A stretch of 49,593 nucleotides of DNA. Source: Candidatus Parcubacteria bacterium (lineage in GTDB: Bacteria > Patescibacteriota > Patescibacteriia > Patescibacteriales > UBA12075). Below, piece by piece: positions 1-49,593 of the stretch (within the stretch, counting starts at the first letter, position 1; each line of letters starts with the position of its first letter). Location: contig PKTK01000011.1 in assembly GCA_002869165.1 (NCBI GenBank), forward strand, positions 1-49,593. Direction: 5' to 3'. Both the position numbers and the translations under genes were made by a program. A model generated the notes under the pieces. That model did no database searches, was not told the DNA's origin, and saw only the letters and a program-made list of their open reading frames with translations.

Positions 1-269
1 AGTGTTGTAACTATATTTTAACTAATTTCGTAAACTAGCTCTACTTATATATTATTTTTTTATATATTTAGTGGTGATAACGCTATTGTAATGTACATCA
101 GTGAGAGGGGATTAATGCGTAATATCTAAAAATACATTAATCAACTTGATTAACTGTGCTTGCAGATGTGCTTAGCCAGGTGTGTGTGTTGACGTAAATC
201 AATCTTAGAACGTCTTCACCCTCTCTCCCCGGTGACACCAGGGCACTCCCCTTCAAGGGGAAAAATTAT

Positions 270-303
270 CCCTCACCCCAGCCCTCTCCCAAAGGGAGAG
301 GGA
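270..303. repeat. REP-like palindromic repeat (CCCTCACCCCaGCCCTCTCCC...GGGAGAGGG); near-identical copy at 36994-37027
   Basis: Two near-identical intergenic copies forming short hairpins downstream of genes; related GC-rich hairpins at about 218-260, 23256-23430 and 25274-25412. Confidence 0.7.
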
Positions 304-342
304 GTATGTTCTCGATAATCCCAAGGGTCTCAAAAATCCTAA

Positions 343-1170
343 TCACTTATTCTTATGCTTCGACTTCAAAAAATCAATCACTCCAAGTGTTGACTTATTC
401 CCCTTCTCAGGCGGAAACCAAGTCTGGCCTTCAAGCAATGGATGGCCTTCGTATTTTTTAAATATTTTTTCCTCCGCCTTTTCCCAAACCGAAAATATTT
501 CCTCGGCTTTTTTTATATCTAAAGTTTGTTCATAATCAAGTAAAGCACGATTCAAATACAATATACCATCTGGGTGTTCGATGCTTATTCTTAATGTTAG
601 ATCCCAATCCTCCCAAAAATCTAAACTCTCATCCCAGCCACCTAAGTTAACAATCTCATCACGCTTGTGACACATAGTATTAGTATCTATCATAATGCGC
701 CTGTGCCAAAGTCGCTTTAAATCAAAATGTTTCTTGTGATTTGAAAACTCGTCCCGTAAATTTACCCTTTCACCCTTTTCGTCTATGATAGACAAACGAT
801 AATTCTTTTTACAAAAAAACAGCACCCGTTCAGGCTCTCTAGTCTTGGCATCATTCATAACTTCCAAAAATTCCCGATGCCAGGTATTGTCACTATCAAG
901 ATAGGCTATCCATTCACCCCTAGCTTTTTTCAGACCAATATTTCTAGCTCCAGCCGGACCTATATTATTTTTATTTTTAATATAAACTATCCGCGGATCA
1001 GAAAATTCCTTGATCAATTTTTCTGTATCATCACTAGAATTATCATCAACTATGATTAACTCAAAAAAAGGATAAGTTTGTTCAAGGACTGACTGGATTG
1101 CTTTCCAGAGCACATAAGACATATTAAAAGTCGCTGTAATTACACTAAATTTTGGTTGATAATTTTCCAT
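343..1170 (-). CDS. Glycosyltransferase family 2 (GT-A fold)
   Basis: FSVITATFN, ELIIVDDNSSD, GPAGARNIGL, IAYLDSD (DXD), FWEDWDLTLR motifs. Confidence 0.93.
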   Translation of the reverse strand: MENYQPKFSVITATFNMSYVLWKAIQSVLEQTYPFFELIIVDDNSSDDTEKLIKEFSDPRIVYIKNKNNIGPAGARNIGLKKARGEWIAYLDSDNTWHREFLEVMNDAKTREPERVLFFCKKNYRLSIIDEKGERVNLRDEFSNHKKHFDLKRLWHRRIMIDTNTMCHKRDEIVNLGGWDESLDFWEDWDLTLRISIEHPDGILYLNRALLDYEQTLDIKKAEEIFSVWEKAEEKIFKKYEGHPLLEGQTWFPPEKGNKSTLGVIDFLKSKHKNK

Positions 1171-1259
1171 TTATTATATTTGATTTTTCTTTGTTCTAGT
1201 GATAAAGTTAATATATAACAAAAAAATAATAATTTCAAATTAGGATTTTTGGAGGAAAA

Positions 1260-1562
1260 ATGGCTTTTTTTGAAGATGCTTTTTACGAACAAAGGATTGT
1301 AGCCATTACAAATATGCTTAAAAATCATGATTCTTTAAACGAAAGATTATTGATTTGGGGATGGAAAAAATTGACCAATGATTCTGGCCAGGACTTCTAT
1401 CTTCGACCTGCTTACATGGGAAAGGAACGAAAAATTCTTGATTGGTTAAAAGCAATCAATGAAACTGGTCTCTATGCTCACAAATTTAAAAATCCCGAGC
1501 AGTACAATGGCAATGCTCCAAAAAAAACAAACAACAAACAAACCTACATTAAACCACATTAA
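1260..1562 (+). CDS. Hypothetical protein (100 aa)
   Basis: ATG preceded by GGAGG RBS at about 1251; no recognisable motif. Confidence 0.5.
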   Translation: MAFFEDAFYEQRIVAITNMLKNHDSLNERLLIWGWKKLTNDSGQDFYLRPAYMGKERKILDWLKAINETGLYAHKFKNPEQYNGNAPKKTNNKQTYIKPH

Positions 1563-1878
1563 AAAAACAAAATAAATTTGGGAGAAAAAATGGGGCTCGA
1601 GGTGTGCAAAACAAAATTAAGCAATGATTATATCAACATAGATATAATTAGCGAGAAACAAAAAGAAACTACAAGTCAAATTGACTGAGAGTTAATAAGC
1701 AATCCTGCTCTTGCAGAAATCGATCATTTCAAAATCAAAGACTAACACCCAAATGCCACTATAAAAATAGTGGCATTTTAAATACTATTATCTGCTTCCT
1801 GTTTTCTATTTTCTAACAATCTGCTATAATAAAAAAACTTTTAAATTCAAACTTTATAAACTTTTAACTATTAAAAAT

Positions 1879-2280
1879 ATGCCTATTAAATGGGATGATT
1901 CCTATAGTGTTGGTATCGAAGAAATAGATAATCAGCACAAAAAAATAATCAAAATAATCAACCAGGTTTTAGAAATAATCGAGGAAGAGAGTCTTGATGA
2001 CAATCTCAAAACCATTATCAAAGAACTGATAGACTATAGCAATTATCATTTTAAATTTGAAGAAGATTATTTCGAAAAATTCAATTACGAAGACAAAGAT
2101 TCTCATCTGGAAAAACATGGTGAATTTAGGGCACAGCTTATGAAAATTTCTCAAGAATTTAAGGATGACAAGATGGAGGCAGCTTATCAAATCATAGACT
2201 TTCTGGAAAACTGGTTGATAGATCATATCAATGGCACCGACAAAAGATATATAGAATGTTTCCAAGAAAACGGATTATAA
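1879..2280 (+). CDS. Bacteriohemerythrin (non-heme di-iron protein)
   Basis: W..SYSVG..EID.QH, HFKFEE, HLEKH, WLIDHINGTD iron-ligand pattern. Confidence 0.93.
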   Translation: MPIKWDDSYSVGIEEIDNQHKKIIKIINQVLEIIEEESLDDNLKTIIKELIDYSNYHFKFEEDYFEKFNYEDKDSHLEKHGEFRAQLMKISQEFKDDKMEAAYQIIDFLENWLIDHINGTDKRYIECFQENGL

Positions 2281-2292
2281 AAATTTGGTATC

Positions 2293-2321
2293 AAAAAATC
2301 CCGAGTATCCCGGGATTTTTT
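2293..2321. terminator. Bidirectional intrinsic terminator
   Basis: AAAAAATCCCG..CGGGATTTTTT hairpin between convergent genes. Confidence 0.75.
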
Positions 2322-2389
2322 GTTTAAGCTTATTTTGTCCTTATCCTAATTCAAGGACACTGATATATAAAAATTTATATCATTCTATA

Positions 2390-5300
2390 TTATTCGTAGA
2401 AGGTCGGCACCAAAATATACAATATTTCTGTTTCATATTCTCCAGCTGCTTGCATTTCAGATGATTCAATCCTCAATATCAAGTCTACAGTTTCATTTTG
2501 AACAGGAATATTTGAATAAGAAACCTCTTGAAAAGTCTCATCAAAACCAGCATAGGTATTATCGGCCGAAAATCTAGAAGGTGAAGAACCTGACAAAGTA
2601 TCATCACCAGCATGATAACCAAAAGCAGATGGACTTGGATCGCTTGGCCAAGCATCAGGAAAAGCATTACTATATGGAACTGGTTCAAAAGTTGCTCCAT
2701 TGGCTGACTCTAGTCTTTGTCTTTGTAAAGCAAACAACTGATAACCTCCCCCGGCATTTGTATTAATCGTAAAACTGTAAGCTGCTACTTCATCATTGTC
2801 ATTATCTATTGTTCCAAAATCAACCTGACTCTGACTAGAGTCAACTGTTGTATAAACTCCTTCGACCAAGGTATTTAGAGAATAACCTCCGGTTGAAAAA
2901 CTTAAACCAGGAGATGAAGTAATCAAACTAGGAAATGTATAACCTCCGTTATGATCAATTGAAGACTCATTAGTGTCATCATATGCCCTAAAATAATAAG
3001 TAGTTGATTCTGGAGCACCGTTATTTCTCACAGTAAACTCCCACTCAGCAATAGTTGAGCCTAAATGATCATAGGTCGTAGTTGATATACCTGATTCATT
3101 GTGAGTAGCACGCAAGGAAACACCGCTGAGCAAATTCGTGCTCAATGTACTATTGTCATCGTCTACGCCATCATCATAGGTCCACAAAGAAGTACTAGAG
3201 CCACTTTCTCCAACAAAATTTACATCAGAAGAAAAATCTGCATAGGTTGAATATTGCAACCTGATCTTCACGTCCTCACCTAAAATATTTTCAATCTCTC
3301 TGAGAGCAAGTCTTAGTTTTATGGTTGCCCCTGCTGTCACATCGCTGGGTGACACATTTTCATCTGCCAAAGAATAACTAGGAGTCTCATTCTGCTGATC
3401 ACCATACCAATGCCAATTCTCAGATACTGAAACATATCTAATTGTTACAGATATTTCATTACTTGCTGCTACCTTATGTCCAAACCAATCATAAGCCCAA
3501 ATATTGAATACATATTGTTTGTTTACTTCAAGTCCGTATACAGTTGTTGTCGTTGCACCGTTAAAATCAGCAAACCCAAGATTTACATCCCCAGGATTTG
3601 GATTTGTTGAAGAAGAAAATGGTGTATCAGATTCTGTTACTCCACTTGCCCCTTCTTTGTAAAATATCTTATATTCTTTGAAATTTGTGTCACTAGAACT
3701 AGTACCAAGGGCAAAAGTGACACTATTACTTGTTATATCAATTTTCGTCAGATCACCAACTTGAGTTGGATAAATATGATCAACAACCACAGTTGTAGTA
3801 GCAGGAATACTTTGTTGATCAACTCCATCATTTGCCGTTAAACGCAGACAATAAGTATCGTCTCCATTGGAAATATCAGATAAAGTATCCCAGTCAAAAG
3901 CAACTGTATTGGTACCAAAACTCGTGGTGATCCAACCAGTACTTGAACCAATCTGATACTCTTGATTATTATCAATTACCGGGGTACCAAAATCAGCTGA
4001 AGCACTAGTCTCATCCAAGGTTAGATCAAGCGGAAAAGAAAAGTCACAACTAGCTCCCTGAACATACTCAACTTTTACAGAATTGTAGTCACTATTATAA
4101 TCTAAAACATCCATTTCTACCTGTACCTCTTCACTTCCGTCAGTCTTTTGACTAGCGCTGACAAAAGTAGCTCGAGGATTAGGCGCCAAAGTAAATTCTG
4201 GATAAATATCATAGTTATCCAAAATCTCACCATCATTAGTTGTTCTAAAGCAATAGGTCTGTCCAGCAATTGAATTATTGGTTGGTGTTAAATTAAATTC
4301 CAATTCAGTATACGAGCCTGTTGAAATACTTTGATAACCGGTAATATTGGATGGCGCCTCAATGATATATCCCGGTTCAAAAATATAACCTTCACTATTT
4401 ATAAATTGTGCTGTGGTTGATGCCTTATCATCAAAATAATCTGAACTTATCATTTTGAAATGCTCGGTACTTGCTGTCACTGGAACCGTAGTCCAGGTTG
4501 ACAACAAATCACAATCAGCTGTTTTTTCTGCATATTCAAGATCATATCTATAGCCACTAGCTCCGTAGTCTCCAGTATTAGCTATAGACAATCGCAAACG
4601 AATTGGATCAAGTCTGGCCAAGAAATTATTCTCAGATGGATCCGGTTGATCCTCTTCCTCACGCCAAGTAGCAGAAACAATGATCTCAGTGGTTGTAGAT
4701 ACTTCATTAGTTGCTGAAGCTATATTGCCATAAAGATCATATATCCATATATTGAATACATAATCGGTATTTTGAGTTAATCCAGATACCGTAACATTTG
4801 ATGCACCACCAAAATTCTCCAGACCCAAATTGGGGTCAAGTAACTGGTTAAACTCATTATCACCAGTATCTACGCCACTAGTTCCTAGTTTATAAAATAT
4901 CTTATATTCATCAAATTTTGGATCAGAACCAGGTAAACCGAAATTCAATCTTACGCTAACCCCATCAACATAATCAACGCTCAAATCACCAGGAGCAATA
5001 GGGTCCTCGTCATCATACAAAATAGTGCTAGAAGCTAACACGCTCTGATCATTTTGACCATCATTCACAGTAAGTCTCAAACAATAGTCACCATAAGATC
5101 CTGGGATATCATTTGAGGCTAACCAATCAAAATTAACAGTATTTGAGCCTGAGCTAGTTATAATTGGTGAACTAGTACCAACCTGATACTCACTAGAATT
5201 ATTTATAGTAACTGTTCCGTAATCCGAACTAATATTAGCTGGGGTAGTATCAAGAGTAGGTGTCAGCGCACCGCCAGAAAAATCACATTGTGCGTTATCT

Positions 5301-6181
5301 ACATATTCTAACTTAGCCCTACAATCATCAAGATTCACATCATACACTTCGATAGAAATATCAACTATACCCGATCCATTTACTTTTTGGGCTACAGAAT
5401 TAAACAATCCAGTTGGGGGTGCATTGGTTATGTAAGTTGTTTGACCAGAAGCAGACACATTTCCAAAGTCATCGTAGGCAAATATCTTAAAACTATATTG
5501 GGTGTTGTTTTCCAGACCACTTATTGTTGTTGTCGCTGTTCCATTAAATGAAACATCATTTAAATCATCATCAAAATGTGGCGTACTATTTTCAGTGACT
5601 GTTCCAGCTCCTGCTTTATAAAATATTTTATAATATGCAAAATTAGTATCACTTGATTCAGCTCCAAACTGCAAGGTAATTGAAGAAGAGTCAGATGAAT
5701 AAAGACTTAAATCTCCAGGGATACTTGGATCTAAATTATCAATTGTAATGGTTCGAGTATCTGAAATGGCATTGTTATCTACCCCGTCATTGGAAGTCAA
5801 ACGTAAACAATAAGTATTTTCTGCATCATCGATTTCAGTTTTACTTAACCAATCAATATACACTGTATTAACTCCTGAACTAGTTGTTATCGATGAAAGC
5901 TTATATTCATTTGAATTATTAACACTCGGGTCTCCATAAGTGCTAGTGGCATTTTCATTCGTGGTATCAATAGTCGGATCAAGTGGAGTAGAAAAATCAC
6001 AAGTAGCTCCTAGCACATATTCAAGCTTCACGCTCAAATCTTCATCGTTAATATCGTCAGCCGTAAAGGAAATATCAACTGCTCCTGTGCCGTTGGTTTT
6101 TTGAGAAAGTTCTTGAACAGTAGTTGTTGGCCTGGCATTAGTGAAATAAGATACTTCAGTCGCATTAGCAGATTTGCCCAC
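2390..6181 (-). CDS. C-terminal portion of a giant FN3-like repeat surface protein, in frame with 6221..12655
   Basis: Same FN3-like (PG.L...YKIFYK...Y.FNIWAYD.GN) and QKTDGSG.VDI repeats as the upstream ORF; continues in frame after the TAG at 6221-6223. Confidence 0.75.
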   Translation of the reverse strand: MGKSANATEVSYFTNARPTTTVQELSQKTNGTGAVDISFTADDINDEDLSVKLEYVLGATCDFSTPLDPTIDTTNENATSTYGDPSVNNSNEYKLSSITTSSGVNTVYIDWLSKTEIDDAENTYCLRLTSNDGVDNNAISDTRTITIDNLDPSIPGDLSLYSSDSSSITLQFGAESSDTNFAYYKIFYKAGAGTVTENSTPHFDDDLNDVSFNGTATTTISGLENNTQYSFKIFAYDDFGNVSASGQTTYITNAPPTGLFNSVAQKVNGSGIVDISIEVYDVNLDDCRAKLEYVDNAQCDFSGGALTPTLDTTPANISSDYGTVTINNSSEYQVGTSSPIITSSGSNTVNFDWLASNDIPGSYGDYCLRLTVNDGQNDQSVLASSTILYDDEDPIAPGDLSVDYVDGVSVRLNFGLPGSDPKFDEYKIFYKLGTSGVDTGDNEFNQLLDPNLGLENFGGASNVTVSGLTQNTDYVFNIWIYDLYGNIASATNEVSTTTEIIVSATWREEEDQPDPSENNFLARLDPIRLRLSIANTGDYGASGYRYDLEYAEKTADCDLLSTWTTVPVTASTEHFKMISSDYFDDKASTTAQFINSEGYIFEPGYIIEAPSNITGYQSISTGSYTELEFNLTPTNNSIAGQTYCFRTTNDGEILDNYDIYPEFTLAPNPRATFVSASQKTDGSEEVQVEMDVLDYNSDYNSVKVEYVQGASCDFSFPLDLTLDETSASADFGTPVIDNNQEYQIGSSTGWITTSFGTNTVAFDWDTLSDISNGDDTYCLRLTANDGVDQQSIPATTTVVVDHIYPTQVGDLTKIDITSNSVTFALGTSSSDTNFKEYKIFYKEGASGVTESDTPFSSSTNPNPGDVNLGFADFNGATTTTVYGLEVNKQYVFNIWAYDWFGHKVAASNEISVTIRYVSVSENWHWYGDQQNETPSYSLADENVSPSDVTAGATIKLRLALREIENILGEDVKIRLQYSTYADFSSDVNFVGESGSSTSLWTYDDGVDDDNSTLSTNLLSGVSLRATHNESGISTTTYDHLGSTIAEWEFTVRNNGAPESTTYYFRAYDDTNESSIDHNGGYTFPSLITSSPGLSFSTGGYSLNTLVEGVYTTVDSSQSQVDFGTIDNDNDEVAAYSFTINTNAGGGYQLFALQRQRLESANGATFEPVPYSNAFPDAWPSDPSPSAFGYHAGDDTLSGSSPSRFSADNTYAGFDETFQEVSYSNIPVQNETVDLILRIESSEMQAAGEYETEILYILVPTFYE

Positions 6182-6220
6182 TTCATCATAAGCATAAATA
6201 TTAAATACATACTGAGTATT

Positions 6221-9200
6221 CTACAAAAGATCAGAGATAGTGGTATTTTGGGCACCATTATAATATTTATTAAATAAATTAATATCAGTCGTAGAAGAAT
6301 GCATTGAATCGTTTTCGGTAACACCGCTCGCACCAGTTTTATAATAAATAATGTATTCTCTAAAATTATCTTCTGTTGTTGTGGCTCCGAAGTCAAGTGT
6401 GACTGAATTATAAGTTCTAGAATTAAAACTCAGATTACCTGGAGAACTTGGATCAACAGTATCAACTTTGAAATTTGGATCCACTCCAGCATCAACCCAG
6501 TCACTACATACGTTGTTGTCATCACAAGCTAAAACCTGCCACTTGAAACCTGTACTAGAATCTGGTAAAGCTGGAAGTGTCCCTGAGCCTATATATGGAC
6601 TCAAACTATAATCGCCATTACTAGATGTAATTGACCAAACCTTGGAAGAACAGGCTAGAAAATCATCACCTTCTCCACAAACATTTTCTGGTACTGTAGT
6701 AGCGGTCAAAAATGAATCGCCAACATATCGAATTTCATAATACAAACTTAAAACTTCACTAGGATCATCATCATTTACACTAGCGCTAAAAAACACATTA
6801 CTCTCATCAGTCCAAGCACCATTTTCGATAGGCGTTACTTGATCTGTTTTTCTCTGTAATAAACTGAAAGCAAGTCCTGGAATGTGATTGGTATTAACAC
6901 TTACTTCACTTGAGCTAGATTTATTACCATATAGATCATAGGCCCAAATATTAAATACATAATCCGTTCCTGCCTGAAGACTTGAAACACTGGTAGTGGC
7001 AATACTGTTATAATTCTGATTTAATAAATTCGTATCAATATGCTCGATATCATTTTCAGTTACCCCACTGGTTCCTTGCTTGTAAAATATCTTGTAAGTA
7101 TCAAAATTATTCTCTACACTAGCGCCCCCGAAATTAAGTACTAAATCATATGTGTTTTGAGTGTTCAAACTTAAGGCCCCTGGAGAACTTGGTTCAAGGT
7201 TATCAATATAAATAGTTGTTGTAGCTGAAACGAGCTGACTATAGGTACCATCATTGGCTGTTAAACGAAGACAATAAACTCCATCAGCATCAGGCTCGTC
7301 TATTGCACTCAACCAATCAAAATTTACCGTATTTGAACCAGGTGATGTCCAAACCCAATTACTAGTAGTACCAATTTGATAAGGGTAATTATTATCAAGG
7401 TCTGGATCACCATAATCTGCTGTGATATTTTCATCGCTTGAATCTATACTCGGATCAAGTGGTGAACTAAAATCACAACTTGCTCCAGCTACATATTCAA
7501 GCTTCAAACGAAGAGTATCATCATTATCAGGATCATCAATCTCTACTGAAATATCGATTACCCCGCTTCCATCTGTTTTTTGAGCAACCGAATTGAAATC
7601 ACCAGTAGGAGGATTGGCAGCTGAATCTGTGGTAACAGTAATTTCCGAAGCACTAGTAACATTAGCAGCCTCATCATAGGCATAAATATTAAAAACATAT
7701 TTAGTTCCTGCACTCAAATTATATATTATCGTTGAGGTAGCACTATTATAATCCTGATAAAAAAGATTGTTATCAGTAGTAGATGAATGTGATAAATCAT
7801 TTTCAGTTACACCAGAAGATCCAACCTTATAATAAATAATATATTCTCTAAAATTGTCTTCGCTACTACTAGCTCCAAAACTCAAAGTAACCGTAGTATT
7901 TGTTTTGGAATACTCTACTAGATTGCCTGGACTACTAGGAGGAGTGTTGTCAACTTTTACATTTGGAGTACTAGCATTGAATTTAACCCATTCCGAACAT
8001 GTTCCTTCATTATCACATGCTAAAACTTGCCATTTATATCCATTATAACTATCCGGAATATTGATGATATTTACTTCATCCGCACCACTACCTATAGTCC
8101 ACACATTACTAGAACATAATCCATATGCTGTAGCACTTGAACATGCGGAAACTGGAACACTGGTAGCAACCAAAGAAGAACTGGCAACTGGTAAAAATTC
8201 AAAATACAAATCCAAGTCCTCCCCTTCTGGGTCCGAACTAGTAGCCATAAGTCTAATTTGATTTTCATTTGTCCAAGCACCATTATTAATGATTGTAGTC
8301 CCATCTGATTTGTATTGATTGAGATTGGTAGCTTCAAGTGGTGCATAATTTGTGTTAGTTACCAATTCTGTAGTAGCACTAGCTTTATTCCCTGCTATAT
8401 CATAGGCCCAAATATTAAACACATACTGTGTTTGAGCTAAAAGATCTGAAATAGTTGTGGTAGCCGTAGAGTTAAATAATCTATCTGCTAAGTCAGCATC
8501 TTCAACTTGCGTCCAAGCACTATCATTTTCTGTAACACCACTAATGCCTACCTTATAAAATATTTTATATTCTAAAAAATTATCATCTGTACTTGGACTA
8601 CCAAACTGAATTGTAATTGTATGGTCCGAATGATCCACAAAAGTCAAATTTCCAGGAATACTTGGCGTATTAGCATCCACGCCTGGGCGATTGTCTGGGT
8701 CAGCGGTGGTGAATGAACTAGAGATATTTCCGGCTGAGTCTTGGATATTTAGGTTTACTGGTAGATCTTCGGTGTCTAGGATGTCAGCATTTCCTTCTTT
8801 GACTGTATAACTGACCGTGTAATTACCACCTCCAATATCTGTAAATGTTGAACTTACATCTATACTATTAATGGTCATGGTAGTGCCAGCCAGTAACCCT
8901 GCCTCTATAATTGATACCGCAATCGTGGCTGTAGCCGTGTCGCCTACTTTTAGAACACCTGAACTTGGAGTGAATGTTACTGTATTAATACTTGGCGTAT
9001 TAGCATCCACGCCTGGGCGATTGTCTGGGTCAGCTGAGGTGAATGCATTTGACTCATTACCGTTTATATCAAAAACTGTGAAACTTACTGGCAAATCATT
9101 TGCATCCAATATATCATTGTTTCCTTCTTGTACTTCATAATAAACCGTATATGTATTGTCTAAATTATTTACAAAAGTAGCACTTACATCGATACTATTT

Positions 9201-12200
9201 ATTGTAAGTGTTCCAGCGGTGTAATTAGAATTATCGCAAGTCAATGTAGCTGTTGCAATATCTCCCACCTTTAGAGTGCCTGAAGTGATATTTAAATTAA
9301 CACTTGAAATAACTGGCCTGGTAGCATCTACTCCTGGTCTAGTACTAGGACTTGCTGTAGTATAAGAACCTGAAATATTGCCCGCCACATCTTGAATGTT
9401 TAAATTAACAGGCAAGTCATCAGCATCTGTTCTATTTGTGTCACCTTCGACCACAGTATAGGCAACCGTGTAACTACCACCTCCAATGCCAGTAAATGTT
9501 GAGCTAACATCTTGTCCATTAATAATCATGACAGATCCAGCAAGTAGTCCAGTTTCGGATCCTGATACCGCAATAGTTGCTGTAGCAGTATCTCCGATCT
9601 TCAATATTCCTGAACTAGGATTAAAAGTAACTGTATTAATGCTTGGAGTATTAGCATCAATTGTGGCTGAATTTGCATCAATTAAAGTAAAAGCGGGAGT
9701 GCTAGGATTATCAGCTGAATCAATGAATACTGCGCTAATTGGAATTGCTCCGGGAGTTGATATATCATCATCTCCCTCCTGAACAGTGTAATCAAATGTA
9801 TATGTCAGATTGTTTATTTTCTGTATATTGGTCGCGCTCACATTATTTATTGTAGTTGCTCCTAAGCTATAAGTATCAGTATCAGAGCTAACTGTGGCCG
9901 TGGCTGTGATCGTATCTCCTACTTTATAAGCTAAACTTGGAATGGCCAAGGCTGTGATCACTGGTCTATGAGCATCAACCGAAGCTGTATTAGCAATCAA
10001 TGAAGTAAAAGCAGGGTTATTTTGATTACCCGCCTCATCAGTTACTACAATGCTGATTGGAATAGTACCAGCTGACCTATCAGTATTTCCTTCAACAACA
10101 ACATAATCAACATTGTAAGCGGTATCGCTTTGCTTAACTAAATTTTGTGCATTTACTCCATTGATAGTAGACGGTCCTAAAGTATAGACATCCGTATCAC
10201 TAGTAACTGTAAGCACTAAAGTAATAGTATCACCTATTCCATAAACATTATTAGTAATAGTAGCCTGAGAAATAGTCGGTCGATGGGAGTCAACCCCAGG
10301 TCTATTTCCTGCATCAGCTGTATTATAAGCGGGACTAGCATTATTACTAGCATCAAGCATAGAAAAACTAATTGGTAGATCATCTGAATCAAGTCTATCA
10401 GTGTTTCCTTCGACAACTGTATAACTCACTGTGTAAGTATTGTCATTATTGTCTATAAAAGTACCAGAGACATCAACACCATTAATAGTCATGGTACTAG
10501 CCGTGTAGCCAGTAGCATCAGATATAATAGTAGCGGTTGCAGTGTCCCCAATTTTCAAAACACCTGAACTTGGGCTAAAGGTAACATTGTTTATTGGTGG
10601 TGGATAATTATCAAGCGTTACGGTAGTGGTGGCAGTATTACCTACGCTAACCCCATCATAAGACGTCAAAGCAATACAGTAAGTACTAGAAGCATTGAGC
10701 TCATCAGTATCAGACAGCCAATCAAAATCAATAGTATTGATTCCTTCTGAAGTTATTACATAACCACTGGCATTACCTATCTGGTATGTGTTATCATTTT
10801 CTACTTTTGGATCTGTAGTTCTGTCTGAAGTAGTATTCAAATCTGTTTCATCAATTGTTGCTTTAGTCATATTAGAACAAGTAGTACCTTCCTGATACTG
10901 AACCAAGGTCATCACCTCATCATCATCATTGTTATCGTCCACTGTCATTTGTATATCAACTGCACCAGTGCCATCAGTTTTTTGAAATGCTGATACTATT
11001 GTCGTAGTTGGAGCATCATTAGGAGTATAGGTAACCCGCAAATAAATCTGATCGATATATAAAATTTTTGGCTGTGAATTACTAGTATTTAAACCATAAA
11101 TTCTGGTATCTAAGTCTTGTACATCTGACCAAGTCCAAGTACTAGGAGCATTGGCATCACTATATACACTTGTCCATTGGATTGCATCTAAGTCGGTAGT
11201 AGTAAAACCAGCTACTGGATAACCTGAACCATTAGTGGAGCCACCAAAACGAGGAATAATATACGGCGTTACTTCAACCCCTTCTACAAAACCTTCGATA
11301 CCGATTTCTACGTTAGAGATTACAAAAGGTAAGTTTGGAACAGTGGTAGAACTACCCTCTAAATAATTAGCTGAGTCATTTTCACTTCTTCTTGGAATAT
11401 CTCGTTCTGCATAGGTATTATCAGTATTGTCCCAAGCTTGAGTATCAGTAATCCAATTAATACTAGTACCGTCATTATATATATAAGTATTTACATCATC
11501 AGAAGCGATCTGCCACTCTCTCTTTTCTGTAAAATCTCCCAACTCAAGTGGTCCAATCACATAAAATTCTGGCGAAATATCTGGAGCATCAAAATTATAA
11601 TCAATAATTAGCTCATCACCAATATTTAAATCAACATTTTTAACTGTTAAATACTTCTCTTGCTCAAAATTTCCAATTTCCAATTTCCAGTTTTCAATTT
11701 CATTATTCACTTTTATTTCATAACTTCCAATATTAAAATTTACCGGTACTTTTTCAATCACATCCCCTCTAAAACCAACATTTGCCCTTACACGGATCTC
11801 CATATCATAATCATAGGTTGGGTTAATACGAGTTGGACCATACCTTTGTATATCAAAATTAGTACTTGAAACAACCGAAAAAGTATCGCTTATTTCAAAT
11901 TCTCCATTATCAGTCACGGCTTTTAATTTAACAACATAGTCACCAATCGCCCCCACACCATAATACGCATCATAATCAGGGCTCTCAATATAATTATCAG
12001 CTCCGCACTCTGAATTTCTGCCTATAAGTCCATTATCAGTATTTAAGTAAGCAACTCCTCCATCAGGTGAAGTAATTTCCAAGTACAACTGCGAATCACA
12101 AAGAGTGTGTCCCAGCTCATTAAGGACAGCCATTTGCAAATAGGCTTCTTCACCATTATAATATTCAGCCTTGTCAAAATTCAGAGCCAAGACTCCCCAG

Positions 12201-12655
12201 GAAAAATCCTGTTCATAATTAATTATGTGTTCACCATCAATTATCTCTAATTCAAGCTTGTATTCGCCTGCTCGCAATTCTTTACTACTCTTATCAATGG
12301 ATAAACTAAATTCTCCATCTCCCAAATACTTAACCTGTGGTTTTAAATTACTTTTAAGTCTTCCTTGAGCATCTCTTACTTCTGCTTTTATTTCAATATC
12401 CTCATACTGATCTACAAACAAACTCATCAAAAATTCCTTAAAAGAAGAATAAACATTCTGCTTCCTTTTATATTCAAAAACTAAATTCGCATCGTCTTTA
12501 AGGGAAAAGCTATTTCCCGTACCTAAATTTTTCAAAACAAAATTATCATTATCTACCCCCACTTCCTGAGCCAACACAAACAAAGGAACGAGCAACACAA
12601 AAACAAACATTGTTATGCTTTTTAGGAAAGTTCTTGTTGTTTGTTTTTTGTTCAT
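6221..12655 (-). CDS. Giant exported surface/adhesin-like protein with FN3-like and ~110-aa beta-rich repeats (N-terminal 2144 aa of a ~3421-codon frame)
   Basis: N-terminal signal/TM segment; tandem repeats (LKIGDTATATI...VVEG.TDR.D.DDLP); ends mid-repeat at ISDLL*. Confidence 0.85.
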   Translation of the reverse strand: MNKKQTTRTFLKSITMFVFVLLVPLFVLAQEVGVDNDNFVLKNLGTGNSFSLKDDANLVFEYKRKQNVYSSFKEFLMSLFVDQYEDIEIKAEVRDAQGRLKSNLKPQVKYLGDGEFSLSIDKSSKELRAGEYKLELEIIDGEHIINYEQDFSWGVLALNFDKAEYYNGEEAYLQMAVLNELGHTLCDSQLYLEITSPDGGVAYLNTDNGLIGRNSECGADNYIESPDYDAYYGVGAIGDYVVKLKAVTDNGEFEISDTFSVVSSTNFDIQRYGPTRINPTYDYDMEIRVRANVGFRGDVIEKVPVNFNIGSYEIKVNNEIENWKLEIGNFEQEKYLTVKNVDLNIGDELIIDYNFDAPDISPEFYVIGPLELGDFTEKREWQIASDDVNTYIYNDGTSINWITDTQAWDNTDNTYAERDIPRRSENDSANYLEGSSTTVPNLPFVISNVEIGIEGFVEGVEVTPYIIPRFGGSTNGSGYPVAGFTTTDLDAIQWTSVYSDANAPSTWTWSDVQDLDTRIYGLNTSNSQPKILYIDQIYLRVTYTPNDAPTTTIVSAFQKTDGTGAVDIQMTVDDNNDDDEVMTLVQYQEGTTCSNMTKATIDETDLNTTSDRTTDPKVENDNTYQIGNASGYVITSEGINTIDFDWLSDTDELNASSTYCIALTSYDGVSVGNTATTTVTLDNYPPPINNVTFSPSSGVLKIGDTATATIISDATGYTASTMTINGVDVSGTFIDNNDNTYTVSYTVVEGNTDRLDSDDLPISFSMLDASNNASPAYNTADAGNRPGVDSHRPTISQATITNNVYGIGDTITLVLTVTSDTDVYTLGPSTINGVNAQNLVKQSDTAYNVDYVVVEGNTDRSAGTIPISIVVTDEAGNQNNPAFTSLIANTASVDAHRPVITALAIPSLAYKVGDTITATATVSSDTDTYSLGATTINNVSATNIQKINNLTYTFDYTVQEGDDDISTPGAIPISAVFIDSADNPSTPAFTLIDANSATIDANTPSINTVTFNPSSGILKIGDTATATIAVSGSETGLLAGSVMIINGQDVSSTFTGIGGGSYTVAYTVVEGDTNRTDADDLPVNLNIQDVAGNISGSYTTASPSTRPGVDATRPVISSVNLNITSGTLKVGDIATATLTCDNSNYTAGTLTINSIDVSATFVNNLDNTYTVYYEVQEGNNDILDANDLPVSFTVFDINGNESNAFTSADPDNRPGVDANTPSINTVTFTPSSGVLKVGDTATATIAVSIIEAGLLAGTTMTINSIDVSSTFTDIGGGNYTVSYTVKEGNADILDTEDLPVNLNIQDSAGNISSSFTTADPDNRPGVDANTPSIPGNLTFVDHSDHTITIQFGSPSTDDNFLEYKIFYKVGISGVTENDSAWTQVEDADLADRLFNSTATTTISDLLAQTQYVFNIWAYDIAGNKASATTELVTNTNYAPLEATNLNQYKSDGTTIINNGAWTNENQIRLMATSSDPEGEDLDLYFEFLPVASSSLVATSVPVSACSSATAYGLCSSNVWTIGSGADEVNIINIPDSYNGYKWQVLACDNEGTCSEWVKFNASTPNVKVDNTPPSSPGNLVEYSKTNTTVTLSFGASSSEDNFREYIIYYKVGSSGVTENDLSHSSTTDNNLFYQDYNSATSTIIYNLSAGTKYVFNIYAYDEAANVTSASEITVTTDSAANPPTGDFNSVAQKTDGSGVIDISVEIDDPDNDDTLRLKLEYVAGASCDFSSPLDPSIDSSDENITADYGDPDLDNNYPYQIGTTSNWVWTSPGSNTVNFDWLSAIDEPDADGVYCLRLTANDGTYSQLVSATTTIYIDNLEPSSPGALSLNTQNTYDLVLNFGGASVENNFDTYKIFYKQGTSGVTENDIEHIDTNLLNQNYNSIATTSVSSLQAGTDYVFNIWAYDLYGNKSSSSEVSVNTNHIPGLAFSLLQRKTDQVTPIENGAWTDESNVFFSASVNDDDPSEVLSLYYEIRYVGDSFLTATTVPENVCGEGDDFLACSSKVWSITSSNGDYSLSPYIGSGTLPALPDSSTGFKWQVLACDDNNVCSDWVDAGVDPNFKVDTVDPSSPGNLSFNSRTYNSVTLDFGATTTEDNFREYIIYYKTGASGVTENDSMHSSTTDINLFNKYYNGAQNTTISDLL
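8657..9034. repeat. Identical 48-bp direct repeats (8657-8704 and 8987-9034), 330 bp apart, inside the giant gene
   Basis: AATACTTGGCGTATTAGCATCCACGCCTGGGCGATTGTCTGGGTCAGC present twice. Confidence 0.9.
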
Positions 12656-12663
12656 ATTATCAA

Positions 12664-12761
12664 TGTCATTGCGAACGTAGCGAAGCGAGGTGAAGCAATC
12701 TCAATTAAATGCACTCGACAGAGATTGCCACGTCGTCGCTTCTCTCCTCCTCGCAATGACA
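12664..12761. repeat. REP/MITE-like palindromic element (TGTCATTGCGA...GCAATCTC / GAGATTGC...TCGCAATGACA)
   Basis: Terminal and internal inverted repeats; related TGTCATT...AATGACA elements at about 20454-20480, 20595-20698 and 38524-38587. Confidence 0.75.
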
Positions 12762-12771
12762 AAGGTTTATA

Positions 12772-15700
12772 TTATTCTCCTCCGTCATCATTTCTCCATC
12801 TATAATGAATCTGTTCTACATAAACCAATTTAGTCTGGTAAAAATCTAGATACGTATCAAAGTCCTCAACTGCACTGTCATTCGTAGTATACAATTCTGC
12901 ATCATAATCAACACTAGTTGATGCAAAAGTATTAGCAAATATCAAATTAAAATTTAGTGTACAAGAATTGTCAGCACAAACTGATGAACTAGACGGACCA
13001 ACGCTCACAGCACTATTTATATCTGTACCAGTTTCAGTAAAAGTATCTTCTGATTGACTCCAAGTGAATTCCAGATCAGAAAATGGCGTATTGTAATCAT
13101 TGTCATCAGCAAGTCTAAGCACCACTTCATCAAGTACAGCATATCCATTTGCCTCACTTACAACTGCTTGAAAATTATATTCTGTTACTGCGTCCAGAAC
13201 CAACCAATTGCTAGTCACAGGATTAGTTAAGGTTAAAGAAACGTTGTTTACCGAACCATTGGTCTTGACTGTTATTTCCTGAGCGCTACTTGCATGGCCA
13301 AATAGATCATATGCCCAGATATTTATCACGTAATCAGTACTAGGAATAAGCCCTTCCAGAGTGGTTGACCCTGCGCCATTATAATCAATTAGCCCCAAAC
13401 TTGGATCACCTGGAATTGTTGATGAACTAAACTCTATATTTGCCTCTGTCACTCCACTTATTCCTTCTTTGTAATGAATATCGTAATGAGAAAAATTCGT
13501 ATCACTTGAAGCATTGCCAAATGCAAGCGTTATGGTAGAAGTACTTTTTGATTCCACTATTAGATTACCAGGTGCAGTTGGATCAACATTATCAAGCACC
13601 AATGTGGTAGTTGCTGGATTATTCTGATCATCGATCAAGTCATTGGCTGTAAGACGAAGGCAATAAGTATCATCAGCATTTGGCAGATCATTCACAGTAT
13701 CCCAATCAAAAGAAACAGTGTTTGTAGCTGGGGTCAATATATAACCATTTGCATTACCAATTTGATAATCATTATCATTTTCAATTGACACCACACCATA
13801 AGAGGTCCCGATATTTGCAGACGTCTCATCAAGCAAAGGATCAAGCCCGCCTGCCCCAAAGCTACAATCAGCGCCTTGCACATATTCAAGTTTGGCAATT
13901 GCGAAAGCGTTTGCAGTATCTAGATCATCAACATCAATTGAAATATCAACCACGCCCGAGCCATCTGTTTTTTGCGTAGCTGGACTAGCACTTGTAAAAA
14001 TAGCTGTAGGGGCTTTATTTGTTTTGTATGAAAAAACCGTAGAACTAGACACATGACCATATTCATCATAAGCAAACATTGAAAAATAATAAGTAACATT
14101 TTCTAAAAGACCTAAAATAGTAGTTGTTGCCTCGCTATTAAACAAAACATTATTCAAATTAATATCTGATTTTGAGGCATGCATATAGTCAAGCTCATCA
14201 ATATCTGAAGAAGTTGCGTAATATATCCTATATTCTAAGAAATGCATATCACTTGAGGTAGCACCATAATACAAAGTAACACTTTCCTTAGTAGAACTTG
14301 CTCCCACGAAAGTTCCTGGTGCGCTAGGAGCTTTATTGTCGATTGTTAAAGTGGTGGTGGCTGGGCTCGCATCAACATTATCTCCGTCAGTTGCTGTTAA
14401 CTGCAAACAATAATCACCTTCCGTGTCACTCGTATCAAGTGCGCTCAACCAGTCAAAATTAACTGTTGAAGTTCCTCCACTCATAGTAATATAACCTGTA
14501 GATGTTCCAATTTGATATATTTGATTATTATCAATATCAGCATCCCCTGGACTAGAAGTAGCATTAGCATCAGTCTCGTCTAAAGTCGGGTCAAGTGGGG
14601 TTGAAAAATCGCAAGTATTTCCTGGTACATAGTCAAGCCTTGCTCTTGAGTTATCATTGTCCTCATCATAAACCTTGACAGTAATATCAACCACGCCACT
14701 ATCGTCCTTTCTCTGCAAGACAGAGATAAATTCTGAATCTGGAGGATTGTTTGGAGTATAATCAACCCTTATATATATCTGATCAATATATAGATTATTA
14801 GGAGTAGAGTTTGATGAGTTTCCTCCAAATAAACGCACATCAAGATTGGCAACATCAGCCCAAGTCCAAGTTGTTGGAGCATTAGTACTATTTGTAATAT
14901 CAATATAAAATGGAATGCTGGTGTCTGTATTTTCCATTTCAGTTGCTGTTATTTGATACTGATCTCCAGCGCTTATTCCGCCAAAATAAGGAGTAACATA
15001 AGTTGTTATTGTTGTACCATCTACATAACCTTCAATTCCCACTTCAACCGTATTTATATCACCTCCCAAATTAACTGAGGAATTTATGTTTGATTGAATA
15101 TAATTAGCTGGCTCACCTCCCCCTGTCTTTTTAGGAATCTCTCTATATGCATATGTATCCACTCCATTGTCCCAGGCCCAGGTCGAAGATGCCCAACCCA
15201 CATGGACACCATTAGTAGAAGTGCTTACGATAATAACATCAGAAGCAATCTGCCATTCTCTGGCTTCATGCCACTCAGCAATTTCAAGTGGTCCTAATAA
15301 ATAAAACTCTGGAGAAATATCTGGAGCATCGAAGTTATATACTATTATCAATTCATCTGCAATTTCCAGATCAATATTGGTCCAAGAAATCTCTTTTTCA
15401 TATTCAAAGTCCATTTCTCTAAATTTTGACTTAGGACTAGTGCTTGCCAAAGTATCATTGTAGATTAAATACTCACTGCTAGAAGCTTCTTTTAAATACA
15501 CGGTCTGCGTAGCAATCTCAAAATCAATTGGCACGTAGTCGTAAATATTACCAGAAAAATTTTCATTTGCCTTAATAGTGATAGCCATATCATAATCAGC
15601 CAATGGATAAATTCTGGTTGGACCGACTCTCTCAACGTCATAAGCTACATATTTATCTTTTCTCAAGATGTCGTTTATTGTATAAGTTCCGTTGTCAGTC

Positions 15701-18129
15701 ACGGCTGTTAAGCTCAAGTTATATTCACCAAACTCATCCATGATATAAAAAGCATAATAATCAGGATCGTCCATAACCTTTTCAGGAACACATTCAGGAT
15801 TTCTGGCTAATAAACCATTATCAGTTGAAAGGACTGAAGTAATGCCAGTAGGAGAAGTTATCTCCAGGCTCAATTCAGCTTCGCACAAAGTATGTCCATA
15901 GTCATCAAGTACGGCCATTTGCAGATAAGCAGTATCATCATCAGGGCCATATATAGACTTATTGGCGTTGATCGCCAAAACTCCCCAAGAAAAATTCTGT
16001 CCAATATCAATAGTCTGCTCATCACCACTAGATAGATCTGAAATAGTAAAGACTAGTTTATATTTACCTGGTTTATAACCTCGAGGCATATATGGAAGAC
16101 GGATCTCAAAGTTACCATCCTCCTCAAAGATCATAGAAAGTGGTAAATCCAAAAAATTACCTTCCATATCTTGTAAACTCACGTTAATATCAATATCTTC
16201 CCAATAACTAGCTAGTCCAAACATCTCCCCCACACTATCAAGTAGAGCTTGTCTATTTTTTAAATAATGAAATTTAAGTACACCTTGTTCATTCATGGCA
16301 AAATCAAGCTTATTAGAAACCAAACTCAAAGCTTTTTCCCACTCTTTTCTCTCATTTATTTTCTTTACTGTATCACTGGGTTCATATTCAGCTTCTACCC
16401 AGACGCCATCAATGTAAGCGATGTATTCGTTTTGCGCATCAATTGCTTCCACTCTAAGTTGTAAATTCTCAATGTCTTCCCAATTACTTAAAAACGAAGC
16501 ATCAAAACTAAAATAGCCATCACTCAACGCATTCACTACTAAATCATCACTAAGAGTATCCAATTTATGCCACACCACGTCATCAGCCATACCAGTAGTA
16601 GAGGAAATACCATACCAAATTATTAATTTTGCTTCACCCAAAATACTACTCTGCGCTTGGGCTTTTTTTATAAATTGAAATAAACTTATTTCTTCGGTTT
16701 CTACACTTTCTTCACTAAAATTTTCCTCTATTTCAATAACTTCTTCTACCTCTTCCACAGTTTCAACAGAAGCTTCAATAATTTCATCTTCTTCTTCAAC
16801 AATAACCTCTGCTTCCTCTTCTGCTCCTTCAGTAATCTCTACACTAATTCCCTCCGTTTTTGCATCTGCCATTCCAGCCTCAAGTACTTCTAGATCATCT
16901 TCCTTTAATTTTAGTTCCAAATCATCTGTGTTTATAGAGTCTTCATCAAATACTAATTCAGTGTCCTTATTTTGAGAAATAATTTCTTCCTCTTCTTCTA
17001 TCACAATCTGTTCTTCTTGATTAATATCATCAACACTTGTAACTGTATTGCTTTCTGGTTCAGTTTCTACCCCTAAAACTTGCATTGCCATGGAAAGTTT
17101 GATGCTAGCACTCTTAAAAACGCCTAAATCACTTAAACTTATAGCTCCTTCACTTACCATTTCAATTGCTTTAGCTTCAGTTGTTCCCCAAATATTATCA
17201 AAAGTATCTAAAAATCCTAGATCCAAAATTTCCTCAGCTTCTGCTGGTGTTTCTTCTAGCTCCTCTAGACTAGCTTCATCTTCCTCAATTATTTCAATTT
17301 CTATATTATCTTGGGAATCAAATTCTTGTAAATTTTCATCACTTTCAATATTCAAAGGCTCCAAACCCTCATCTGTGTTTTCTTCAATAAAAATATCTTC
17401 TTCATTTATAAAATCATTAACAATATCTCCATCAGTTATAACTTCTATTTCATCACTAGATTCATTTTTTTCTAATACTTCAATCTCTTCGTCTGTAATT
17501 GTTTTGATGTCATTAGTACTAACCACTTCATCTTCAGTAATTGCGCTTGACTCAAATTCTTGGTTACCAGTATTTTCTACATCTGTAATCAACTCCACAC
17601 TAGCATCAATCGTAGCAGTTTCTTCTATAGTCTCCTCTTCTTCTCTTATCAATTCTTCATCTACCTCTTCTTCTGAAGAAAATACGCCTAAATCTTCTTC
17701 TAAAAATCTAAAACCAGAAAAACTAAGGCTAAAATTACCACCAGTATAAAAGGCTGAGTTACCATCATTAAAATCTACCAAATTACCATCCTCTGGAATC
17801 TGCGGAGCAAAAGTGGCGAAATCCATATTCCACCAACCTTCTTCAAAAGACTCAGCTTCCTTGTCTTGAATTGCAGAGCTGGCATAAAGTTTAATGGTTT
17901 CAGTTTTGGTGTAATTAGCTTTTAAGGTATTTATGATAATTTCTAGAGGAGAAAAACCAAAAAGCATCAAAAATACAAAAACCCCAACAAAAAGCAAAGA
18001 CCAGCTAAAAAATCTATTTTTCAGCTGGCTGTTTTTGCTCTCTGTTTTACCAAATTTTAAACCAAATTTAGTATTCTTTGAGCACAATATCTGGTTGTGC
18101 TTATTTAATTGCATGGGGATGCTATTCAA
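12772..18129 (-). CDS. Giant membrane-anchored surface protein (1785 aa) with acidic low-complexity region and FN3-like repeats; paralog of the downstream giant protein
   Basis: N-terminal TM helix, E/D-rich stretch, shared FSWGVLA.N..K...AYLQMAVL...GHTLC module and FN3-like repeats. Confidence 0.85.
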   Translation of the reverse strand: MNSIPMQLNKHNQILCSKNTKFGLKFGKTESKNSQLKNRFFSWSLLFVGVFVFLMLFGFSPLEIIINTLKANYTKTETIKLYASSAIQDKEAESFEEGWWNMDFATFAPQIPEDGNLVDFNDGNSAFYTGGNFSLSFSGFRFLEEDLGVFSSEEEVDEELIREEEETIEETATIDASVELITDVENTGNQEFESSAITEDEVVSTNDIKTITDEEIEVLEKNESSDEIEVITDGDIVNDFINEEDIFIEENTDEGLEPLNIESDENLQEFDSQDNIEIEIIEEDEASLEELEETPAEAEEILDLGFLDTFDNIWGTTEAKAIEMVSEGAISLSDLGVFKSASIKLSMAMQVLGVETEPESNTVTSVDDINQEEQIVIEEEEEIISQNKDTELVFDEDSINTDDLELKLKEDDLEVLEAGMADAKTEGISVEITEGAEEEAEVIVEEEDEIIEASVETVEEVEEVIEIEENFSEESVETEEISLFQFIKKAQAQSSILGEAKLIIWYGISSTTGMADDVVWHKLDTLSDDLVVNALSDGYFSFDASFLSNWEDIENLQLRVEAIDAQNEYIAYIDGVWVEAEYEPSDTVKKINERKEWEKALSLVSNKLDFAMNEQGVLKFHYLKNRQALLDSVGEMFGLASYWEDIDINVSLQDMEGNFLDLPLSMIFEEDGNFEIRLPYMPRGYKPGKYKLVFTISDLSSGDEQTIDIGQNFSWGVLAINANKSIYGPDDDTAYLQMAVLDDYGHTLCEAELSLEITSPTGITSVLSTDNGLLARNPECVPEKVMDDPDYYAFYIMDEFGEYNLSLTAVTDNGTYTINDILRKDKYVAYDVERVGPTRIYPLADYDMAITIKANENFSGNIYDYVPIDFEIATQTVYLKEASSSEYLIYNDTLASTSPKSKFREMDFEYEKEISWTNIDLEIADELIIVYNFDAPDISPEFYLLGPLEIAEWHEAREWQIASDVIIVSTSTNGVHVGWASSTWAWDNGVDTYAYREIPKKTGGGEPANYIQSNINSSVNLGGDINTVEVGIEGYVDGTTITTYVTPYFGGISAGDQYQITATEMENTDTSIPFYIDITNSTNAPTTWTWADVANLDVRLFGGNSSNSTPNNLYIDQIYIRVDYTPNNPPDSEFISVLQRKDDSGVVDITVKVYDEDNDNSRARLDYVPGNTCDFSTPLDPTLDETDANATSSPGDADIDNNQIYQIGTSTGYITMSGGTSTVNFDWLSALDTSDTEGDYCLQLTATDGDNVDASPATTTLTIDNKAPSAPGTFVGASSTKESVTLYYGATSSDMHFLEYRIYYATSSDIDELDYMHASKSDINLNNVLFNSEATTTILGLLENVTYYFSMFAYDEYGHVSSSTVFSYKTNKAPTAIFTSASPATQKTDGSGVVDISIDVDDLDTANAFAIAKLEYVQGADCSFGAGGLDPLLDETSANIGTSYGVVSIENDNDYQIGNANGYILTPATNTVSFDWDTVNDLPNADDTYCLRLTANDLIDDQNNPATTTLVLDNVDPTAPGNLIVESKSTSTITLAFGNASSDTNFSHYDIHYKEGISGVTEANIEFSSSTIPGDPSLGLIDYNGAGSTTLEGLIPSTDYVINIWAYDLFGHASSAQEITVKTNGSVNNVSLTLTNPVTSNWLVLDAVTEYNFQAVVSEANGYAVLDEVVLRLADDNDYNTPFSDLEFTWSQSEDTFTETGTDINSAVSVGPSSSSVCADNSCTLNFNLIFANTFASTSVDYDAELYTTNDSAVEDFDTYLDFYQTKLVYVEQIHYRWRNDDGGE

Positions 18130-18170
18130 TTTTTTGCCACCTTCCGGACAGTGGCAAATTAAGGCAAAGA

Positions 18171-18593
18171 TTAAAACTTAATAGTTTCTTGATTTTGTTC
18201 CTGTATATTTTTATTTCCAGGATTTACAGTATTATTAGTAAAATAAAATATTGAAAAAAGTAAGGCGCTAAATATTACTAAAAGTATAATTATCAAAGGA
18301 ATAGCTGATTTAAAGTTTTGTAATATTAGCTTAATAATACTAAGCTCCATTTCCAACTTTCTTTTAGCATTCAAGATTTTTTCAGTATAAGTAGGAGTTT
18401 TATCCTTATTTTTACTAGCATTTTTATAAGCTAATACAGCATCCGCGGTAGTCATCCAAGAAATGTTTGTATATACCTGTTTACCTGGAATTTTACCCGA
18501 TCTAATCAACTGACCAATATAGTCAGCACTGTAACCTGATACTTCTCCGGCTTCTTTTAGGGAAATTAGGTCTTTTTCTTTCAATTTTGTCAT
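18171..18593 (-). CDS. Helix-turn-helix (excisionase/MerR-like) protein with C-terminal transmembrane helix
   Basis: ISLKEAGEVSGYSADYIGQLIRSGKIPG HTH pattern; hydrophobic IPLIIILLVIFSALLFSIFYF. Confidence 0.8.
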   Translation of the reverse strand: MTKLKEKDLISLKEAGEVSGYSADYIGQLIRSGKIPGKQVYTNISWMTTADAVLAYKNASKNKDKTPTYTEKILNAKRKLEMELSIIKLILQNFKSAIPLIIILLVIFSALLFSIFYFTNNTVNPGNKNIQEQNQETIKF

Positions 18594-18611
18594 TTTGCTA
18601 ATTTTAGTACT

Positions 18612-18661
18612 TCTCGACCCCCGAGATTATTTCTAGATGGTCAATCTCGACCCCCGAGATT
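18612..18661. promoter_or_regulatory. Tandem palindromic operator-like sites TCTCG-ACCCC-CGAGATT (18612-18628, 18645-18661)
   Basis: Two identical 17-bp palindromic sites, 33 bp apart, directly upstream of the HTH gene. Confidence 0.65.
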
Positions 18662-19566
18662 CTCAATTTCTATCTATATTGTACCATTTTTTAATTATAT
18701 AAAGCAAGTCTTAAAAGGTAAATATTTTAGCTATTTTTACTTAAAAATATGCAATAAATCTCTAACTATTTACAATTTTAAAACATTTTTTATTTTTAAA
18801 ATATAAAATTTTTATTATCTGTGGAAAAAATAATCCAATTTATTGACAAATTAACTAAAAAATTCTAATATAATAAATCTTTAAAAACCTAATAATAAAA
18901 TTAAGGAGAAGACAATTGATAAAAAAATATCTACTAATCAACACTATCAACATTCTATTTATTTTACTTTTTTTTGTTTTGCTTGTTCATTTTAACTACA
19001 ACATCCAAAAAGTTCTAATTTTCTACTACTCTCCAATTTTAATAATTGGAATAATGCTTGTATTAATTAGAGCTTACAAGAAAAAAAGACGGTCTTTGAT
19101 ATGTATCTAATATACTTATAAATTGTGAAAAATTTCGTAAACATGGGCTTGTCTTATTAATAATTTTAAATATTTCATTTTTAGTTATTGCAAAGACATG
19201 TTTTCTAGCTATTATAAATATTTATTTTTCTTTATTTTTCTCATTTATAAAATTATTAAAAGCAACTCTAGACGAATATGCCTCGCAAATAGTCGATGAA
19301 CTTCTCGTTAAAGAACCAAAGCCATGTTTATTTGCCTTAACCCTATTCTACATTAGTCTTGTTTTTGCAAATTTGTATCTTGCAAGGCTTGATAACCTTT
19401 CACTCCTGGATGATATTTTCTTTTTTCTTTTTAACACATTTGTAGTGTTTAGTATTACAAGACTCTCAAATTATCTTGGATGCTTGCTACTGGAAAAAAA
19501 TACATATAAACACAAAATGAAGTTTCTTTTCGAAACTTCCTTTTTTATTTTATCTAAATTGTTTTT

Positions 19567-20064
19567 TTATCTTGCTGCTTCTATAGGTTGAATCTCTGAA
19601 CTTGAGCCAAGCTCTTCATGACATGAACCTACAGCCATTTGTCCACTGTCATATATGTAAACATAATAGCCAGTCATATCTGATGAAGCTCCTGAGGCAC
19701 TAGGATCTATCGGAATATCAGCAATATAACCCTCATCAATTAAATATAATAAATTAACGCATGATGACTGCAATGTCACTGAGGGAGTTGAGCAAGTAGT
19801 ATCGCAACCAGTAGTTGCCTCACCTATCTGATAATACCTATTAACAGTAAGCGCTGCTACATTTGCATGGTGTGTTCCACCATTATCTACTTGATCAAGT
19901 CTTAGGGCGTTTAATACAGCTGCTGAGTCAGTGCTTCTCTGGGCATTTCTAGAATCTTGAAAACGAGCTAATGGGTCCAAAGAAACAAAAGCCAGCGCAG
20001 CTAAAACAGCAATAATGCCAATTACTATTAATAATTCTACTAAAGTAAAGCCTCTCTTGTACAT
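19567..20064 (-). CDS. Type IV pilin/pseudopilin
   Basis: Prepilin cleavage/methylation motif RG|FTLVELLIVIGIIAVLA; Cys pairs in the globular domain. Confidence 0.92.
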   Translation of the reverse strand: MYKRGFTLVELLIVIGIIAVLAALAFVSLDPLARFQDSRNAQRSTDSAAVLNALRLDQVDNGGTHHANVAALTVNRYYQIGEATTGCDTTCSTPSVTLQSSCVNLLYLIDEGYIADIPIDPSASGASSDMTGYYVYIYDSGQMAVGSCHEELGSSSEIQPIEAAR

Positions 20065-20334
20065 ATTGTTAAAATTATTTTATATTAACATTATAACACA
20101 AATGTAAAATATCGTAAAAATTAAGCTTTGGATTAGAATTTAAGATGTCGGGATGCCCGCCCAAGGCGGATTAGCCTTTATAATTTTAATGTTGCTAAAA
20201 AGATCTGAAGAGGCGGAAGCCTCACGCCATCGACTAAAGTGTCTTTTTTTTTCTACTATAATTATCTATCTTTCATATTCTTGTTTCTTATTTTGACTAT
20301 CAACAATGTCGAATACTACTCATACCAAAGTATT

Positions 20335-20362
20335 TAAAAAACAGGTCATTGACCTGTTTTTT
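20335..20362 (-). terminator. Intrinsic terminator after the tRNA
   Basis: AAAAAACAGGTCA-T-TGACCTGTTTTTT palindrome. Confidence 0.75.
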
Positions 20363-20369
20363 AAATAAG

Positions 20370-20443
20370 TCGGGGTGAAAGGATTCGAACCTTCGACCTC
20401 ATGACCCCCAGCCATGCGCGCTAACCAACTACGCTACACCCCG
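20370..20443 (-). tRNA. tRNA-Pro (anticodon GGG); CCA not encoded
   Basis: CGGGGTG/CACCCCG acceptor, TAGCGTAGTTGGTTAGCGC D-arm, CATGG-CTGGGGG-TCATG anticodon arm, GGTTCGAATCC T-arm. Confidence 0.96.
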
Positions 20444-20843
20444 AATTCTCTTTGTCATTCCCGCCTCCACGGGAATGACAGAAAATAATATCTAATTATC
20501 AATTTATCAAACAAAGCAAAATATTGCAATTACTATTTTTATCATTTCCTAAGGAGCGGAAATCACAAAATCAATCTACAAAAAAACTCTTCTTTGTCAT
20601 TCTGGGGCTCCTGTAGCGGATGCGGAAGGAGAACCCGGAATCCAGAAAAAAACACGGTGGATCCCGGACTCCTCACTCCGCTCGGCCCCAGGATAACAAA
20701 AACAACAAAGACAGGATTATTGTTTCTGATAACGATTTATTACAGCAACCTATCAATTACCACGTCAAAGGAATTCTTCACTGACTATCAGAATGGCAAA
20801 AAGAAAAATAATCCTGATTACTGATTCTAAAATTTATTATTAA

Positions 20844-21133
20844 TTAGCGTATTCGCTTAGAGTACTAAAAAAGCTCCACCACTTTGGGCTAATCAAGAAT
20901 TGGCCTATATTTAATAGGATCTGTTAAATCACATAACAGTCGGTGTTTTTCTTTTCACTCGTAGACTTGTTTCAATAAAGTCCGCTAGTAAACAGAAATT
21001 CACTTATTTCACCTTTATTCCTACTTTAATTTCCAAGAGAAACCAAAGACACGGAAAAGCCAATAATATCTATTTGATCCAAATCTTGATAATAGCGTGA
21101 TGAAGCTTTCTTAGGCCACTAAGCTTCTGCTAA
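20844..21133 (-). ncRNA. Candidate ~290-nt structured ncRNA
   Basis: Nested long-range pairing on the minus strand with G-U pairs (AAAGCTTCATCAC/GTGGTGGAGCTTT, ATCAAGA/TCTTGAT, GCTTAG/CTAAGC); no ORF; extended -10 TGTTACAAT at 21210-21218. Confidence 0.4.
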
Positions 21134-21227
21134 TGGCCTAAATCTAATAAGTTTTAACTTAAAAAGAGCGAAATATTTTAAATAAAATTTATTTTTGTTT
21201 TCTAACTTAATTGTAACATATTGTAAG

Positions 21228-22688
21228 TTAAAAATAAATTAATATTTTTCCTTTTTTACTAGCCAATATGATCCAAGCCAAGAAAGAATAAAAAATAATT
21301 ATAAAAATTATATTAAATTTATACTCAATACTGGAAAATGGCAAAGTACCTACTATCTGACTCACTGTAATTATAAAATCGATCAGAACTTGCGCAACAA
21401 AGAAAAATATTTGACCAAAAAAAGGTACTAGCAAAGCTATTATCAATACACATAGCAAAAACGGCAACAACCAAATAACCAAAATATTTGCTACAACTGA
21501 AAAAACAGAAATTATTTCAAAATAGTACGATACAATTGGCAAACTCACAATCTGAGCCGACAAACTAACATTAAGCAAATCTCTTATTTTGAACTTATTG
21601 GTCACATCAAAATAAATCAACAATTTATTCACTAAAGGGTACAAGTAAATTATCCCAAGAACACAAACAAAAGACAATTGAAACCCGATATCATCTCGAA
21701 GTAATCTGGGGTTCACTAAAAGTAATACGCAAGCTGAGAAGATTAAAATTCTATCAACTTGTGAAAACCGCCCCAACTTGATAGCAAACACAAACAAACC
21801 CACCATGAGCCCTGCCCTCATGGCGCTTGCTGGCATGCCCACCAAAACAATATATACCCACAAAATAATCTGACTAAAATAGAATATTTTATTGCGAGAC
21901 AAGCCTATCTTAAAAAGTATCCATGCAATTATCCCAGCAATGATACCTATATGAAGTCCTGAAATAGCTACAATATGAGATAAACCAGTCCGTGAAAAAC
22001 TGTTTCTTAACTCTTCATTCATATTTTTGGACTCACCAAGCAACATTGCTCGTGCTAATTGAGAAGTATCAAAATCAAGACCTTTTTCAATTTTTTTTGC
22101 TAGACTATTCTTGTAAATAAAAATTTTAGTCAAAATAATGTTACCATTATCTTTTGACAGCAATTGTATACCATCTGGATAAAAACAAATAGAATAAATC
22201 TGTAACCTTGCTAAATATCTATCATAATTAAAGCCGTCAAACGGCTCAGGTTTTGCAAATTCACAACGAAAAGCAATTTCATCTCCATAGCTCAAGACTG
22301 GAAAAGCGTTTGCATAAACCATGATCTTACCATTATAATCCTTGAGTTCTAATTCAAAATTCTGGTGACTATCCTTGCTTACTACATCACTAACTATCAC
22401 ACCTTTTACTACAACATTCTGCCCATTTATACTCGCAATATGAGATTCGTCAATCAAGGGAAGCGAAAGACTATAACGCCACAATCCAAGAAACAAGAAA
22501 ACTAAAAACAAAAAATATATCTTTCTTTTACAGATAATTAGCAATACAACTGAAATTATCAAGACGGAAAAATAAATAAACTCGCTCACTCCGGCAATAA
22601 AAGGAAAAAAAGAAGCCAGACCAATGCTGACTACAAATGTTAAAGTTGATATGTAAAATATTTTGGTTTTAGAAAGAGAGGTTCTCAT
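21228..22688 (-). CDS. comEC: ComEC/Rec2 DNA-uptake channel, without a C-terminal metallo-beta-lactamase domain
   Basis: TGLSHIVAISGLHIG, SAMRAGLM, NPRLLRDDIGFQLSF motifs; multi-pass membrane protein. Confidence 0.93.
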   Translation of the reverse strand: MRTSLSKTKIFYISTLTFVVSIGLASFFPFIAGVSEFIYFSVLIISVVLLIICKRKIYFLFLVFLFLGLWRYSLSLPLIDESHIASINGQNVVVKGVIVSDVVSKDSHQNFELELKDYNGKIMVYANAFPVLSYGDEIAFRCEFAKPEPFDGFNYDRYLARLQIYSICFYPDGIQLLSKDNGNIILTKIFIYKNSLAKKIEKGLDFDTSQLARAMLLGESKNMNEELRNSFSRTGLSHIVAISGLHIGIIAGIIAWILFKIGLSRNKIFYFSQIILWVYIVLVGMPASAMRAGLMVGLFVFAIKLGRFSQVDRILIFSACVLLLVNPRLLRDDIGFQLSFVCVLGIIYLYPLVNKLLIYFDVTNKFKIRDLLNVSLSAQIVSLPIVSYYFEIISVFSVVANILVIWLLPFLLCVLIIALLVPFFGQIFFFVAQVLIDFIITVSQIVGTLPFSSIEYKFNIIFIIIFYSFLAWIILASKKGKILIYF

Positions 22689-22838
22689 TTGTTATTAAAG
22701 AAAATAAAAATGATGACGTGGCAATCTAAGCTTAATATCCTTTATCAAGCTTAAAATATTGCAACTCGTAATAAGCATTTTATAAAAAATTTTAAAATCA
22801 TTCTACTACTCAAATTTAAAGGAAATAATCTTATAAAA

Positions 22839-23063
22839 TTACATAAGAAGTGTTAACAAAATAAAACTAATAATAACTGGAGCGAATAATATTGTCGAAA
22901 CTGTTTTATTATACATATCACCAGTTTTAATATTTTTATTTACAATAAAAATATGTGCTGTTATTGTGAATGGCCAGGTCGGTATCATATATAAAACCAA
23001 ATATGATAAAACTACAGCTGCTTGTGCTTCGCCTTTTCCGATCAAAGGAATTGCTAAAACCAA
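22839..23063 (-). CDS. Small hypothetical membrane protein, possibly a remnant
   Basis: Hydrophobic ORF with a non-ATG start. Confidence 0.3.
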   Translation of the reverse strand: MVLAIPLIGKGEAQAAVVLSYLVLYMIPTWPFTITAHIFIVNKNIKTGDMYNKTVSTILFAPVIISFILLTLLM

Positions 23064-23477
23064 TGTTAAAATAATTACAAATAGAAGTAAATAATATTCA
23101 ATTTTTATTATAAAATTTAAAAAATTATTTTAAATTATTTTCTCGTGAAGTAAAAATTTTTTTAAATTCATATTTTAAATTTAATCTATTATAGTCTTTT
23201 TTTAATTAAAAATCATCTTGTCATTCCTATAGATTTCAACTTATTCACTGGTAATTATCCTCTTGAGAGGGCTTAACTACCTAAAAAAACAATTTTTATA
23301 TAAATCAACTTTGTAATAGTTGCTTTAGATAAACTTGCTAGAGGTGTGTTATATTTGACCTTAATTATCAAATTTTTTACGGTCTAACACCCCTCCTTCT
23401 CTTCGGGAGTACTCTCCTAGAAGAAGAGAATTTTATTTGTTAATGAATTGACTAATATCTTCTAAAAAATAAAAAAA

Positions 23478-24575
23478 TTAATTCTTCCGACTCCAACGCA
23501 AATACTCTTCCATAAACTCTTCTAAGTCTCCATCCAAAACATTATCGATCTCCTGGGTTTCATGACCTGTCCGATGATCTTTGACCATTTTGTATGGTTG
23601 CATCACATAGGAACGAATCTGCTTGCCCCATTCAGCAGTTTGGGCCTCCCCACGAAGTTTGCGCTCTTCTGCTTCTCGCTTTTCCTCTTCTATTTTAAAC
23701 AGTTTAGATTTAAGAATCTTCATGGCTGTTTCCTTGTTCTGAAGCTGACTACGTTCATTTTGACAGGTCACAATAATTCCGCTTGGCTTATGCTTCAAGC
23801 GTACAGCTGAGTCAGTTGTATTCACTCCTTGCCCACCAGGTCCTGATGACTTGAACACATCTATTTCAATATCTGAATCATTAACCTCTACTTCATGTGC
23901 TTCTGGTAGCTCAGGGATTACTTCCACTAGAGCAAAACTAGTGTGACGCATGGCTTCCGCATCAAAGGGTGAAATGCGCACCAAACGATGCACACCTGAC
24001 TCTGATTTCAGGTAGCCATAAGCATATCTACCCCGAATATGATAAGTCGCACTTTTAATCCCAGCCTCTGAACCAGTTCCTCGATCAATCAAATCAACCT
24101 TGAAATTCTTCTTTTCTGCAAAACGAAGAAACATCCGCTCAAGTATCTGTGCCCAATCCTGCGCATCAACGCCACCAGTGCCAGCGTGAATTGAGATTAT
24201 TGCATTGCCCACATCATACTTGGCCCCAAACAAAACATAAAACTCAAGTTTCTCATATTTCTTTTTAAGTTCATCAAATTGTTTATTGGCATCCTTCTCA
24301 ATCGATAAATCCCCTTCCTTGTTTCCCACTGCCACCAATTCTTCTAAGTCACGGATATCACCTGATATTTTATCCCACTCATCAACTTCCTTTTTCAGCT
24401 CTTCAACATTTTGCGACACCTCAACTGCTCTAGTCTGATTATCCCAAAACCCTGGCTTGTTCATCTCGATTTCCAATTCATGTGCCTCTTCACGCTTGCG
24501 ATCAATATCCAAAAGACGCATAGTCTCCAAAACCTGCTCACGCAAATCTTCTATATTTTTCAGTAAATTTTCCAT
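23478..24575 (-). CDS. prfB: Peptide chain release factor 2, uninterrupted ORF
   Basis: SPF stop-recognition tripeptide (RISPFD), GGQ motif, WGKQIRSYV. Confidence 0.97.
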   Translation of the reverse strand: MENLLKNIEDLREQVLETMRLLDIDRKREEAHELEIEMNKPGFWDNQTRAVEVSQNVEELKKEVDEWDKISGDIRDLEELVAVGNKEGDLSIEKDANKQFDELKKKYEKLEFYVLFGAKYDVGNAIISIHAGTGGVDAQDWAQILERMFLRFAEKKNFKVDLIDRGTGSEAGIKSATYHIRGRYAYGYLKSESGVHRLVRISPFDAEAMRHTSFALVEVIPELPEAHEVEVNDSDIEIDVFKSSGPGGQGVNTTDSAVRLKHKPSGIIVTCQNERSQLQNKETAMKILKSKLFKIEEEKREAEERKLRGEAQTAEWGKQIRSYVMQPYKMVKDHRTGHETQEIDNVLDGDLEEFMEEYLRWSRKN

Positions 24576-24602
24576 ACATTTTATCCTCAGGTGAGGTTAA
24601 TT

Positions 24603-24887
24603 TTATTTCTTAAGTAACAATAAAAGCAGTCCAATTATTTTCTCCTAAAAACTAAACTTTGCTTTATTCAAAAACCAAACAAAAATAAAAGCGCCACTTC
24701 TTTTGTTGCCATCTGCAAAGGGATGATTCTTCACAAGAAAATATAAAAGGTGCGCTGCTTTCTCTTAAATACTAAGATACAGATTTTGGCCACCAAACGA
24801 TTGATAAACATTCCCAAGCACTCCTTCCAGACTATTCTTTCCTCTTTCCTTGGCGAACAAATCAGTAGCTTCTTCTTTCTTTGGCAT
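24603..24887 (-). pseudogene. Truncated Fic/Doc-family gene with internal stop codons
   Basis: Manual translation: MPKKEEATDLFAKERG...YQSFGGQNLYLSI*EKAAHLLYFLVKNHPFADGNKRSGAF...FSF*; Fic motif HPFxDGNKR. Confidence 0.85.
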
Positions 24888-24925
24888 AGAACTATTATAG
24901 CAAAAATATAATTATAACAAAATTT

Positions 24926-25144
24926 CTAAGCAAACCGCTTGCCTTTTGTAATTTTTTTATGAATAAACTCTTCTTTTGAGCCTTGATTGTATTTTGCTAG
25001 CACATCAAATGGTAGACCCCTTTGAATTACTACTTGTTTCAAAAATAGCTTAATTGCCGAGCTCATATCTAAACCAAGACTCTCCAAAACCTTACGAGCC
25101 TCATCTTTATCTTTTTTGTCTATGCGTATTTGAATATGTGACAT
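24926..25144 (-). CDS. RelB/DinJ-family antitoxin (likely start at ATG 25144)
   Basis: MSHIQIRIDKKDKDEARKVLESLGLDMSSAIKLFLKQVVIQRGLPF is the RHH RelB/DinJ signature. Confidence 0.88.
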   Translation of the reverse strand: MSHIQIRIDKKDKDEARKVLESLGLDMSSAIKLFLKQVVIQRGLPFDVLAKYNQGSKEEFIHKKITKGKRFA

Positions 25145-25436
25145 TTTGTTTCTCGCTCCGCTCGACCCCACTATCACCGCCTTGGTCCCACAAGAAGACG
25201 GGACAGGCGGGATCCCGCATTTAATAAAAGTGTTGCGGGACAAATGAAGCACATGCGAATTTATATAATGATTCTCCCCTTTCCAGGGGGAGTACCCGAA
25301 CGGAGTGAGGGGGAGGGGTTTGATTTATACTATAATTTTAGCATATTGTAATGACATTGTCAATACATTATAATTATCCCCCTACTTTTCAAGGGAGGGG
25401 CAGGGGGGGTGGTTTATTGTTATTACTTAAGAAAAA

Positions 25437-26300
25437 TCATAACAAATCCTCTATTTCCTGCAAACTCTTACTTGCCACCTTAGTATAAACTTGAGTAGTT
25501 TCAAGTCTAGCGTGCCCAAGCAGAGATTGAATATATCTAAGATTTACGTTGTTCTCAAGCAAATGAGTAGCAAAAGTATGACGAAGAGTATGAGCTGAAA
25601 CATTTTTATTAATTCCCGCTCTACTAGAAGCTTCAGTAACTACTTTTTGAATAGATCTCACGCTCATCCTCTTACCAGCTGATAATGACTCAAATAAATA
25701 TTTCAAAGGTTTATATTCCAGTAAATATTTATGAACATTCTCTAAAACAATCTCTGAAATTATAGTATTTCTATCCTTCTTCCCCTTCCCTTGTTTAACT
25801 AATATCATTTTCCGATCAAAATCTACATGATCAATCCTTAAGTCTTTCAACTCAGAAACACGAAGCCCAGAACAATATAATATCTGAATCATAAGCTTAT
25901 GTTTAATATTTTCACAAACCTTTATCATTCTAACAATTTCTTGTTTATACAAAACAATTTGAAGTTTTTTGTCACTTTTTGGTCTTTTAATATCGGATGC
26001 ACCATTAAGTATTCTCCTTTTTAAAATTCCTTGATAATAATATTTTAAAGAATTAATAACCAAATTTATTGTCGCACTTGATTTTCCGCTGTCTACTAAA
26101 TATTCTAAATAGTCTTTTATATCAGAAGATGTTATTTCCTTTGGTGACTTATAATTTGCAAATCTTAGCATATCTTTGTTATAATAAAGATAAGATTTTA
26201 TTGTTTTGCTAGAGAATCTAGATATTTTCATGTTCTGCTCCAAATTCCGCATCGGATCACGATCATCAGTTGTAGTTCTAGAAAGATTAGATGTATTCAT
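25437..26300 (-). CDS. Tyrosine recombinase/integrase, integron-integrase-like but without the IntI-specific insertion
   Basis: N-terminal SAM-like domain; catalytic GLRVSE, KGKKDR, HTLRHTFATH, LLGH, TTQVY; KDR to YLFES spacing too short for the I2 insertion; diverges from the cassette array. Confidence 0.92.
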   Translation of the reverse strand: MNTSNLSRTTTDDRDPMRNLEQNMKISRFSSKTIKSYLYYNKDMLRFANYKSPKEITSSDIKDYLEYLVDSGKSSATINLVINSLKYYYQGILKRRILNGASDIKRPKSDKKLQIVLYKQEIVRMIKVCENIKHKLMIQILYCSGLRVSELKDLRIDHVDFDRKMILVKQGKGKKDRNTIISEIVLENVHKYLLEYKPLKYLFESLSAGKRMSVRSIQKVVTEASSRAGINKNVSAHTLRHTFATHLLENNVNLRYIQSLLGHARLETTQVYTKVASKSLQEIEDLL

Positions 26301-26355
26301 AACTCCTTGTGATTACATAATTATATAAATATTTTAACTAATTTTTAACAAAACA

Positions 26356-26384
26356 ACAACAAGTTCACATATAACTTGTTGTAC
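26356..26384 (+). other. Putative attI-like site
   Basis: Perfect 10-bp inverted repeat ACAACAAGTT-7nt-AACTTGTTGT containing the GTT (26378) that starts cassette 1; 55 bp upstream of the integrase start. Confidence 0.6.
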
Positions 26385-26526
26385 GAAATAAATTTTTTAT
26401 CTTATAAAGTATTGATGTTTAAGTATTTTGAACACGACGAAAATTTGATTTTTTTTATTAATTTAAAGAGGGGAAATATTGTGTATTCTCTGTTACGCAT
26501 TCGCGCCACTGCGAAAACGAATTATT

Positions 26527-27813
26527 ATGAAAAATAAAAACGAAAAAAATGAACCATTAGTTGAAACCTCTACATCTTCAGCCTTTTCCGTAAACGCCGA
26601 TAATGAAATCATTGATTATAGTCAATCACCCGAATTACAAGAAATGTTTAACTGCGACCAAGGTAAACTCAAAACAGCAGCAACTTCCGCTTTTGAAAAA
26701 ATATTATCCAGAGCCGAATCAAATAGCGATAAACAGCACTTGAAAAACTTAATTGCGGAAAGTGGAAAGTATATGTCTGAAAAATCCAAGTCCAGAGAAA
26801 ATGAATTTATTCACGGAACAGGTACTGATGCGCTTTTCGGCATAATTGAGCAAGGTAAAATTATTAGACGTGGTGCAGAATTTGGTGGTGCAGATGTTGA
26901 AATGGGTCACAAAATTGACAAAACAGAAAGTGGTGAAAGGGAAACTTATATTTCTGTTTCAGAAAATCAACCAATGGGCATGGGTTTGTCATATATTTAC
27001 GCCCGTGGTTTTGCGCGACCGGAAACAATCGACAAACTTAGCATTGACGCTAACCAAATCAATCAATCAAATTCAGCTTTGGAACAATGGGACGCTTTAC
27101 CAAAAGAAGAACAATTGCGACTACAAAAAGATTATGGTTTTTCAAGAGAACTAATAGAAGGGGTAAGCGAGCGACCGCATTATTTCGAACCTCCAATTGA
27201 AGAAAATAAAATTTTTGTATATCAATCTGTCTTAGACAATTTAAAAAATAAAAACATTCCAAAAGCACCAGATGAAATGACCAAAGTTAAAGAAGTACAT
27301 CACTTATATGGCAAGACAACAAACATTGAAATAATTGAAAAAATAATGACCAATATTGCTTCGGAATTCAAAAAATGGCCAAACACTGATATCAACGATT
27401 TGATAGCTACTTATGAAGACAAACTGAAACGAACGCAATCTAGACTACAGCAATATAACAACCTGACACCAGAAGAGCAAAAAAGAAAAACCCATCAACT
27501 ACCTGTCATCTTAACTATAAAAAAAGAAGGCATACAAAATGTTCGTGAAACAAAAAAAGTCCAAGGAAAAGAGTTGCCAATACACCCATCTGAACAAGAA
27601 AGAAGAATTTATGGAGACATTGATATAACCAATATTTCTGAGATTCAGGTGCCAGAAAATATCATTACTGAAGTTAAGGCAAAAATTGAAGAAAAAATTA
27701 AACAAACCAATGACCCAATGATAGTTGAACATTTGAAAAATATAAAATTGTTGCCTTTGGAATTTTATGAAATTGAAAGGGTTGTGCAAAAACAAGTCAA
27801 CGAATTACAATAA
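26527..27813 (+). CDS. Cassette 1: hypothetical protein, possible ADP-ribosyltransferase-like fold
   Basis: Likely ATG at 26527; FIHGT...L.GIIEQGKI, YISVS and EQERRI motifs. Confidence 0.6.
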   Translation: MKNKNEKNEPLVETSTSSAFSVNADNEIIDYSQSPELQEMFNCDQGKLKTAATSAFEKILSRAESNSDKQHLKNLIAESGKYMSEKSKSRENEFIHGTGTDALFGIIEQGKIIRRGAEFGGADVEMGHKIDKTESGERETYISVSENQPMGMGLSYIYARGFARPETIDKLSIDANQINQSNSALEQWDALPKEEQLRLQKDYGFSRELIEGVSERPHYFEPPIEENKIFVYQSVLDNLKNKNIPKAPDEMTKVKEVHHLYGKTTNIEIIEKIMTNIASEFKKWPNTDINDLIATYEDKLKRTQSRLQQYNNLTPEEQKRKTHQLPVILTIKKEGIQNVRETKKVQGKELPIHPSEQERRIYGDIDITNISEIQVPENIITEVKAKIEEKIKQTNDPMIVEHLKNIKLLPLEFYEIERVVQKQVNELQ

Positions 27814-27941
27814 GGTGTTTTAGACAAAGAGCATTCACCCCTTTAATTCCCCTCTGCCCTTTGCCCAAAACGAAAAAATCAATTTTTCTTTTCTAATTGA
27901 AAAGATTTAGTTCAATTAAAACGAGATAAAAAATTTACATC

Positions 27942-28086
27942 GTACAACAACGAATATGAGGTTCAAGAAATTTACGTTATAATGTTAATAAGGAATGTAA
28001 ATTTCTTTCACCCAAATTTTGACCTCTTTTATCTACTAATACACTAAGGAGTCGGTCAAAACTTCTCATATTCGTAAACGTTAGCT
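27942..28086 (+). repeat. attC-like site 1 (branched)
   Basis: GTACAAC-A-ACGAATATGAG...AGAAATTTAC/GTAAATTTCT...CCCAAA TTTTGACC/GGTCAAAA CTT CTCATATTCGT-AAAC-GTTAGCT. Confidence 0.85.
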
Positions 28087-28158
28087 GAAATAAATAAATT
28101 CTTTTCTGCTATCGCAGAAAAATTATTAAGGCAATTTTTATTCTTTATTTTTTTTACT

Positions 28159-28926
28159 ATGAAAAATGAACTTATCATTAAAAATCTTCGTTTAGTCGTT
28201 GCGGATACTTATGAAGAAATGAGCCAATATACCGCTGACCAAATCCACAATGACATTAAAAAGAAAAGTAACCTGCTTATCTGCACTGCCACCGGCTCCA
28301 CTCCAACAGAAGCCTATGATATGCTTGCCAAAAAATATGACGATGAGCCAGAAGTATTCAGTGGCGTCCGTTTTATTAAACTTGATGAGTGGGGCGGAAT
28401 TCCCATGGATGACCCGGCAACCTGTGAGGTTTATTTACAAGAACATTTGATTTCACCGCTCCAGATTGAAGCATCAAGGTTTGTTTCTTGGAATAGTATT
28501 CCCGAAGACCCAAATCAGGAAGTGAAACGGATATCTAATATGTTTGCCGACGAAGGTGATATTGACCTTTGTATACTTGGCATGGGTGTAAACGGTCATC
28601 TCGGTTTTAACGAACCAGCGGAATTCCTACGTCCCAGTGCACACGTAGCCGAACTCACTGAAACGACAAAAAAACACACAATGGCGCAAAAGGCAGAACA
28701 TGGCATTCAGTATGGATTAACCTTAGGAATGAACGACATTATGAGATCGAAAAAAATCTTGCTATTAGTGAACGGTTCCCACAAAGAAAAGCCTTTCAAG
28801 GAATTTCTTGCTGGTAAAATTACAACTAAATTCCCAACCACCATGCTCTGGATGCATCCGAACGTCACTGTGGTATGTGATAAAGAAGTAGTTCCAAATA
28901 TTGATAAAATTAACAGCCAAAAATAA
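28159..28926 (+). CDS. Cassette 2: glucosamine/galactosamine-6-phosphate isomerase (NagB/YieK-like) family protein
   Basis: ATGSTP, LDEW, LGMGVNGHLGFNEP, GLTLGM..IM, LWMHPNVTVVCD motifs. Confidence 0.9.
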   Translation: MKNELIIKNLRLVVADTYEEMSQYTADQIHNDIKKKSNLLICTATGSTPTEAYDMLAKKYDDEPEVFSGVRFIKLDEWGGIPMDDPATCEVYLQEHLISPLQIEASRFVSWNSIPEDPNQEVKRISNMFADEGDIDLCILGMGVNGHLGFNEPAEFLRPSAHVAELTETTKKHTMAQKAEHGIQYGLTLGMNDIMRSKKILLLVNGSHKEKPFKEFLAGKITTKFPTTMLWMHPNVTVVCDKEVVPNIDKINSQK

Positions 28927-28980
28927 AGAATAAAAATTGCCTTAATAATGCTCGCTATCGCTCGCGAATTTATTTACATC

Positions 28981-29071
28981 AGCTAACAGCGTGTATACGG
29001 TTCGCGCTTGCCTCCGGCAAATGCTCACCCAAATTTGCTTTGCAAACTTCGTATACACGCAAACGTTATGT
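28981..29071 (+). repeat. attC-like site 2 (shortest complete site)
   Basis: AGCTAAC-A-GCGTGTATACG-GTTC..TTGCC/GGCAA..CCCAAA TTTGC/GCAAA CTT CGTATACACGC-AAAC-GTTATGT. Confidence 0.87.
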
Positions 29072-29095
29072 GAAATTTTTAACCTTTTTAAATCT

Positions 29096-29875
29096 ATGAT
29101 CTATTGGAAACTATATTTTTGGTTCATATCACTTATTTCAGTGGTATCAATTTTTTCAAGCATTTCTAAGTTAGTGGGGAATCCCAAGCTTGGACTAATA
29201 GTAGCGTTTTTATTTTTCATGTTTTTTAACATACTTATAGTTTTAAATCTATACTCATTTGTTTACAAGAAAAAGATTGGTAATGACATTTTCCGTAAAA
29301 TAAGTTTCTACATTGTTTCTTTTGTTGTAATGACCATATCAATAGGTGCGCTTGGCAAAATTGGAGAAAAATTATTTTACGCTATTATATTTACTATATT
29401 ACCTTTAGTCCCAGCTGTATATGGTCTATATAAACACGCATTTAAAGACGCTGCTCTAAAAACAAAAGAAAAATCTAGTTCAAAGAAATCTACTATTTGG
29501 AAAATATATTTCTATTTTTTATTGGCGTCTTTAATCTTATCTTTACTGTCCCTGGTTAAAAACTTAGAAAAAGAGTTAGTTAGCTGGAACACAATCAATC
29601 TATTTATATCTAGTTTTTCTCTTTATGGTTTGTACTTATATGTCTTCGATAAACAGAAGTTTAGTAAACAACTTTGGAAAGTTTTTCTAGCAATGTTAAT
29701 AATCTGGGACGTCACCTATTATTTTGCCCTGTCTCCTAGTACTAATTCCGAAATGCTTGAAAAAATTCCCAAAGCCCCGTACTATGCGATGTTCATGATT
29801 ACTATACCTTTATATTATGCCCTATATTTATACAGCTTTAAGTCTGAACGAAAAAAGGTTAAAAACATCACATAA
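29096..29875 (+). CDS. Cassette 3: multi-pass membrane protein with an internal duplication
   Basis: Likely ATG at 29096; two similar halves (WK.YF.F...LY.FV..K); stop TAA lies within the CATAAC site, as is common in integron cassettes. Confidence 0.8.
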   Translation: MIYWKLYFWFISLISVVSIFSSISKLVGNPKLGLIVAFLFFMFFNILIVLNLYSFVYKKKIGNDIFRKISFYIVSFVVMTISIGALGKIGEKLFYAIIFTILPLVPAVYGLYKHAFKDAALKTKEKSSSKKSTIWKIYFYFLLASLILSLLSLVKNLEKELVSWNTINLFISSFSLYGLYLYVFDKQKFSKQLWKVFLAMLIIWDVTYYFALSPSTNSEMLEKIPKAPYYAMFMITIPLYYALYLYSFKSERKKVKNIT

Positions 29876-30040
29876 CAAGCTATATCTGGCTATAGAAAAT
29901 TATCTCAATCTAAACTTCCTCAACGCTACCGCTTTTGAGAAATAATAAGGAGTATAACTTTCTTCCGGCCCAAATTTGAGATATAATAATAAATACTTAA
30001 TAAGGTATATCTCAAACTTCAGATATAGCTATAGTTAAAT
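29870..30040 (+). repeat. attC-like site 3
   Basis: AGCTATATCTG/CAGATATAGCT outer stem, CCCAAA, TTTGAGATATA/TATATCTCAAA hairpin, GTT at 30034. Confidence 0.85.
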
Positions 30041-30113
30041 GAAATAATAAAAATCCTCCTTAATTAAAAACAAAAATATTTTTGGCAATTTATTTAAGGA
30101 TATCTAAAAAAAT

Positions 30114-30443
30114 ATGGAAAATTTAAACAAAGAAGTTTTTAAACCAAATACCCCAGAAGATATAAAAAACGACATAAACATGAAACTTCAGCATTGGGAT
30201 GGTTTATACGAAACTGTTTCTGGTTGGGTTAATTTCAAAGAAAATCTTCCCTTAACTATGGAAGATATCGCAAAGATCATGACTGAAAGTGAGATAGCAC
30301 ACAATAATGTTATCAAATATTTCAGTGAAGGTGGTGAAGGGTTTGAAAAGCAACCTGAATTTTCTAAAGACAAAGTGCTACAATTTTCAGAGCTTGTTAT
30401 TTTGGAACTAAGAGACAAAGTAAAAACCTTAGAAAACAAATAA
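30114..30443 (+). CDS. Cassette 4: hypothetical protein (109 aa)
   Basis: ORF fills the cassette; AAGGA upstream; flanks are inverted repeats. Confidence 0.75.
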   Translation: MENLNKEVFKPNTPEDIKNDINMKLQHWDGLYETVSGWVNFKENLPLTMEDIAKIMTESEIAHNNVIKYFSEGGEGFEKQPEFSKDKVLQFSELVILELRDKVKTLENK

Positions 30444-30494
30444 ATTACCAAAAATATTTTTTTAAAAAAAAGGAGTGAGGATTTTTATTACTTC

Positions 30495-30637
30495 ACTTAA
30501 CACCGCGATAAGCGGCTACAGAAAAATTCCTTCAATAGATTAAATAGGAGGAAATTTTTCTTCCGACCCAAATTTTGATTCCTTAATAATTATAATAAGG
30601 AAGAATCAAAACTTCGCTTCATCGGGAAACGTTATGT
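30495..30637 (+). repeat. attC-like site 4
   Basis: CGATAAGCG/CGCTTCATCG stem, CCCAAA, TTTTGATTC/GAATCAAAA, AAAC-GTT at 30631. Confidence 0.85.
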
Positions 30638-30659
30638 GAAATATTATTAAAACTTTTTT

Positions 30660-31013
30660 ATGAAACTATTAATAGCACTCTCAAAAACATTATTAATTCT
30701 AATATTTTTCTTCTCATTTTTAACTTTAATACACTTAATCAGTAGTTTAAAAGTTATTCCTTGTGAAATAAGTGACTGTAAAGGAGACAAATTAAATGAA
30801 TTAATGGGTGGCGATATTTCAGAAAGAAATCACTGTGCAATTTTTAACCCCATTGCAGATGGAATAGATTGCACAATTAATCCACCAATACTTAAAAGAG
30901 ACAATGGTTATTATTTAATAGGGTATGCTATGTTTTTATTTGTCTTGCATTTTTATATAACAAGAAAAATATTGCCACGATTATACGAAAAAATAACGAA
31001 AAAAAAGTTTTAA
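30660..31013 (+). CDS. Cassette 5: two-TM protein with a Cys-containing loop
   Basis: Hydrophobic N- and C-terminal segments, four Cys in the loop. Confidence 0.75.
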   Translation: MKLLIALSKTLLILIFFFSFLTLIHLISSLKVIPCEISDCKGDKLNELMGGDISERNHCAIFNPIADGIDCTINPPILKRDNGYYLIGYAMFLFVLHFYITRKILPRLYEKITKKKF

Positions 31014-31022
31014 TAATACTAC

Positions 31023-31237
31023 ACATAACACCGCGATAAGCGGCTACAGAAAAATATCTAATCAAAGCTCTCTCTTTGCTACCGCTTAAGAGAGATAATA
31101 ATCAGGAGTATAATTTTCTTTCGACCCAAATTGCGCTGACGATAATCATTGTTTAGTGCTATAATGACTGTAAGTAAATAATCAATATCTAATTTATATA
31201 TCCACGCGCAACTTCGCTTCATCGGTGAGAGTTAGAC
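31023..31237 (+). repeat. attC-like site 5
   Basis: Same ACCGCGATAAGCGGCTACAGAAAAAT start as site 4; CCCAAA TTGCGC...GCGCAA CTT CGCTTCATCGG; GTT at 31231. Confidence 0.82.
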
Positions 31238-31310
31238 GTAATTGTCCTTTTTATAATTATTTTTTAAAAAAAAGAAGCCGTCTGTTTCATTTCAAACGGC
31301 TCTGACATAG

Positions 31311-31637
31311 CTAATTTTTACTATGTTCAAATTTTTTGACAAATTTATGGATTGTTCTCAGCACTAACCAGATAAAAATGATTACCGCAACTACAACAAC
31401 AAATCCAACAAATCCATTTTTTAGAAAAGAACCGAACAATCCCGATTTATACAAGTCCCAAGCACCTATACACGGTAGACATATCATACCTAAAGATATG
31501 ACTGTCATAATTCCCCCGCCTATTGGTCCCCAGTTATTATCCAAGAATGCTCCCTTATAAAAAAGTCCATACAGCATTGCCCATCCACAGATAAAAAAGG
31601 CTACACCAAAGAATATTGCTACTATCTCTCCAGACAT
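31311..31637 (-). CDS. Cassette 6: three-TM membrane protein in reverse orientation
   Basis: GGAGGG RBS, TTGACT -35 at 31720-31725, hairpin downstream; cassette ends GTTAGACG/CGTCTAAC. Confidence 0.75.
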   Translation of the reverse strand: MSGEIVAIFFGVAFFICGWAMLYGLFYKGAFLDNNWGPIGGGIMTVISLGMICLPCIGAWDLYKSGLFGSFLKNGFVGFVVVVAVIIFIWLVLRTIHKFVKKFEHSKN

Positions 31638-31803
31638 GTTATACCCTCCATTTAAGAAAATAAATTTGTCAAAAAATTAGTTTCTACTGTTGGCCTAGTA
31701 TTACATATTATTTAACATCAGTCAACACTAACAAAAACATATTTTAACACGAAAAAATAATTATAAAAATGACAACTCTGCGCTATCGCTTGCCCTTCGG
31801 GAC

Positions 31804-31942
31804 GTCTAACACTCGATATCTGGTTACATATTTTTTCCAATTAATTAATAAGGAACAAAAAAATACTCCACCCAAATTTGTGATATAATTATTAAACTTA
31901 ATAAGGAATATCCCAAACTTCAGATATCGAGAAACGTTCAGC
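31804..31942 (+). repeat. attC-like site 6
   Basis: CTCGATATCTG/CAGATATCGAG stem, CCCAAA, AATAAGGA loops, AAAC-GTT at 31936. Confidence 0.85.
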
Positions 31943-32143
31943 GAAATCGTGCGCCCTCGCTATCGCTCAGTGCTCCGCTTCCGCTAAACGGCTGCGGTCC
32001 CCGAGTTCGGCATTATCGTTTCACTTGCCCTTCGGTCAAGCGCCTCGACAACGCCGAACTCGGCATATACGAAATGTCCAGCCTCAGTCTTCGCTCCGCT
32101 CAGCCTGCGTCTGGCCACTTCGCATATACCGCAGCCGTTGTAT
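31936..32143 (+). repeat. ORF-less cassette 7 plus a GC-rich second-type site; first 140 bp duplicated at 33286-33425
   Basis: GTTCAGCG..CGCTAAAC; AAC-GGCTGCGGT...ACCGCAGCC-GTT perfect stem; CCGAGTTCGGC/GCCGAACTCGG hairpin; copies differ at 4 of 140 positions. Confidence 0.85.
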
Positions 32144-32244
32144 GAAATAGTGACTCAATCAATCTATTTTAAGTACTTGCATATATAGGATTTTTGTGCT
32201 AATTTAACTTGAATTTCATTGATTTCGTCACTACAACACACAAC
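32137..32244 (+). promoter_or_regulatory. Cassette 8: ORF-less cassette with a putative sigma70 promoter
   Basis: TAGTGAC/GTCACTA terminal repeats; TTGCAT(32177)-17-TAATTT(32200) with extended TG. Confidence 0.5.
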
Positions 32245-32797
32245 ATGTGATATGAGACTACGAGTGATGATAAATTTGTTTTTGTTCTTAATATAAAAAT
32301 TAAAAAATCAGAGTTGTGTTAACCATTAATAACAAGGAGAATTATTATGAGTGTATTAGAGCTGAGTCTGGATTTCATGATAGCCGCTAACATCTTAGAT
32401 GAATTTGAGCTAATCATTGACAAAAATGTTGGTAAAAAATATGGAGAAATCTTAGTTTTCGAATATGAGGCTGGTAGATATGCACCTGAAAAATTTTGTC
32501 GCTATGCATTGATGGAGCAAAAAGCGGAAGGGAAAATCCCTCCTGATGTTAATGCATATCACATTGTCGAACTAACATGGATTAATGCAAAAACAAACAT
32601 GATAGCATTCCAACCACTAATTCTTTAAATGCTCACGGTGTAAACTAGTAACAAAGTTTACACCCAATTCTGATTTTTTAATTAACATCAAGGAAAAAAC
32701 AAAAAATAAATTCATCATCCCTCTCCGTCCAAATTTTACAGATAATAATAAAATTAATAAGTTATCTGTAAAACTTCTCATATCACTCTAGTTGTAC
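32238..32797 (+). repeat. attC-like site 8, expanded to ~560 bp with a gene inside hairpin A
   Basis: GTGATATGAG/CTCATATCAC outer stem; arms AATTAAAAAATCAGA/TCTGATTTTTTAATT flank ORF 32347..32628; TCCAAA TTTTACAGATAA/TTATCTGTAAAA CTT. Confidence 0.8.
32347..32628 (+). CDS. Hypothetical protein (93 aa) nested in attC-like site 8
   Basis: AAGGAG RBS; followed by hairpin GGTGTAAACT/AGTTTACACC. Confidence 0.75.
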   Translation: MSVLELSLDFMIAANILDEFELIIDKNVGKKYGEILVFEYEAGRYAPEKFCRYALMEQKAEGKIPPDVNAYHIVELTWINAKTNMIAFQPLIL

Positions 32798-32894
32798 GAA
32801 ATAGCCCTTCTCATTTCTACGAAAGCAATGTTCGTGGCAAAAAAAAGAAGCCCTTGCAAATCTAATAGAAATGCGAAGGGCTACATCGTACAAC
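32791..32894 (+). other. Cassette 9: ORF-less 104-bp cassette
   Basis: GTTGTACGAAATAGCCCTTCTCATTTCTA ... TAGAAATGCGAAGGGCTACATCGTACAAC. Confidence 0.75.
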
Positions 32895-32947
32895 ATGTGA
32901 TATCTGGTTCCAGAAGTGAAAAGTTTTATTTTATTCTTTTAAAGAAA

Positions 32948-32978
32948 AAAGTCATTACTATATTTCAGTAATGACTTT
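32948..32978 (-). terminator. Intrinsic terminator of the tRNA-like RNA
   Basis: 12-bp stem AAAGTCATTACT/AGTAATGACTTT followed by a T-run on the minus strand. Confidence 0.75.
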
Positions 32979-32987
32979 AACACGGGA

Positions 32988-33122
32988 CGCGCTGCATTGG
33001 ACTCGAACCAAAGGTTAAATATCCTAACACGTTATGCTTATGCAATATGTGTGCACCCACTTACACAGTTCACAACACGTATCATTGGTATTCGACCTGC
33101 TCCCTCACTAAGCTAACAGCAC
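32988..33122 (-). ncRNA. tRNA-like RNA (135 nt) with a long hairpin replacing the anticodon arm
   Basis: Acceptor GTGCTGT/GCAGCGC, TA-GCTT-AGTGAGG-GAGC D-arm, TTGG-TTCGAGT-CCAA T-arm; extended GGTCGAATA/TATTTAACC stem. Confidence 0.7.
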
Positions 33123-33155
33123 GTTATAATCTGAATGAACATTTTAATTGATAAA

Positions 33156-33183
33156 ATAGTAACATAAATTTCACACTTGTCAA
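33156..33183 (-). promoter_or_regulatory. Sigma70 promoter for the tRNA-like RNA
   Basis: TTGACA-16-TACTAT with extended TG. Confidence 0.65.
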
Positions 33184-33285
33184 TAACACCATGAAATAAA
33201 ATAAAACTTTTCACTTCTTACTCCCAAATTTTTGAAAAATAATTAATCTTAATAAGGAGTTTCAAAAACTTCAGATATCACCCTA

Positions 33286-33425
33286 GTTCAGCGAAATCGT
33301 GCGCCCTCGCTATCGCTCGATGCTCCGCTTCCGCTGAACGGCTGCGGTCCCCGAGTTCGGCATTATCGTGTCACTTGCCCTTCGGTCAAGCGCCTCGACA
33401 ACGCCGAACTCGGCATATACGAAAT
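33286..33425 (+). repeat. Cassette 10: second copy of the ORF-less GC-rich unit, truncated at CATATACGAAAT
   Basis: 136 of 140 bases identical to 31936-32075. Confidence 0.85.
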
Positions 33426-33516
33426 AATAAAAAACATTTTCCATTCGGAAAATAATTATTTTGTTAATTTATAAAAAAAGAGTTCCATGATTTTTCCTTC
33501 ATGAAACCCTATGGTG

Positions 33517-33753
33517 CTAACTTGTATAAAAGGGGCAGTCACCAAACTCCAAGATATCGTCCGATTTTTTATTGGACGCATTACAGACGTCGAGATTGGA
33601 TACTTTTTTAAAATGCCTACATAATGGTTTACTCAGACCAGATTTATAAATCTTCACGATAACGTTTTCTGCTTCTGGCAAAACTTTACCATTATTCTTG
33701 TCCACTCCTTTACAATTCACCTTATGCGTTCCTATGATTTCATCACGTACCAT
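33517..33753 (-). CDS. Cassette 11: small Cys-containing protein in reverse orientation with its own promoter
   Basis: AGGAGG RBS; TTGACA(33873)-17-TAGTAT(33850); four Cys. Confidence 0.75.
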   Translation of the reverse strand: MVRDEIIGTHKVNCKGVDKNNGKVLPEAENVIVKIYKSGLSKPLCRHFKKVSNLDVCNASNKKSDDILEFGDCPFYTS

Positions 33754-33901
33754 TCTTACAACCTCCTTTTTTTATAAATTAACAATATAATTTTGAAATT
33801 GCTATTACCTATTTAAACATTTATACTGAAAAGACCGATGTCATATACTACAATATTTAAATTAATCTGTCAAGGCGCAATTTCTAGTTTTTTACTACAT
33901 A

Positions 33902-34019
33902 ACATAACACCACGATATACGGTTCGGTCTCCTATCGGAAACCTCTCCCAAATTTATGATATAATTAATTATACTTAATAAGGTATATCATAAACTTCGT
34001 ATATCGGGAAACGTTATAC
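33902..34019 (+). repeat. attC-like site 11
   Basis: CGATATACG/CGTATATCG stem, CCCAAA TTTATGATATA/TATATCATAAA CTT, AAAC-GTT at 34013. Confidence 0.85.
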
Positions 34020-34161
34020 GCAATTCAAAAAATATTTTCTTTTAATTAGGTTTTTGATAGGCAATTAATGAGAATTTAAATTTGATTTTTTAATTAATTA
34101 TAAAGGGGGAAAGTTGAGTTCCTTCACTGGTGTTCAGGAGACAATTTAATTTTAAATATTT

Positions 34162-35112
34162 ATGAATTATAAAAAATATTTCTCTGATAATAATCTCATA
34201 GAAAATAAGAATATCCCTAATTCTGTGTGGCTAGATTACGTAAAAAATGGCATTTACCCAGTTAGAGGTTTGGTATTTTTCTATTTTTTTATACTCATTT
34301 TAATGCTGTCTTTTTTTATTATTCCGTCATTGAATATTTATCAAAAAATAAAAATTGAATTTCTTGGAGATGATTTCACTTTATTTGTTTACATTGCTAT
34401 TTCATCATTGTTATTCCTGATACTCTTTTTTAAATATTTTAATAAAAAAGGTGATTACTGGAGAAAGGTTCCTATTAATAATTGGTTTAGATCATGGAGA
34501 ATTTATAATTTTTTAGAATATTTAGAAAAAGAAAATATTTCAAATATTGGGCTATTTGATAAACAAAAAAACATTTTTCAAATAAATTCATTCAAAAATA
34601 CTGGAGTTATTACAATAGACTACATTATTGATTTAGGGCTACTTGCCACAGCAGACAGAAAATCGCCCATTAATTACACATTTCGGACTAATAAAGAAGT
34701 TGAAGCAGGTTATGAATATTCTCATTTTTTTAAACTATCTTTTGAAAGTTATATTTTTAGAAAACTAAAAAATACAATATATTTTTATGGCAATAATCGA
34801 AGTACTTTTAGTAGATATCTATTTTTAGAAACAATTAAAGACAAGGGTAATGTTTTTTTAAAAAATGATGATGAAAACACCGGGGTCAATAAATTGCTTT
34901 ACGATATTAAAAAATTAATACAAGATTACCCAAACTTAAAAGGAGAAATATTGATTGACAACACAAGTGTAGTGGTTAAATTTTATGACAACTATAGACA
35001 CTTCACTATGCTCAACACTGACGGGAAACAGTATTTTGATTTTTTGAAAAATAAAAATAATTTGTTTGAAAGTTTTGAAGGTTGTGAAAAATTATTAAAC
35101 ATTTTGAGCTAG
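34162..35112 (+). CDS. Cassette 12: membrane-anchored hypothetical protein (two TM helices)
   Basis: 316-aa ORF; flanking sequences resemble those of cassette 1. Confidence 0.75.
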   Translation: MNYKKYFSDNNLIENKNIPNSVWLDYVKNGIYPVRGLVFFYFFILILMLSFFIIPSLNIYQKIKIEFLGDDFTLFVYIAISSLLFLILFFKYFNKKGDYWRKVPINNWFRSWRIYNFLEYLEKENISNIGLFDKQKNIFQINSFKNTGVITIDYIIDLGLLATADRKSPINYTFRTNKEVEAGYEYSHFFKLSFESYIFRKLKNTIYFYGNNRSTFSRYLFLETIKDKGNVFLKNDDENTGVNKLLYDIKKLIQDYPNLKGEILIDNTSVVVKFYDNYRHFTMLNTDGKQYFDFLKNKNNLFESFEGCEKLLNILS

Positions 35113-35201
35113 CTATTATTTTTATTAAAACAAAAAATAAAACTTTCTCTACAATTATTTAACATTTAATATATTTAGCAACGCGATAAAAAACTTACAT
35201 C

Positions 35202-35343
35202 GCACAACAAACGATATACGGCTACAGAAAAATTCCTTTATTAATTAACACCAAGGAGTAAACTTTTCTTCCGACCCAAATTATAAAAATGAACATTAAT
35301 TTAATAAGGTATTTTTAGAACTTCGTATATCTACTTATTGTAT
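35202..35343 (+). repeat. attC-like site 12, degenerate end of the array
   Basis: GATATACG/CGTATATC stem and CCCAAA present, but terminal GTT is replaced by ATT (35337). Confidence 0.75.
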
Positions 35344-35392
35344 TAAATAATTAAATACCTTTTTTTAAAAATCACATTTTAAACAAATATTT

Positions 35393-36046
35393 ATGTCTAT
35401 GAAAAAATTTCATTACCAAGACGCTATCAAATTTTGTTGGGAACGCATGAAAGAAAACTTTTGGTTTTTCTTTGGCTCCTTAATGACAATTGGCTTGGTT
35501 AGTTGGATCTCTGAGGATGTTGACAAGCTTAGTGAAAACAACCCTTCTTTTGATTTGACCATCTTGAGTATCTTACTATTAATGTTGATGCTAATATTAG
35601 ATCTAGGCATGATGAATATTTCTCTAAAAATTCATGACAAAAAAGAGGTGACTTATACAGATCTATTCAATCTATACCCTAGAATATTAAAATACTTTTT
35701 AACCAATCTTCTATACTTTTTAATTGTATTCGGAGGTTTATTGCTTTTTATAGTTCCGGGAATAATTTGGGCCATCAAATTTCAATTTTGTAGTTATTTG
35801 ATTGCTGACAAAAACTTGGGGCCAATTGAAGCTCTGAAGGAAAGCTCTAGATTAACCAGAGACGCCAAAATGGATCTTTTCTTCTTTGGTTTTATTGTTT
35901 TTATTGTAGTCTTAGCTGGGGCTTTGTGTTTAGTAATTGGTTTGTTCTTTGCTATACCAACTGTCATGGTAGCTTATGCATATGTTTTTAGAAAATTACA
36001 AGAAAATAAAATAGAAATAATCAAAGAACCTGAATCAAAAAAATAA
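35393..36046 (+). CDS. Integral membrane protein, DUF975-like
   Basis: GLLLFIVPGIIWAIKF...EALKESSRLT...K.DLF pattern. Confidence 0.75.
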   Translation: MSMKKFHYQDAIKFCWERMKENFWFFFGSLMTIGLVSWISEDVDKLSENNPSFDLTILSILLLMLMLILDLGMMNISLKIHDKKEVTYTDLFNLYPRILKYFLTNLLYFLIVFGGLLLFIVPGIIWAIKFQFCSYLIADKNLGPIEALKESSRLTRDAKMDLFFFGFIVFIVVLAGALCLVIGLFFAIPTVMVAYAYVFRKLQENKIEIIKEPESKK

Positions 36047-36346
36047 ATGAAGAAAGAATATATTTATATCAGTATTATTATTTTAGCTTTCATTGCTTTA
36101 ATGGCTATTAGCATAAAAAATCTAAAAACTTCTACCCAAAGTCATAACCAAAATATTTCAAGTGAAGAAATATTTTTAGACAAAGAACAAGAGCTTATTG
36201 ATAGTAACTGTGACTTTTCAATTGATAAAATATGGCAAGGAAAAACAAACAATGCAAAAATTTGCAAAAATTTAATTCCCAAATGTACACAAGAAGAATT
36301 TTTTTATAATAATATTTGCGGTTGCGGTTGTATAAATATTGAATAA
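36047..36346 (+). CDS. Small membrane-anchored protein with a Cys-rich C-terminus (CGCGC)
   Basis: N-terminal TM helix; start abuts the upstream stop. Confidence 0.65.
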   Translation: MKKEYIYISIIILAFIALMAISIKNLKTSTQSHNQNISSEEIFLDKEQELIDSNCDFSIDKIWQGKTNNAKICKNLIPKCTQEEFFYNNICGCGCINIE

Positions 36347-36575
36347 AGGAGGAAGGATGGATTATAAAATAAATATTTTTATAATCAAAAAAATTCTAGC
36401 CACTAAACTCTTTAAAGTAAGCGACAATAACAGAAATGTAAAAAGAATAGAAACGCTTCTAAACACTCGTCCTAGATTAAAGCCAAGTTCCAAAGACCAG
36501 AGACTTGGAATCAATGATGCTCTACTTGATGAAATTGACAGTGTCTATTGCGCTAATTTCAAAAACCGACGATAA
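36339..36575 (+). CDS. Hypothetical protein
   Basis: AGGAGG RBS before the internal ATG; terminator hairpin at 36561-36590. Confidence 0.4.
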   Translation: MNKGGRMDYKINIFIIKKILATKLFKVSDNNRNVKRIETLLNTRPRLKPSSKDQRLGINDALLDEIDSVYCANFKNRR

Positions 36576-36631
36576 ACAGTCGGTTTTTTTATATTGACAT
36601 TTTAAGAAAAATAAGCTAATATTAAAATAAT

Positions 36632-36780
36632 AAACCCAGGCAATAATAGATTACCAGAACGAAAAACCCCAATGATATTGTTAGAGAAAAGGTCGCCAGA
36701 CCAGCTAGTCTTTGTCAAAAAGACACCTTTCTCTTTCAGAAGCGAATTCTAGTGTACATCTATTCCCTTGCCTGGTTTTT
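36632..36780 (+). ncRNA. Candidate rod-like (6S-like) ncRNA 1
   Basis: TTGACA-17-TAATAT promoter at 36594-36622; CCAGGCAA/TTGCCTGG, AATAGAT/ATCTATT and AGAGAAAAGGT/ACCTTTCTCT stems around a bubble. Confidence 0.45.
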
Positions 36781-36818
36781 CTATTCCAAAAAAATATGCT
36801 ATAATATACTTATAACAT

Positions 36819-36947
36819 AAACCGGATATAAACACGATACTCACTAAGACGATTTTCCATTAGTTGAAGGGACAGCCCCAGTCCAGTCTTTAAATAGACC
36901 ACTTCTTCGCTAGCGAATCTTCAGTGTATAGTTTATTATCCGGTTTT
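36819..36947 (+). ncRNA. Candidate rod-like ncRNA 2
   Basis: TGCTATAAT extended -10 at 36797-36805; AAACCGGATA/TATCCGGTTT closing stem and nested pairing; T-rich end. Confidence 0.4.
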
Positions 36948-37106
36948 TCTTTTACTTAATATTATTTTTTTCATCTATAAAATTTTGAAATAACCCTCAC
37001 CCCAACCCTCTCCCAAAGGAAGAGGGAGAAATAAAAAAAAGTGGGTGCTTCTTTTCTTTGTTATATGATATGTTTTACGTGATATGTGTTATGTGTTATG
37101 TGAATT

Positions 37107-38387
37107 TTATATGTCATCCATTTCATCAAGACTTAGCTTAATAGTCTTTTCTCCATCCTTGTGAAATATTTTTAGTTCTATTTCTTCTCCTGGGCTATAT
37201 TTTCCAATTACTTGAGCCAAAGGATTGCTTTCATTTATTTTCTCACCATTTACTTCTAAGATTATATCATTCTCAACCAAACCTGCTTTATCAGCTGGAC
37301 TACCTGGCACAACAGCCAAATCACTTCTTTCTTCTCCGCGAACTATCAAGGCACCATAATCATAATCTAAATTATTCTCACTGGCTATTTCTTCGTTAAG
37401 CATCACATATCTCACCCCAAGCCAAGGTCTAACTATTTTCCCATGAGTTTTTACACTTTCTAGAATATTATTAACTGAATTTACAGGCAAGGCAAAACCA
37501 ATATTTTCAGCATCAGCTGCAATTGCCGTATTTATGCCTATCACTTGCCCACTGAGATTGAGTAAGGGCCCTCCTGAGTTACCTGGATTGATAGACGCAT
37601 CTGTTTGAATCACATCTACTAACTCCTCGCTCATCCTTCCTATACCTCCAGCTGTAACGTTCCTAGCTAAACCAGAAACTATCCCAGTTGAAACAGTATT
37701 GGAAAATTCTCCCAAAGAATTTCCGATTGCAACTACACTTTTACCAACCTTCAAATTGTCACTATCCCCAAGTTCAATAAAAGGAAAACTATCACCTTCA
37801 ATCTTTAAAATTGCCAAATCATTATAATAATCTCGAGCCAAAACATTGGCTTCATGTTTGTCTTGATTATTCATCAGTACTGTATAGTCAGCATCTCTAT
37901 CGCTAACTACATGTTTATTGGTTATAATATAACCATCTTCTGACACTAAAAAACCTGTTCCACCACCAACCTCTTGAGTTTCTGTTCCGTTTTGCCTGTA
38001 GCTTGGAGTACGGAAAAAATCTCCAAAACCGCTTCCAAAGAATTCTTCAAACAAACTATCTCCAAAATCCGAATCATCATAATATCTTTCTATTACCGGC
38101 AAATCTTTGGTAACTATTATGCTAACAACAGCTGGACTGGCTTTTTCTACAACTGAAATTGTGGCTGACTCCTCATCAACTACGCGAGTAATACTTTCTG
38201 AATTATTTATTTTGTTTGCCAAATGAATATCTGCATTTGGAATAATCTTATTTACAATTTTCTCAAACTTAGAATTATCTTGCATAAAAACAACGCTGGC
38301 TGCAAATCCCATAAGACCGCCCATCATAGAACTAATTAAAAAAGTAAGAATAAAAAAGAAGATTAAAATTTTGTGATTTTTGCTCAT
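37107..38387 (-). CDS. htrA: HtrA/DegP-family serine protease with one PDZ domain
   Basis: TM anchor, TNKHVV, DLAILK, QTDASINPGNSGGPL, PDZ (RPWLGV...GSPADKAGL). Confidence 0.95.
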   Translation of the reverse strand: MSKNHKILIFFFILTFLISSMMGGLMGFAASVVFMQDNSKFEKIVNKIIPNADIHLANKINNSESITRVVDEESATISVVEKASPAVVSIIVTKDLPVIERYYDDSDFGDSLFEEFFGSGFGDFFRTPSYRQNGTETQEVGGGTGFLVSEDGYIITNKHVVSDRDADYTVLMNNQDKHEANVLARDYYNDLAILKIEGDSFPFIELGDSDNLKVGKSVVAIGNSLGEFSNTVSTGIVSGLARNVTAGGIGRMSEELVDVIQTDASINPGNSGGPLLNLSGQVIGINTAIAADAENIGFALPVNSVNNILESVKTHGKIVRPWLGVRYVMLNEEIASENNLDYDYGALIVRGEERSDLAVVPGSPADKAGLVENDIILEVNGEKINESNPLAQVIGKYSPGEEIELKIFHKDGEKTIKLSLDEMDDI

Positions 38388-38643
38388 ATATTTTTCTTAA
38401 TTTTTATCTTTCTTTTATTATTACGTATTAATTTGAGATTTATTTCATTTCCTCATCTTTATCGTTCCTACCTGTCCCATATTATTGCGCAGGCTAAGGT
38501 AGGGGTCGAATTTTAGTATTCACGAGATTCCCTTCCCCTACGCTTCGCTTCGGCCCCCGCAATAAGACGGGGCAGACGGGAATGACAGAAAATTTTAGAG
38601 GATAATAAAAACAGTGTTACTAAACACTGTTTTTTTATATTTT

Positions 38644-38943
38644 TTAAAATCTATATAATTTCTTTTCAAAATCAACAATCTTTTTATTTTTAATTCTAAG
38701 CCCTTCACCTTCAAGCATTTTTATCTTCTTTTTTGAGCCTTCTGCAAAGCCTCCAATACTACCATCACTTTTTACTACTCGATGACATGGAACTTTTGGA
38801 GCATAGGGATTTTTATTCAGTGCGTTTCCAACTGCTCGACTTGCCTTGGGATTGCCAATGGCTTTGGCTAATTCTTGATAGCTAGTAACTCTACCTTTAG
38901 GAACACCTCTTAACTTTTCATAAACCAAATTGCTAAAAGACAT
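38644..38943 (-). CDS. Methylated-DNA-protein-cysteine methyltransferase (MGMT) family, C-terminal domain only
   Basis: VPKGRVTSYQELA, RAVGNAL, active-site PCHRV. Confidence 0.9.
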   Translation of the reverse strand: MSFSNLVYEKLRGVPKGRVTSYQELAKAIGNPKASRAVGNALNKNPYAPKVPCHRVVKSDGSIGGFAEGSKKKIKMLEGEGLRIKNKKIVDFEKKLYRF

Positions 38944-38945
38944 TT

Positions 38946-39260
38946 TTACTTGGTTAATTTTTTTAAAATATCTGGACTTAAATTATCAAAATCAATTGAA
39001 TCCAAATTTAAATTTGGGCCACTAACACCAATACTTAAAATTTCCTGATATTTTTCAAATAGTTTTTCCAACATTGGCGGTAGATAAATATAAGCTATTA
39101 TCAAAGGTATCAAGATAATCAAAATTTTCAAGTAACCTAAAATACGCTGATAATTCAATATACTATGATTCTTTTTTACCAGCTTTAAAATCTCTTCATT
39201 TTGTTTTTTTGTTTCTTCTATTAGTTGTTTGATTTCTTCGTAAGAATTATTGTTTTCCAT
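38946..39260 (-). CDS. Hypothetical single-TM protein
   Basis: In an operon; one hydrophobic segment. Confidence 0.65.
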   Translation of the reverse strand: MENNNSYEEIKQLIEETKKQNEEILKLVKKNHSILNYQRILGYLKILIILIPLIIAYIYLPPMLEKLFEKYQEILSIGVSGPNLNLDSIDFDNLSPDILKKLTK

Positions 39261-39265
39261 ATTTT

Positions 39266-39994
39266 TTATCTAAGCCTGCAATACCTAGTATAATTAGAAG
39301 CAGTTTCAAGCATTTTTTTCATCATATCATCAGAAAAAGGCTGAACATTTTTAAAATTTTTATTGACTAGGTCTTTACTGGCTTGAAATTGTTGAAGATA
39401 CCACTTGTCTGCTTTATTTATAAGTTCACCCATTTCATTAATATCTTCAAGTTTGTGAATTCCAGGCACAATTGTTGATCTAAACTCATGAGGTATTTCT
39501 GAGCTTTTCAAAATATCAATACTTGTCTTAATATTATTCATATTTGGTTGAGTACCTGTTGCCAGATCATATTTCTTTTCATTGGCTTTTATGTCCATAG
39601 CAACATAATCAAGTAAACCTCTTTCCAGAAGTCCTCTGATAATCTCTGGCCTGGTGCCATTGGTATCTAGCTTTACTTTGAAGCCCATATCTTTGATCTT
39701 TTTTACAAATTCAGGTAAGTCATCATGAAGAGTTGGTTCACCTCCAGAAATTACTACTGCATCAAGCTTGCGAATCCTTGTTTCCAAAAATAGAAAAAGG
39801 CTATCCTCAGCTATTGTCTGAGGATGGCCTTTATCTCGATTTGTATCATTAAGCTTATCTTGCTCAAAGGGCACGACAAGCATGGGATTGTAACAAAAGT
39901 GGCATCGAAAATTGCATCCTTGAGTAAACACAATTGCTGCTAAATGATCTGGATAATCTATCAGTGAAAATTTATCTAAGCCACCTATCATCAT
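39266..39994 (-). CDS. nrdG: Anaerobic ribonucleotide reductase activating enzyme (radical SAM)
   Basis: SLIDYP, GCNFRCHFCYN (CxxxCxxC), SGGEPT, KLDTNG; downstream of nrdD. Confidence 0.93.
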   Translation of the reverse strand: MMIGGLDKFSLIDYPDHLAAIVFTQGCNFRCHFCYNPMLVVPFEQDKLNDTNRDKGHPQTIAEDSLFLFLETRIRKLDAVVISGGEPTLHDDLPEFVKKIKDMGFKVKLDTNGTRPEIIRGLLERGLLDYVAMDIKANEKKYDLATGTQPNMNNIKTSIDILKSSEIPHEFRSTIVPGIHKLEDINEMGELINKADKWYLQQFQASKDLVNKNFKNVQPFSDDMMKKMLETASNYTRYCRLR

Positions 39995-40007
39995 ATAATA
40001 AAAACTA

Positions 40008-40145
40008 TTATTTACTTATACTGTAAGTTTTTCTGTCTGCGTATTCTGATTGCTTGCCCTTATTCCAGCATTTTGTTGGTGTGTACCAGCCATTAACACG
40101 TGAATAAACTTGGCATTCTTGTCTTTTGTTTTTGATTGGACTCAT
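40008..40145 (-). CDS. Stand-alone NrdD glycyl-radical domain peptide (45 aa; not in the ORF track)
   Basis: Manual translation MSPIKNKRQECQVYSRVNGWYTPTKCWNKGKQSEYADRKTYSISK matches the NrdD C-terminal YSRxxG...WN.GK..E..DR motif. Confidence 0.88.
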   Translation of the reverse strand: MSPIKNKRQECQVYSRVNGWYTPTKCWNKGKQSEYADRKTYSISK

Positions 40146-40300
40146 ATTGTTTTTTATTTAGAGCTCATTACTCCTTGTAATAACCGCTAAATTTTTTATT
40201 AATTTTTATTTAAAAAATTTGATAGTTTTTTATTTTCATCCTTAACTGAGTGAATAATCCCGAGATTCTTTGGTGAAACCTCAGAATAACACCAATATTT

Positions 40301-42427
40301 TTAAGCCATTGCTTGAATAAGTTCTCTTTCTATATTTTCCGCTAATCCCTCCTCAATCACTTGTTCTTTGATAGTTTTGATCTCTAATTCCTTTTTTTCT
40401 CCTTCTTCACTAAAACCATTCTCTTGATCACACTTAGGACAGTATTTATGTTCACCTGGTAGATAGCCATGCTTAGGGCAAATAGAAAATGTTGGTGTAA
40501 TAGTAAAATATGGCAAGTGATAACTCTCACAGATTGTTTTGACTAATTTTTTACAAGATTCTGTGTCTTTAATTCTTTCACCAATAAATCCGTGCAAAAC
40601 TGTACCTCCTGTATATTTAGTCTGTAAATTATCCTGAAGCTCCAAAGCTTCAAAGATATCATCAGTAAAACCAACCGGCAAATGAGTTGAATTGGTATAA
40701 TATGGATCAACTCCTTGCTCTTCAACTAGATCATTGTTAGCTACAATTATATCTGGGTATAATTCCTTGTCCTTTTTGGCAAATCTATAAGTTGCTCCTT
40801 CGGCTGGACTAGCTTCTAAATTGTAAAGATTGTTTGTTTCGTTTTGGTAATCCATGAGTCTTTCTCTCATAAAATCCAACACCTCTTCGGCAAACTCTTT
40901 GCCTTCCTGACTAGAAATATCTTTACCCAAGAAATTCTTTACTCCCTCATTCACACCATTCAAACCAATTGTATTGAAATGGTTCTGCCAGTATGTGCCG
41001 AATCTCTCGTAAATATCTGATAAATAATATTTTGAATATGGATAAAGTCCGTCTTCAGAATATTTTTCAATAATTTTTCTCTTGATCTCTAGACTCTCTT
41101 TAGCTAGGTCCATTAATTTAATAATCCTTTCTTTAAATTCTTCTTTACTCTTTGCTAAATAACCGATTCGAGATATATTCAGAGTTACTACTCCTAGACT
41201 TCCAGTTAAAGGATTGGCGCCGAATAGACCACCGCCTCTTTTTCTAAGTTCCCTATTATCAAGTCTAAGTCGACAACACATAGATCTAGCATCATCTCTG
41301 TCCATGTCAGAATTAATGAAATTTGAAAAATATGGAATGCCGTATTTAGCGGTCATCTCCCAAACGGGCTTTAGTGCTTCTCTGTCCCAATCAAAATCCT
41401 TGTCAATTGAATAAGTGGGAATTGGAAAAGAAAATATTCTACCAGTTGAATCGCCTTCGATCATAACCTCGGCAAAAGCCTTATTAAACATGTCCATTTC
41501 ATTTTGAAAGTCCTTGTACCTTTCCTTCATTGGCTGACCACCAATGATCACACTCTCTTCGCCAATCATTTTTGATGGTGTAACATCCAAAGAGATGTTG
41601 GTAAATGGTGTTTGAAAACCGACTCTGGTAGGAACATTTACATTAAACACAAATTCTTGAATTGCTTGTTTTACTTCCTTGTAGCTTAAGTTGTCGTATT
41701 TAATAAATGGTGCTAGATATGTATCAAAATTGGCAAATGCTTGCGCACCAGCTGCTTCGCCTTGTAGTGTATAAAGAAAATTTACCACCTGCCCAAGAGC
41801 AGATCTAAAATGCTTAGGTGGTTTTGACTGGGTCTTTTCACCTACTCCCCCAAAACCTTTCATAAGTAAGGCCTTCAAATCCCAGCCACAACAATATGGT
41901 GCCAACATTCCTAGGTCATGTAAATGAAAATCGCCATTTACATGAGCATTTCTAATTTCTTGAGGGTACAGCTTGTTTAACCAATACTTAGCTGATACAG
42001 CTGAAGCAATGTAATTATTTAAACCTTGTACAGAAAAACTCATATTGGAATTCTCCTTGAGTCGCCAATCAGCCCTACCAAGATAATCAAGCATGAGCTT
42101 CTCTTCCATGTTTTCATCATTTAGCTCTCTTAATTGTCTATGTTGATCTCTGTATAATATGTATGCTTTTGCTATTTTTGTGTGTTTACTTTCAATTAAT
42201 ACCTTTTCTACAATGTCTTGTACTTCTTCAACTGCTGGAATACTCCTACGATGAAATTTTTCATTAAGTCTTTTTTCAATTTCGTCGGTAAGCTTTTCAG
42301 CTAAAGGCATGTTTTTTCTGTCAACTGCTTTGGTTGTTTTGTAAATAGCATCTACAATTTTGTTTTTATCAAAATCTACTATTTCTCCTGATCTTTTTAT
42401 TATTTTTTTTACTGTTTCTTTTGGCAT
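40301..42427 (-). CDS. nrdD: Class III anaerobic ribonucleoside-triphosphate reductase with ATP cone, lacking the C-terminal glycyl-radical motif
   Basis: ATP cone IIKRSG...FDK.KI, HLHDL..YCCGW, SMCCRL, YYTNST, YTGGTVLH, CPKHG...CPKC. Confidence 0.95.
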   Translation of the reverse strand: MPKETVKKIIKRSGEIVDFDKNKIVDAIYKTTKAVDRKNMPLAEKLTDEIEKRLNEKFHRRSIPAVEEVQDIVEKVLIESKHTKIAKAYILYRDQHRQLRELNDENMEEKLMLDYLGRADWRLKENSNMSFSVQGLNNYIASAVSAKYWLNKLYPQEIRNAHVNGDFHLHDLGMLAPYCCGWDLKALLMKGFGGVGEKTQSKPPKHFRSALGQVVNFLYTLQGEAAGAQAFANFDTYLAPFIKYDNLSYKEVKQAIQEFVFNVNVPTRVGFQTPFTNISLDVTPSKMIGEESVIIGGQPMKERYKDFQNEMDMFNKAFAEVMIEGDSTGRIFSFPIPTYSIDKDFDWDREALKPVWEMTAKYGIPYFSNFINSDMDRDDARSMCCRLRLDNRELRKRGGGLFGANPLTGSLGVVTLNISRIGYLAKSKEEFKERIIKLMDLAKESLEIKRKIIEKYSEDGLYPYSKYYLSDIYERFGTYWQNHFNTIGLNGVNEGVKNFLGKDISSQEGKEFAEEVLDFMRERLMDYQNETNNLYNLEASPAEGATYRFAKKDKELYPDIIVANNDLVEEQGVDPYYTNSTHLPVGFTDDIFEALELQDNLQTKYTGGTVLHGFIGERIKDTESCKKLVKTICESYHLPYFTITPTFSICPKHGYLPGEHKYCPKCDQENGFSEEGEKKELEIKTIKEQVIEEGLAENIERELIQAMA

Positions 42428-42456
42428 GGGGATATATGAGATAAAAAATTATTAAA

Positions 42457-42933
42457 TTATTTTTTTCCTTGTTTATTCTTTCTTTTGCGAACTAATTTTT
42501 CAAGTTCTTCTTGAAAGGTTTGCACATCTTCAAATGATTCATAAACACTGGCAAATCTAATATATGCAACTTTATCGACTTTTTTAAGCTCTTTCATGAT
42601 GATTTTACCAATTTTTTCGCTCCCCACCTCTGTTTCTCTAAGAGCCTGGATATTTCTTTCTATACCATGAATAAGTTTTTTGAATCCGTCATCAGTAATT
42701 GGTCTTTTTTCTAGAGATTTTTTAACCCCCCTGACAATTTTCTCTCTATCATAGGCTTGCTTTGTTCCATCACTCTTAATAACTGTAAGCTCCATTATTT
42801 CAACTTCTTCATTAGTTGAAAATCGAAAATTACATTTTAAGCACTCTCTTCGCCTACGTATAGAAAAACCATCACTAGAGGCTCTTGAGTCAACCACCTT
42901 TGTATCTTCATTTAAACAGACTGGACACTTCAT
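42457..42933 (-). CDS. nrdR: Transcriptional repressor NrdR
   Basis: MKCPVC...TKVVDSR...IRRRRECLKC.FRFST, ATP cone, VAYIRFASVY. Confidence 0.97.
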   Translation of the reverse strand: MKCPVCLNEDTKVVDSRASSDGFSIRRRRECLKCNFRFSTNEEVEIMELTVIKSDGTKQAYDREKIVRGVKKSLEKRPITDDGFKKLIHGIERNIQALRETEVGSEKIGKIIMKELKKVDKVAYIRFASVYESFEDVQTFQEELEKLVRKRKNKQGKK

Positions 42934-43069
42934 TTTTTATAATTTTGATGATTAAATAGTAGTAGCTGAGTTTTAAATAAAAAAACACCCGTATTGCTTG
43001 CGTTTACTTGTAAAGGAGGCAAGAAAAGGTGTTTAGGTAAAATTCGCTATTTCTGATATTTTTATTAAA

Positions 43070-43124
43070 CCACTATATTTTGTGTTACCTATTATCATTA
43101 TACCACAACATGTAGTAAAGTCAA
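43070..43124 (-). promoter_or_regulatory. nrdR-nrdD promoter with two NrdR boxes
   Basis: TTGACT(43124)-16-TATAAT(43102); boxes CCACTATATTTTGTGT (43070-43085) and CCACAACATGTAGTAA (43103-43118) resemble acaCwAtATaTwGtgt. Confidence 0.75.
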
Positions 43125-43415
43125 TGGGTTCTAATGTGGCTTATATTAGTGTAGCGGATTTTTTTCATCCTCTATAGTTTAAAAATAACACAATAAATAA
43201 TTAATGCAATAGCAATTTGCATGTGGAAAAGTGGATAGCGGTGGATAACTTGTTTCACGTTTCTTGGATCTACAAATTTCTTTATTTTTTATACTTTAAA
43301 TGTTATATTTGAATGGTAAACATGCTTCAGTTTTTAATTTTTAATTTGTAATTTATAATTAAAAATTAAATATTAAAAATTGTTTACAAATAATAAATTA
43401 CAAATTATAAATTCA

Positions 43416-44693
43416 ATGAAAATTGTCGCTGATTTCCACATACATTCAAAATATTCTCGAGCTTGTTCAAAAATTCTTGAACTTAATAATATTGAGACTA
43501 CCTGCAGACAAAAAGGCATCCAACTCATTGGAACTGGAGATTTTACCTACCCTGCTTGGCAAAAATCTATTGAAAACGAACTAGAAGAAATAGCCAATAC
43601 AGGACTTTTTAAACTAAAAGAAGCACTAGATGATCAAGTGAGGTTTATTTTAACTACTGAAGTATCCCTGGTTTACAAAAAAAATGATAAATGTAGACGT
43701 ATTCATATAGTAATTCATGCACCAAACCTAGAAAGTATCCAAGAACTCAATAAACAGCTTGATAAGGACTATAATATTCGCTCTGATGGCCGGCCAATCC
43801 TCGGTATGAGCACAGAAAAACTCATGAAACTGCTTTTTTCTATTAGTCCTGACTTCTTAGTATATCCAGCACACATCTGGACTCCCTGGTATGCTGTTTT
43901 TGGCTCAAAATCAGGCTTTGATTCTATGAAAGAATGCTTTGGTGACTGGACTGATCATGTTTTTGCCTACGAAACAGGCCTTTCTAGTGATCCTGAGATG
44001 AATTGGCGCTTGTCTGGGCTTGATAAACTAACAATGTTGTCTAATTCTGATGCTCACAGCTTACCCAATCTTGCTCGTGAAGCAAATGTTTTCGAGCTAA
44101 AAGAAGCGAGCTATCAAGAAATAAATCAGGTTATCAAAAATAACGCTAATTCTAGCAATGCTAAAGATAATCAATCTTACCTAGACTACACCATTGAATT
44201 CTACCCTGAAGAAGGTATGTATCATTATGACGGACATCGTTCTTGCGATATTAGCTTGCATCCAGACGAAACTAACAAAAACAAAAAAATTTGTCCCAAA
44301 TGTGGCAAGCCATTAATAATTGGCGTAATGAACAGAGTGGATGAACTAGCTGATAGAAAAGAGGGCTACAAATCTGAGAATAAACCAGGTTTCAAAAAAC
44401 TAGTAGAACTAGACAAAATAATAGCAGAAAGTATAGGAGTAAAATCAAGAAACTCCAAAAAGGTCCAAGAAATCTATCAAAACACCCTAGAAATGCTTAA
44501 TTCCACTGAACTAGATATATTATTAAACGTAAATACTGATGATATAGCTAAAATTAGTGGAAAAACCCTGGCAGAGGGTATAAAAAGAGTCAGAAATGGC
44601 CAGCTACACATAAAACCAGGCTATGATGGGGTTTATGGAGAAGTAAAGATATTTAATGCAGAAGAAATAAAAAACCAAAAACAATTATTTTAG
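43416..44693 (+). CDS. PHP-domain endonuclease Q-like protein
   Basis: ADFHIHSKYSRA, GTGDFT, PAHIWTPW, ETGLSSD, NSDAHS, YHYDGHRSC...CPKCG, PGYDGVYG; likely ATG at 43416. Confidence 0.88.
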   Translation: MKIVADFHIHSKYSRACSKILELNNIETTCRQKGIQLIGTGDFTYPAWQKSIENELEEIANTGLFKLKEALDDQVRFILTTEVSLVYKKNDKCRRIHIVIHAPNLESIQELNKQLDKDYNIRSDGRPILGMSTEKLMKLLFSISPDFLVYPAHIWTPWYAVFGSKSGFDSMKECFGDWTDHVFAYETGLSSDPEMNWRLSGLDKLTMLSNSDAHSLPNLAREANVFELKEASYQEINQVIKNNANSSNAKDNQSYLDYTIEFYPEEGMYHYDGHRSCDISLHPDETNKNKKICPKCGKPLIIGVMNRVDELADRKEGYKSENKPGFKKLVELDKIIAESIGVKSRNSKKVQEIYQNTLEMLNSTELDILLNVNTDDIAKISGKTLAEGIKRVRNGQLHIKPGYDGVYGEVKIFNAEEIKNQKQLF

Positions 44694-44894
44694 CTTATTT
44701 TAAGTAAATAATATAAATATAAAAATTTATTTTTTACTAATATTAGCAAAAAAGAATGATTTTCAACTTGACAAATTTTTTAAATATGATATAATTTAGA
44801 TATAAGAAGTAGCAAATATGCTACTTTTTTGAACAAAAATAAAAATAAATATAAAAATAACATAAAATGAGGGATTTGTGTTATAAACAAACTT

Positions 44895-45197
44895 ATGCCA
44901 AATGAAGCACAATTCATGTCTGCCATAAATAAACCAACTGTTCATGGAAAATATGAAAATCAAGACACCAAAGAAAAAGGAAGTCTTGAAAAAAGAATTG
45001 AAGATAACATGAATAATTTTAGAGAACAATTCGCTACATTTAATGAAGATGAGCCAATTTTAATAAAAGCACAAGAACTTCTAGATGAATTTGGTAGCAG
45101 TAGCAATATTCCAGAATCAGAACTAGATTTTGATAAATCAAATTTTGATGAAGCAAGACTTCTAGGAATGGCAAAAATATTAGAAAATAATCAATAG
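44895..45197 (+). CDS. Hypothetical protein (100 aa)
   Basis: ORF downstream of a TTGACA...TATAAT promoter at about 44768-44795. Confidence 0.6.
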   Translation: MPNEAQFMSAINKPTVHGKYENQDTKEKGSLEKRIEDNMNNFREQFATFNEDEPILIKAQELLDEFGSSSNIPESELDFDKSNFDEARLLGMAKILENNQ

Positions 45198-45219
45198 TCA
45201 TATAATAAGGAGGTAAACA

Positions 45220-45435
45220 GTGACTGATAACAATCTTTCTAATAGATTCGAATCATACAAAGAAAACATTACCCTGTTCCAATTAGCCATTAGACTAATA
45301 AAAGAATATGGGAAAACGGACAAAATCCCGCTTGGAGAGATTAAGCAATCAAATACGGGGTTTTCTGAAGAAGATCTTATTGCCTGTTGTAAACTTGCTG
45401 AAGAAGAAATAATTAAAGAAAAGCTAGTACATTGA
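45220..45435 (+). CDS. Hypothetical protein (71 aa)
   Basis: AAGGAGG RBS before GTG. Confidence 0.6.
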   Translation: MTDNNLSNRFESYKENITLFQLAIRLIKEYGKTDKIPLGEIKQSNTGFSEEDLIACCKLAEEEIIKEKLVH

Positions 45436-45678
45436 TTTATATTGAGCATATTCAAGAAACATGTGAATATGCTCTTTTTTATTAAAAAAATAAAGACCGG
45501 AATTATTGTATCCGGTCTTTTTGAGATTTTGCTTACTCCGTTTTCGAGAGTAAAGTTTTTTGCCTTTTTTATGGCCATGACTCCCGCCTCTTTTATGAAG
45601 GGTTTCCAGAGCTACATTTGGCAGTTTGATCTTTGGGATCTCCTTGTTTTTGCTCCTAATCCTCTTTCTTTTTTTCAT
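45424..45678 (-). CDS. Small basic protein, candidate ArfA/BrfA-like ribosome rescue factor
   Basis: NVALETLH...HKKGKKLYSRKRSK resembles the ArfA KKGKGSYxRK region; intrinsic terminator inside the frame. Confidence 0.5.
   Translation of the reverse strand: MKKRKRIRSKNKEIPKIKLPNVALETLHKRGGSHGHKKGKKLYSRKRSKQNLKKTGYNNSGLYFFNKKEHIHMFLEYAQYKSMY
45484..45522. terminator. Bidirectional intrinsic terminator inside ORF 45424..45678
   Basis: AAAGACCGGA-9nt-TCCGGTCTTT with A/T tracts on both sides. Confidence 0.8.
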
Positions 45679-45687
45679 TTCATCATC

Positions 45688-45906
45688 CTATATTTTACAA
45701 TTTTCACAAAGGTCTCCTTTTGAAGGAGATCCGCATTGACTACAGCCTAACATAATATGACCATATATTCCACTATACTGGCCAATACGTTTTTGAATGA
45801 TGGTACTACGACGAACTTTTCTTTGTTTGTCCTGATAGTGGTAAGACCCTTTAGAACCGCTACATTCCTCTCTACAATACACTCTTGTACATTCTTGGCA
45901 AGCCAT
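45688..45906 (-). CDS. Small Cys-rich (zinc-binding-like) protein
   Basis: CQEC...C...C, CSQC, CENC; GGAGG RBS. Confidence 0.7.
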   Translation of the reverse strand: MACQECTRVYCREECSGSKGSYHYQDKQRKVRRSTIIQKRIGQYSGIYGHIMLGCSQCGSPSKGDLCENCKI

Positions 45907-45999
45907 AGGCTAAATCCTCCAAATTTTATTTTATTTATTTTTCCTTTAATATTTCACTTTTATCAAATGAAATATTAGAGAAAAGCGAAGTTTTCTCAT

Positions 46000-46278
46000 T
46001 TATTCCTCCAAAAAATAAAATTTATCATCTACTTTCAAACAATCCCTCATTCCTTCTATCCAAATAAAAGCTTCTGCGTTCTCATAATAATAATTATCCT
46101 CCTCGACAGTTTCTAGTTTTTTAACGCTTTCTTCTTTAACTACGCAGACTCCACAACAAACTTTTCCCATAAAACTCAATTCTCCTTTTTCCCAAGCATT
46201 AATCAGATCTTTCTTATTTCCCTTGAATTCTACTCCATAACTTGCAAACCCAAATTCTTCATCGATGTAAATTTTCAT
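46000..46278 (-). CDS. Hypothetical acidic protein (92 aa)
   Basis: AAGGAGG RBS; bounded by repeats. Confidence 0.75.
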   Translation of the reverse strand: MKIYIDEEFGFASYGVEFKGNKKDLINAWEKGELSFMGKVCCGVCVVKEESVKKLETVEEDNYYYENAEAFIWIEGMRDCLKVDDKFYFLEE

Positions 46279-46470
46279 AATAGCCTCCTTGGCTTTTGTT
46301 TTTTTGTCTTTAATATTCCCTCTAACATTGCACTTAGTATAAATGAAATATTAGAGAAAAGCGAAGTTTTCTCGTTTTGCTTTTGCTTGATCTTCTCATC
46401 CGGTAACGCTCAAGCAAGCATTACTCTGACCACCCAAGAAGTAGGTGCCTAAAAAGGTAAAGTCAAGCTC

Positions 46471-46764
46471 CTAGACCCTGGTGATCAGAAAAGGAGTAAC
46501 ACCGATCTCGAGAATCTCCTCGATGGTGTACTCTTTTCCGAACTCGAGTCGGCCCTTGGGCTTCAAGGCAAGTGCCTCATCATAGCCCTGGCAGACTCCT
46601 CGAGTCTCGGTCGGATCGACACCGATCGCCTTTACGGTCTGGTGACCGCAAAAGTTCTCAGCGTCTACCGCCCAAGCCCGAGCTTCGTCGAGAGAAATCA
46701 CCTTGGCGGTGAAATTTCCCTCTTCGAGGAGCATAGGAGCAGAAAGAATTGCTTTTCTCGTCAT
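46471..46764 (-). CDS. DUF1874/STIV B116-family protein (AcrIII-1-like cA4 ring nuclease)
   Basis: ISLDEARAW...ENFCGHQT (conserved GH), TR, KGRLEFGKEYTIEEI match the family pattern; GGGAGG RBS; visibly GC-richer than its surroundings. Confidence 0.75.
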   Translation of the reverse strand: MTRKAILSAPMLLEEGNFTAKVISLDEARAWAVDAENFCGHQTVKAIGVDPTETRGVCQGYDEALALKPKGRLEFGKEYTIEEILEIGVTPFLITRV

Positions 46765-46923
46765 AGAGCAAGCCTCCCTTCCTTAATTAATTGTCAAATG
46801 TTTATCAAGGAGTGACAATATCTCCTTCCCTCTAGCATCTCACTACTTATAATGAGATATTAGAGAAAAGCGAAGTTTTTTTAATTTTTTTCTTACTGAA
46901 ATTGTAACAATTTAAAGTGTTTT

Positions 46924-47231
46924 GCTCAGGCCGATTGATAAAGTCGGTTTTTCCATATCGCTATCGAGGCACACTTTAGCCCCGCAATCATTCCGCTCCA
47001 ATGCGAGAGCGAACACGGAGATTTGATTGAACTCCCCAATTACCTCAGAATTTTATTCTTTGGTTTTTGGTCAAGACCGTGGATAAATATATGTTATCAA
47101 TTCATATACCATCCCACACCTAGTTTACAATATCTTTAAAACAATACATTGTTTTAAAGTATTGCTGCTACTACAATGGTACTTAACTGTCACCATTTAT
47201 AGCAGTGCTAGGATTTTCACTATTACAACCC
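46924..47231 (-). ncRNA. Candidate structured ncRNA, copy B
   Basis: No ORF of 60 aa or more on the sense strand; shares ordered sequence blocks with copy A. Confidence 0.6.
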
Positions 47232-47320
47232 AATAGCATTTCACAAATAATTTATGAAATATTATCGAGGGGAGACTTTTTCGATTGTCGAAAAAATCTC
47301 CCTAAAATGTGTTTGAAATA

Positions 47321-47640
47321 GCGGGTCCGATTGATGGTCGGTTTGTGCTTGCCTATTTCTTTTTCTTAACGAGGTCACTTTTTTATCCCCGCAATATCCT
47401 TCCTTTGCTTTATTTAATGGCGCAAAGGATTACAGATGGTTAGTCTGCTTGTTGGTTTGGATCGTGGATGCTCGGATCAAGCACCCCCTTGCTTTTTACA
47501 ATATCCCTTGAGGAAAGGAAATATCGCTTCGGGCTCTACGTGGCCCCTTGGAGGAGATCACTACCCCCAACCCATGGCGAGTTACCAACTCACCCCGAAT
47601 CGCTTACGCGACACTTCCGGACAGTCAGAAGATTTTTGGA
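47321..47640 (-). ncRNA. Candidate structured ncRNA, copy A
   Basis: GC-rich hairpins with minus-strand G-U pairs (GGTGAGT/ACTCGCC, GGGTGCTT/GAGCATCC); homologous to copy B. Confidence 0.6.
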
Positions 47641-47726
47641 TTTCTCCTCTAGCATCTCACTACTTATAATGAGATATTAGAGAAAAGCGAAGTTTTCTCT
47701 CTCTACAAAAGCAAAATCTTGCGGAC

Positions 47727-48086
47727 TTATTCATAGCCTGCTAAACATGATGAACATGCTAAATTCAGCTGGCGATGATTAAGATCACGAAGAAAAACAA
47801 TGTCGATTTTATTTAAAATCGCCTTGTCTTTCACTGTGTACCCATAAGATTTTACTTTGACAATCTTTACACGCTTATACAACATGATATATCTTCTTGC
47901 TTTGCAACAATAGAATTTTTTTTCTACTGGTCCAGAAACTGCAAGCGCAATAAAATAAACTGTGTAAAGCTTGTCTTCAAAACGCATAAAATGATCTTTT
48001 ATCCGTTTTGACTTACCAGGATTTTTTAAGATCCTGGCTTCTGCAACATAAAATGGGATACTTCCTATCTTTTTTGCTTTTTCCAT
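47727..48086 (-). CDS. Hypothetical basic protein (about 119 aa; likely start ATG 48086)
   Basis: AAGGGGGA RBS; the longer upstream start would run through a repeat. Confidence 0.7.
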   Translation of the reverse strand: MEKAKKIGSIPFYVAEARILKNPGKSKRIKDHFMRFEDKLYTVYFIALAVSGPVEKKFYCCKARRYIMLYKRVKIVKVKSYGYTVKDKAILNKIDIVFLRDLNHRQLNLACSSCLAGYE

Positions 48087-48228
48087 TTTTGTCCCCCCTT
48101 TTTTCCTGAACATTCCACTTAGAAAAAGCCTGTTTGAGAAAAGCGAAGTTTTCTCGTATTGCATTGATAGTGTCCGCTTATCAGGCGCCCAGGTGCTTCC
48201 CCTGAGTATTACAGGTCAGTTTATATCC

Positions 48229-48423
48229 TCATGACATAGAGGGTTGTTTTTTAAACAGCTTACGAACCCCCAGACCGAGAAACACATACTTTAGTACAAA
48301 GACTAAAACGAATGTGCTGGCTACGATGTTCGGATCGTAACCTACGAACAGAGCACTATTGCTCATATACGTACCGATCCATTGAACAAGGCCAAGCAGC
48401 AGAAAAATTGCAAAGTATAGCAT
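48229..48423 (-). CDS. Small two-TM membrane protein
   Basis: AGGAG RBS; hydrophobic. Confidence 0.65.
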   Translation of the reverse strand: MLYFAIFLLLGLVQWIGTYMSNSALFVGYDPNIVASTFVLVFVLKYVFLGLGVRKLFKKQPSMS

Positions 48424-48455
48424 TTTAGTCTCCTGTAATATGACATTTATTTGTT

Positions 48456-48622
48456 AATTTCCCAAAACTTCGCAAAGGCTTGTTTTATAAATTGCGCACA
48501 ATAAAACTTCGCGGAAAAATTGTGCTAGATATTGTTTATAGAATCTGGAATGCTAAATTTTTATAATTCATTCCTTGTTTCATACAAGCATATCTTGACC
48601 CTTTGCGAAGTTTTGGGAAATT
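48456..48622. repeat. 167-bp element with perfect 23-bp terminal inverted repeats
   Basis: AATTTCCCAAAACTTCGCAAAGG / CCTTTGCGAAGTTTTGGGAAATT; internal AAAACTTCGC at about 48503. Confidence 0.8.
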
Positions 48623-48977
48623 CCACCCTCACCCCTTGGAAGAATTCTTTTTTAATTCTCACCACCCCTCCATCTCCATTCTTCAAACAAGAAGGAATAG
48701 GAAAGGATGATACTCTTAACAAATAATTCTTCAAAAAGGTGAGGGTATTTAATTGTCAATGAACTTTCCGTTCTGCACGACAAGCATGTTTTCAGGATTA
48801 ATTGTTTTAGAATTTAAACTACTTTTGATAATCTTTTTCTATTGACCTTTCCCTTGATTTAATTATTTAGTAGAAAGAATATCTAGAAAATGTTATATAT
48901 TTGTAGTTTTTGTTACCGCAGAGACTTGTGGTCAAAATCCGTAGTTTTTTGCATCAGGCTGTTTAGCTTGATATGTC

Positions 48978-49006
48978 AGTATAGCATACATTTTGAATCT
49001 TGTCAA
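48978..49006 (-). promoter_or_regulatory. Strong sigma70 promoter facing the second array
   Basis: TTGACA-17-TATACT with extended TG. Confidence 0.7.
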
Positions 49007-49139
49007 GACTTTCTAACACATTTTTCTATATAATGGCACTATTTATTTAATATTAGATAAATATTTATGTTATTATATGTTAATGAAATATTACATAATC
49101 AATAAAAACAAAAAAATACCTACTTTTTGTTGGCAGGTA

Positions 49140-49168
49140 TTGACAAATAATTAAATATATGATATAAT
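49140..49168 (+). promoter_or_regulatory. Consensus sigma70 promoter
   Basis: TTGACA-17-TATAAT with extended TG. Confidence 0.75.
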
Positions 49169-49220
49169 GATATATCGAACCTTAAAAAGCAATTTTACAT
49201 TAATTTCCACAGGAGATATC

Positions 49221-49436
49221 ATGAGCAAATGTATCAAATTTTTCATTGGAACCCCGAAGAGAGCACTAGTTTCAATTATATTTGTAGCAGCAATCATCCT
49301 GCTTGACAAAGCGGGGTTAGCAGCGCCGATGATTGATCGGCTTATGCAAGAAACCATCGGTCGTTTCATGGGACCTGTGGTTACAATCGTAGTTCTGATT
49401 GTAATTTTCAGAACAATTCTTGGTGGAAGAAAATAA
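49221..49436 (+). CDS. Small two-TM membrane protein (71 aa)
   Basis: AGGAG RBS before ATG 49221; downstream of the consensus promoter. Confidence 0.65.
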   Translation: MSKCIKFFIGTPKRALVSIIFVAAIILLDKAGLAAPMIDRLMQETIGRFMGPVVTIVVLIVIFRTILGGRK

Positions 49437-49593
49437 CACAGTTAAACCTATAACCAGGAGGTGAGCCATGGGTGGCTAACTAACACCGAAAGGTAAACCA
49501 GTCCCAGAAGTCTTGGGACTGGAACCTAGTAGGAGTTAGAACATCTCATAACATAAGAAGGAGAGACAACAGTGAACGGCTAGAATGTCAAAC

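What the first reader, a model, noticed from the sequence alone, without database searches (positions are those of the whole stretch)
45424..48622. Second array: small genes and ncRNAs separated by a conserved double-hairpin repeat
On the minus strand, six related repeats (four full, one partial, one variant) each separate one cargo unit of about 280-430 bp: membrane protein, basic protein, RNA A, RNA B, DUF1874 protein, acidic protein, Zn-binding protein. All lie downstream of a strong promoter at 49006. The second hairpin varies in sequence but stays paired, mostly with sense-strand G-U pairs. The spacers are gene-sized, so this is not CRISPR, and no recombinase lies next to it within the window. 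Hypotheses: RNA processing or termination signals, repeated promoters (TTCGCT-17/18-TATAAG/TATACT) as in ssDNA-promoter leading regions of mobile elements, or recombination sites of another cassette system.
Basis: partly seen in the sequence, partly recalled or inferred. Interest (0 to 1): 0.82.

Follow-up and report, generated by a model that had tools for sequence, protein, structure and literature searches.

The report
RNA tags punctuating a small-gene operon
A tiny uncultured bacterium carries one operon of swappable small genes and RNAs, each preceded by the same short tag and hairpin, and the operon's leader displays the exact complement of that tag, which hints at a shared RNA-level control that has not been described.

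Summary
Cargo is separated by a module made of a 10-nt tag (AAAACUUCGC) and a hairpin with a fixed lower stem and a free top. There are four full copies, one with a different hairpin and one hairpin-only copy. The hairpin covaries and is more stable on the sense strand, so an RNA (or sense single-strand) role fits best. The tag is confined to this locus in its genome. About nine related loci exist in other Candidate Phyla Radiation (CPR) genomes. They carry different cargo, and each sits beside a TrmB-like regulator wherever the flank is visible. New here: the leader shows the tag's exact complement in the loop of a covarying hairpin, in 9 of 9 leaders. The modules are not sigma-70 promoters, CRISPR, REP-like repeats or classical attC sites. 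Best reading (about 0.45): intercistronic RNA processing or control modules that also act as portable homology for swapping cargo. No RNA data exist to test this.

The parts
48978..49006 (-). Operon promoter (sigma-70 type, 17-nt spacer, TG before the -10)
   Evidence: Matches 11 of 12. The surrounding ~220 nt are 73% identical to L009 and partly conserved in G005. The same promoter sequence is seen by eye in G319/L014.
48623..48971 (-). Untranslated leader; a hairpin (48745-48739 with 48632-48626) closes just before the head
   Evidence: No sense ORF of 40 aa or more that looks real. The closing arms and a preceding TTGACAAT are shared with L012 and L015.
48456..48622 (-). Head RNA: a 23-bp outer stem (arm A 48622-48600 with the tag at 48614-48605; arm C with the tag complement at 48473-48464) that encloses two hairpins
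   Evidence: MFE -55.6 kcal/mol, z -6.75, 0 of 200 shuffles as good. The same architecture appears in a 4-locus consensus fold and an 8-locus alignment.
48496..48525 (-). Hairpin b of the head: a 7-bp stem presenting GCGAAGUUUU (48512-48503), the exact complement of the tag, in a 16-nt loop
   Evidence: The 10-mer is invariant in 9 of 9 leaders, while the stems differ in sequence and stay complementary.
48229..48423 (-). Cargo 1: 64-aa hydrophobic protein
   Evidence: ORF. No family in Pfam, PHROGs or NCBIfam.
48166..48242 (-). Conserved element just upstream of unit 1
   Evidence: 82% identical over 78 nt to the same position in L012.
48093..48158 (-). Unit 1: tag (48152-48143) and first hairpin, but a different downstream hairpin that reaches the ribosome-binding site of the next ORF
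   Evidence: Model R1 E 1.5e-4; sequence and fold.
47727..48086 (-). Cargo 2: 119-aa basic protein (start taken at 48086)
   Evidence: ORF. No family. Atlas scores under 0.8.
47635..47702 (-). Unit 2: tag 47696-47687 and hairpin
   Evidence: R1 E 3.2e-15.
47270..47634 (-). Cargo 3: structured RNA A (46% G+C), no ORF
   Evidence: z -3.96, 0 of 100 shuffles as good. No Rfam family. No relative in the other loci.
47229..47269 (-). Hairpin-only partial unit between RNA A and RNA B (no tag)
   Evidence: R1 E 0.13, model positions 19-58.
46886..47228 (-). Cargo 4: structured RNA B, no ORF
   Evidence: z -6.0. No Rfam family.
46818..46885 (-). Unit 3: tag 46879-46870 and hairpin (upstream arm of the first hairpin degenerate)
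   Evidence: R1 E 2.4e-14.
46471..46764 (-). Cargo 5: 97-aa DUF1874 / STIV_B116-like protein, 53% G+C in a 33.5% genome
   Evidence: Pfam PF08960 E 5e-4, below the cut-off. 15 of 28 homologues carry PF08960. G+C.
46308..46376 (-). Unit 4: tag 46370-46361 and hairpin
   Evidence: R1 E 1.1e-15.
46000..46278 (-). Cargo 6: 92-aa acidic protein
   Evidence: ORF. No family. Atlas nothing above 0.75.
45932..46000 (-). Unit 5: tag 45994-45985 and hairpin
   Evidence: R1 E 8e-15. In a second sample a contig departs from the window exactly at 45945.
45688..45906 (-). Cargo 7: 72-aa Cys-rich (Zn-binding type) protein
   Evidence: ORF. No family. No depth in run X2 over 45640-45859.
45424..45678 (-). Last gene: 84-aa very basic protein, not preceded by a unit. 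A terminator hairpin (45519-45493) and T-run (45492-45484) lie inside the ORF, 19 codons before the stop
   Evidence: Sequence. Homologues are the last gene in L014 and L051. No Pfam or PDB match.
49140..49436 (+). Divergent unit: perfect promoter (49140-49168) and an 89-aa small membrane protein (49167-49436). In L009 and L014 its homologues are cargo downstream of the operon promoter
   Evidence: Promoter 12 of 12; homologues.
49495..49593 (-). Overlap with the end of contig C10, which places a TrmB-like regulator gene (G000:C10:58092-58829) directly upstream. A terminator-like hairpin lies at 49522-49498
   Evidence: 99 nt at 100% identity. TrmB PF01978 E 7e-15 on the G005 orthologue, which is 72% identical. 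Terminator.

Best explanation
The stretch is one long transcription unit in the chromosome of a small CPR (Moraniibacteriota-like) bacterium. It is driven by a single consensus promoter next to a TrmB-like regulator gene. The repeats are intercistronic RNA modules. Each has a 10-nt tag (AAAACUUCGC, usually single-stranded) followed at once by a hairpin. The lower stem of the hairpin is fixed (UUUCUCUAA pairing with UUAGAGGGAA through two U-G pairs), and its top is free to vary and to take insertions. I infer that these modules punctuate the polycistronic RNA. They would mark where it is cut or remodelled, so that each cargo (protein gene or structured RNA) starts with its own 5' hairpin. The long stems are likely substrates for the RNase III that the genome encodes. 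The leader ('head') belongs to the same system. Its outer stem has the same base and contains the tag, and an inner hairpin displays the tag's exact complement in a large loop. That loop could pair with every module, over 10 bp in this genome and up to 13 bp in others, which would give one leader-borne control over all cargo. The ~30 conserved nucleotides flank every cargo and recur in different genomes, so they also serve as portable homology through which cargo is gained, lost and swapped.

Shown: the anatomy, the covariation, the strand bias, the complementarity, the restriction to one locus, the variable cargo and the foreign composition of one cargo gene. Inferred: transcription as one unit, cleavage, tag-loop pairing and its effect, and the route of cargo exchange.
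For: Single promoter and no promoter-like units. All cargo and all units are co-oriented.

Hairpin covariation: 85.9% paired against 70.9% in shuffles (0 of 500 as high), 11 of 18 pairs changed on both sides, slid controls 55-59%.

Sense strand more stable than antisense in 17 of 20 units, by a mean of 4.6 kcal/mol, with 57 G-U pairs of 452. The two conserved U-G pairs at the stem base would be C-A mismatches on the other strand.

The tag is intact in every unit, including variants that lack the usual hairpin. Where it changes (C to U in L009 and G005) it would still pair with the loop as G-U.

The tag complement is invariant in 9 of 9 leaders inside a hairpin with at least four unrelated, complementary stem sequences. 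It is kept in L009, whose leader lacks the tag copy.

The head folds with z -6.75, and the consensus fold of 4 heads has 42 pairs, 4 of them compensatory.

An RNase III gene is present.

Locus restriction: 8 of the genome's 14 copies of the 9-mer are in this array (a ninth copy lies in the first array on the same contig), the reversed-motif control gives 9, and the model finds nothing strong elsewhere.

Related arrays lie next to a TrmB-like gene in 5 of 5 loci whose upstream flank could be read.

Cargo differs between loci and is mosaic, with homology breaks at the modules. The DUF1874-like gene has 53% G+C against 33.5% for the genome. A second sample's contig departs from the window at the 3' edge of unit 5 (single contigs at depth 3-5, so weak).
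Against: There is no transcript evidence of any kind, so co-transcription, cleavage and pairing are all inferred.

In the window the head folds equally well on both strands (-55.6 against -54.5 kcal/mol), so the head by itself does not prove an RNA role.

The 7-6-7 palindrome around the tag has the layout of a tyrosine-recombinase core site, and the tag with its complement could equally be one double-stranded DNA site in two orientations.

Near-100% conservation of 30 nt across genera is more than RNase III sites normally need, and it points to a specific factor that I could not identify.

Three of 20 units are not more stable on the sense strand.

The last two genes have no unit between them. 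In G005 a single unit precedes polA with no cargo array, so the module is not tied to cassettes.

Only about nine loci exist, several of them closely related, so the covariation counts partly reflect shared descent.
Confidence: 0.45

Rival explanations
1. The modules are site-specific recombination sites of a cassette platform that resembles an integron but is not one. The tag with its 7-bp inverted flanks would be the crossover core, the structured hairpin would be recognised on one folded DNA strand, and the head would be the primary insertion site downstream of a common promoter.
For: The architecture is promoter, head, then promoterless cargo each bounded by a module. The hairpin has a conserved base and a variable top and is strand-biased, as in folded attC sites. 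The 7-6-7 palindrome surrounds the tag. Cargo sets differ between genomes and one cargo gene is compositionally foreign. A strain variant breaks at a module edge.
Against: No recombinase is nearby. Upstream lies a TrmB-like regulator. The nearest tyrosine recombinase is 19 kb away at 25437-26300. It scores as XerA-type (231 bits, cut-off 220) and is below the integron-integrase cut-off (196 against 265). The palindrome is absent from the second unit subtype and from the head. Contigs of two samples show no joints or deleted forms, though contigs hide rare forms. In G005 one unit sits in front of polA with no cassettes. The mosaic pattern is equally explained by ordinary homologous recombination in the 30-nt conserved stretch.
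Confidence: 0.15
2. The tag is a DNA operator for the neighbouring TrmB-like regulator, or part of a promoter for an alternative sigma factor. Each module would then be a promoter/operator giving every cargo its own regulated start.
For: A TrmB-like gene is the constant neighbour in 5 of 5 loci. The tag occurs in both orientations in the head. A -10-like hexamer (TAATAT or TAAAAT) follows the tag at a fixed distance in most units.
Against: None of the 5 units passes the sigma-70 scan, while the organism clearly uses consensus promoters here and at its rRNA operon. There is no -35 at the right distance. All units have the same orientation as the cargo. G-U-dependent, covarying pairing has no role in a double-stranded operator. 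The tag is not palindromic, as TrmB-type sites usually are (recalled).
Confidence: 0.12
3. The modules are nut-like processive antitermination sites, with a boxA-like sequence followed by a hairpin. They would reload an elongation complex so that RNA polymerase reads through the untranslated leader and the non-coding cargo.
For: The pyrimidine-rich stretch after the tag, above all in the CGCUCUCU subtype, resembles the boxA-like elements in this genome's own rRNA spacer. A hairpin follows it directly. NusB is encoded. The operon contains more than 1 kb of untranslated RNA.
Against: The resemblance is 7-10 nt in an AT-rich setting and was not tested statistically. The boxA-like stretch is base-paired in the conserved hairpin. 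No Rho RNA-binding domain was found in a 95.75%-complete genome, so the main need for such sites may be missing. One site per operon is usually enough (recalled). This reading does not explain the invariant tag or its complement in the leader.
Confidence: 0.1
4. The hairpins are small selfish palindromic insertions (MITE-like) with no function. They would be locally amplified, and the tag would be only their preferred target.
For: Terminal inverted sequences with a variable interior. Insertions of 30-90 nt in some hairpin tops. A related hairpin-plus-motif repeat occurs in the first array of the same contig and once on C6.
Against: The hairpins are restricted to one locus type across genera and absent from the rest of each genome. 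Orientation is always the same as the cargo. The G-U asymmetry is conserved, and the complementary loop in the leader is invariant.
Confidence: 0.05

Closest known systems
PeSL cassettes (promoter-early stem-loops) of T4-type phages (PMC2839356, abstract and outline read; PMC4122927, search listing and start of abstract only)
   Same: Short conserved regulatory repeats flank small, mostly unknown genes in a hypervariable region. Recombination between copies shuffles, deletes and replaces the genes.
   Different: PeSLs are strong sigma-70-like promoters plus terminator stem-loops in phage genomes. These units have no promoter match and no T-run. They lie in a bacterial chromosome beside a regulator gene, show RNA-type covariation, and are matched by a complementary loop in the leader.
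RNase III processing sites between the early genes of phage T7 (recalled, not looked up)
   Same: One strong promoter region, a polycistronic RNA of small genes, and a related structured hairpin between cistrons that defines and stabilises the individual messages.
   Different: T7 sites lack an invariant single-stranded tag and a complementary leader loop, and they are not conserved across distant genomes with different cargo. Cleavage is not shown here.
Integron: Pc promoter, attI, attC-bounded promoterless cassettes (recalled)
   Same: A common promoter and an array of small, variable, partly foreign cargo. The boundary elements are conserved at the stem base, variable at the top, and strand-biased.
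   Different: There is no adjacent integrase, and the only tyrosine recombinase on the contig is Xer-like and 19 kb away. The stem base does not follow the attC core consensus. The modules are near-identical across genera. The neighbour is a TrmB-like regulator.
Antisense kissing-loop control of plasmid replication and of leader attenuation, CopA/CopT and pT181 type (recalled)
   Same: A conserved loop is exactly complementary to a target presented in or beside a hairpin. Alternative pairings around the target (upstream arm or downstream arm competing for the same pyrimidine stretch) could switch structure on binding.
   Different: The 'antisense' loop is encoded in the same transcript, not on the opposite strand, and it would address five or more targets. 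No terminator follows the switch, and the outcome is unknown.
Lambda nut / rRNA boxA-boxB antitermination sites (recalled)
   Same: A pyrimidine-rich boxA-like stretch with a hairpin next to it, repeated along a long, partly untranslated transcript.
   Different: The similarity is weak and untested. The stretch is paired. The tag and its complement have no counterpart. Rho was not found.

Membership tests
CRISPR array | Repeats of about 23-50 nt separated by spacers of similar short length | tested here: not met
   Start-to-start spacing is 376-817 nt, and the 'spacers' are genes or structured RNAs.
REP / BIME / MITE-like dispersed repeats | Many copies scattered over the genome | tested here: not met
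   A 17-mer search with up to 2 mismatches gives 6 hits in 1.43 Mb, 5 in the array and 1 inside a membrane-protein gene. The covariance model finds nothing below E 0.02 outside the contig.
Integron | Integron integrase gene next to the array, divergent from it | tested here: not met
   The upstream neighbour is a TrmB-like regulator. The nearest PF00589 gene is at 25437-26300, best model XerA-type, with TIGR02249 at 196 bits against a cut-off of 265.
Integron | attC sites with the conserved 7-nt inverse-core and core sequences at the stem base (consensus recalled) | tested here: not met
   By inspection of 20 units, the stem base is UUUCUCUAA / UUAGAGGGAA and does not fit that consensus.
Integron | Boundary elements conserved in structure rather than sequence, single-strand specific; common promoter upstream of promoterless cassettes | tested here: met
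   Covariation, strand bias, and a single promoter.
PeSL cassettes of T4-type phages | Each repeat carries a strong sigma-70-like promoter | tested here: not met
   0 of 5 units reach 9 of 12 in the scan.
PeSL cassettes of T4-type phages | The stem-loop acts as a transcription terminator | tested here: not met
   No unit is called terminator-like, and no T-run follows the hairpin. Function was not assayed.
PeSL cassettes of T4-type phages | Repeats flank small ORFan genes in a hypervariable region and mediate their shuffling | tested here: inconclusive
   Cargo sets differ, and homology breaks fall at the units. One strain variant breaks at a unit edge. No mini-circles or joints were seen.
RNase III processing sites (T7 early type) | Double-stranded stem of about two helical turns; RNase III present in the host | tested here: met
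   The head outer stem is 23 bp, unit hairpins are 18-22 bp or longer, and an RNase III gene lies at G000:C12:4888-5283.
RNase III processing sites (T7 early type) | Cleavage in the stem in vivo or in vitro | not testable with these tools
   No RNA run holds this sequence.
ssDNA (Frpo-type) promoters of conjugative leading regions | A long hairpin that rebuilds -35 and -10 boxes; location in the leading region next to transfer genes | tested here: not met
   Stems of 18-22 bp are too short to hold both boxes and give no box matches. The neighbours are a regulator, nrdD/nrdR and housekeeping genes.
nut / boxA-boxB antitermination sites | boxA sequence able to bind NusB-S10, adjacent hairpin | tested here: inconclusive
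   The units resemble the genome's own rRNA-spacer boxA-like elements only loosely. NusB is present and Rho was not found.
Antisense kissing-loop regulators | Conserved complementary sequences presented in loops | tested here: met
   The tag complement is invariant in the loop of a covarying hairpin in 9 of 9 leaders. In units that have the first hairpin, the central six nucleotides of the tag form its loop.
Antisense kissing-loop regulators | Regulator transcribed from the opposite strand of its target; pairing shown to change expression | tested here: not met
   The loop lies in the same transcript, 350-2600 nt upstream of its putative targets. Any effect is untested.
DUF1874 / STIV_B116-like (cargo 46471-46764) | Match to PF08960 above the curated cut-off | tested here: inconclusive
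   The protein itself scores 20.5 bits against a cut-off of 26, over nearly the full length. 15 of 28 homologues at 40-84% identity carry PF08960.

The most novel reading that the evidence does not exclude
A one-to-many riboregulatory platform. The operon's leader is processed from its long outer stem into a small RNA. The invariant loop of that RNA kisses the identical tag in front of every cargo and flips each module between two pairings: the upstream arm or the downstream arm competing for the same pyrimidine stretch. This would gate the processing or translation of all cargo at once. Any gene or RNA that recombines in between two modules would automatically come under that control. In effect this would be an RNA-addressed counterpart of an integron, in bacteria with minimal genomes.
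Probability: 0.22. Interest if true: 0.85.

Novelty: new variant of a known kind. Interest (0 to 1): 0.62.

Why it matters
CPR bacteria have tiny genomes and almost no studied gene regulation. This locus keeps a constant frame (regulator, promoter, structured leader, last gene) and fills it with changing small genes and RNAs. One of these is a DUF1874-type protein, a family that I recall includes viral ring nucleases acting against type III CRISPR signalling. If the tag-and-hairpin modules are processing or control signals read through a leader-borne complementary loop, this would be a new way to express and regulate captured genes without giving each one a promoter. It would also be a compact, portable design for synthetic operons. 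Even in the most sober reading, it adds several conserved structured RNAs absent from Rfam, and it is a clear case of repeat-mediated cargo turnover in a chromosome rather than a phage.

Tried and rejected
**RNA families.** Rfam at gathering threshold over the whole window found only a tRNA-Pro. Rfam at E<=5 over 45000-49593 gave only chance-level microRNA and leader hits.

**Protein families for the cargo.** Pfam, PHROGs and NCBIfam gave nothing except the weak PF08960 hit. The protein atlas scored under 0.8 for the acidic and basic proteins.

**Sequencing runs.** No RNA holder was listed; 2 DNA runs of one study hold the stretch. Laying their contigs gave no joints and no begin or end pile-ups, and contigs cannot show rare forms.

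**Searches for more copies.**
- The viral-contig scan for the 20-mer gave 0 hits.
- The metagenome scan gave 7 stretches. Four are real (three close to loci already held, one new short contig) and three are chance hits in GC-rich DNA.
- The order-wide search for the head's 5' arm with up to 3 mismatches hit 23 of 316 genomes. On inspection only G005 is a real head. The rest are chance or a conserved pheT coding motif, and the reversed-pattern control hit at a similar rate.
- The model search in the family hit 5 of 25 genomes, but only G000 and G004 strongly. The tool scored only 150 candidates per genome and missed the known G005 unit.

**The idea that the last gene is an ArfA-type ribosome-rescue factor.** This came from recall and from the terminator inside the ORF. 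It found no support in Pfam at E<=10 or in a 4-sequence profile against PDB sequences. The word-based homologue search found only 2 proteins.

**A shared 3' module in RNA A and RNA B.** The best local alignment is 29 nt with score 24, against a shuffle mean of 18.7 and maximum of 29, so it is not significant.

**A complement of the first array's motif near that array.** None was found.

**Hairpin b covariation.** It could not be counted formally, because the stems sit in different registers in the ungapped alignment. It is reported from inspection.

**Other.** A literature search for Patescibacteria with attC and gene cassettes returned 2 unrelated resistome papers. I made no other search for prior descriptions, so 'not described' rests on Rfam and that one search.

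Full report
**What is there.**
The window is a whole contig (G000:C11) of a 1.43-Mb genome that is 95.75% complete and has 33.5% G+C. The closest named relatives of the locus are Candidatus Moraniibacteriota assemblies.

Read on the minus strand, the finding is the body of one transcription unit:
- A promoter lies at 49006-48978. It matches the sigma-70 consensus in 11 of 12 positions and has a TG.
- About 350 nt of leader follow, then a ~165-nt structured 'head' at 48622-48456.
- Next come five small ORFs and two ORF-free stretches. The ORF-free stretches fold far better than shuffles (z -3.96 and -6.0).
- The last ORF is an 84-aa basic protein. Its coding sequence runs into a hairpin and a T-run at 45519-45484, 19 codons before its stop.

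A second, perfect promoter points the other way and drives an 89-aa membrane protein.

The last 99 nt of the window are identical to the end of contig C10. The gene directly upstream is therefore a TrmB-family regulator at G000:C10:58092-58829. A terminator-like hairpin lies behind it at 49522-49498. So what lies beyond the right edge is a regulator, not a relaxase, integrase or phage gene.

**The repeats.**
The 20-nt core occurs five times, against 0.01 expected, and 0 of 100 shuffles reached five. A covariance model built from 11 units of 6 loci finds the following in the whole genome:
- four full copies at E<=2.4e-14;
- one copy with a different downstream hairpin (48093-48158, E 1.5e-4);
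- one hairpin-only copy between the two RNAs (47229-47269, E 0.13).

Comparison across loci changes the anatomy. The constant parts are a 10-nt tag, AAAACUUCGC, and directly after it a hairpin. The lower stem of this hairpin is fixed (UUUCUCUAA pairing with UUAGAGGGAA, including two U-G pairs), and its upper part varies in sequence and length, with insertions of up to about 90 nt.

It is missing in a second unit subtype (tag followed by CUCUCU) and in several variants.

**RNA or DNA?**
On an alignment of 11 units the main hairpin is paired in 85.9% of cells, against 70.9% in column shuffles (0 of 500 as high). Eleven of 18 pairs change on both sides, and sliding the partners by 1-3 columns drops pairing to 55-59%. 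The sequences are related, so these figures overstate independence.

In 17 of 20 units from 9 loci the sense strand folds better than the antisense strand, by 4.6 kcal/mol on average, with 57 G-U pairs among 452. All units have the orientation of the cargo.

This speaks for a role as RNA, or at least as the sense single strand. The window's head is an exception. Its 23-bp outer stem is perfect, so it folds equally well on both strands (-55.6 and -54.5 kcal/mol). In four other loci the same stem contains conserved G-U pairs.

**The head and the complementary loop.**
The 'variant' repeat is a conserved leader structure found in G000, twice in G005, and in L011, L012, L014, L015 and L051. A long outer stem starts with the same base as the unit hairpins and contains the tag on its 5' arm. 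It encloses a covarying hairpin and a second hairpin, b.

In hairpin b the 10 nt GCGAAGUUUU, the exact complement of the tag, sit in a loop of 16-18 nt. This 10-mer is invariant in 9 of 9 leaders. The stems that present it have at least four unrelated sequences that stay complementary.

L009 keeps hairpin b although its leader has no tag copy. The loop is therefore not conserved merely as the partner of the head's own tag. Where the tag differs (C to U in L009 and G005), it would still pair with the loop through G-U.

Pairing between loop and unit could reach 10 bp in this genome and up to 13 bp where the loop has a longer U-run (by inspection). Whether they pair, and with what effect, is inferred.

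**Distribution and neighbours.**
- *Own genome.* The 9-mer of the tag occurs 14 times. Eight copies are in this array, one is in the first array on the same contig, and five are elsewhere. The reversed motif occurs 9 times. The only other 17-mer hit lies inside a membrane-protein gene.
- *Relatives.* Among 61 genomes including G000, the 17-mer with up to 1 mismatch hits three. One of these (G045) is inside glmS and is chance. The other (G004) is a true array on a short contig.
- *All species.* A scan of one genome for each of 185,579 species for the exact 20-mer gave 7 stretches. Six are arrays or parts of arrays and one is an isolated hit in a Bacteroidota genome.
- *Viral and metagenome collections.* Viral contigs gave none. 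The metagenome collection gave 7 stretches, 4 of them real.

The element is therefore rare and tied to one type of locus.

In all 5 loci whose upstream flank could be read (G000, G005, G004/L009, G320/L015, G319/L014), a TrmB-like gene lies 0.3-2 kb upstream. The promoter sequence is also conserved. L011's upstream flank was not examined.

In G005 the frame is present, with regulator, promoter, two heads and one unit. It leads straight into polA and has no small cargo.

**Cargo turnover.**
Sense ORFs of the eight arrays fall into nine small families that are shared in different combinations and orders among L009-L015. All window cargo is unique among these loci except the last gene. Homologues of that gene close the array in L014 and L051 as well.

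Between L011, L013 and L014, blocks of 80-90% identity begin or end at the units, and the genes next to them differ.

The DUF1874-like gene has 53% G+C (50-57% in 200-nt windows) in a 33.5% genome. Its best homologues outside this genome are 81-84% identical proteins from other metagenomes. Fifteen of its 28 homologues carry PF08960, and two viral contigs encode relatives at 40% identity.

In a second sample of the same study, contigs of a close strain follow the window on both sides. One leaves it at 45945, the 3' edge of unit 5, and others leave it at 45531/45490. There is no cover over the Cys-rich gene. These are single contigs at depth 3-5, so this is only a hint.

Together these points suggest that cargo is exchanged by recombination in or next to the conserved modules. 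I saw no joints or circles. The only recombinase on the contig is a XerA-type gene 19 kb away, which scores below the integron-integrase cut-off.

**What it is not.**
- Not CRISPR, because of the spacing.
- Not REP-like.
- Not a set of sigma-70 promoters. None of the 5 units reaches the scan threshold, although the organism uses textbook promoters here and at its rRNA operon.
- Not intrinsic terminators, since no T-run follows the hairpin.
- Not a classical integron.
- Not a leading-region ssDNA promoter: the stems are too short and the neighbours are wrong.

**Mechanism.**
I favour intercistronic RNA modules, at about 0.45. In this reading a single-stranded tag and a long stem tell the cell where to cut or remodel the polycistronic RNA. 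Each cargo then keeps a 5' hairpin.

RNase III is the obvious enzyme. Its gene is present, and the stems have the right length.

The near-perfect conservation of some 30 nt across genera, and the invariant complementary loop in the leader, show that something more specific reads the tag. The simplest candidate is the leader loop itself.

A nut-like antitermination role is possible but weaker. The similarity to the genome's own boxA-like elements is loose. NusB is present, but no Rho RNA-binding domain was found.

Site-specific recombination and a DNA operator for the TrmB-like protein remain open at lower odds. RNA data or simple reporter tests would separate all of these readings.

**Comparison with known systems.**
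In evolutionary behaviour the nearest system is the PeSL cassettes of T4-type phages (PMC2839356, abstract and outline read; PMC4122927, listing only). These units fail the two defining PeSL features, a promoter and a terminator.

In likely molecular role they resemble the RNase III sites of the T7 early region. In layout they resemble an integron without an integrase. The leader loop recalls antisense kissing-loop regulators. These last three comparisons rest on recall.

I found no family in Rfam and no description in the one literature search made.

Supplementary files of papers were not consulted and do not bear on the claims.

Noticed in passing
window 28059-35331 (+), also G000:C6:47608 (-): The 'first array' uses a different but related repeat. 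It has CCCAAAUU, a hairpin with a variable, compensating stem and a conserved loop ending UUAAUAAGG, then AAACUUC(A/G/U) and a downstream AAACGUUA. At least ten copies separate small ORFs and ORF-free GC-rich stretches. Two copies carry the same tag 9-mer as array 2. No complementary loop was found near it.
   Followed up: partly
window 31936-32075 and 33286-33425 (+): A 140-nt GC-rich, ORF-free segment is duplicated at 97% identity inside the first array, each copy directly after a repeat.
   Followed up: no
window 45424-45678 (-): The last gene of the array encodes a very basic 84-aa protein with an invariant GG.H...KGK..Y.RK core. A terminator hairpin and T-run lie inside the ORF, so most transcripts would lack a stop codon. 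In the homologues the C-terminal residues also look like a translated terminator. This recalls the regulation of the ribosome-rescue factor ArfA, but Pfam and PDB profile searches gave nothing.
   Followed up: partly
window 46471-46764 (-): The DUF1874-like gene has 53% G+C in a 33.5% genome, and close homologues (81-84% identity) occur in other metagenomes. It is probably a recent import.
   Followed up: partly
L009 1774-1863, L011 2089-2168, L013 1323-1405, L014 2637-2722 (all in array-sense coordinates), L015 5098-5182: An ~85-nt element of three consecutive hairpins, with compensating changes in two of them, follows cargo ORFs and often directly precedes a unit in five other loci. It is absent from the window and matches no Rfam family in the window search.
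   Followed up: no
window 48166-48242 (-): A conserved element between the first cargo ORF and unit 1 is 82% identical to the same position in L012. Its structure and role are unknown.
   Followed up: no
window 25437-26300 (-): A XerA-type tyrosine recombinase (NF040815, 231 bits, cut-off 220) lies about 2-4 kb before the first array and divergent from it. The genome has 8 PF00589 genes, 5 of them on contig C5.
   Followed up: partly
window 28159-28926 (+) and L042: In G005 a NagB-like deaminase gene and its neighbours lie just upstream of the TrmB-like gene and the heads. In G000 the same gene lies just upstream of the first array, so the two arrays may derive from one ancestral site.
   Followed up: no
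G000:C1 (L053) 4635-4929: A group I intron lies in the rRNA operon region (Rfam RF00028, 89 bits), and four tRNA genes lie within or after the operon.
   Followed up: no
window 2390-18129 (-): Three very large ORFs (1263, 2144 and 1785 aa) have many internal ~730-nt repeats. They are probably surface proteins.
   Followed up: no
whole genome G000: No Rho RNA-binding domain was found (genome 95.75% complete), while NusB and RNase III lie side by side on C12.
   Followed up: no

Follow-up and report, generated by a model that had tools for sequence, protein, structure and literature searches.

A 97-codon open reading frame in a CPR genome raises two questions: whether the protein that it encodes is a genuine ring nuclease of the DUF1874 / AcrIII-1 / Crn2 family, and how such a gene came to stand in an array of small genes in which each unit opens with a hairpin leader of the same type. 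The window, i.e., the whole stretch of 49,593 nucleotides that was analyzed, contains this array on its minus strand. As best overall explanation, and one that we regard as fairly probable, we propose that the gene encodes a genuine although divergent DUF1874 ring nuclease, recently imported under a re-used leader and probably representing carried-over anti-defence cargo.

A divergent branch of the DUF1874 family

The gene begins with ATG and, according to the list of open reading frames, spans 97 codons. Its two parts are as follows.

46471 to 46764, minus strand: DUF1874 / AcrIII-1-like coding sequence (unit C of the array), a 97-residue frame assigned from PF08960, PDB profile matches, a structure model and a dimer prediction
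46765 to 46828, minus strand: 5' leader of this gene, with a GGGAGG ribosome-binding site 8 nt before the ATG, from the sequence and the leader alignment

The protein contains ISLDEA (residues 23-28), G40-H41, R55 and R72, the latter opening the stretch RLEFGKEYTIEE (residues 72-83). Across 28 aligned relatives, H41, T43, R72, G76, Y79 and G88 are invariant while conservation is 90% or higher at S8, G16, A28, N37, R55, L73, E74, E78 and E83; H41 and R72 keep at least 90% conservation in a broader set of 36 sequences. The frame is genuine and its conserved residues are not due to chance.

Regarding the family, the protein matches Pfam PF08960 (E 5.2e-4), the alignment covering positions 10-98 of the 101 in the profile, at 20.5 bits and hence below the gathering cut-off of 26 bits. 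The same profile recognizes 24 of the 28 subfamily members at E<0.01, and a precomputed PF08960 label is carried by 15 of them. Searched against the PDB, a profile of the 28 relatives retrieved four sequences at E<=1, all of them DUF1874 proteins (2j6b at 5.6e-5, 2x4i, 6scf and 2j85), and a broader profile retrieved five, again all DUF1874 and including the Csx1-Crn2 protein 8y7f; with the latter profile, 2j6b was matched over its full length (E 4.2e-6) with the GH motif aligned. NCBIfam and PHROGs gave no usable match, the best PHROGs hit being non-significant (E 0.23). The protein is a new member of an already known family, within a small and divergent branch of DUF1874 / AcrIII-1 / Crn2 (PF08960, STIV_B116-like) proteins, to which only 54 representative clusters, out of 1.84 billion, could be linked at E<=1e-3.

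The structure model (pLDDT 94.4, pTM 0.84) points in the same direction. Foldseek returned 15 matches at E<=1e-3, the listed ones all being DUF1874 proteins (AFV3-109, SIRV1 gp29, STIV B116 and Csx1-Crn2 among them), with E-values of 6e-7 to 2e-4 for 2j6b, 8y7f/g, 2j85, 6scf and 2x4i and of about 1 for the next match. With VIA-align, DUF1874 structures scored between Z 9.0 and 10.2, i.e., 10.2 for 2j6b (AFV3-109; 93 aligned residues, rmsd 2.7), 10.1 for 6scf_A (SIRV1 gp29; 94 aligned, rmsd 3.0), 9.9 for 2j85 and 9.2 for both 2x4i and 8y7g, versus 2.6 for the first fold outside the family. As modeled, the 97-residue protein hence adopts the DUF1874 alpha/beta fold. The first-pass annotation had recognized the family from a residue pattern (IS..EA, GH, R and RL..G...EE) and had suggested profile and structure comparisons as checks: the pattern is present at positions conserved among the 28 relatives, the PF08960 match, while under its cut-off, is accompanied by a family profile that finds only DUF1874 structures, and the structural match is well separated from the next fold.

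A symmetric homodimer forming a ligand pocket is predicted, with an interface made of residues 9-22, 92, 94 and 97. Its score was 0.72 against 0.01 for the best control, a mark that, in the calibration of the method, 20 of the 30 proteins with a solved homodimer attained, as did 1 of the 23 solved as single chains; three runs agreed in 100% of the contacts, with a partner pLDDT of at least 90. This score may mirror likeness to solved DUF1874 dimers rather than provide independent evidence.

Within the presumed pocket, equivalences to SIRV1 gp29 are those of profile alignments rather than of residue-level superposition, and S11 and N13 of gp29 found no counterpart position in them. H41, which belongs to the GH motif and aligns with the GH of AFV3-109, corresponds to H47 of gp29, and R72 corresponds to R85 inside the R-L-E-x-G-K motif of 2x4i, 6scf and 2j85, so that the lid-loop motif RLEFGKEY faces RLEEGKIL of gp29. 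The invariant T43 takes the place of S49, while R66 maps to R55 through AFV3-109 only. Three side chains that contact cA4 in gp29 are changed (T50 to V44, Q81 to K68 and N8 to S8). As described in the study of gp29, H47 is the general acid, its replacement by alanine slowing the reaction more than 2500-fold, and R85 locks the lid (10.1101/778746).

Compared with known members, the protein shares with SIRV1 AcrIII-1 (gp29 / ORF114; 2X4I, 6SCF) the fold, with 94 of its 97 residues aligned, the homodimer (here predicted), the GH motif, the lid arginine in R-L-E-x-G-K and the nature of a small stand-alone protein on mobile DNA. It differs by 19-23% identity and a profile E-value of 0.03-0.2, by belonging to a bacterial branch, by the replaced contacts, by its length (97 versus 114 residues) and by its location in a chromosome in which type III CRISPR was not detected, gp29 being viral. 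The best match in both sequence and structure is AFV3-109 of Acidianus filamentous virus 3 (2J6B), with 26-28% identity and a common GHQ motif, although this is a crenarchaeal virus protein. Crn2, the bacterial form of the family, as seen in Csx1-Crn2 of Marinitoga sp. (8Y6Z, 8Y7F, 8Y7G; fusion residues 444-562, Z 9.0-9.2), occurs within type III CRISPR effectors or as a fusion with them, unlike the present protein, whose host genome yielded no CRISPR locus. In one survey, Crn2 is counted in 7 CRISPR loci versus AcrIII-1 in 36 phage genomes (10.1101/2024.09.24.614671).

Proposed activity and its target

By analogy with gp29, the lid loop of the dimer (about residues 69-80, including R72) would close over one molecule of cyclic tetra-adenylate (cA4), and His41 of each subunit would act as general acid. 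The cA4 ring would be cut twice to give linear di-adenylates, and the loss of cA4 would in turn switch off cA4-activated effectors.

A somewhat unlikely alternative is that the DUF1874 fold has no cA4 ring-nuclease activity in this branch and serves instead to bind another nucleotide or nucleic acid, or to inhibit a host protein in the manner of SIRV2 gp37. Such a role would be in line with a branch as small and divergent as this one, with a PF08960 score under the cut-off, with the three altered cA4 contacts and with a genome in which no cA4-producing system was found, and a second function has a precedent in the family. SIRV2 gp37 reportedly showed no anti-CRISPR action in its native virus-host pair and has a second function, and it inhibits a lysine methyltransferase (10.1101/2023.01.10.523387); the DUF1874 fold alone therefore does not settle the biological role. 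Against this alternative, no member of the branch deviates at H41 or R72, the positions with the closest link to catalysis and to closing of the lid, or at T43, the lid-loop motif aligns with that of gp29, and a pocket-forming dimer is predicted. We thus retain a ring nuclease as the preferred reading.

What such a ring nuclease would act upon is a separate matter. Neither Cas1, RAMP, Csm1, Cmr2, Csx1-HEPN, Cas10 or type III CRISPR nor a CRISPR array was detected in the host genome, which is 95.75% complete with about 4% unassembled; a search for Csm6-HEPN was uninformative, its control having matched nowhere. As no cA4-making system was detected, the enzyme is without visible substrate or target there, and the anti-CRISPR role initially put forward finds no support in this genome. 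For the same reason, the enzyme is most likely carried-over anti-defence cargo, or acts on a signal produced elsewhere.

The distribution of relatives can be set beside this view. Distant relatives (40% identity) occur on two IMG/VR contigs; tblastn of the protein gave no match in phage or plasmid collections, and no recognizable element genes adjoin the chromosomal copy. The conjugative element ICEBs1 carries the gene of YddF in Bacillus subtilis, a host that is not known to have type III CRISPR, a setting that resembles that of the nearest relative of the present protein (L006, see below) and arguably that of its own gene. YddF is a bacterial DUF1874 protein that was assayed with cOA in the study of AcrIII-1 (10.1101/778746). 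The AcrIII-1 / Crn2 family is in this way extended to a small bacterial branch on conjugative elements, which reaches a CPR genome without detected type III CRISPR, and such a spread fits the view of these enzymes as anti-defence cargo. Moreover, a compact variant of 97 residues with an altered pocket becomes available for biochemical comparison.

An array of small units under a shared hairpin leader

The DUF1874 gene is one of five units, each headed by a leader of about 70 nt in which an invariant hairpin of 20 nt (P1) is followed by a covarying hairpin (P2), GGAAAA, the ribosome-binding site and ATG. The other features of the array are listed below, the bits being covariance-model scores and z the folding score.

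45424 to 45678, minus strand: K-rich gene, 84 residues with the word HKRGGSHG; homologue behind the same leader in the metagenome locus L028, weak syntenic match in the relative G018
45688 to 45906, minus strand: gene A, 72 residues, Cys-rich, GGAGG ribosome-binding site; weak syntenic tblastx match in G018
45929 to 46002, minus strand: leader r1 of gene A and its K-rich neighbour (75 bits, z -4.7)
46000 to 46278, minus strand: gene B, 92 residues, AAGGAGG ribosome-binding site (GC 0.319, z +0.8)
46305 to 46378, minus strand: leader r2 of gene B, some 97 nt beyond the stop codon of the DUF1874 gene (80.6 bits, z -4.3)
46815 to 46887, minus strand: leader r3, heading the DUF1874 unit, P1 with two mismatches and P2 (73.3 bits, z -4.7)
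46883 to 47660, minus strand: segment D, 778 nt with no frame above 40 codons on the minus strand (z -5.5)
47632 to 47704, minus strand: leader r4, heading the ORF-less segment D (79 bits, z -3.7)
47727 to 48086, minus strand: gene E, 119 residues from the Met behind r5 (sense-strand z -7.8)
48088 to 48160, minus strand: leader r5, heading gene E, P1 exact and P2 degenerate (60.3 bits, z 0.0)

The five copies, where none is expected by chance, are confined to 2.2 kb of the genome. In P2, changes on both sides occur in 8 of 10 pairs, none of 500 shuffles attained the covariation score of the real alignment, and 87% of the cells are paired, whereas sliding the partners against each other gives 59% at best. 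The units do not differ in sequencing depth. Elsewhere, the leader recurs in a few other CPR-like contigs: a 20-mer of P1 has seven metagenome matches and is absent from viral contigs, in L028 the leader likewise precedes a small gene and a K-rich one, two copies in L023 are separated by 482 nt, and the relative G004 shows P1 without mismatch at the corresponding place, next to other GC-rich cargo. When the covariance model was run on 121 relatives and the retrieved loci, matches of 28-33 bits in six relatives were unconvincing on alignment and were set aside, as were three of the seven metagenome loci, GC-rich and with P1 only at 30-31 bits, which may be due to chance (L024 and L027, identical in sequence, and L026). 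The sole weak match that resembles the leader is G097 (38 bits), and none of the weak matches precedes a K-rich gene.

Position and covariation suggest that P1-P2 is a re-used expression module, either a promoter or a 5' leader, beneath which foreign genes have been added; when scanned for promoters, the leader showed no sigma-70 site of consensus type. The array occupies a variable spot of this CPR (Parcubacteria-type) chromosome. Gene A and its K-rich partner are probably native, given their weak syntenic matches in a relative, and r1 is probably the native copy of the leader. For genes B and E, no family match was obtained, nor any homologue in a word-indexed search of 5.8 billion clusters of near length, in which distant or fused relatives may be missed, and the ESM Atlas gave sub-threshold leads only (0.75-0.77); PHROGs returned nothing usable for 13 neighbouring or related frames. 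Segment D is a candidate structured RNA or decayed unit: it matched no Rfam family, and in 300 genomes of the class its only counterpart was one match of 25 nt. Over the whole window, Rfam at gathering scores yielded a tRNA-Pro only; at E<=1, positions 44500-49593 and six related loci gave chance matches of microRNA type, and no hammerhead or other ribozyme was found by Rfam at the array or these loci, although the word CUGAUGAG occurs in the locus L025. By association with the DUF1874 gene, the first-pass annotation had also considered its neighbours as anti-defence candidates; as genes B and E are without relatives or family matches and the K-rich gene and gene A have the look of native genes, this label is unsupported.

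Could the leader be a recombination site rather than an expression module? An array of five co-oriented units, each with one hairpin repeat with conserved ends and a covarying interior, whose cargo is foreign or without relatives, recalls the cassette arrays of integrons, in which tandem co-oriented small genes with variable or foreign cargo are framed by a hairpin repeat, and P1-P2 would then be the folded site at which circular cassettes are captured. The identity of r3 and r4 over a common stretch of 51 nt, the two copies of L023 and the exact P1 with other cargo in G004 could be understood likewise. We nevertheless judge this possibility unlikely. No integrase adjoins the array, and no frame of a recombinase family lies between 43 kb and the contig end; the candidate of an integron proper was hence rejected, no IntI-type integrase with attI adjoining the array. 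The sole tyrosine recombinase of the window (25437-26300) is 20 kb away and of XerA type, with 231 bits to XerA (cut-off 220) and 196 to integron integrases (cut-off 265). No joints across units were seen in the contigs of two samples (X1 and X2), which leave room for rare excision, and no R''/R' core words of attC were seen by eye. Unlike integron repeats, moreover, the leader stands at a fixed distance before start codons, with a constant spacing between P2 and the ribosome-binding site as expected of a 5' leader, and in L028 what seems to be a native operon stands behind this leader. In T4-type phages, promoter-stem-loop (PeSL) cassettes also consist of tandem co-oriented small genes framed by a hairpin repeat with variable or foreign cargo; the present array differs by its non-phage setting, the 20-mer being absent from viral contigs.

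More speculatively, P1-P2 could be where a hitherto undescribed gene-capture system of CPR bacteria, either integrase-free or with a new recombinase, docks and expresses its genes. Foreign genes would be stacked unit by unit under the common hairpin leader at one constant place in the chromosome, the captured ring nuclease would let an episymbiotic cell silence the cA4 alarm of its host bacterium, and strong folding would be an adaptation, e.g., for a message to resist cA4-activated single-strand RNases. We give this scenario little credence and keep to a re-used leader. Regarding the folding itself, it is much stronger in the foreign units (z -6 to -8) than in native genes, the sense strand of the DUF1874 coding sequence reaching z -6.6, and strong folding is conserved in its 79%-identical DNA homologue; this is an unusual property of the imported coding sequences.

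The setting may outrank the gene in interest, with a P1 identical across genera, a covarying P2 and unrelated foreign genes at one variable spot. It lets one ask how gene-poor CPR bacteria gain and express new genes.

Foreign origin and integrity of the locus

The DUF1874 frame has a GC content of 0.534 in a genome of 0.335, whose 15 contigs range from 0.316 to 0.359, and a GC3 of 0.602 versus 0.23-0.45 in eight neighbouring genes. Among 401 genomes of the phylum, the family profile was positive in the host genome itself and in none of the 400 others. With 82% protein identity and 79% DNA identity, the latter likeness being limited to the coding part, the nearest relative (L006) belongs to a GC-rich conjugative-element region of a Thermodesulfobacteriota genome, where it adjoins genes of a TraG/TraD-type protein (type IV coupling protein), SSB, a DUF6094 methylase and SNF2. 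In another relative (P0030), the protein continues into an HTH_17 domain, a kind of fusion with the regulator that is common for anti-CRISPR genes. A recent transfer of the gene from a mobile element of a GC-rich bacterium is hence supported, and the elevated GC and the recent acquisition suspected at first are both upheld. The same applies to the assignment to a probable CPR genome, which is consistent with a genome of 1.43 Mb in which ribosomal proteins L30 and L9 were not found.

This origin also bears on the idea of a cellular, Crn2-type housekeeping ring nuclease that would tune the organism's own cyclic-oligoadenylate signalling. While the gene is chromosomal and has a leader of the same type as its native neighbours, its foreign composition, the absence of the family from the 400 other sampled genomes and the failure to find Cas10, RAMP, Cas1, Csx1-HEPN or a CRISPR array make this very unlikely.

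Finally, an assembly artefact or a contamination spliced into the CPR contig has next to no probability, for although GC jumps sharply by 20 points over about 400 bp, the locus lies less than 3 kb from the contig end and the contigs of the source run break at each repeat, in the probable source run the piece with the DUF1874 gene is covered as deeply (28.9) as its flanks (30.1 and 28.1) with repeat pieces at about twice this depth (47-60), a second sample has pieces (46288-46524 and 46622-46888) that connect the gene to the leader on either side, and an identical protein is on record on a contig of 158,917 bases. The gene does not result from a chimeric assembly. The second sample, which belongs to the same study, also contains it, at 3-5x and with a few base differences.

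A divergent DUF1874 protein with a retained catalytic core

The first-pass annotation had assigned one small gene of the window to the AcrIII-1-like (DUF1874) ring nucleases:

46471-46764, minus strand: DUF1874 gene, ATG start, 97 residues

It is preceded by a ribosome-binding site, GGGAGG, 8 nt 5' of the ATG, and the residues put forward as the family pattern are all present (ISLDEA 23-28, G40-H41, R55, R72 and RLEFGKEYTIEE 72-83). The assignment proved right, as judged by a sub-cut-off match to PF08960, by PDB matches confined to DUF1874 and by fold matches; the protein is a new member, in a divergent branch, of an already known family. PF08960 (STIV_B116-like, formerly DUF1874) is the sole Pfam family matched, over profile positions 10-98 of 101, at an E-value of 5.2e-4 and 20.5 bits, below the 26-bit cut-off. 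Among 5.8 billion protein clusters, 28 proteins (31 candidates; the query's own record is counted) are related at E<=1e-3 with 40-84% identity. H41, T43, R72, G76, Y79 and G88 are invariant in their alignment, 24/28 match PF08960 at E<0.01 and 15/28 carry a precomputed label for it. Searched exhaustively with phmmer, 1.84 billion representatives gave just 54 clusters at E<=1e-3 (41 at E<=1e-10), a few of them long repeat proteins and clearly spurious, and the branch is therefore a small one. Against the PDB at E<=1, the branch profile matches four sequences, every one DUF1874: AFV3-109 (2j6b, 5.6e-5), SIRV1 ORF114 (2x4i), its complex with cyclic tetra-adenylate, cA4 (6scf), and STIV B116 (2j85). 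A broader profile of 36 sequences aligns 2j6b at full length, GH motifs included (4.2e-6), and additionally matches Csx1-Crn2 (8y7f, E 0.8).

The AlphaFold model (pLDDT 94.4, pTM 0.84) gave 15 Foldseek matches at E<=1e-3, all DUF1874 among the matches listed, the next being at E ~1. With VIA-align, the comparison with SIRV1 gp29 that had been proposed as a check matched the fold (6scf_A, Z 10.1, 94 residues aligned, rmsd 3.0; 2x4i, Z 9.2), as did those with 2j6b (10.2), 2j85 (9.9), 8y7g (9.2) and 8y7f (9.0), the best unrelated fold reaching Z 2.6. A homodimer is predicted with a score of 0.72 (best control 0.01), on a scale whose mark is reached by 20/30 solved pairs of one chain and 1/23 single chains; its runs agree on 100% of contacts with pLDDT >=90, and the interface comprises residues 9-22, 92, 94 and 97. 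As dimers of the family have already been solved, this prediction is a likeness and no independent proof.

In SIRV1 gp29, the general acid is H47, which is absolutely conserved (the H47A variant is >2500-fold slower), R85 in the lid loop (residues 82-94) locks the dimer in its closed form, and cA4 is further contacted by R66, N8, Q81, S11, T50, S49 and N13 (10.1101/778746). According to profile alignments, H47, R85 and S49 correspond to H41, R72 and T43, three positions invariant across the branch, and R66 corresponds to R55, placed only transitively via AFV3-109. Other contacts are altered (N8 to S8, T50 to V44, Q81 to K68), and no equivalents could be placed for S11 and N13 in these alignments. 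The catalytic core is retained and the pocket partly altered, and the protein is somewhat more likely than not to cleave cA4 as a ring nuclease. The chief alternative is that it binds an altered ligand or has a non-catalytic role: the SIRV2 gp37 study indicates that family members can play other roles, and warns that they may fail as anti-CRISPRs in the native setting (10.1101/2023.01.10.523387). The invariance of H41 and R72 counts for the ring nuclease reading, which we favour.

The search for type III CRISPR in this genome, another of the proposed checks, did not reveal a target. Whole-genome searches in which the positive controls responded found no Cas1, RAMP, Csm1, Cmr2 or Csx1-HEPN gene, and a k-mer script found no CRISPR-like array in the genome; the Csm6-HEPN search, its positive control being silent, carries no information. 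Of the ribosomal proteins, neither L30 nor L9 turned up in the genome, an absence typical of CPR/Parcubacteria and in keeping with the suspected CPR origin. In a genome with no detected cA4 signalling, the activity and the use of the enzyme are putative.

Origin and distribution of the gene

The higher GC content noted at first sight is borne out, at 0.534 for the gene (GC3 0.602) vs 0.316-0.359 for the 15 contigs of the genome (1.43 Mb, 95.75% complete), of which the window makes up contig C11 in full; GC3 of the neighbouring genes is 0.23-0.45. Across the phylum, the branch profile was positive in 1/401 sampled genomes, the window genome itself. When 42400-49593 was searched as DNA against 60 relatives, matches covered the NrdR and TIGR00375-family genes (42400-44692), a short dispersed repeat, 44889-45158 (one genome) and 48958-49533 (three genomes), and no cover of 45160-48957 was found among the matches listed, 108 weaker ones existing besides. 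The end of the window contig (49495-49593) and the reversed end of contig C10 (58945-59043) overlap by exactly 99 nt, which makes the two contigs neighbours. Synteny with a relative genome, G018, crosses the join: NrdR (79% amino acid identity) and the next gene (62%) are kept, 2.4 kb apart vs 6.8 kb in the window genome, and between them the K-rich gene and gene A (below) are matched just weakly.

The nearest genomic relative lies in Thermodesulfobacteriota bacterium B35 (locus L006; 82% protein and 79% DNA identity, the DNA likeness being restricted to the coding part). This region (52-64% GC) has the make-up of a conjugative element, with genes for a TraG/TraD-type coupling protein, SSB, a DUF6094 methyltransferase, an SNF2 helicase and an HD protein. 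Leading regions of conjugative elements collect anti-defence genes alongside SSB and methylases (PMC11541004, in which DUF1874 is not mentioned). Relatives with 40% identity occur on two IMG/VR contigs, the annotated phage and plasmid collections gave no match, and one relative (P0030) carries a fused HTH_17 domain.

A five-unit array under a repeated leader

Less ordinary than the protein are its surroundings, a repeated, covarying leader and strongly folding imported units. Between 45978 and 48155 there are five copies of a 20-nt hairpin, P1 (GAGAAAA-CTTCGC-TTTTCTC, minus strand), four of them exact and one with 2 mismatches (chance expectation 0); none was found elsewhere in the genome. Behind every P1 lies a second hairpin, P2, with 10-16 pairs and its ends conserved as CTCT...AGAG. 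GGAAAA comes next, and a further 20-60 nt separate it from a ribosome-binding site and start codon.

Units of the array, in minus-strand order
Unit 1: leader copy r5, gene E (119 aa)
Unit 2: r4, segment D (46883-47660, minus strand; 778 nt, full leader copy at its head, no ORF, several long perfect hairpins)
Unit 3: r3, DUF1874 gene
Unit 4: r2, gene B (92 aa)
Unit 5: r1, gene A (72 aa), then a K-rich 84-aa gene

Copies r3 and r4 have an identical stretch of 51 nt in common. Exact P1 is present in 2/301 genomes of the order, the window genome and G004, where it lies on a syntenic contig with different cargo (53-58% GC), and in 7 metagenome stretches, of which four (L023, L025, L028 and L029) have the full layout, each with a different P2 sequence; none was found in viral contigs. 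Over ten copies, 8/10 pairs of P2 show both-sided changes, 87% of cells are paired vs <=59% with partners slid, and the covariation score is reached by 0/500 shuffles; four of the ten belong to a single array and hence are not independent.

In L028, the leader is followed by a 47-aa gene, a homologue of the K-rich gene and then a dehydrogenase. This arrangement appears to be the ancestral, simple form of the locus, and therefore r1, gene A and the K-rich gene are read as native, with units B to E added later, each under a copy of the one leader. The units may have been added by site-specific capture or by recombination within P1. No integrase was found near the array; the sole recombinase of the window, 20 kb off, is XerA-type and below the integron-integrase cut-off.

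Folding of the imported units is far stronger than that of shuffled controls and native genes, and stronger in sense than in antisense. Across 46276-48075 (minus, sense strand; 150-nt windows), the mean folding z is -3.5 and 12/23 windows are at or below -3; in 36 control windows of native genes the mean is -0.11 (sd 1.26), with 1/36 below -3. Whole-CDS values are -6.6 (antisense -3.2) for the DUF1874 gene, -7.8 for gene E and about 0 for genes A and B; segment D reaches -5.5. In L006 (8001-8700), the homologue folds likewise (sense -7.4, antisense -4.3), as does its neighbour gene (-5.6); the CDS of a viral 40% relative gives -1.2. When the window gene and its L006 homologue were folded as a two-sequence consensus, 85 pairs resulted, with one-sided changes in 13 and double changes in 2; since the method selects compatible pairs, this is weak evidence.

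Reads back the assembly across the array. Contigs of the probable source run are broken at every leader repeat, and its depth of 47-60 on the repeats compares with 26.7-32.6 over the units and with 30.1 and 28.1 over the flanks. The locus is also present in a second sample, at 3-5x and with some bases changed; in the contigs of neither the source run nor the second sample was a joint across the array seen. In that second sample (X2), contigs break off into unlike sequence at 45295, 45490, 45531 and 45945 (window 45295-45945), and the region of the K-rich gene and gene A seems to be different in a strain there.

Neighbouring genes and other features of the window

By association, the neighbouring small ORFs and RNAs had been proposed as anti-defence candidates; position alone marks them as such, and genes B and E and segment D came out with neither family nor relatives. 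For genes B and E, no homologue and no Pfam, PHROG or NCBIfam match was found, and ESM Atlas leads are all sub-threshold. Segment D matched no Rfam family, and 300 genomes of the class yielded no relative of it; it could be a decayed gene, a structured RNA, or a region resembling an origin or a single-strand promoter.

A family of small Cys-rich (zinc-ribbon-like) proteins is encoded in GC-rich DNA just 5' of the P1-P2 leader in three loci, two of which (L025 and L029) additionally have the same gene after it:

L019 (G004, contig C111), 629-1319
L025, oriented 380-673
L029, oriented 1212-1610

The 10-mer core of P1, AAAACTTCGC, recurs in a perfect 23-nt inverted repeat (48456-48478 and 48600-48622, arms 121 nt apart) and is also present in L025, where a start codon follows ~75 nt downstream; in these genomes it may serve as a promoter word or as a binding word for a factor. 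The window (48166-48242, minus strand) and L025 (oriented 1473-1549) have in common a 78-nt non-coding block with 82% identity, which in both directly follows a small gene and precedes this word; it matched no Rfam family. Within the block, a hairpin with a GGAAGC loop stays paired despite two double changes, and the terminus is CGCCUGAUAAGCGG in the window and CGCCUGAUGAGCGG in L025.

An element of ~85 nt (43330-43415), 5' of the TIGR00375-family gene, is dispersed through many relatives and found at three further places in the genome (copies 75-94% identical, both strands). Finally, three tandem very large ORFs (1263, 2144 and 1785 aa) with fibronectin type III domains occupy 2390-18129 on the minus strand; a pilin-like gene, which has an N-terminal methylation motif, and ComEC come next.

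What the first reader, a model, noticed from the sequence alone, without database searches (positions are those of the whole stretch)
46924..47640. Two diverged tandem copies of a ~250-320-nt structured RNA as array cargo
Both units lack a sense-strand ORF and share ordered blocks on the minus strand: GGGTTG..TAGTGA..TCCT, GCrATAyT..GATATTGTAAA, ATCCACGrTC, ACCAA.AA.CA, ATTGCGGGG.TAAA, GTG..CCTCG.TA and AAACCGAC..ATCAATCGG.CC. Hairpins of different sequence and length separate the blocks, and the two ends can pair. Conserved blocks with variable stems are typical of large structured ncRNAs. From memory, ATCCACG and GGGG.TAAAG resemble raiA-motif RNA blocks, but this is unverified.
Basis: partly seen in the sequence, partly recalled or inferred. 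Interest (0 to 1): 0.8.

Follow-up and report, generated by a model that had tools for sequence, protein, structure and literature searches.

The report
Two gene-less cassettes, candidate structured RNA
Two neighbouring slots of a small gene-cassette array in an uncultured tiny-genome bacterium hold diverged copies of a roughly 300-base non-coding element that looks like a folded RNA, but with only these two copies known this cannot yet be proven.

Summary
On the minus strand, unit A (47231-46917, 315 nt) and unit B (47573-47309, 265 nt) share 11 ordered blocks. Their local alignment scores 117 against 62.5 +/- 8.0 for shuffles. Neither has an ORF of 40 aa or more on that strand.

Two corrections:
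- The units are not tandem copies within one cassette. A diverged copy of the array's own boundary repeat (47232-47305) separates them, so each fills its own slot.
- The raiA likeness fails, and no Rfam 15 family matches.

A protein remnant is unlikely:
- Block spacings differ by -1, 1, 29, 14, 0, 22, -2, -11, 2 and -4 nt.
- There are no Pfam hits.
- The longest frame finds only itself among 5.8 billion proteins.

A folded minus-strand RNA, or single-stranded DNA, is the best reading. Different hairpins sit at the same places, three alignable helices carry G.U pairs on that strand only, and the copies differ in G+C (38% and 46%).

The proof is thin. No third copy was found in any collection searched, single-copy covariance models recover the sister copy only weakly (E 0.23 and 1.5), and no RNA run is listed.

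Verdict: a real and probably functional non-coding cassette cargo of an undescribed family, with its RNA nature unproven.

The parts
46917..47231 (-). Unit A: 315-nt non-coding element, 38.4% G+C, running from GGGTTG to AAACAC.
   Evidence: Blocks located. Length and G+C. Minimum free energy -88.2 kcal/mol, z -3.9 on the minus strand. No minus-strand ORF of 40 aa or more.
47309..47573 (-). Unit B: 265-nt non-coding element, 46.4% G+C, with the same 11 blocks in the same order.
   Evidence: Fold z is -1.65 on the minus strand and +0.38 on the plus strand.
47574..47645 (-). 72-nt leader of cassette B, between boundary repeat 4 and the first shared block. It is 48.6% G+C, has two small hairpins, and has no counterpart in A.
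   Evidence: Read from the sequence. G+C.
47232..47305 (-). Diverged boundary repeat between units B and A. It has a long first hairpin (GGGAGA..TCTCCC) followed by TAATATTTCAT..GTGAAATGCTA, like hairpin 2 of the canonical repeats.
   Evidence: Alignment with the five canonical repeats. 28.6% G+C.
46829..46879 (-). Canonical boundary repeat 3, downstream of unit A in the cassette sense.
47646..47696 (-). Canonical boundary repeat 4, upstream of unit B. It is 100% identical to repeat 3.
46965..46986 (-). Helix CGGGG/CCUCG of unit A with the conserved loop .UAAA..GUG.. The same helix in B lies at 47370-47393. It contains a G.U pair that would be a C.A mismatch on the plus strand.
   Evidence: Fold results and the covariance-model alignment.
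46931..46950 (-). Hairpin CCGA..UCGG of unit A, inside the blocks AAACCGAC / ATCAATCGG. B has it at 47327-47344. Read on the plus strand, the same hairpin is followed by a T-rich run.
   Evidence: Flagged as terminator-like on the plus strand in B.
47124..47165 (-). Hairpin of unit A closed by CAAUA/UAUUG and ending in GAUAUUGUAAA. B has it at about 47495-47527, closed by CGAUA/UAUUG. The upper stems are unrelated in sequence.
47078..47118 (-). Hairpin of unit A closed by GGAU/AUCC and ending in AUCCACG. B has it at about 47463-47486, closed by GGGU/AUCC. The upper stems are unrelated in sequence.
   Evidence: and the sequence read directly.
45944..48165 (-). The whole array: five canonical repeats of about 52 nt (45944-45994, 46320-46370, 46829-46879, 47646-47696, 48115-48165) plus the diverged one. 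The cassettes hold minus-strand ORFs at 46000-46278, 46471-46764 and 47727-48086, and the two non-coding units.

Best explanation
Units A and B are two diverged alleles of one non-coding element. Each is carried as a stand-alone, gene-less cassette in a small repeat-bounded (integron-like) array that has no recombinase gene nearby, in a Patescibacteria (CPR) genome.

The most likely product is a folded RNA of about 265-315 nt, read from the minus strand like the cassette ORFs. Its proposed layout, 5' to 3':
- a 5' segment (GGGUUG..UAGUGA..UCCU);
- a variable hairpin;
- a hairpin closed by C(A/G)AUA/UAUUG and followed by GUAAA;
- a hairpin closed by GG(A/G)U/AUCC;
- a single-stranded ACG(R)UC...ACCAA;
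- two or three variable hairpins;
- the invariant helix CGGGG/CCUCG with a conserved loop;
- the hairpin CCGA/UCGG flanked by GG..CC;
- AAACAC at the 3' end.

Shown:
- The two units are homologous.
- They lack coding signal.
- They show block-and-hairpin anatomy.
- They sit in cassette slots.
- They differ in base composition.

Inferred:
- That they are transcribed.
- That the minus strand is the functional one.
- That the fold is under selection.
- That the RNA acts in trans, as a scaffold, a guide, or possibly a ribozyme or protein partner, like other mobile-element RNAs. No partner protein could be named.
For: 1. Homology: alignment score 117 against 62.5 +/- 8.0 for shuffles, with 11 of 11 anchor blocks in the same order.
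2. Not coding:
- Spacings between blocks differ by -1, 1, 29, 14, 0, 22, -2, -11, 2 and -4 nt.
- There is no minus-strand ORF of 40 aa or more.
- 0 of the 10 longest stop-to-stop frames hit Pfam at E <= 1.
- The 83-aa frame finds only the window's own ORF among 5.8 billion proteins.
3. Constraint:
- Exact runs of 11, 9, 9, 8 and 7 nt lie between segments that are unalignable and differ by up to 29 nt in length.
- These variable segments are 35.6% G+C in A and 46.0% in B, in a genome of about 33.5% G+C. This fits two alleles that evolved in hosts of different composition and kept the same blocks.
4. Structure:
- Hairpins of unrelated sequence occupy the same positions.
- Segment z-scores are -4.3 and -2.6 in A and -3.95 in B.
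5. Strand:
- The invariant helix CGGGG/CCUCG has a central G.U pair.
- The two hairpin bases change from A-U in A to G.U in B. All three would be mismatches on the plus strand (sequence read directly).
- Unit B folds better than its shuffles only on the minus strand.
- A second strain (run X2) carries 47518 G>A, which turns a predicted C-G pair into U.G on the minus strand.
6. Cassette context:
- The repeats are unique to this locus in the genome.
- The same core bounds ORF cassettes in Candidatus Moraniibacteriota genome bins.
- Neighbouring cassettes range from 32% to 49% G+C.
Against: 1. Only two copies exist, so covariation cannot be tested.
2. The crude anchored alignment gives an RNAalifold z of only -1.9 and a structure conservation index of 0.17, against 0.15 on the plus strand.
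3. A covariance model of B's 3' half finds A at 16.7 bits, E 0.23. A model of B's 5' half finds A at 8.5 bits, E 1.5, ranked below one chance hit.
4. Strand evidence is mixed:
- Unit A folds with z -5.6 on the plus strand against -3.9 on the minus.
- G.U pairs in the minimum-energy folds number 16 of 97 (minus) against 6 of 94 (plus) in A, but 9 of 64 against 13 of 81 in B.
- On the plus strand the CCGA/UCGG hairpin is followed by a T-rich run in both units.
5. No convincing sigma-70-type promoter or terminator frames either unit on the minus strand.
6. The X2 variant 47201 A>C would break a predicted pair in A's variable hairpin.
7. No homologue was found anywhere searched.
Confidence: 0.45

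Rival explanations
1. The fold works as single-stranded DNA, not RNA. The units would be complex recombination or replication sites of the cassette system: oversized attC-like sites or a single-strand origin.
For: - G.T pairs are tolerated in ssDNA, so the strand-specific wobble pairs fit equally well.
- The array's own boundary repeats are hairpin sites.
- Weinberg et al. 2017 (PMC5737381, passage read) note that ssDNA and RNA motifs cannot be told apart by sequence analysis, and that a multistem motif recurring in consecutive intergenic regions may be an unusual attC site.
- Earlier notes of this scan describe gene-free hairpin cassettes in CPR arrays. These are leads only.
Against: - At 265-315 nt with seven or more helices, each unit is far larger than the roughly 52-nt boundary repeats that already flank it.
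- The units do not contain the invariant repeat core AAAACTTCGCTTTT.
- No replication or recombinase gene lies within about 8 kb on either side.
Confidence: 0.12
2. The units are regulatory DNA or mRNA leaders: promoter or terminator cassettes, or a long cis-acting leader for the next gene downstream in the cassette sense (46471-46764), with no trans-acting RNA.
For: - ORF-less integron cassettes have been proposed to carry promoters or regulatory RNAs (PMC4909258, passage read).
- Unit A lies upstream, in the minus sense, of the ORF 46471-46764.
- On the plus strand, the CCGA/UCGG hairpin with its T-rich run looks like a terminator in both units.
Against: - A boundary repeat separates each unit from the next gene.
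- Two different 300-nt leaders in series, with 76 nt of conserved blocks between them, is more than a promoter or terminator needs.
- The promoter scan found 12 sites against 7.1 +/- 2.6 in shuffles for the whole 2.9 kb, and none is placed to drive or be driven by the units on the minus strand.
Confidence: 0.15
3. The units are functionless decaying duplicates of a once-coding or once-mobile cassette, and the shared blocks are just what has not yet mutated.
For: - No homologue, no expression data and no significant structural statistic.
- Hairpins are easy to find in AT-rich DNA.
Against: - Neutral decay in one genome should not leave exact 9-11-nt blocks beside segments replaced wholesale. 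Nor should it keep one copy at 46% G+C and the other at 38% in a 33.5% genome.
- No trace of a protein frame or of a known element was found: Pfam, 5.8 billion proteins, Rfam, and the phage and plasmid collections.
Confidence: 0.2
4. The functional strand is the plus strand: an RNA antisense to the cassette ORFs.
For: - Unit A folds with z -5.56 on the plus strand.
- B's plus-strand minimum-energy fold has more pairs, 81 against 64.
- Stop-to-stop frames of 83 and 78 aa lie on the plus strand of B.
Against: - The most conserved helix becomes CGAGG/CCCCG, with an A.C mismatch.
- The two A-U to G.U changes at the hairpin bases become mismatches.
- B's plus-strand fold is no better than its shuffles, z +0.38.
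- The plus-strand frames have no counterpart in A and no homologues.
Confidence: 0.08

Closest known systems
ORF-less integron gene cassettes, including the cassette-borne small RNA of Xanthomonas campestris
   Same: A gene-less unit fills a cassette slot in an array of otherwise protein-coding cassettes. The literature proposes promoters or regulatory RNAs as cargo, and reports one trans-acting cassette sRNA (PMC4909258, passage read).
   Different: - This element is three or more times longer than a typical sRNA (recalled) and multi-helical.
- It is present as two diverged alleles.
- Its array lacks canonical attC sites and an integron integrase.
- The host is a CPR bacterium.
- No Rfam family, whichever cassette sRNAs it holds, matches.
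raiA motif RNA (Rfam RF03072)
   Same: A structured non-coding RNA of a few hundred nucleotides with unknown biochemical function.
   Different: There is no match to the 209-position model at E <= 1 anywhere in the genome or at E <= 10 in the region. This element sits in a mobile cassette in a different phylum.
Large mobile-element-associated ncRNAs (GOLLD, ROOL, HEARO/omega RNA, IS110 bridge RNA; names recalled)
   Same: Ornate folded RNAs carried on mobile DNA, often without an obvious partner gene.
   Different: - None of the 4227 Rfam 15 families matches.
- No nuclease, transposase or recombinase gene is adjacent.
- The size (265-315 nt) is below GOLLD and ROOL (recalled).
DUF1874 motif of Weinberg et al. 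2017 (a relative of the array's boundary repeats, not of the units)
   Same: A multistem motif with highly conserved nucleotides recurs in consecutive intergenic regions with an ORF between copies. No integrase is seen, and it was proposed as an unusual attC site (PMC5737381). One cassette here (46471-46764) gives a weak hit to PF08960, STIV_B116-like, E 5.2e-4 and below the curated cut-off. That this Pfam family is the former DUF1874 is recalled.
   Different: No Rfam match on the repeats at E <= 10. I could not confirm that this motif is in Rfam 15, and the paper's supplementary figure could not be seen.

Membership tests
raiA motif RNA (RF03072) | A match to the family's covariance model at or near its gathering score (101.3 bits). 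| tested here: not met
   No match at E <= 1 in the whole genome. raiA is not among the matches at E <= 10 on 46700-47800 or 45700-48700.
Any Rfam 15 family (ROOL, GOLLD, HEARO, OLE, group I/II introns, riboswitches, RNase P, tmRNA and so on) | A match at the gathering score, or at least a low E-value, to one of the 4227 models. | tested here: not met
   - At gathering score the window's only hit is a tRNA at 20370-20443.
- The best hit on the units is a microRNA model at 22.2 bits, E 0.081, which is chance.
- The wider region gave the same result.
Structured non-coding RNA (generic) | No conserved reading frame. | tested here: met
   Block spacings differ by amounts that are not multiples of 3.
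Structured non-coding RNA (generic) | Statistically supported covariation in the helices across homologues. | tested here: inconclusive
   - Only two sequences exist.
- Hairpins are replaced by unrelated hairpins at the same sites, and three wobble changes are consistent with pairing.
- The alifold z is only -1.9, and cross-detection by covariance model gives E 0.23 and 1.5.
Structured non-coding RNA (generic) | A transcript of defined size and strand. | not testable with these tools
   No RNA run was listed for this DNA. The runs that were laid hold DNA contigs only.
Integron gene cassette | Cassettes bounded by attC sites with inverted core sites RYYYAAC / GTTRRRY (consensus recalled). | tested here: not met
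   The repeats are two-hairpin sites with an invariant core AAAACTTCGCTTTT. Neither consensus occurs in them on either strand, as read.
Integron gene cassette | An IntI-type tyrosine recombinase gene next to the array. | tested here: not met
   - The 8 PF00589 hits in the genome lie at C11:25470-25955 (20 kb away) and on contigs C14, C5 and C1.
- The flanks hold a TIGR00375 PHP-type protein and NrdR on the left.
- On the right, across the contig junction with C10, lie a TrmB-like regulator, ClpP, VanW and Hsp20.
- This is like a cluster of attC sites without an integrase.
Integron gene cassette | An array of co-oriented cassettes of unrelated, compositionally foreign content separated by one family of repeats. 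| tested here: met
   Cassette G+C ranges from 32% to 49%. The same repeat core bounds other ORF cassettes in L103, L105 and L106.

The most novel reading that the evidence does not exclude
The two units are the first sighted members of a new class of ornate RNA of about 300 nt. It travels as a stand-alone, protein-less mobile cassette in integrase-less, non-attC cassette arrays of CPR bacteria, and this array captured it twice from donors of different G+C content. On this reading the cargo that such arrays trade includes self-sufficient functional RNAs (a scaffold, a guide or a ribozyme), not only genes.
Probability: 0.3. Interest if true: 0.7.

Novelty: new variant of a known kind. Interest (0 to 1): 0.45.

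Why it matters
Gene-less cassettes are common in integrons, but almost none has a known product. A large folded RNA exchanged as a cassette would add a new sort of cargo to gene-capture arrays, and would add one more to the short list of big bacterial RNAs of unknown function.

The context also matters. The array has boundary repeats unlike attC and no recombinase nearby, and it sits in a tiny-genome CPR bacterium. This adds to signs that these organisms have their own cassette systems.

As it stands the case rests on two sequences from one locus. It is a lead that one strand-specific RNA experiment, or one deeper metagenome search, could settle.

Tried and rejected
1. Known RNA families. Rfam 15 was run at gathering score on the whole window and at E <= 10 on the region. 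raiA was searched alone over the genome. Nothing matched.

2. Other copies in this genome. blastn of the 746-nt region against G000 gave only itself and short AT-rich matches.

3. Copies elsewhere:
- blastn against phages gave 0 matches. Against plasmids it gave 3 short chance matches of 5-6% coverage.
- blastn in 150 relatives gave only 20-43-nt AT-rich matches.
- Strict two- or three-block patterns gave 0 hits in genome contigs and 0 in metagenome contigs.
- Looser patterns in viral contigs gave 1, 25 and 46 hits. These numbers are as expected by my rough estimate of chance. Of these 72 loci, the 71 were checked by script for the other blocks, and only L035 seemed to carry two further blocks. 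L035 and the single hit both proved to be coding sequence.
- Covariance model R2 (3' half, both units) was run on 150 relatives, 150 genomes of the class and 150 of the phylum. The best foreign hits were 29.5 bits (coding, by inspection) and 21-25 bits (AT-rich, helices broken). None is a homologue.
- R2 was also run on 5 genomes that carry the same array repeat. The best hit was E 0.24.

4. More arrays as hunting ground.
- The exact 20-mer of the repeat gave 7 loci in genome contigs, 7 in metagenome contigs and 0 in viral contigs.
- In 316 genomes of the order, one exact match (G004) and one one-mismatch match (G546) turned up outside this genome.
- A block scan of the 14 fetched loci showed no unit-like element. 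G004's locus L151 was read and scanned only for the repeat core, and G546's place was not fetched.

5. Expression. No RNA holder is listed for this DNA. The laid DNA contigs show no joints or cassette gain or loss.

6. Protein remnant. Rejected.

7. Nearby enzyme as partner. The 437-aa ORF 43380-44693 is a TIGR00375 PHP-type protein, not a TnpB-, IscB- or recombinase-type protein.

8. Structure statistics. The mid-gap anchored alignment with RNAalifold was not significant. Single-sequence covariance models gave weak cross-detection.

9. Earlier notes of this scan. By sequence and by place in relatives, nothing alike was found.

10. Print. Four full-text searches on integron/attC/Patescibacteria, on cassette/structured RNA, on CPR/structured RNA and on noncoding cassettes found no description of this element. 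Supplementary files of PMC5737381, which hold the motif drawings, could not be seen.

Full report
**Setting**

The window is the whole contig C11 of a 1.43-Mb, 15-contig genome of about 33.5% G+C. Its relatives are small-genome Patescibacteria.

Near the right end lies an array of five repeats of about 52 nt. They share the exact 17-mer GAGAAAAGCGAAGTTTT on the plus strand, at 45944-45994, 46320-46370, 46829-46879, 47646-47696 and 48115-48165. Shuffles give a mean of 0.31 matches against the 5 found. The array is unique in the genome.

Between the repeats lie small minus-strand ORFs: 46000-46278, 46471-46764 and 47727-48086. One 766-nt interval, 46880-47645, has no minus-strand ORF of 40 aa or more. 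That interval is the finding.

**The observation**

On the minus strand, unit A runs from 47231 to 46917 (315 nt) and unit B from 47573 to 47309 (265 nt). Both contain, in the same order:
- GGGTTG, TAGTGA, TCCT
- GATATTGTAAA
- ATCCACG(R)TC
- ACCAA
- ATTGCGGGG.TAAA
- CCTCG
- AAACCGAC
- ATCAATCGG
- AAACAC

A local alignment scores 117. Two hundred shuffles of B gave 62.5 +/- 8.0 with a maximum of 91.5, and reversed or reverse-complemented B gave 59. The two units are therefore homologous.

Between the blocks the sequences cannot be aligned and differ in length by -1, 1, 29, 14, 0, 22, -2, -11, 2 and -4 nt.

**A correction to the anatomy**

The 74 nt between the units (47232-47305) align with the canonical repeats. 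They share an exact 11-mer, TAATATTTCAT, then a 9-nt loop, then GTG.AATG.TA..GGG. The short first hairpin of the repeat (GAGAAAA/TTTTCTC) is replaced by a longer one (GGGAGA...TCTCCC). Each unit therefore fills its own cassette slot, and the pair is two neighbouring cassettes, not a tandem duplication inside one. Unit B also has a 72-nt leader (47574-47645) with no counterpart in A.

**Not a protein remnant**

- The spacing differences above are mostly not multiples of three.
- The frames that cover shared blocks differ between A and B.
- None of the ten longest stop-to-stop frames hits Pfam at E <= 1.
- The longest frame (83 aa, plus strand of B) finds only the window's own ORF among 5.8 billion clustered proteins.

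**Not a known RNA**

- Rfam 15 gives only a tRNA, elsewhere in the window, at gathering score.
- On the region it gives nothing better than chance microRNA matches at E <= 10.

**Evidence for a fold**

Both units fold into a string of hairpins. Four helices have arms lying in or beside shared blocks, so they can be compared directly:
1. CGGGG/CCUCG is identical in both units and has a central G.U pair.
2. CCGA/UCGG is identical in both and is flanked by GG..CC across an asymmetric loop.
3. The hairpin that ends in GAUAUUGUAAA is closed by CAAUA/UAUUG in A and CGAUA/UAUUG in B. Its upper stems are unrelated: 16 bp in A and 12 bp in B.
4. The hairpin that ends in AUCCACG is closed by GGAU/AUCC in A and GGGU/AUCC in B, again with unrelated upper stems.

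The long variable stretches also fold into hairpins. From TCCT to GATATTGTAAA the z-scores are -4.3 in A and 0.1 in B. From ACCAA to ATTGCGGGG they are -2.6 in A and -3.95 in B. That second stretch holds three hairpins in A and two in B.

The G.U pair in helix 1, and the A-U to G.U changes in helices 3 and 4, would all be mismatches on the plus strand.

A related strain in a second run carries 47518 G>A. That turns a predicted C-G pair of B into U.G on the minus strand. It also carries 47540 G>A in a loop and 47201 A>C, which would break a pair in A's variable hairpin. Each variant comes from one contig at depth 3.6-5.3.

**Composition argues for constraint**

The variable segments are 35.6% G+C in A and 46.0% in B. 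The 5' halves are 31% and 53%. Two copies drifting in one 33.5% genome should not differ like this while keeping exact blocks of 7-11 nt. The simplest reading is two alleles that evolved in different hosts and were captured separately. That implies the blocks are under selection. Neighbouring cassettes also range from 32% to 49% G+C.

**Limits of the structural case**

- With two sequences no covariation statistic is valid.
- A neutral, anchor-based alignment gave an RNAalifold energy only 1.9 sd below column shuffles. The structure conservation index was 0.17 on the minus strand and 0.15 on the plus.
- A covariance model built from B's 3' half alone found A's 3' half in exact register, as the best non-self hit in the window, but at only 16.7 bits, E 0.23. 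The E-value was 0.0042 within the 901-nt region.
- A model of B's 5' half found A only at 8.5 bits, E 1.5, ranked third and partly out of register.
- Strand evidence is mixed:
  - Unit A folds with z -3.9 on the minus strand and -5.6 on the plus. Unit B gives -1.65 and +0.38.
  - G.U counts in the minimum-energy folds favour the minus strand in A (16 of 97 against 6 of 94) but not in B (9 of 64 against 13 of 81).
  - On the plus strand the CCGA/UCGG hairpin is followed by a T-rich run in both units.

**Search for more copies**

None was found. The searches, listed in full under Tried and rejected, covered:
- this genome;
- phage and plasmid collections;
- 150 relatives by blastn;
- viral, genome and metagenome collections by block patterns;
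- 450 Patescibacteria genomes, plus 5 genomes with the same array repeat, by covariance model R2.

These searches need either exact blocks or likeness to two sequences, so distant relatives could have been missed. No RNA-seq run holds this DNA.

**The array**

The repeat core AAAACTTCGCTTTT is invariant in 17 of 17 copies aligned from 8 sources. These sources include three Candidatus Moraniibacteriota genome bins and contigs binned to other phyla. In L105 each of the cassettes holds an ORF on the strand opposite to the typed core, as it does here.

Each repeat has two hairpins that share a CTC/GAG triplet. The second hairpin varies in sequence while keeping its pairing, for example CTCC../..GGAG in L104 against CTCT../..AGAG elsewhere. 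The repeats lack the attC core consensus (recalled).

No tyrosine recombinase gene is near. The genome's 8 PF00589 hits lie 20 kb away or on other contigs.
- The left flank holds a TIGR00375 PHP-type protein and NrdR.
- The right end of C11 overlaps the end of contig C10 by 99 nt. The next 8 kb there encode a TrmB-like regulator, ClpP, VanW and Hsp20.

The array thus resembles an integrase-less cluster of recombination sites. Weinberg et al. (PMC5737381, passage read) described a comparable multistem motif in consecutive intergenic regions and proposed an unusual attC.

ORF-less cassettes are well known in integrons. They have been proposed to carry promoters or regulatory RNAs, and one cassette-borne sRNA has been reported (PMC4909258, passage read).

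**Verdict**

The feature is real and non-coding, is present as two diverged alleles in separate cassette slots, and is probably functional. My estimates for what it is:
- a folded minus-strand RNA of a new family: about 0.45;
- decaying duplicates: 0.2;
- a regulatory or leader role: 0.15;
- a fold that works as ssDNA: 0.12;
- a plus-strand RNA: 0.08.

It is not raiA or any Rfam family.

Noticed in passing
window 48456-48622: Just upstream of the array, in the cassette sense, lie three more copies of the repeat's 10-mer core GCGAAGTTTT: one direct at 48605 and two inverted at 48464 and 48503. Two of them sit in a perfect 23-nt inverted repeat (48456-48478 / 48600-48622) with 121 nt between the arms. 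Eight of the genome's 13 copies of the 10-mer lie in 45985-48605. This may be the array's docking (attI-like) site or an invertible segment.
   Followed up: partly
window 46471-46764 (-): This 97-aa cassette ORF lies in a cassette of 49% G+C (up to 57% in 200-nt windows) within a 33.5% genome. It gives a weak match to PF08960 (STIV_B116-like), E 5.2e-4 and 20.5 bits against a cut-off of 26. That this family includes viral ring nucleases acting against type III CRISPR signalling is recalled.
   Followed up: no
L101, L103/L108, L104/L110, L105, L106, L107/L114, L113: The same repeat core, followed by a variable hairpin, bounds ORF cassettes in three Candidatus Moraniibacteriota genome bins. It also occurs in short AT-rich contigs binned as Micavibrio, Bdellovibrionales and Gammaproteobacteria, so either the system crosses phyla or those contigs are mis-binned.
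   Followed up: partly
L105:2316-2382 and L106:5210-5276: In two different genome bins the second hairpin of the repeat is replaced by GTCATTCC(T/C)GCG(T/A)AGGC(A/G)GGAATC. The stem change between the two is compensatory (T..A against C..G).
   Followed up: no
window 49495-49593 and G000:C10 end (L154): The last 99 nt of this contig overlap the reverse complement of the end of contig C10, so the two contigs probably join there. A public-run contig also runs about 19 kb beyond the window's end.
   Followed up: yes
G000:C5 (394-915, 6618-7118, 9320-9838, 10512-11021, 30210-30728): Five of the genome's eight tyrosine-recombinase matches lie on one 67-kb contig, which also has the highest G+C (35.9%). 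It may be a mobile element or a recombinase-rich island.
   Followed up: no
window 43380-44693 (+): This 437-aa protein matches TIGR00375 (E 1.7e-50, below the curated cut-off). It is a PHP-type protein with a zinc ribbon. That it is like endonuclease Q is recalled.
   Followed up: no
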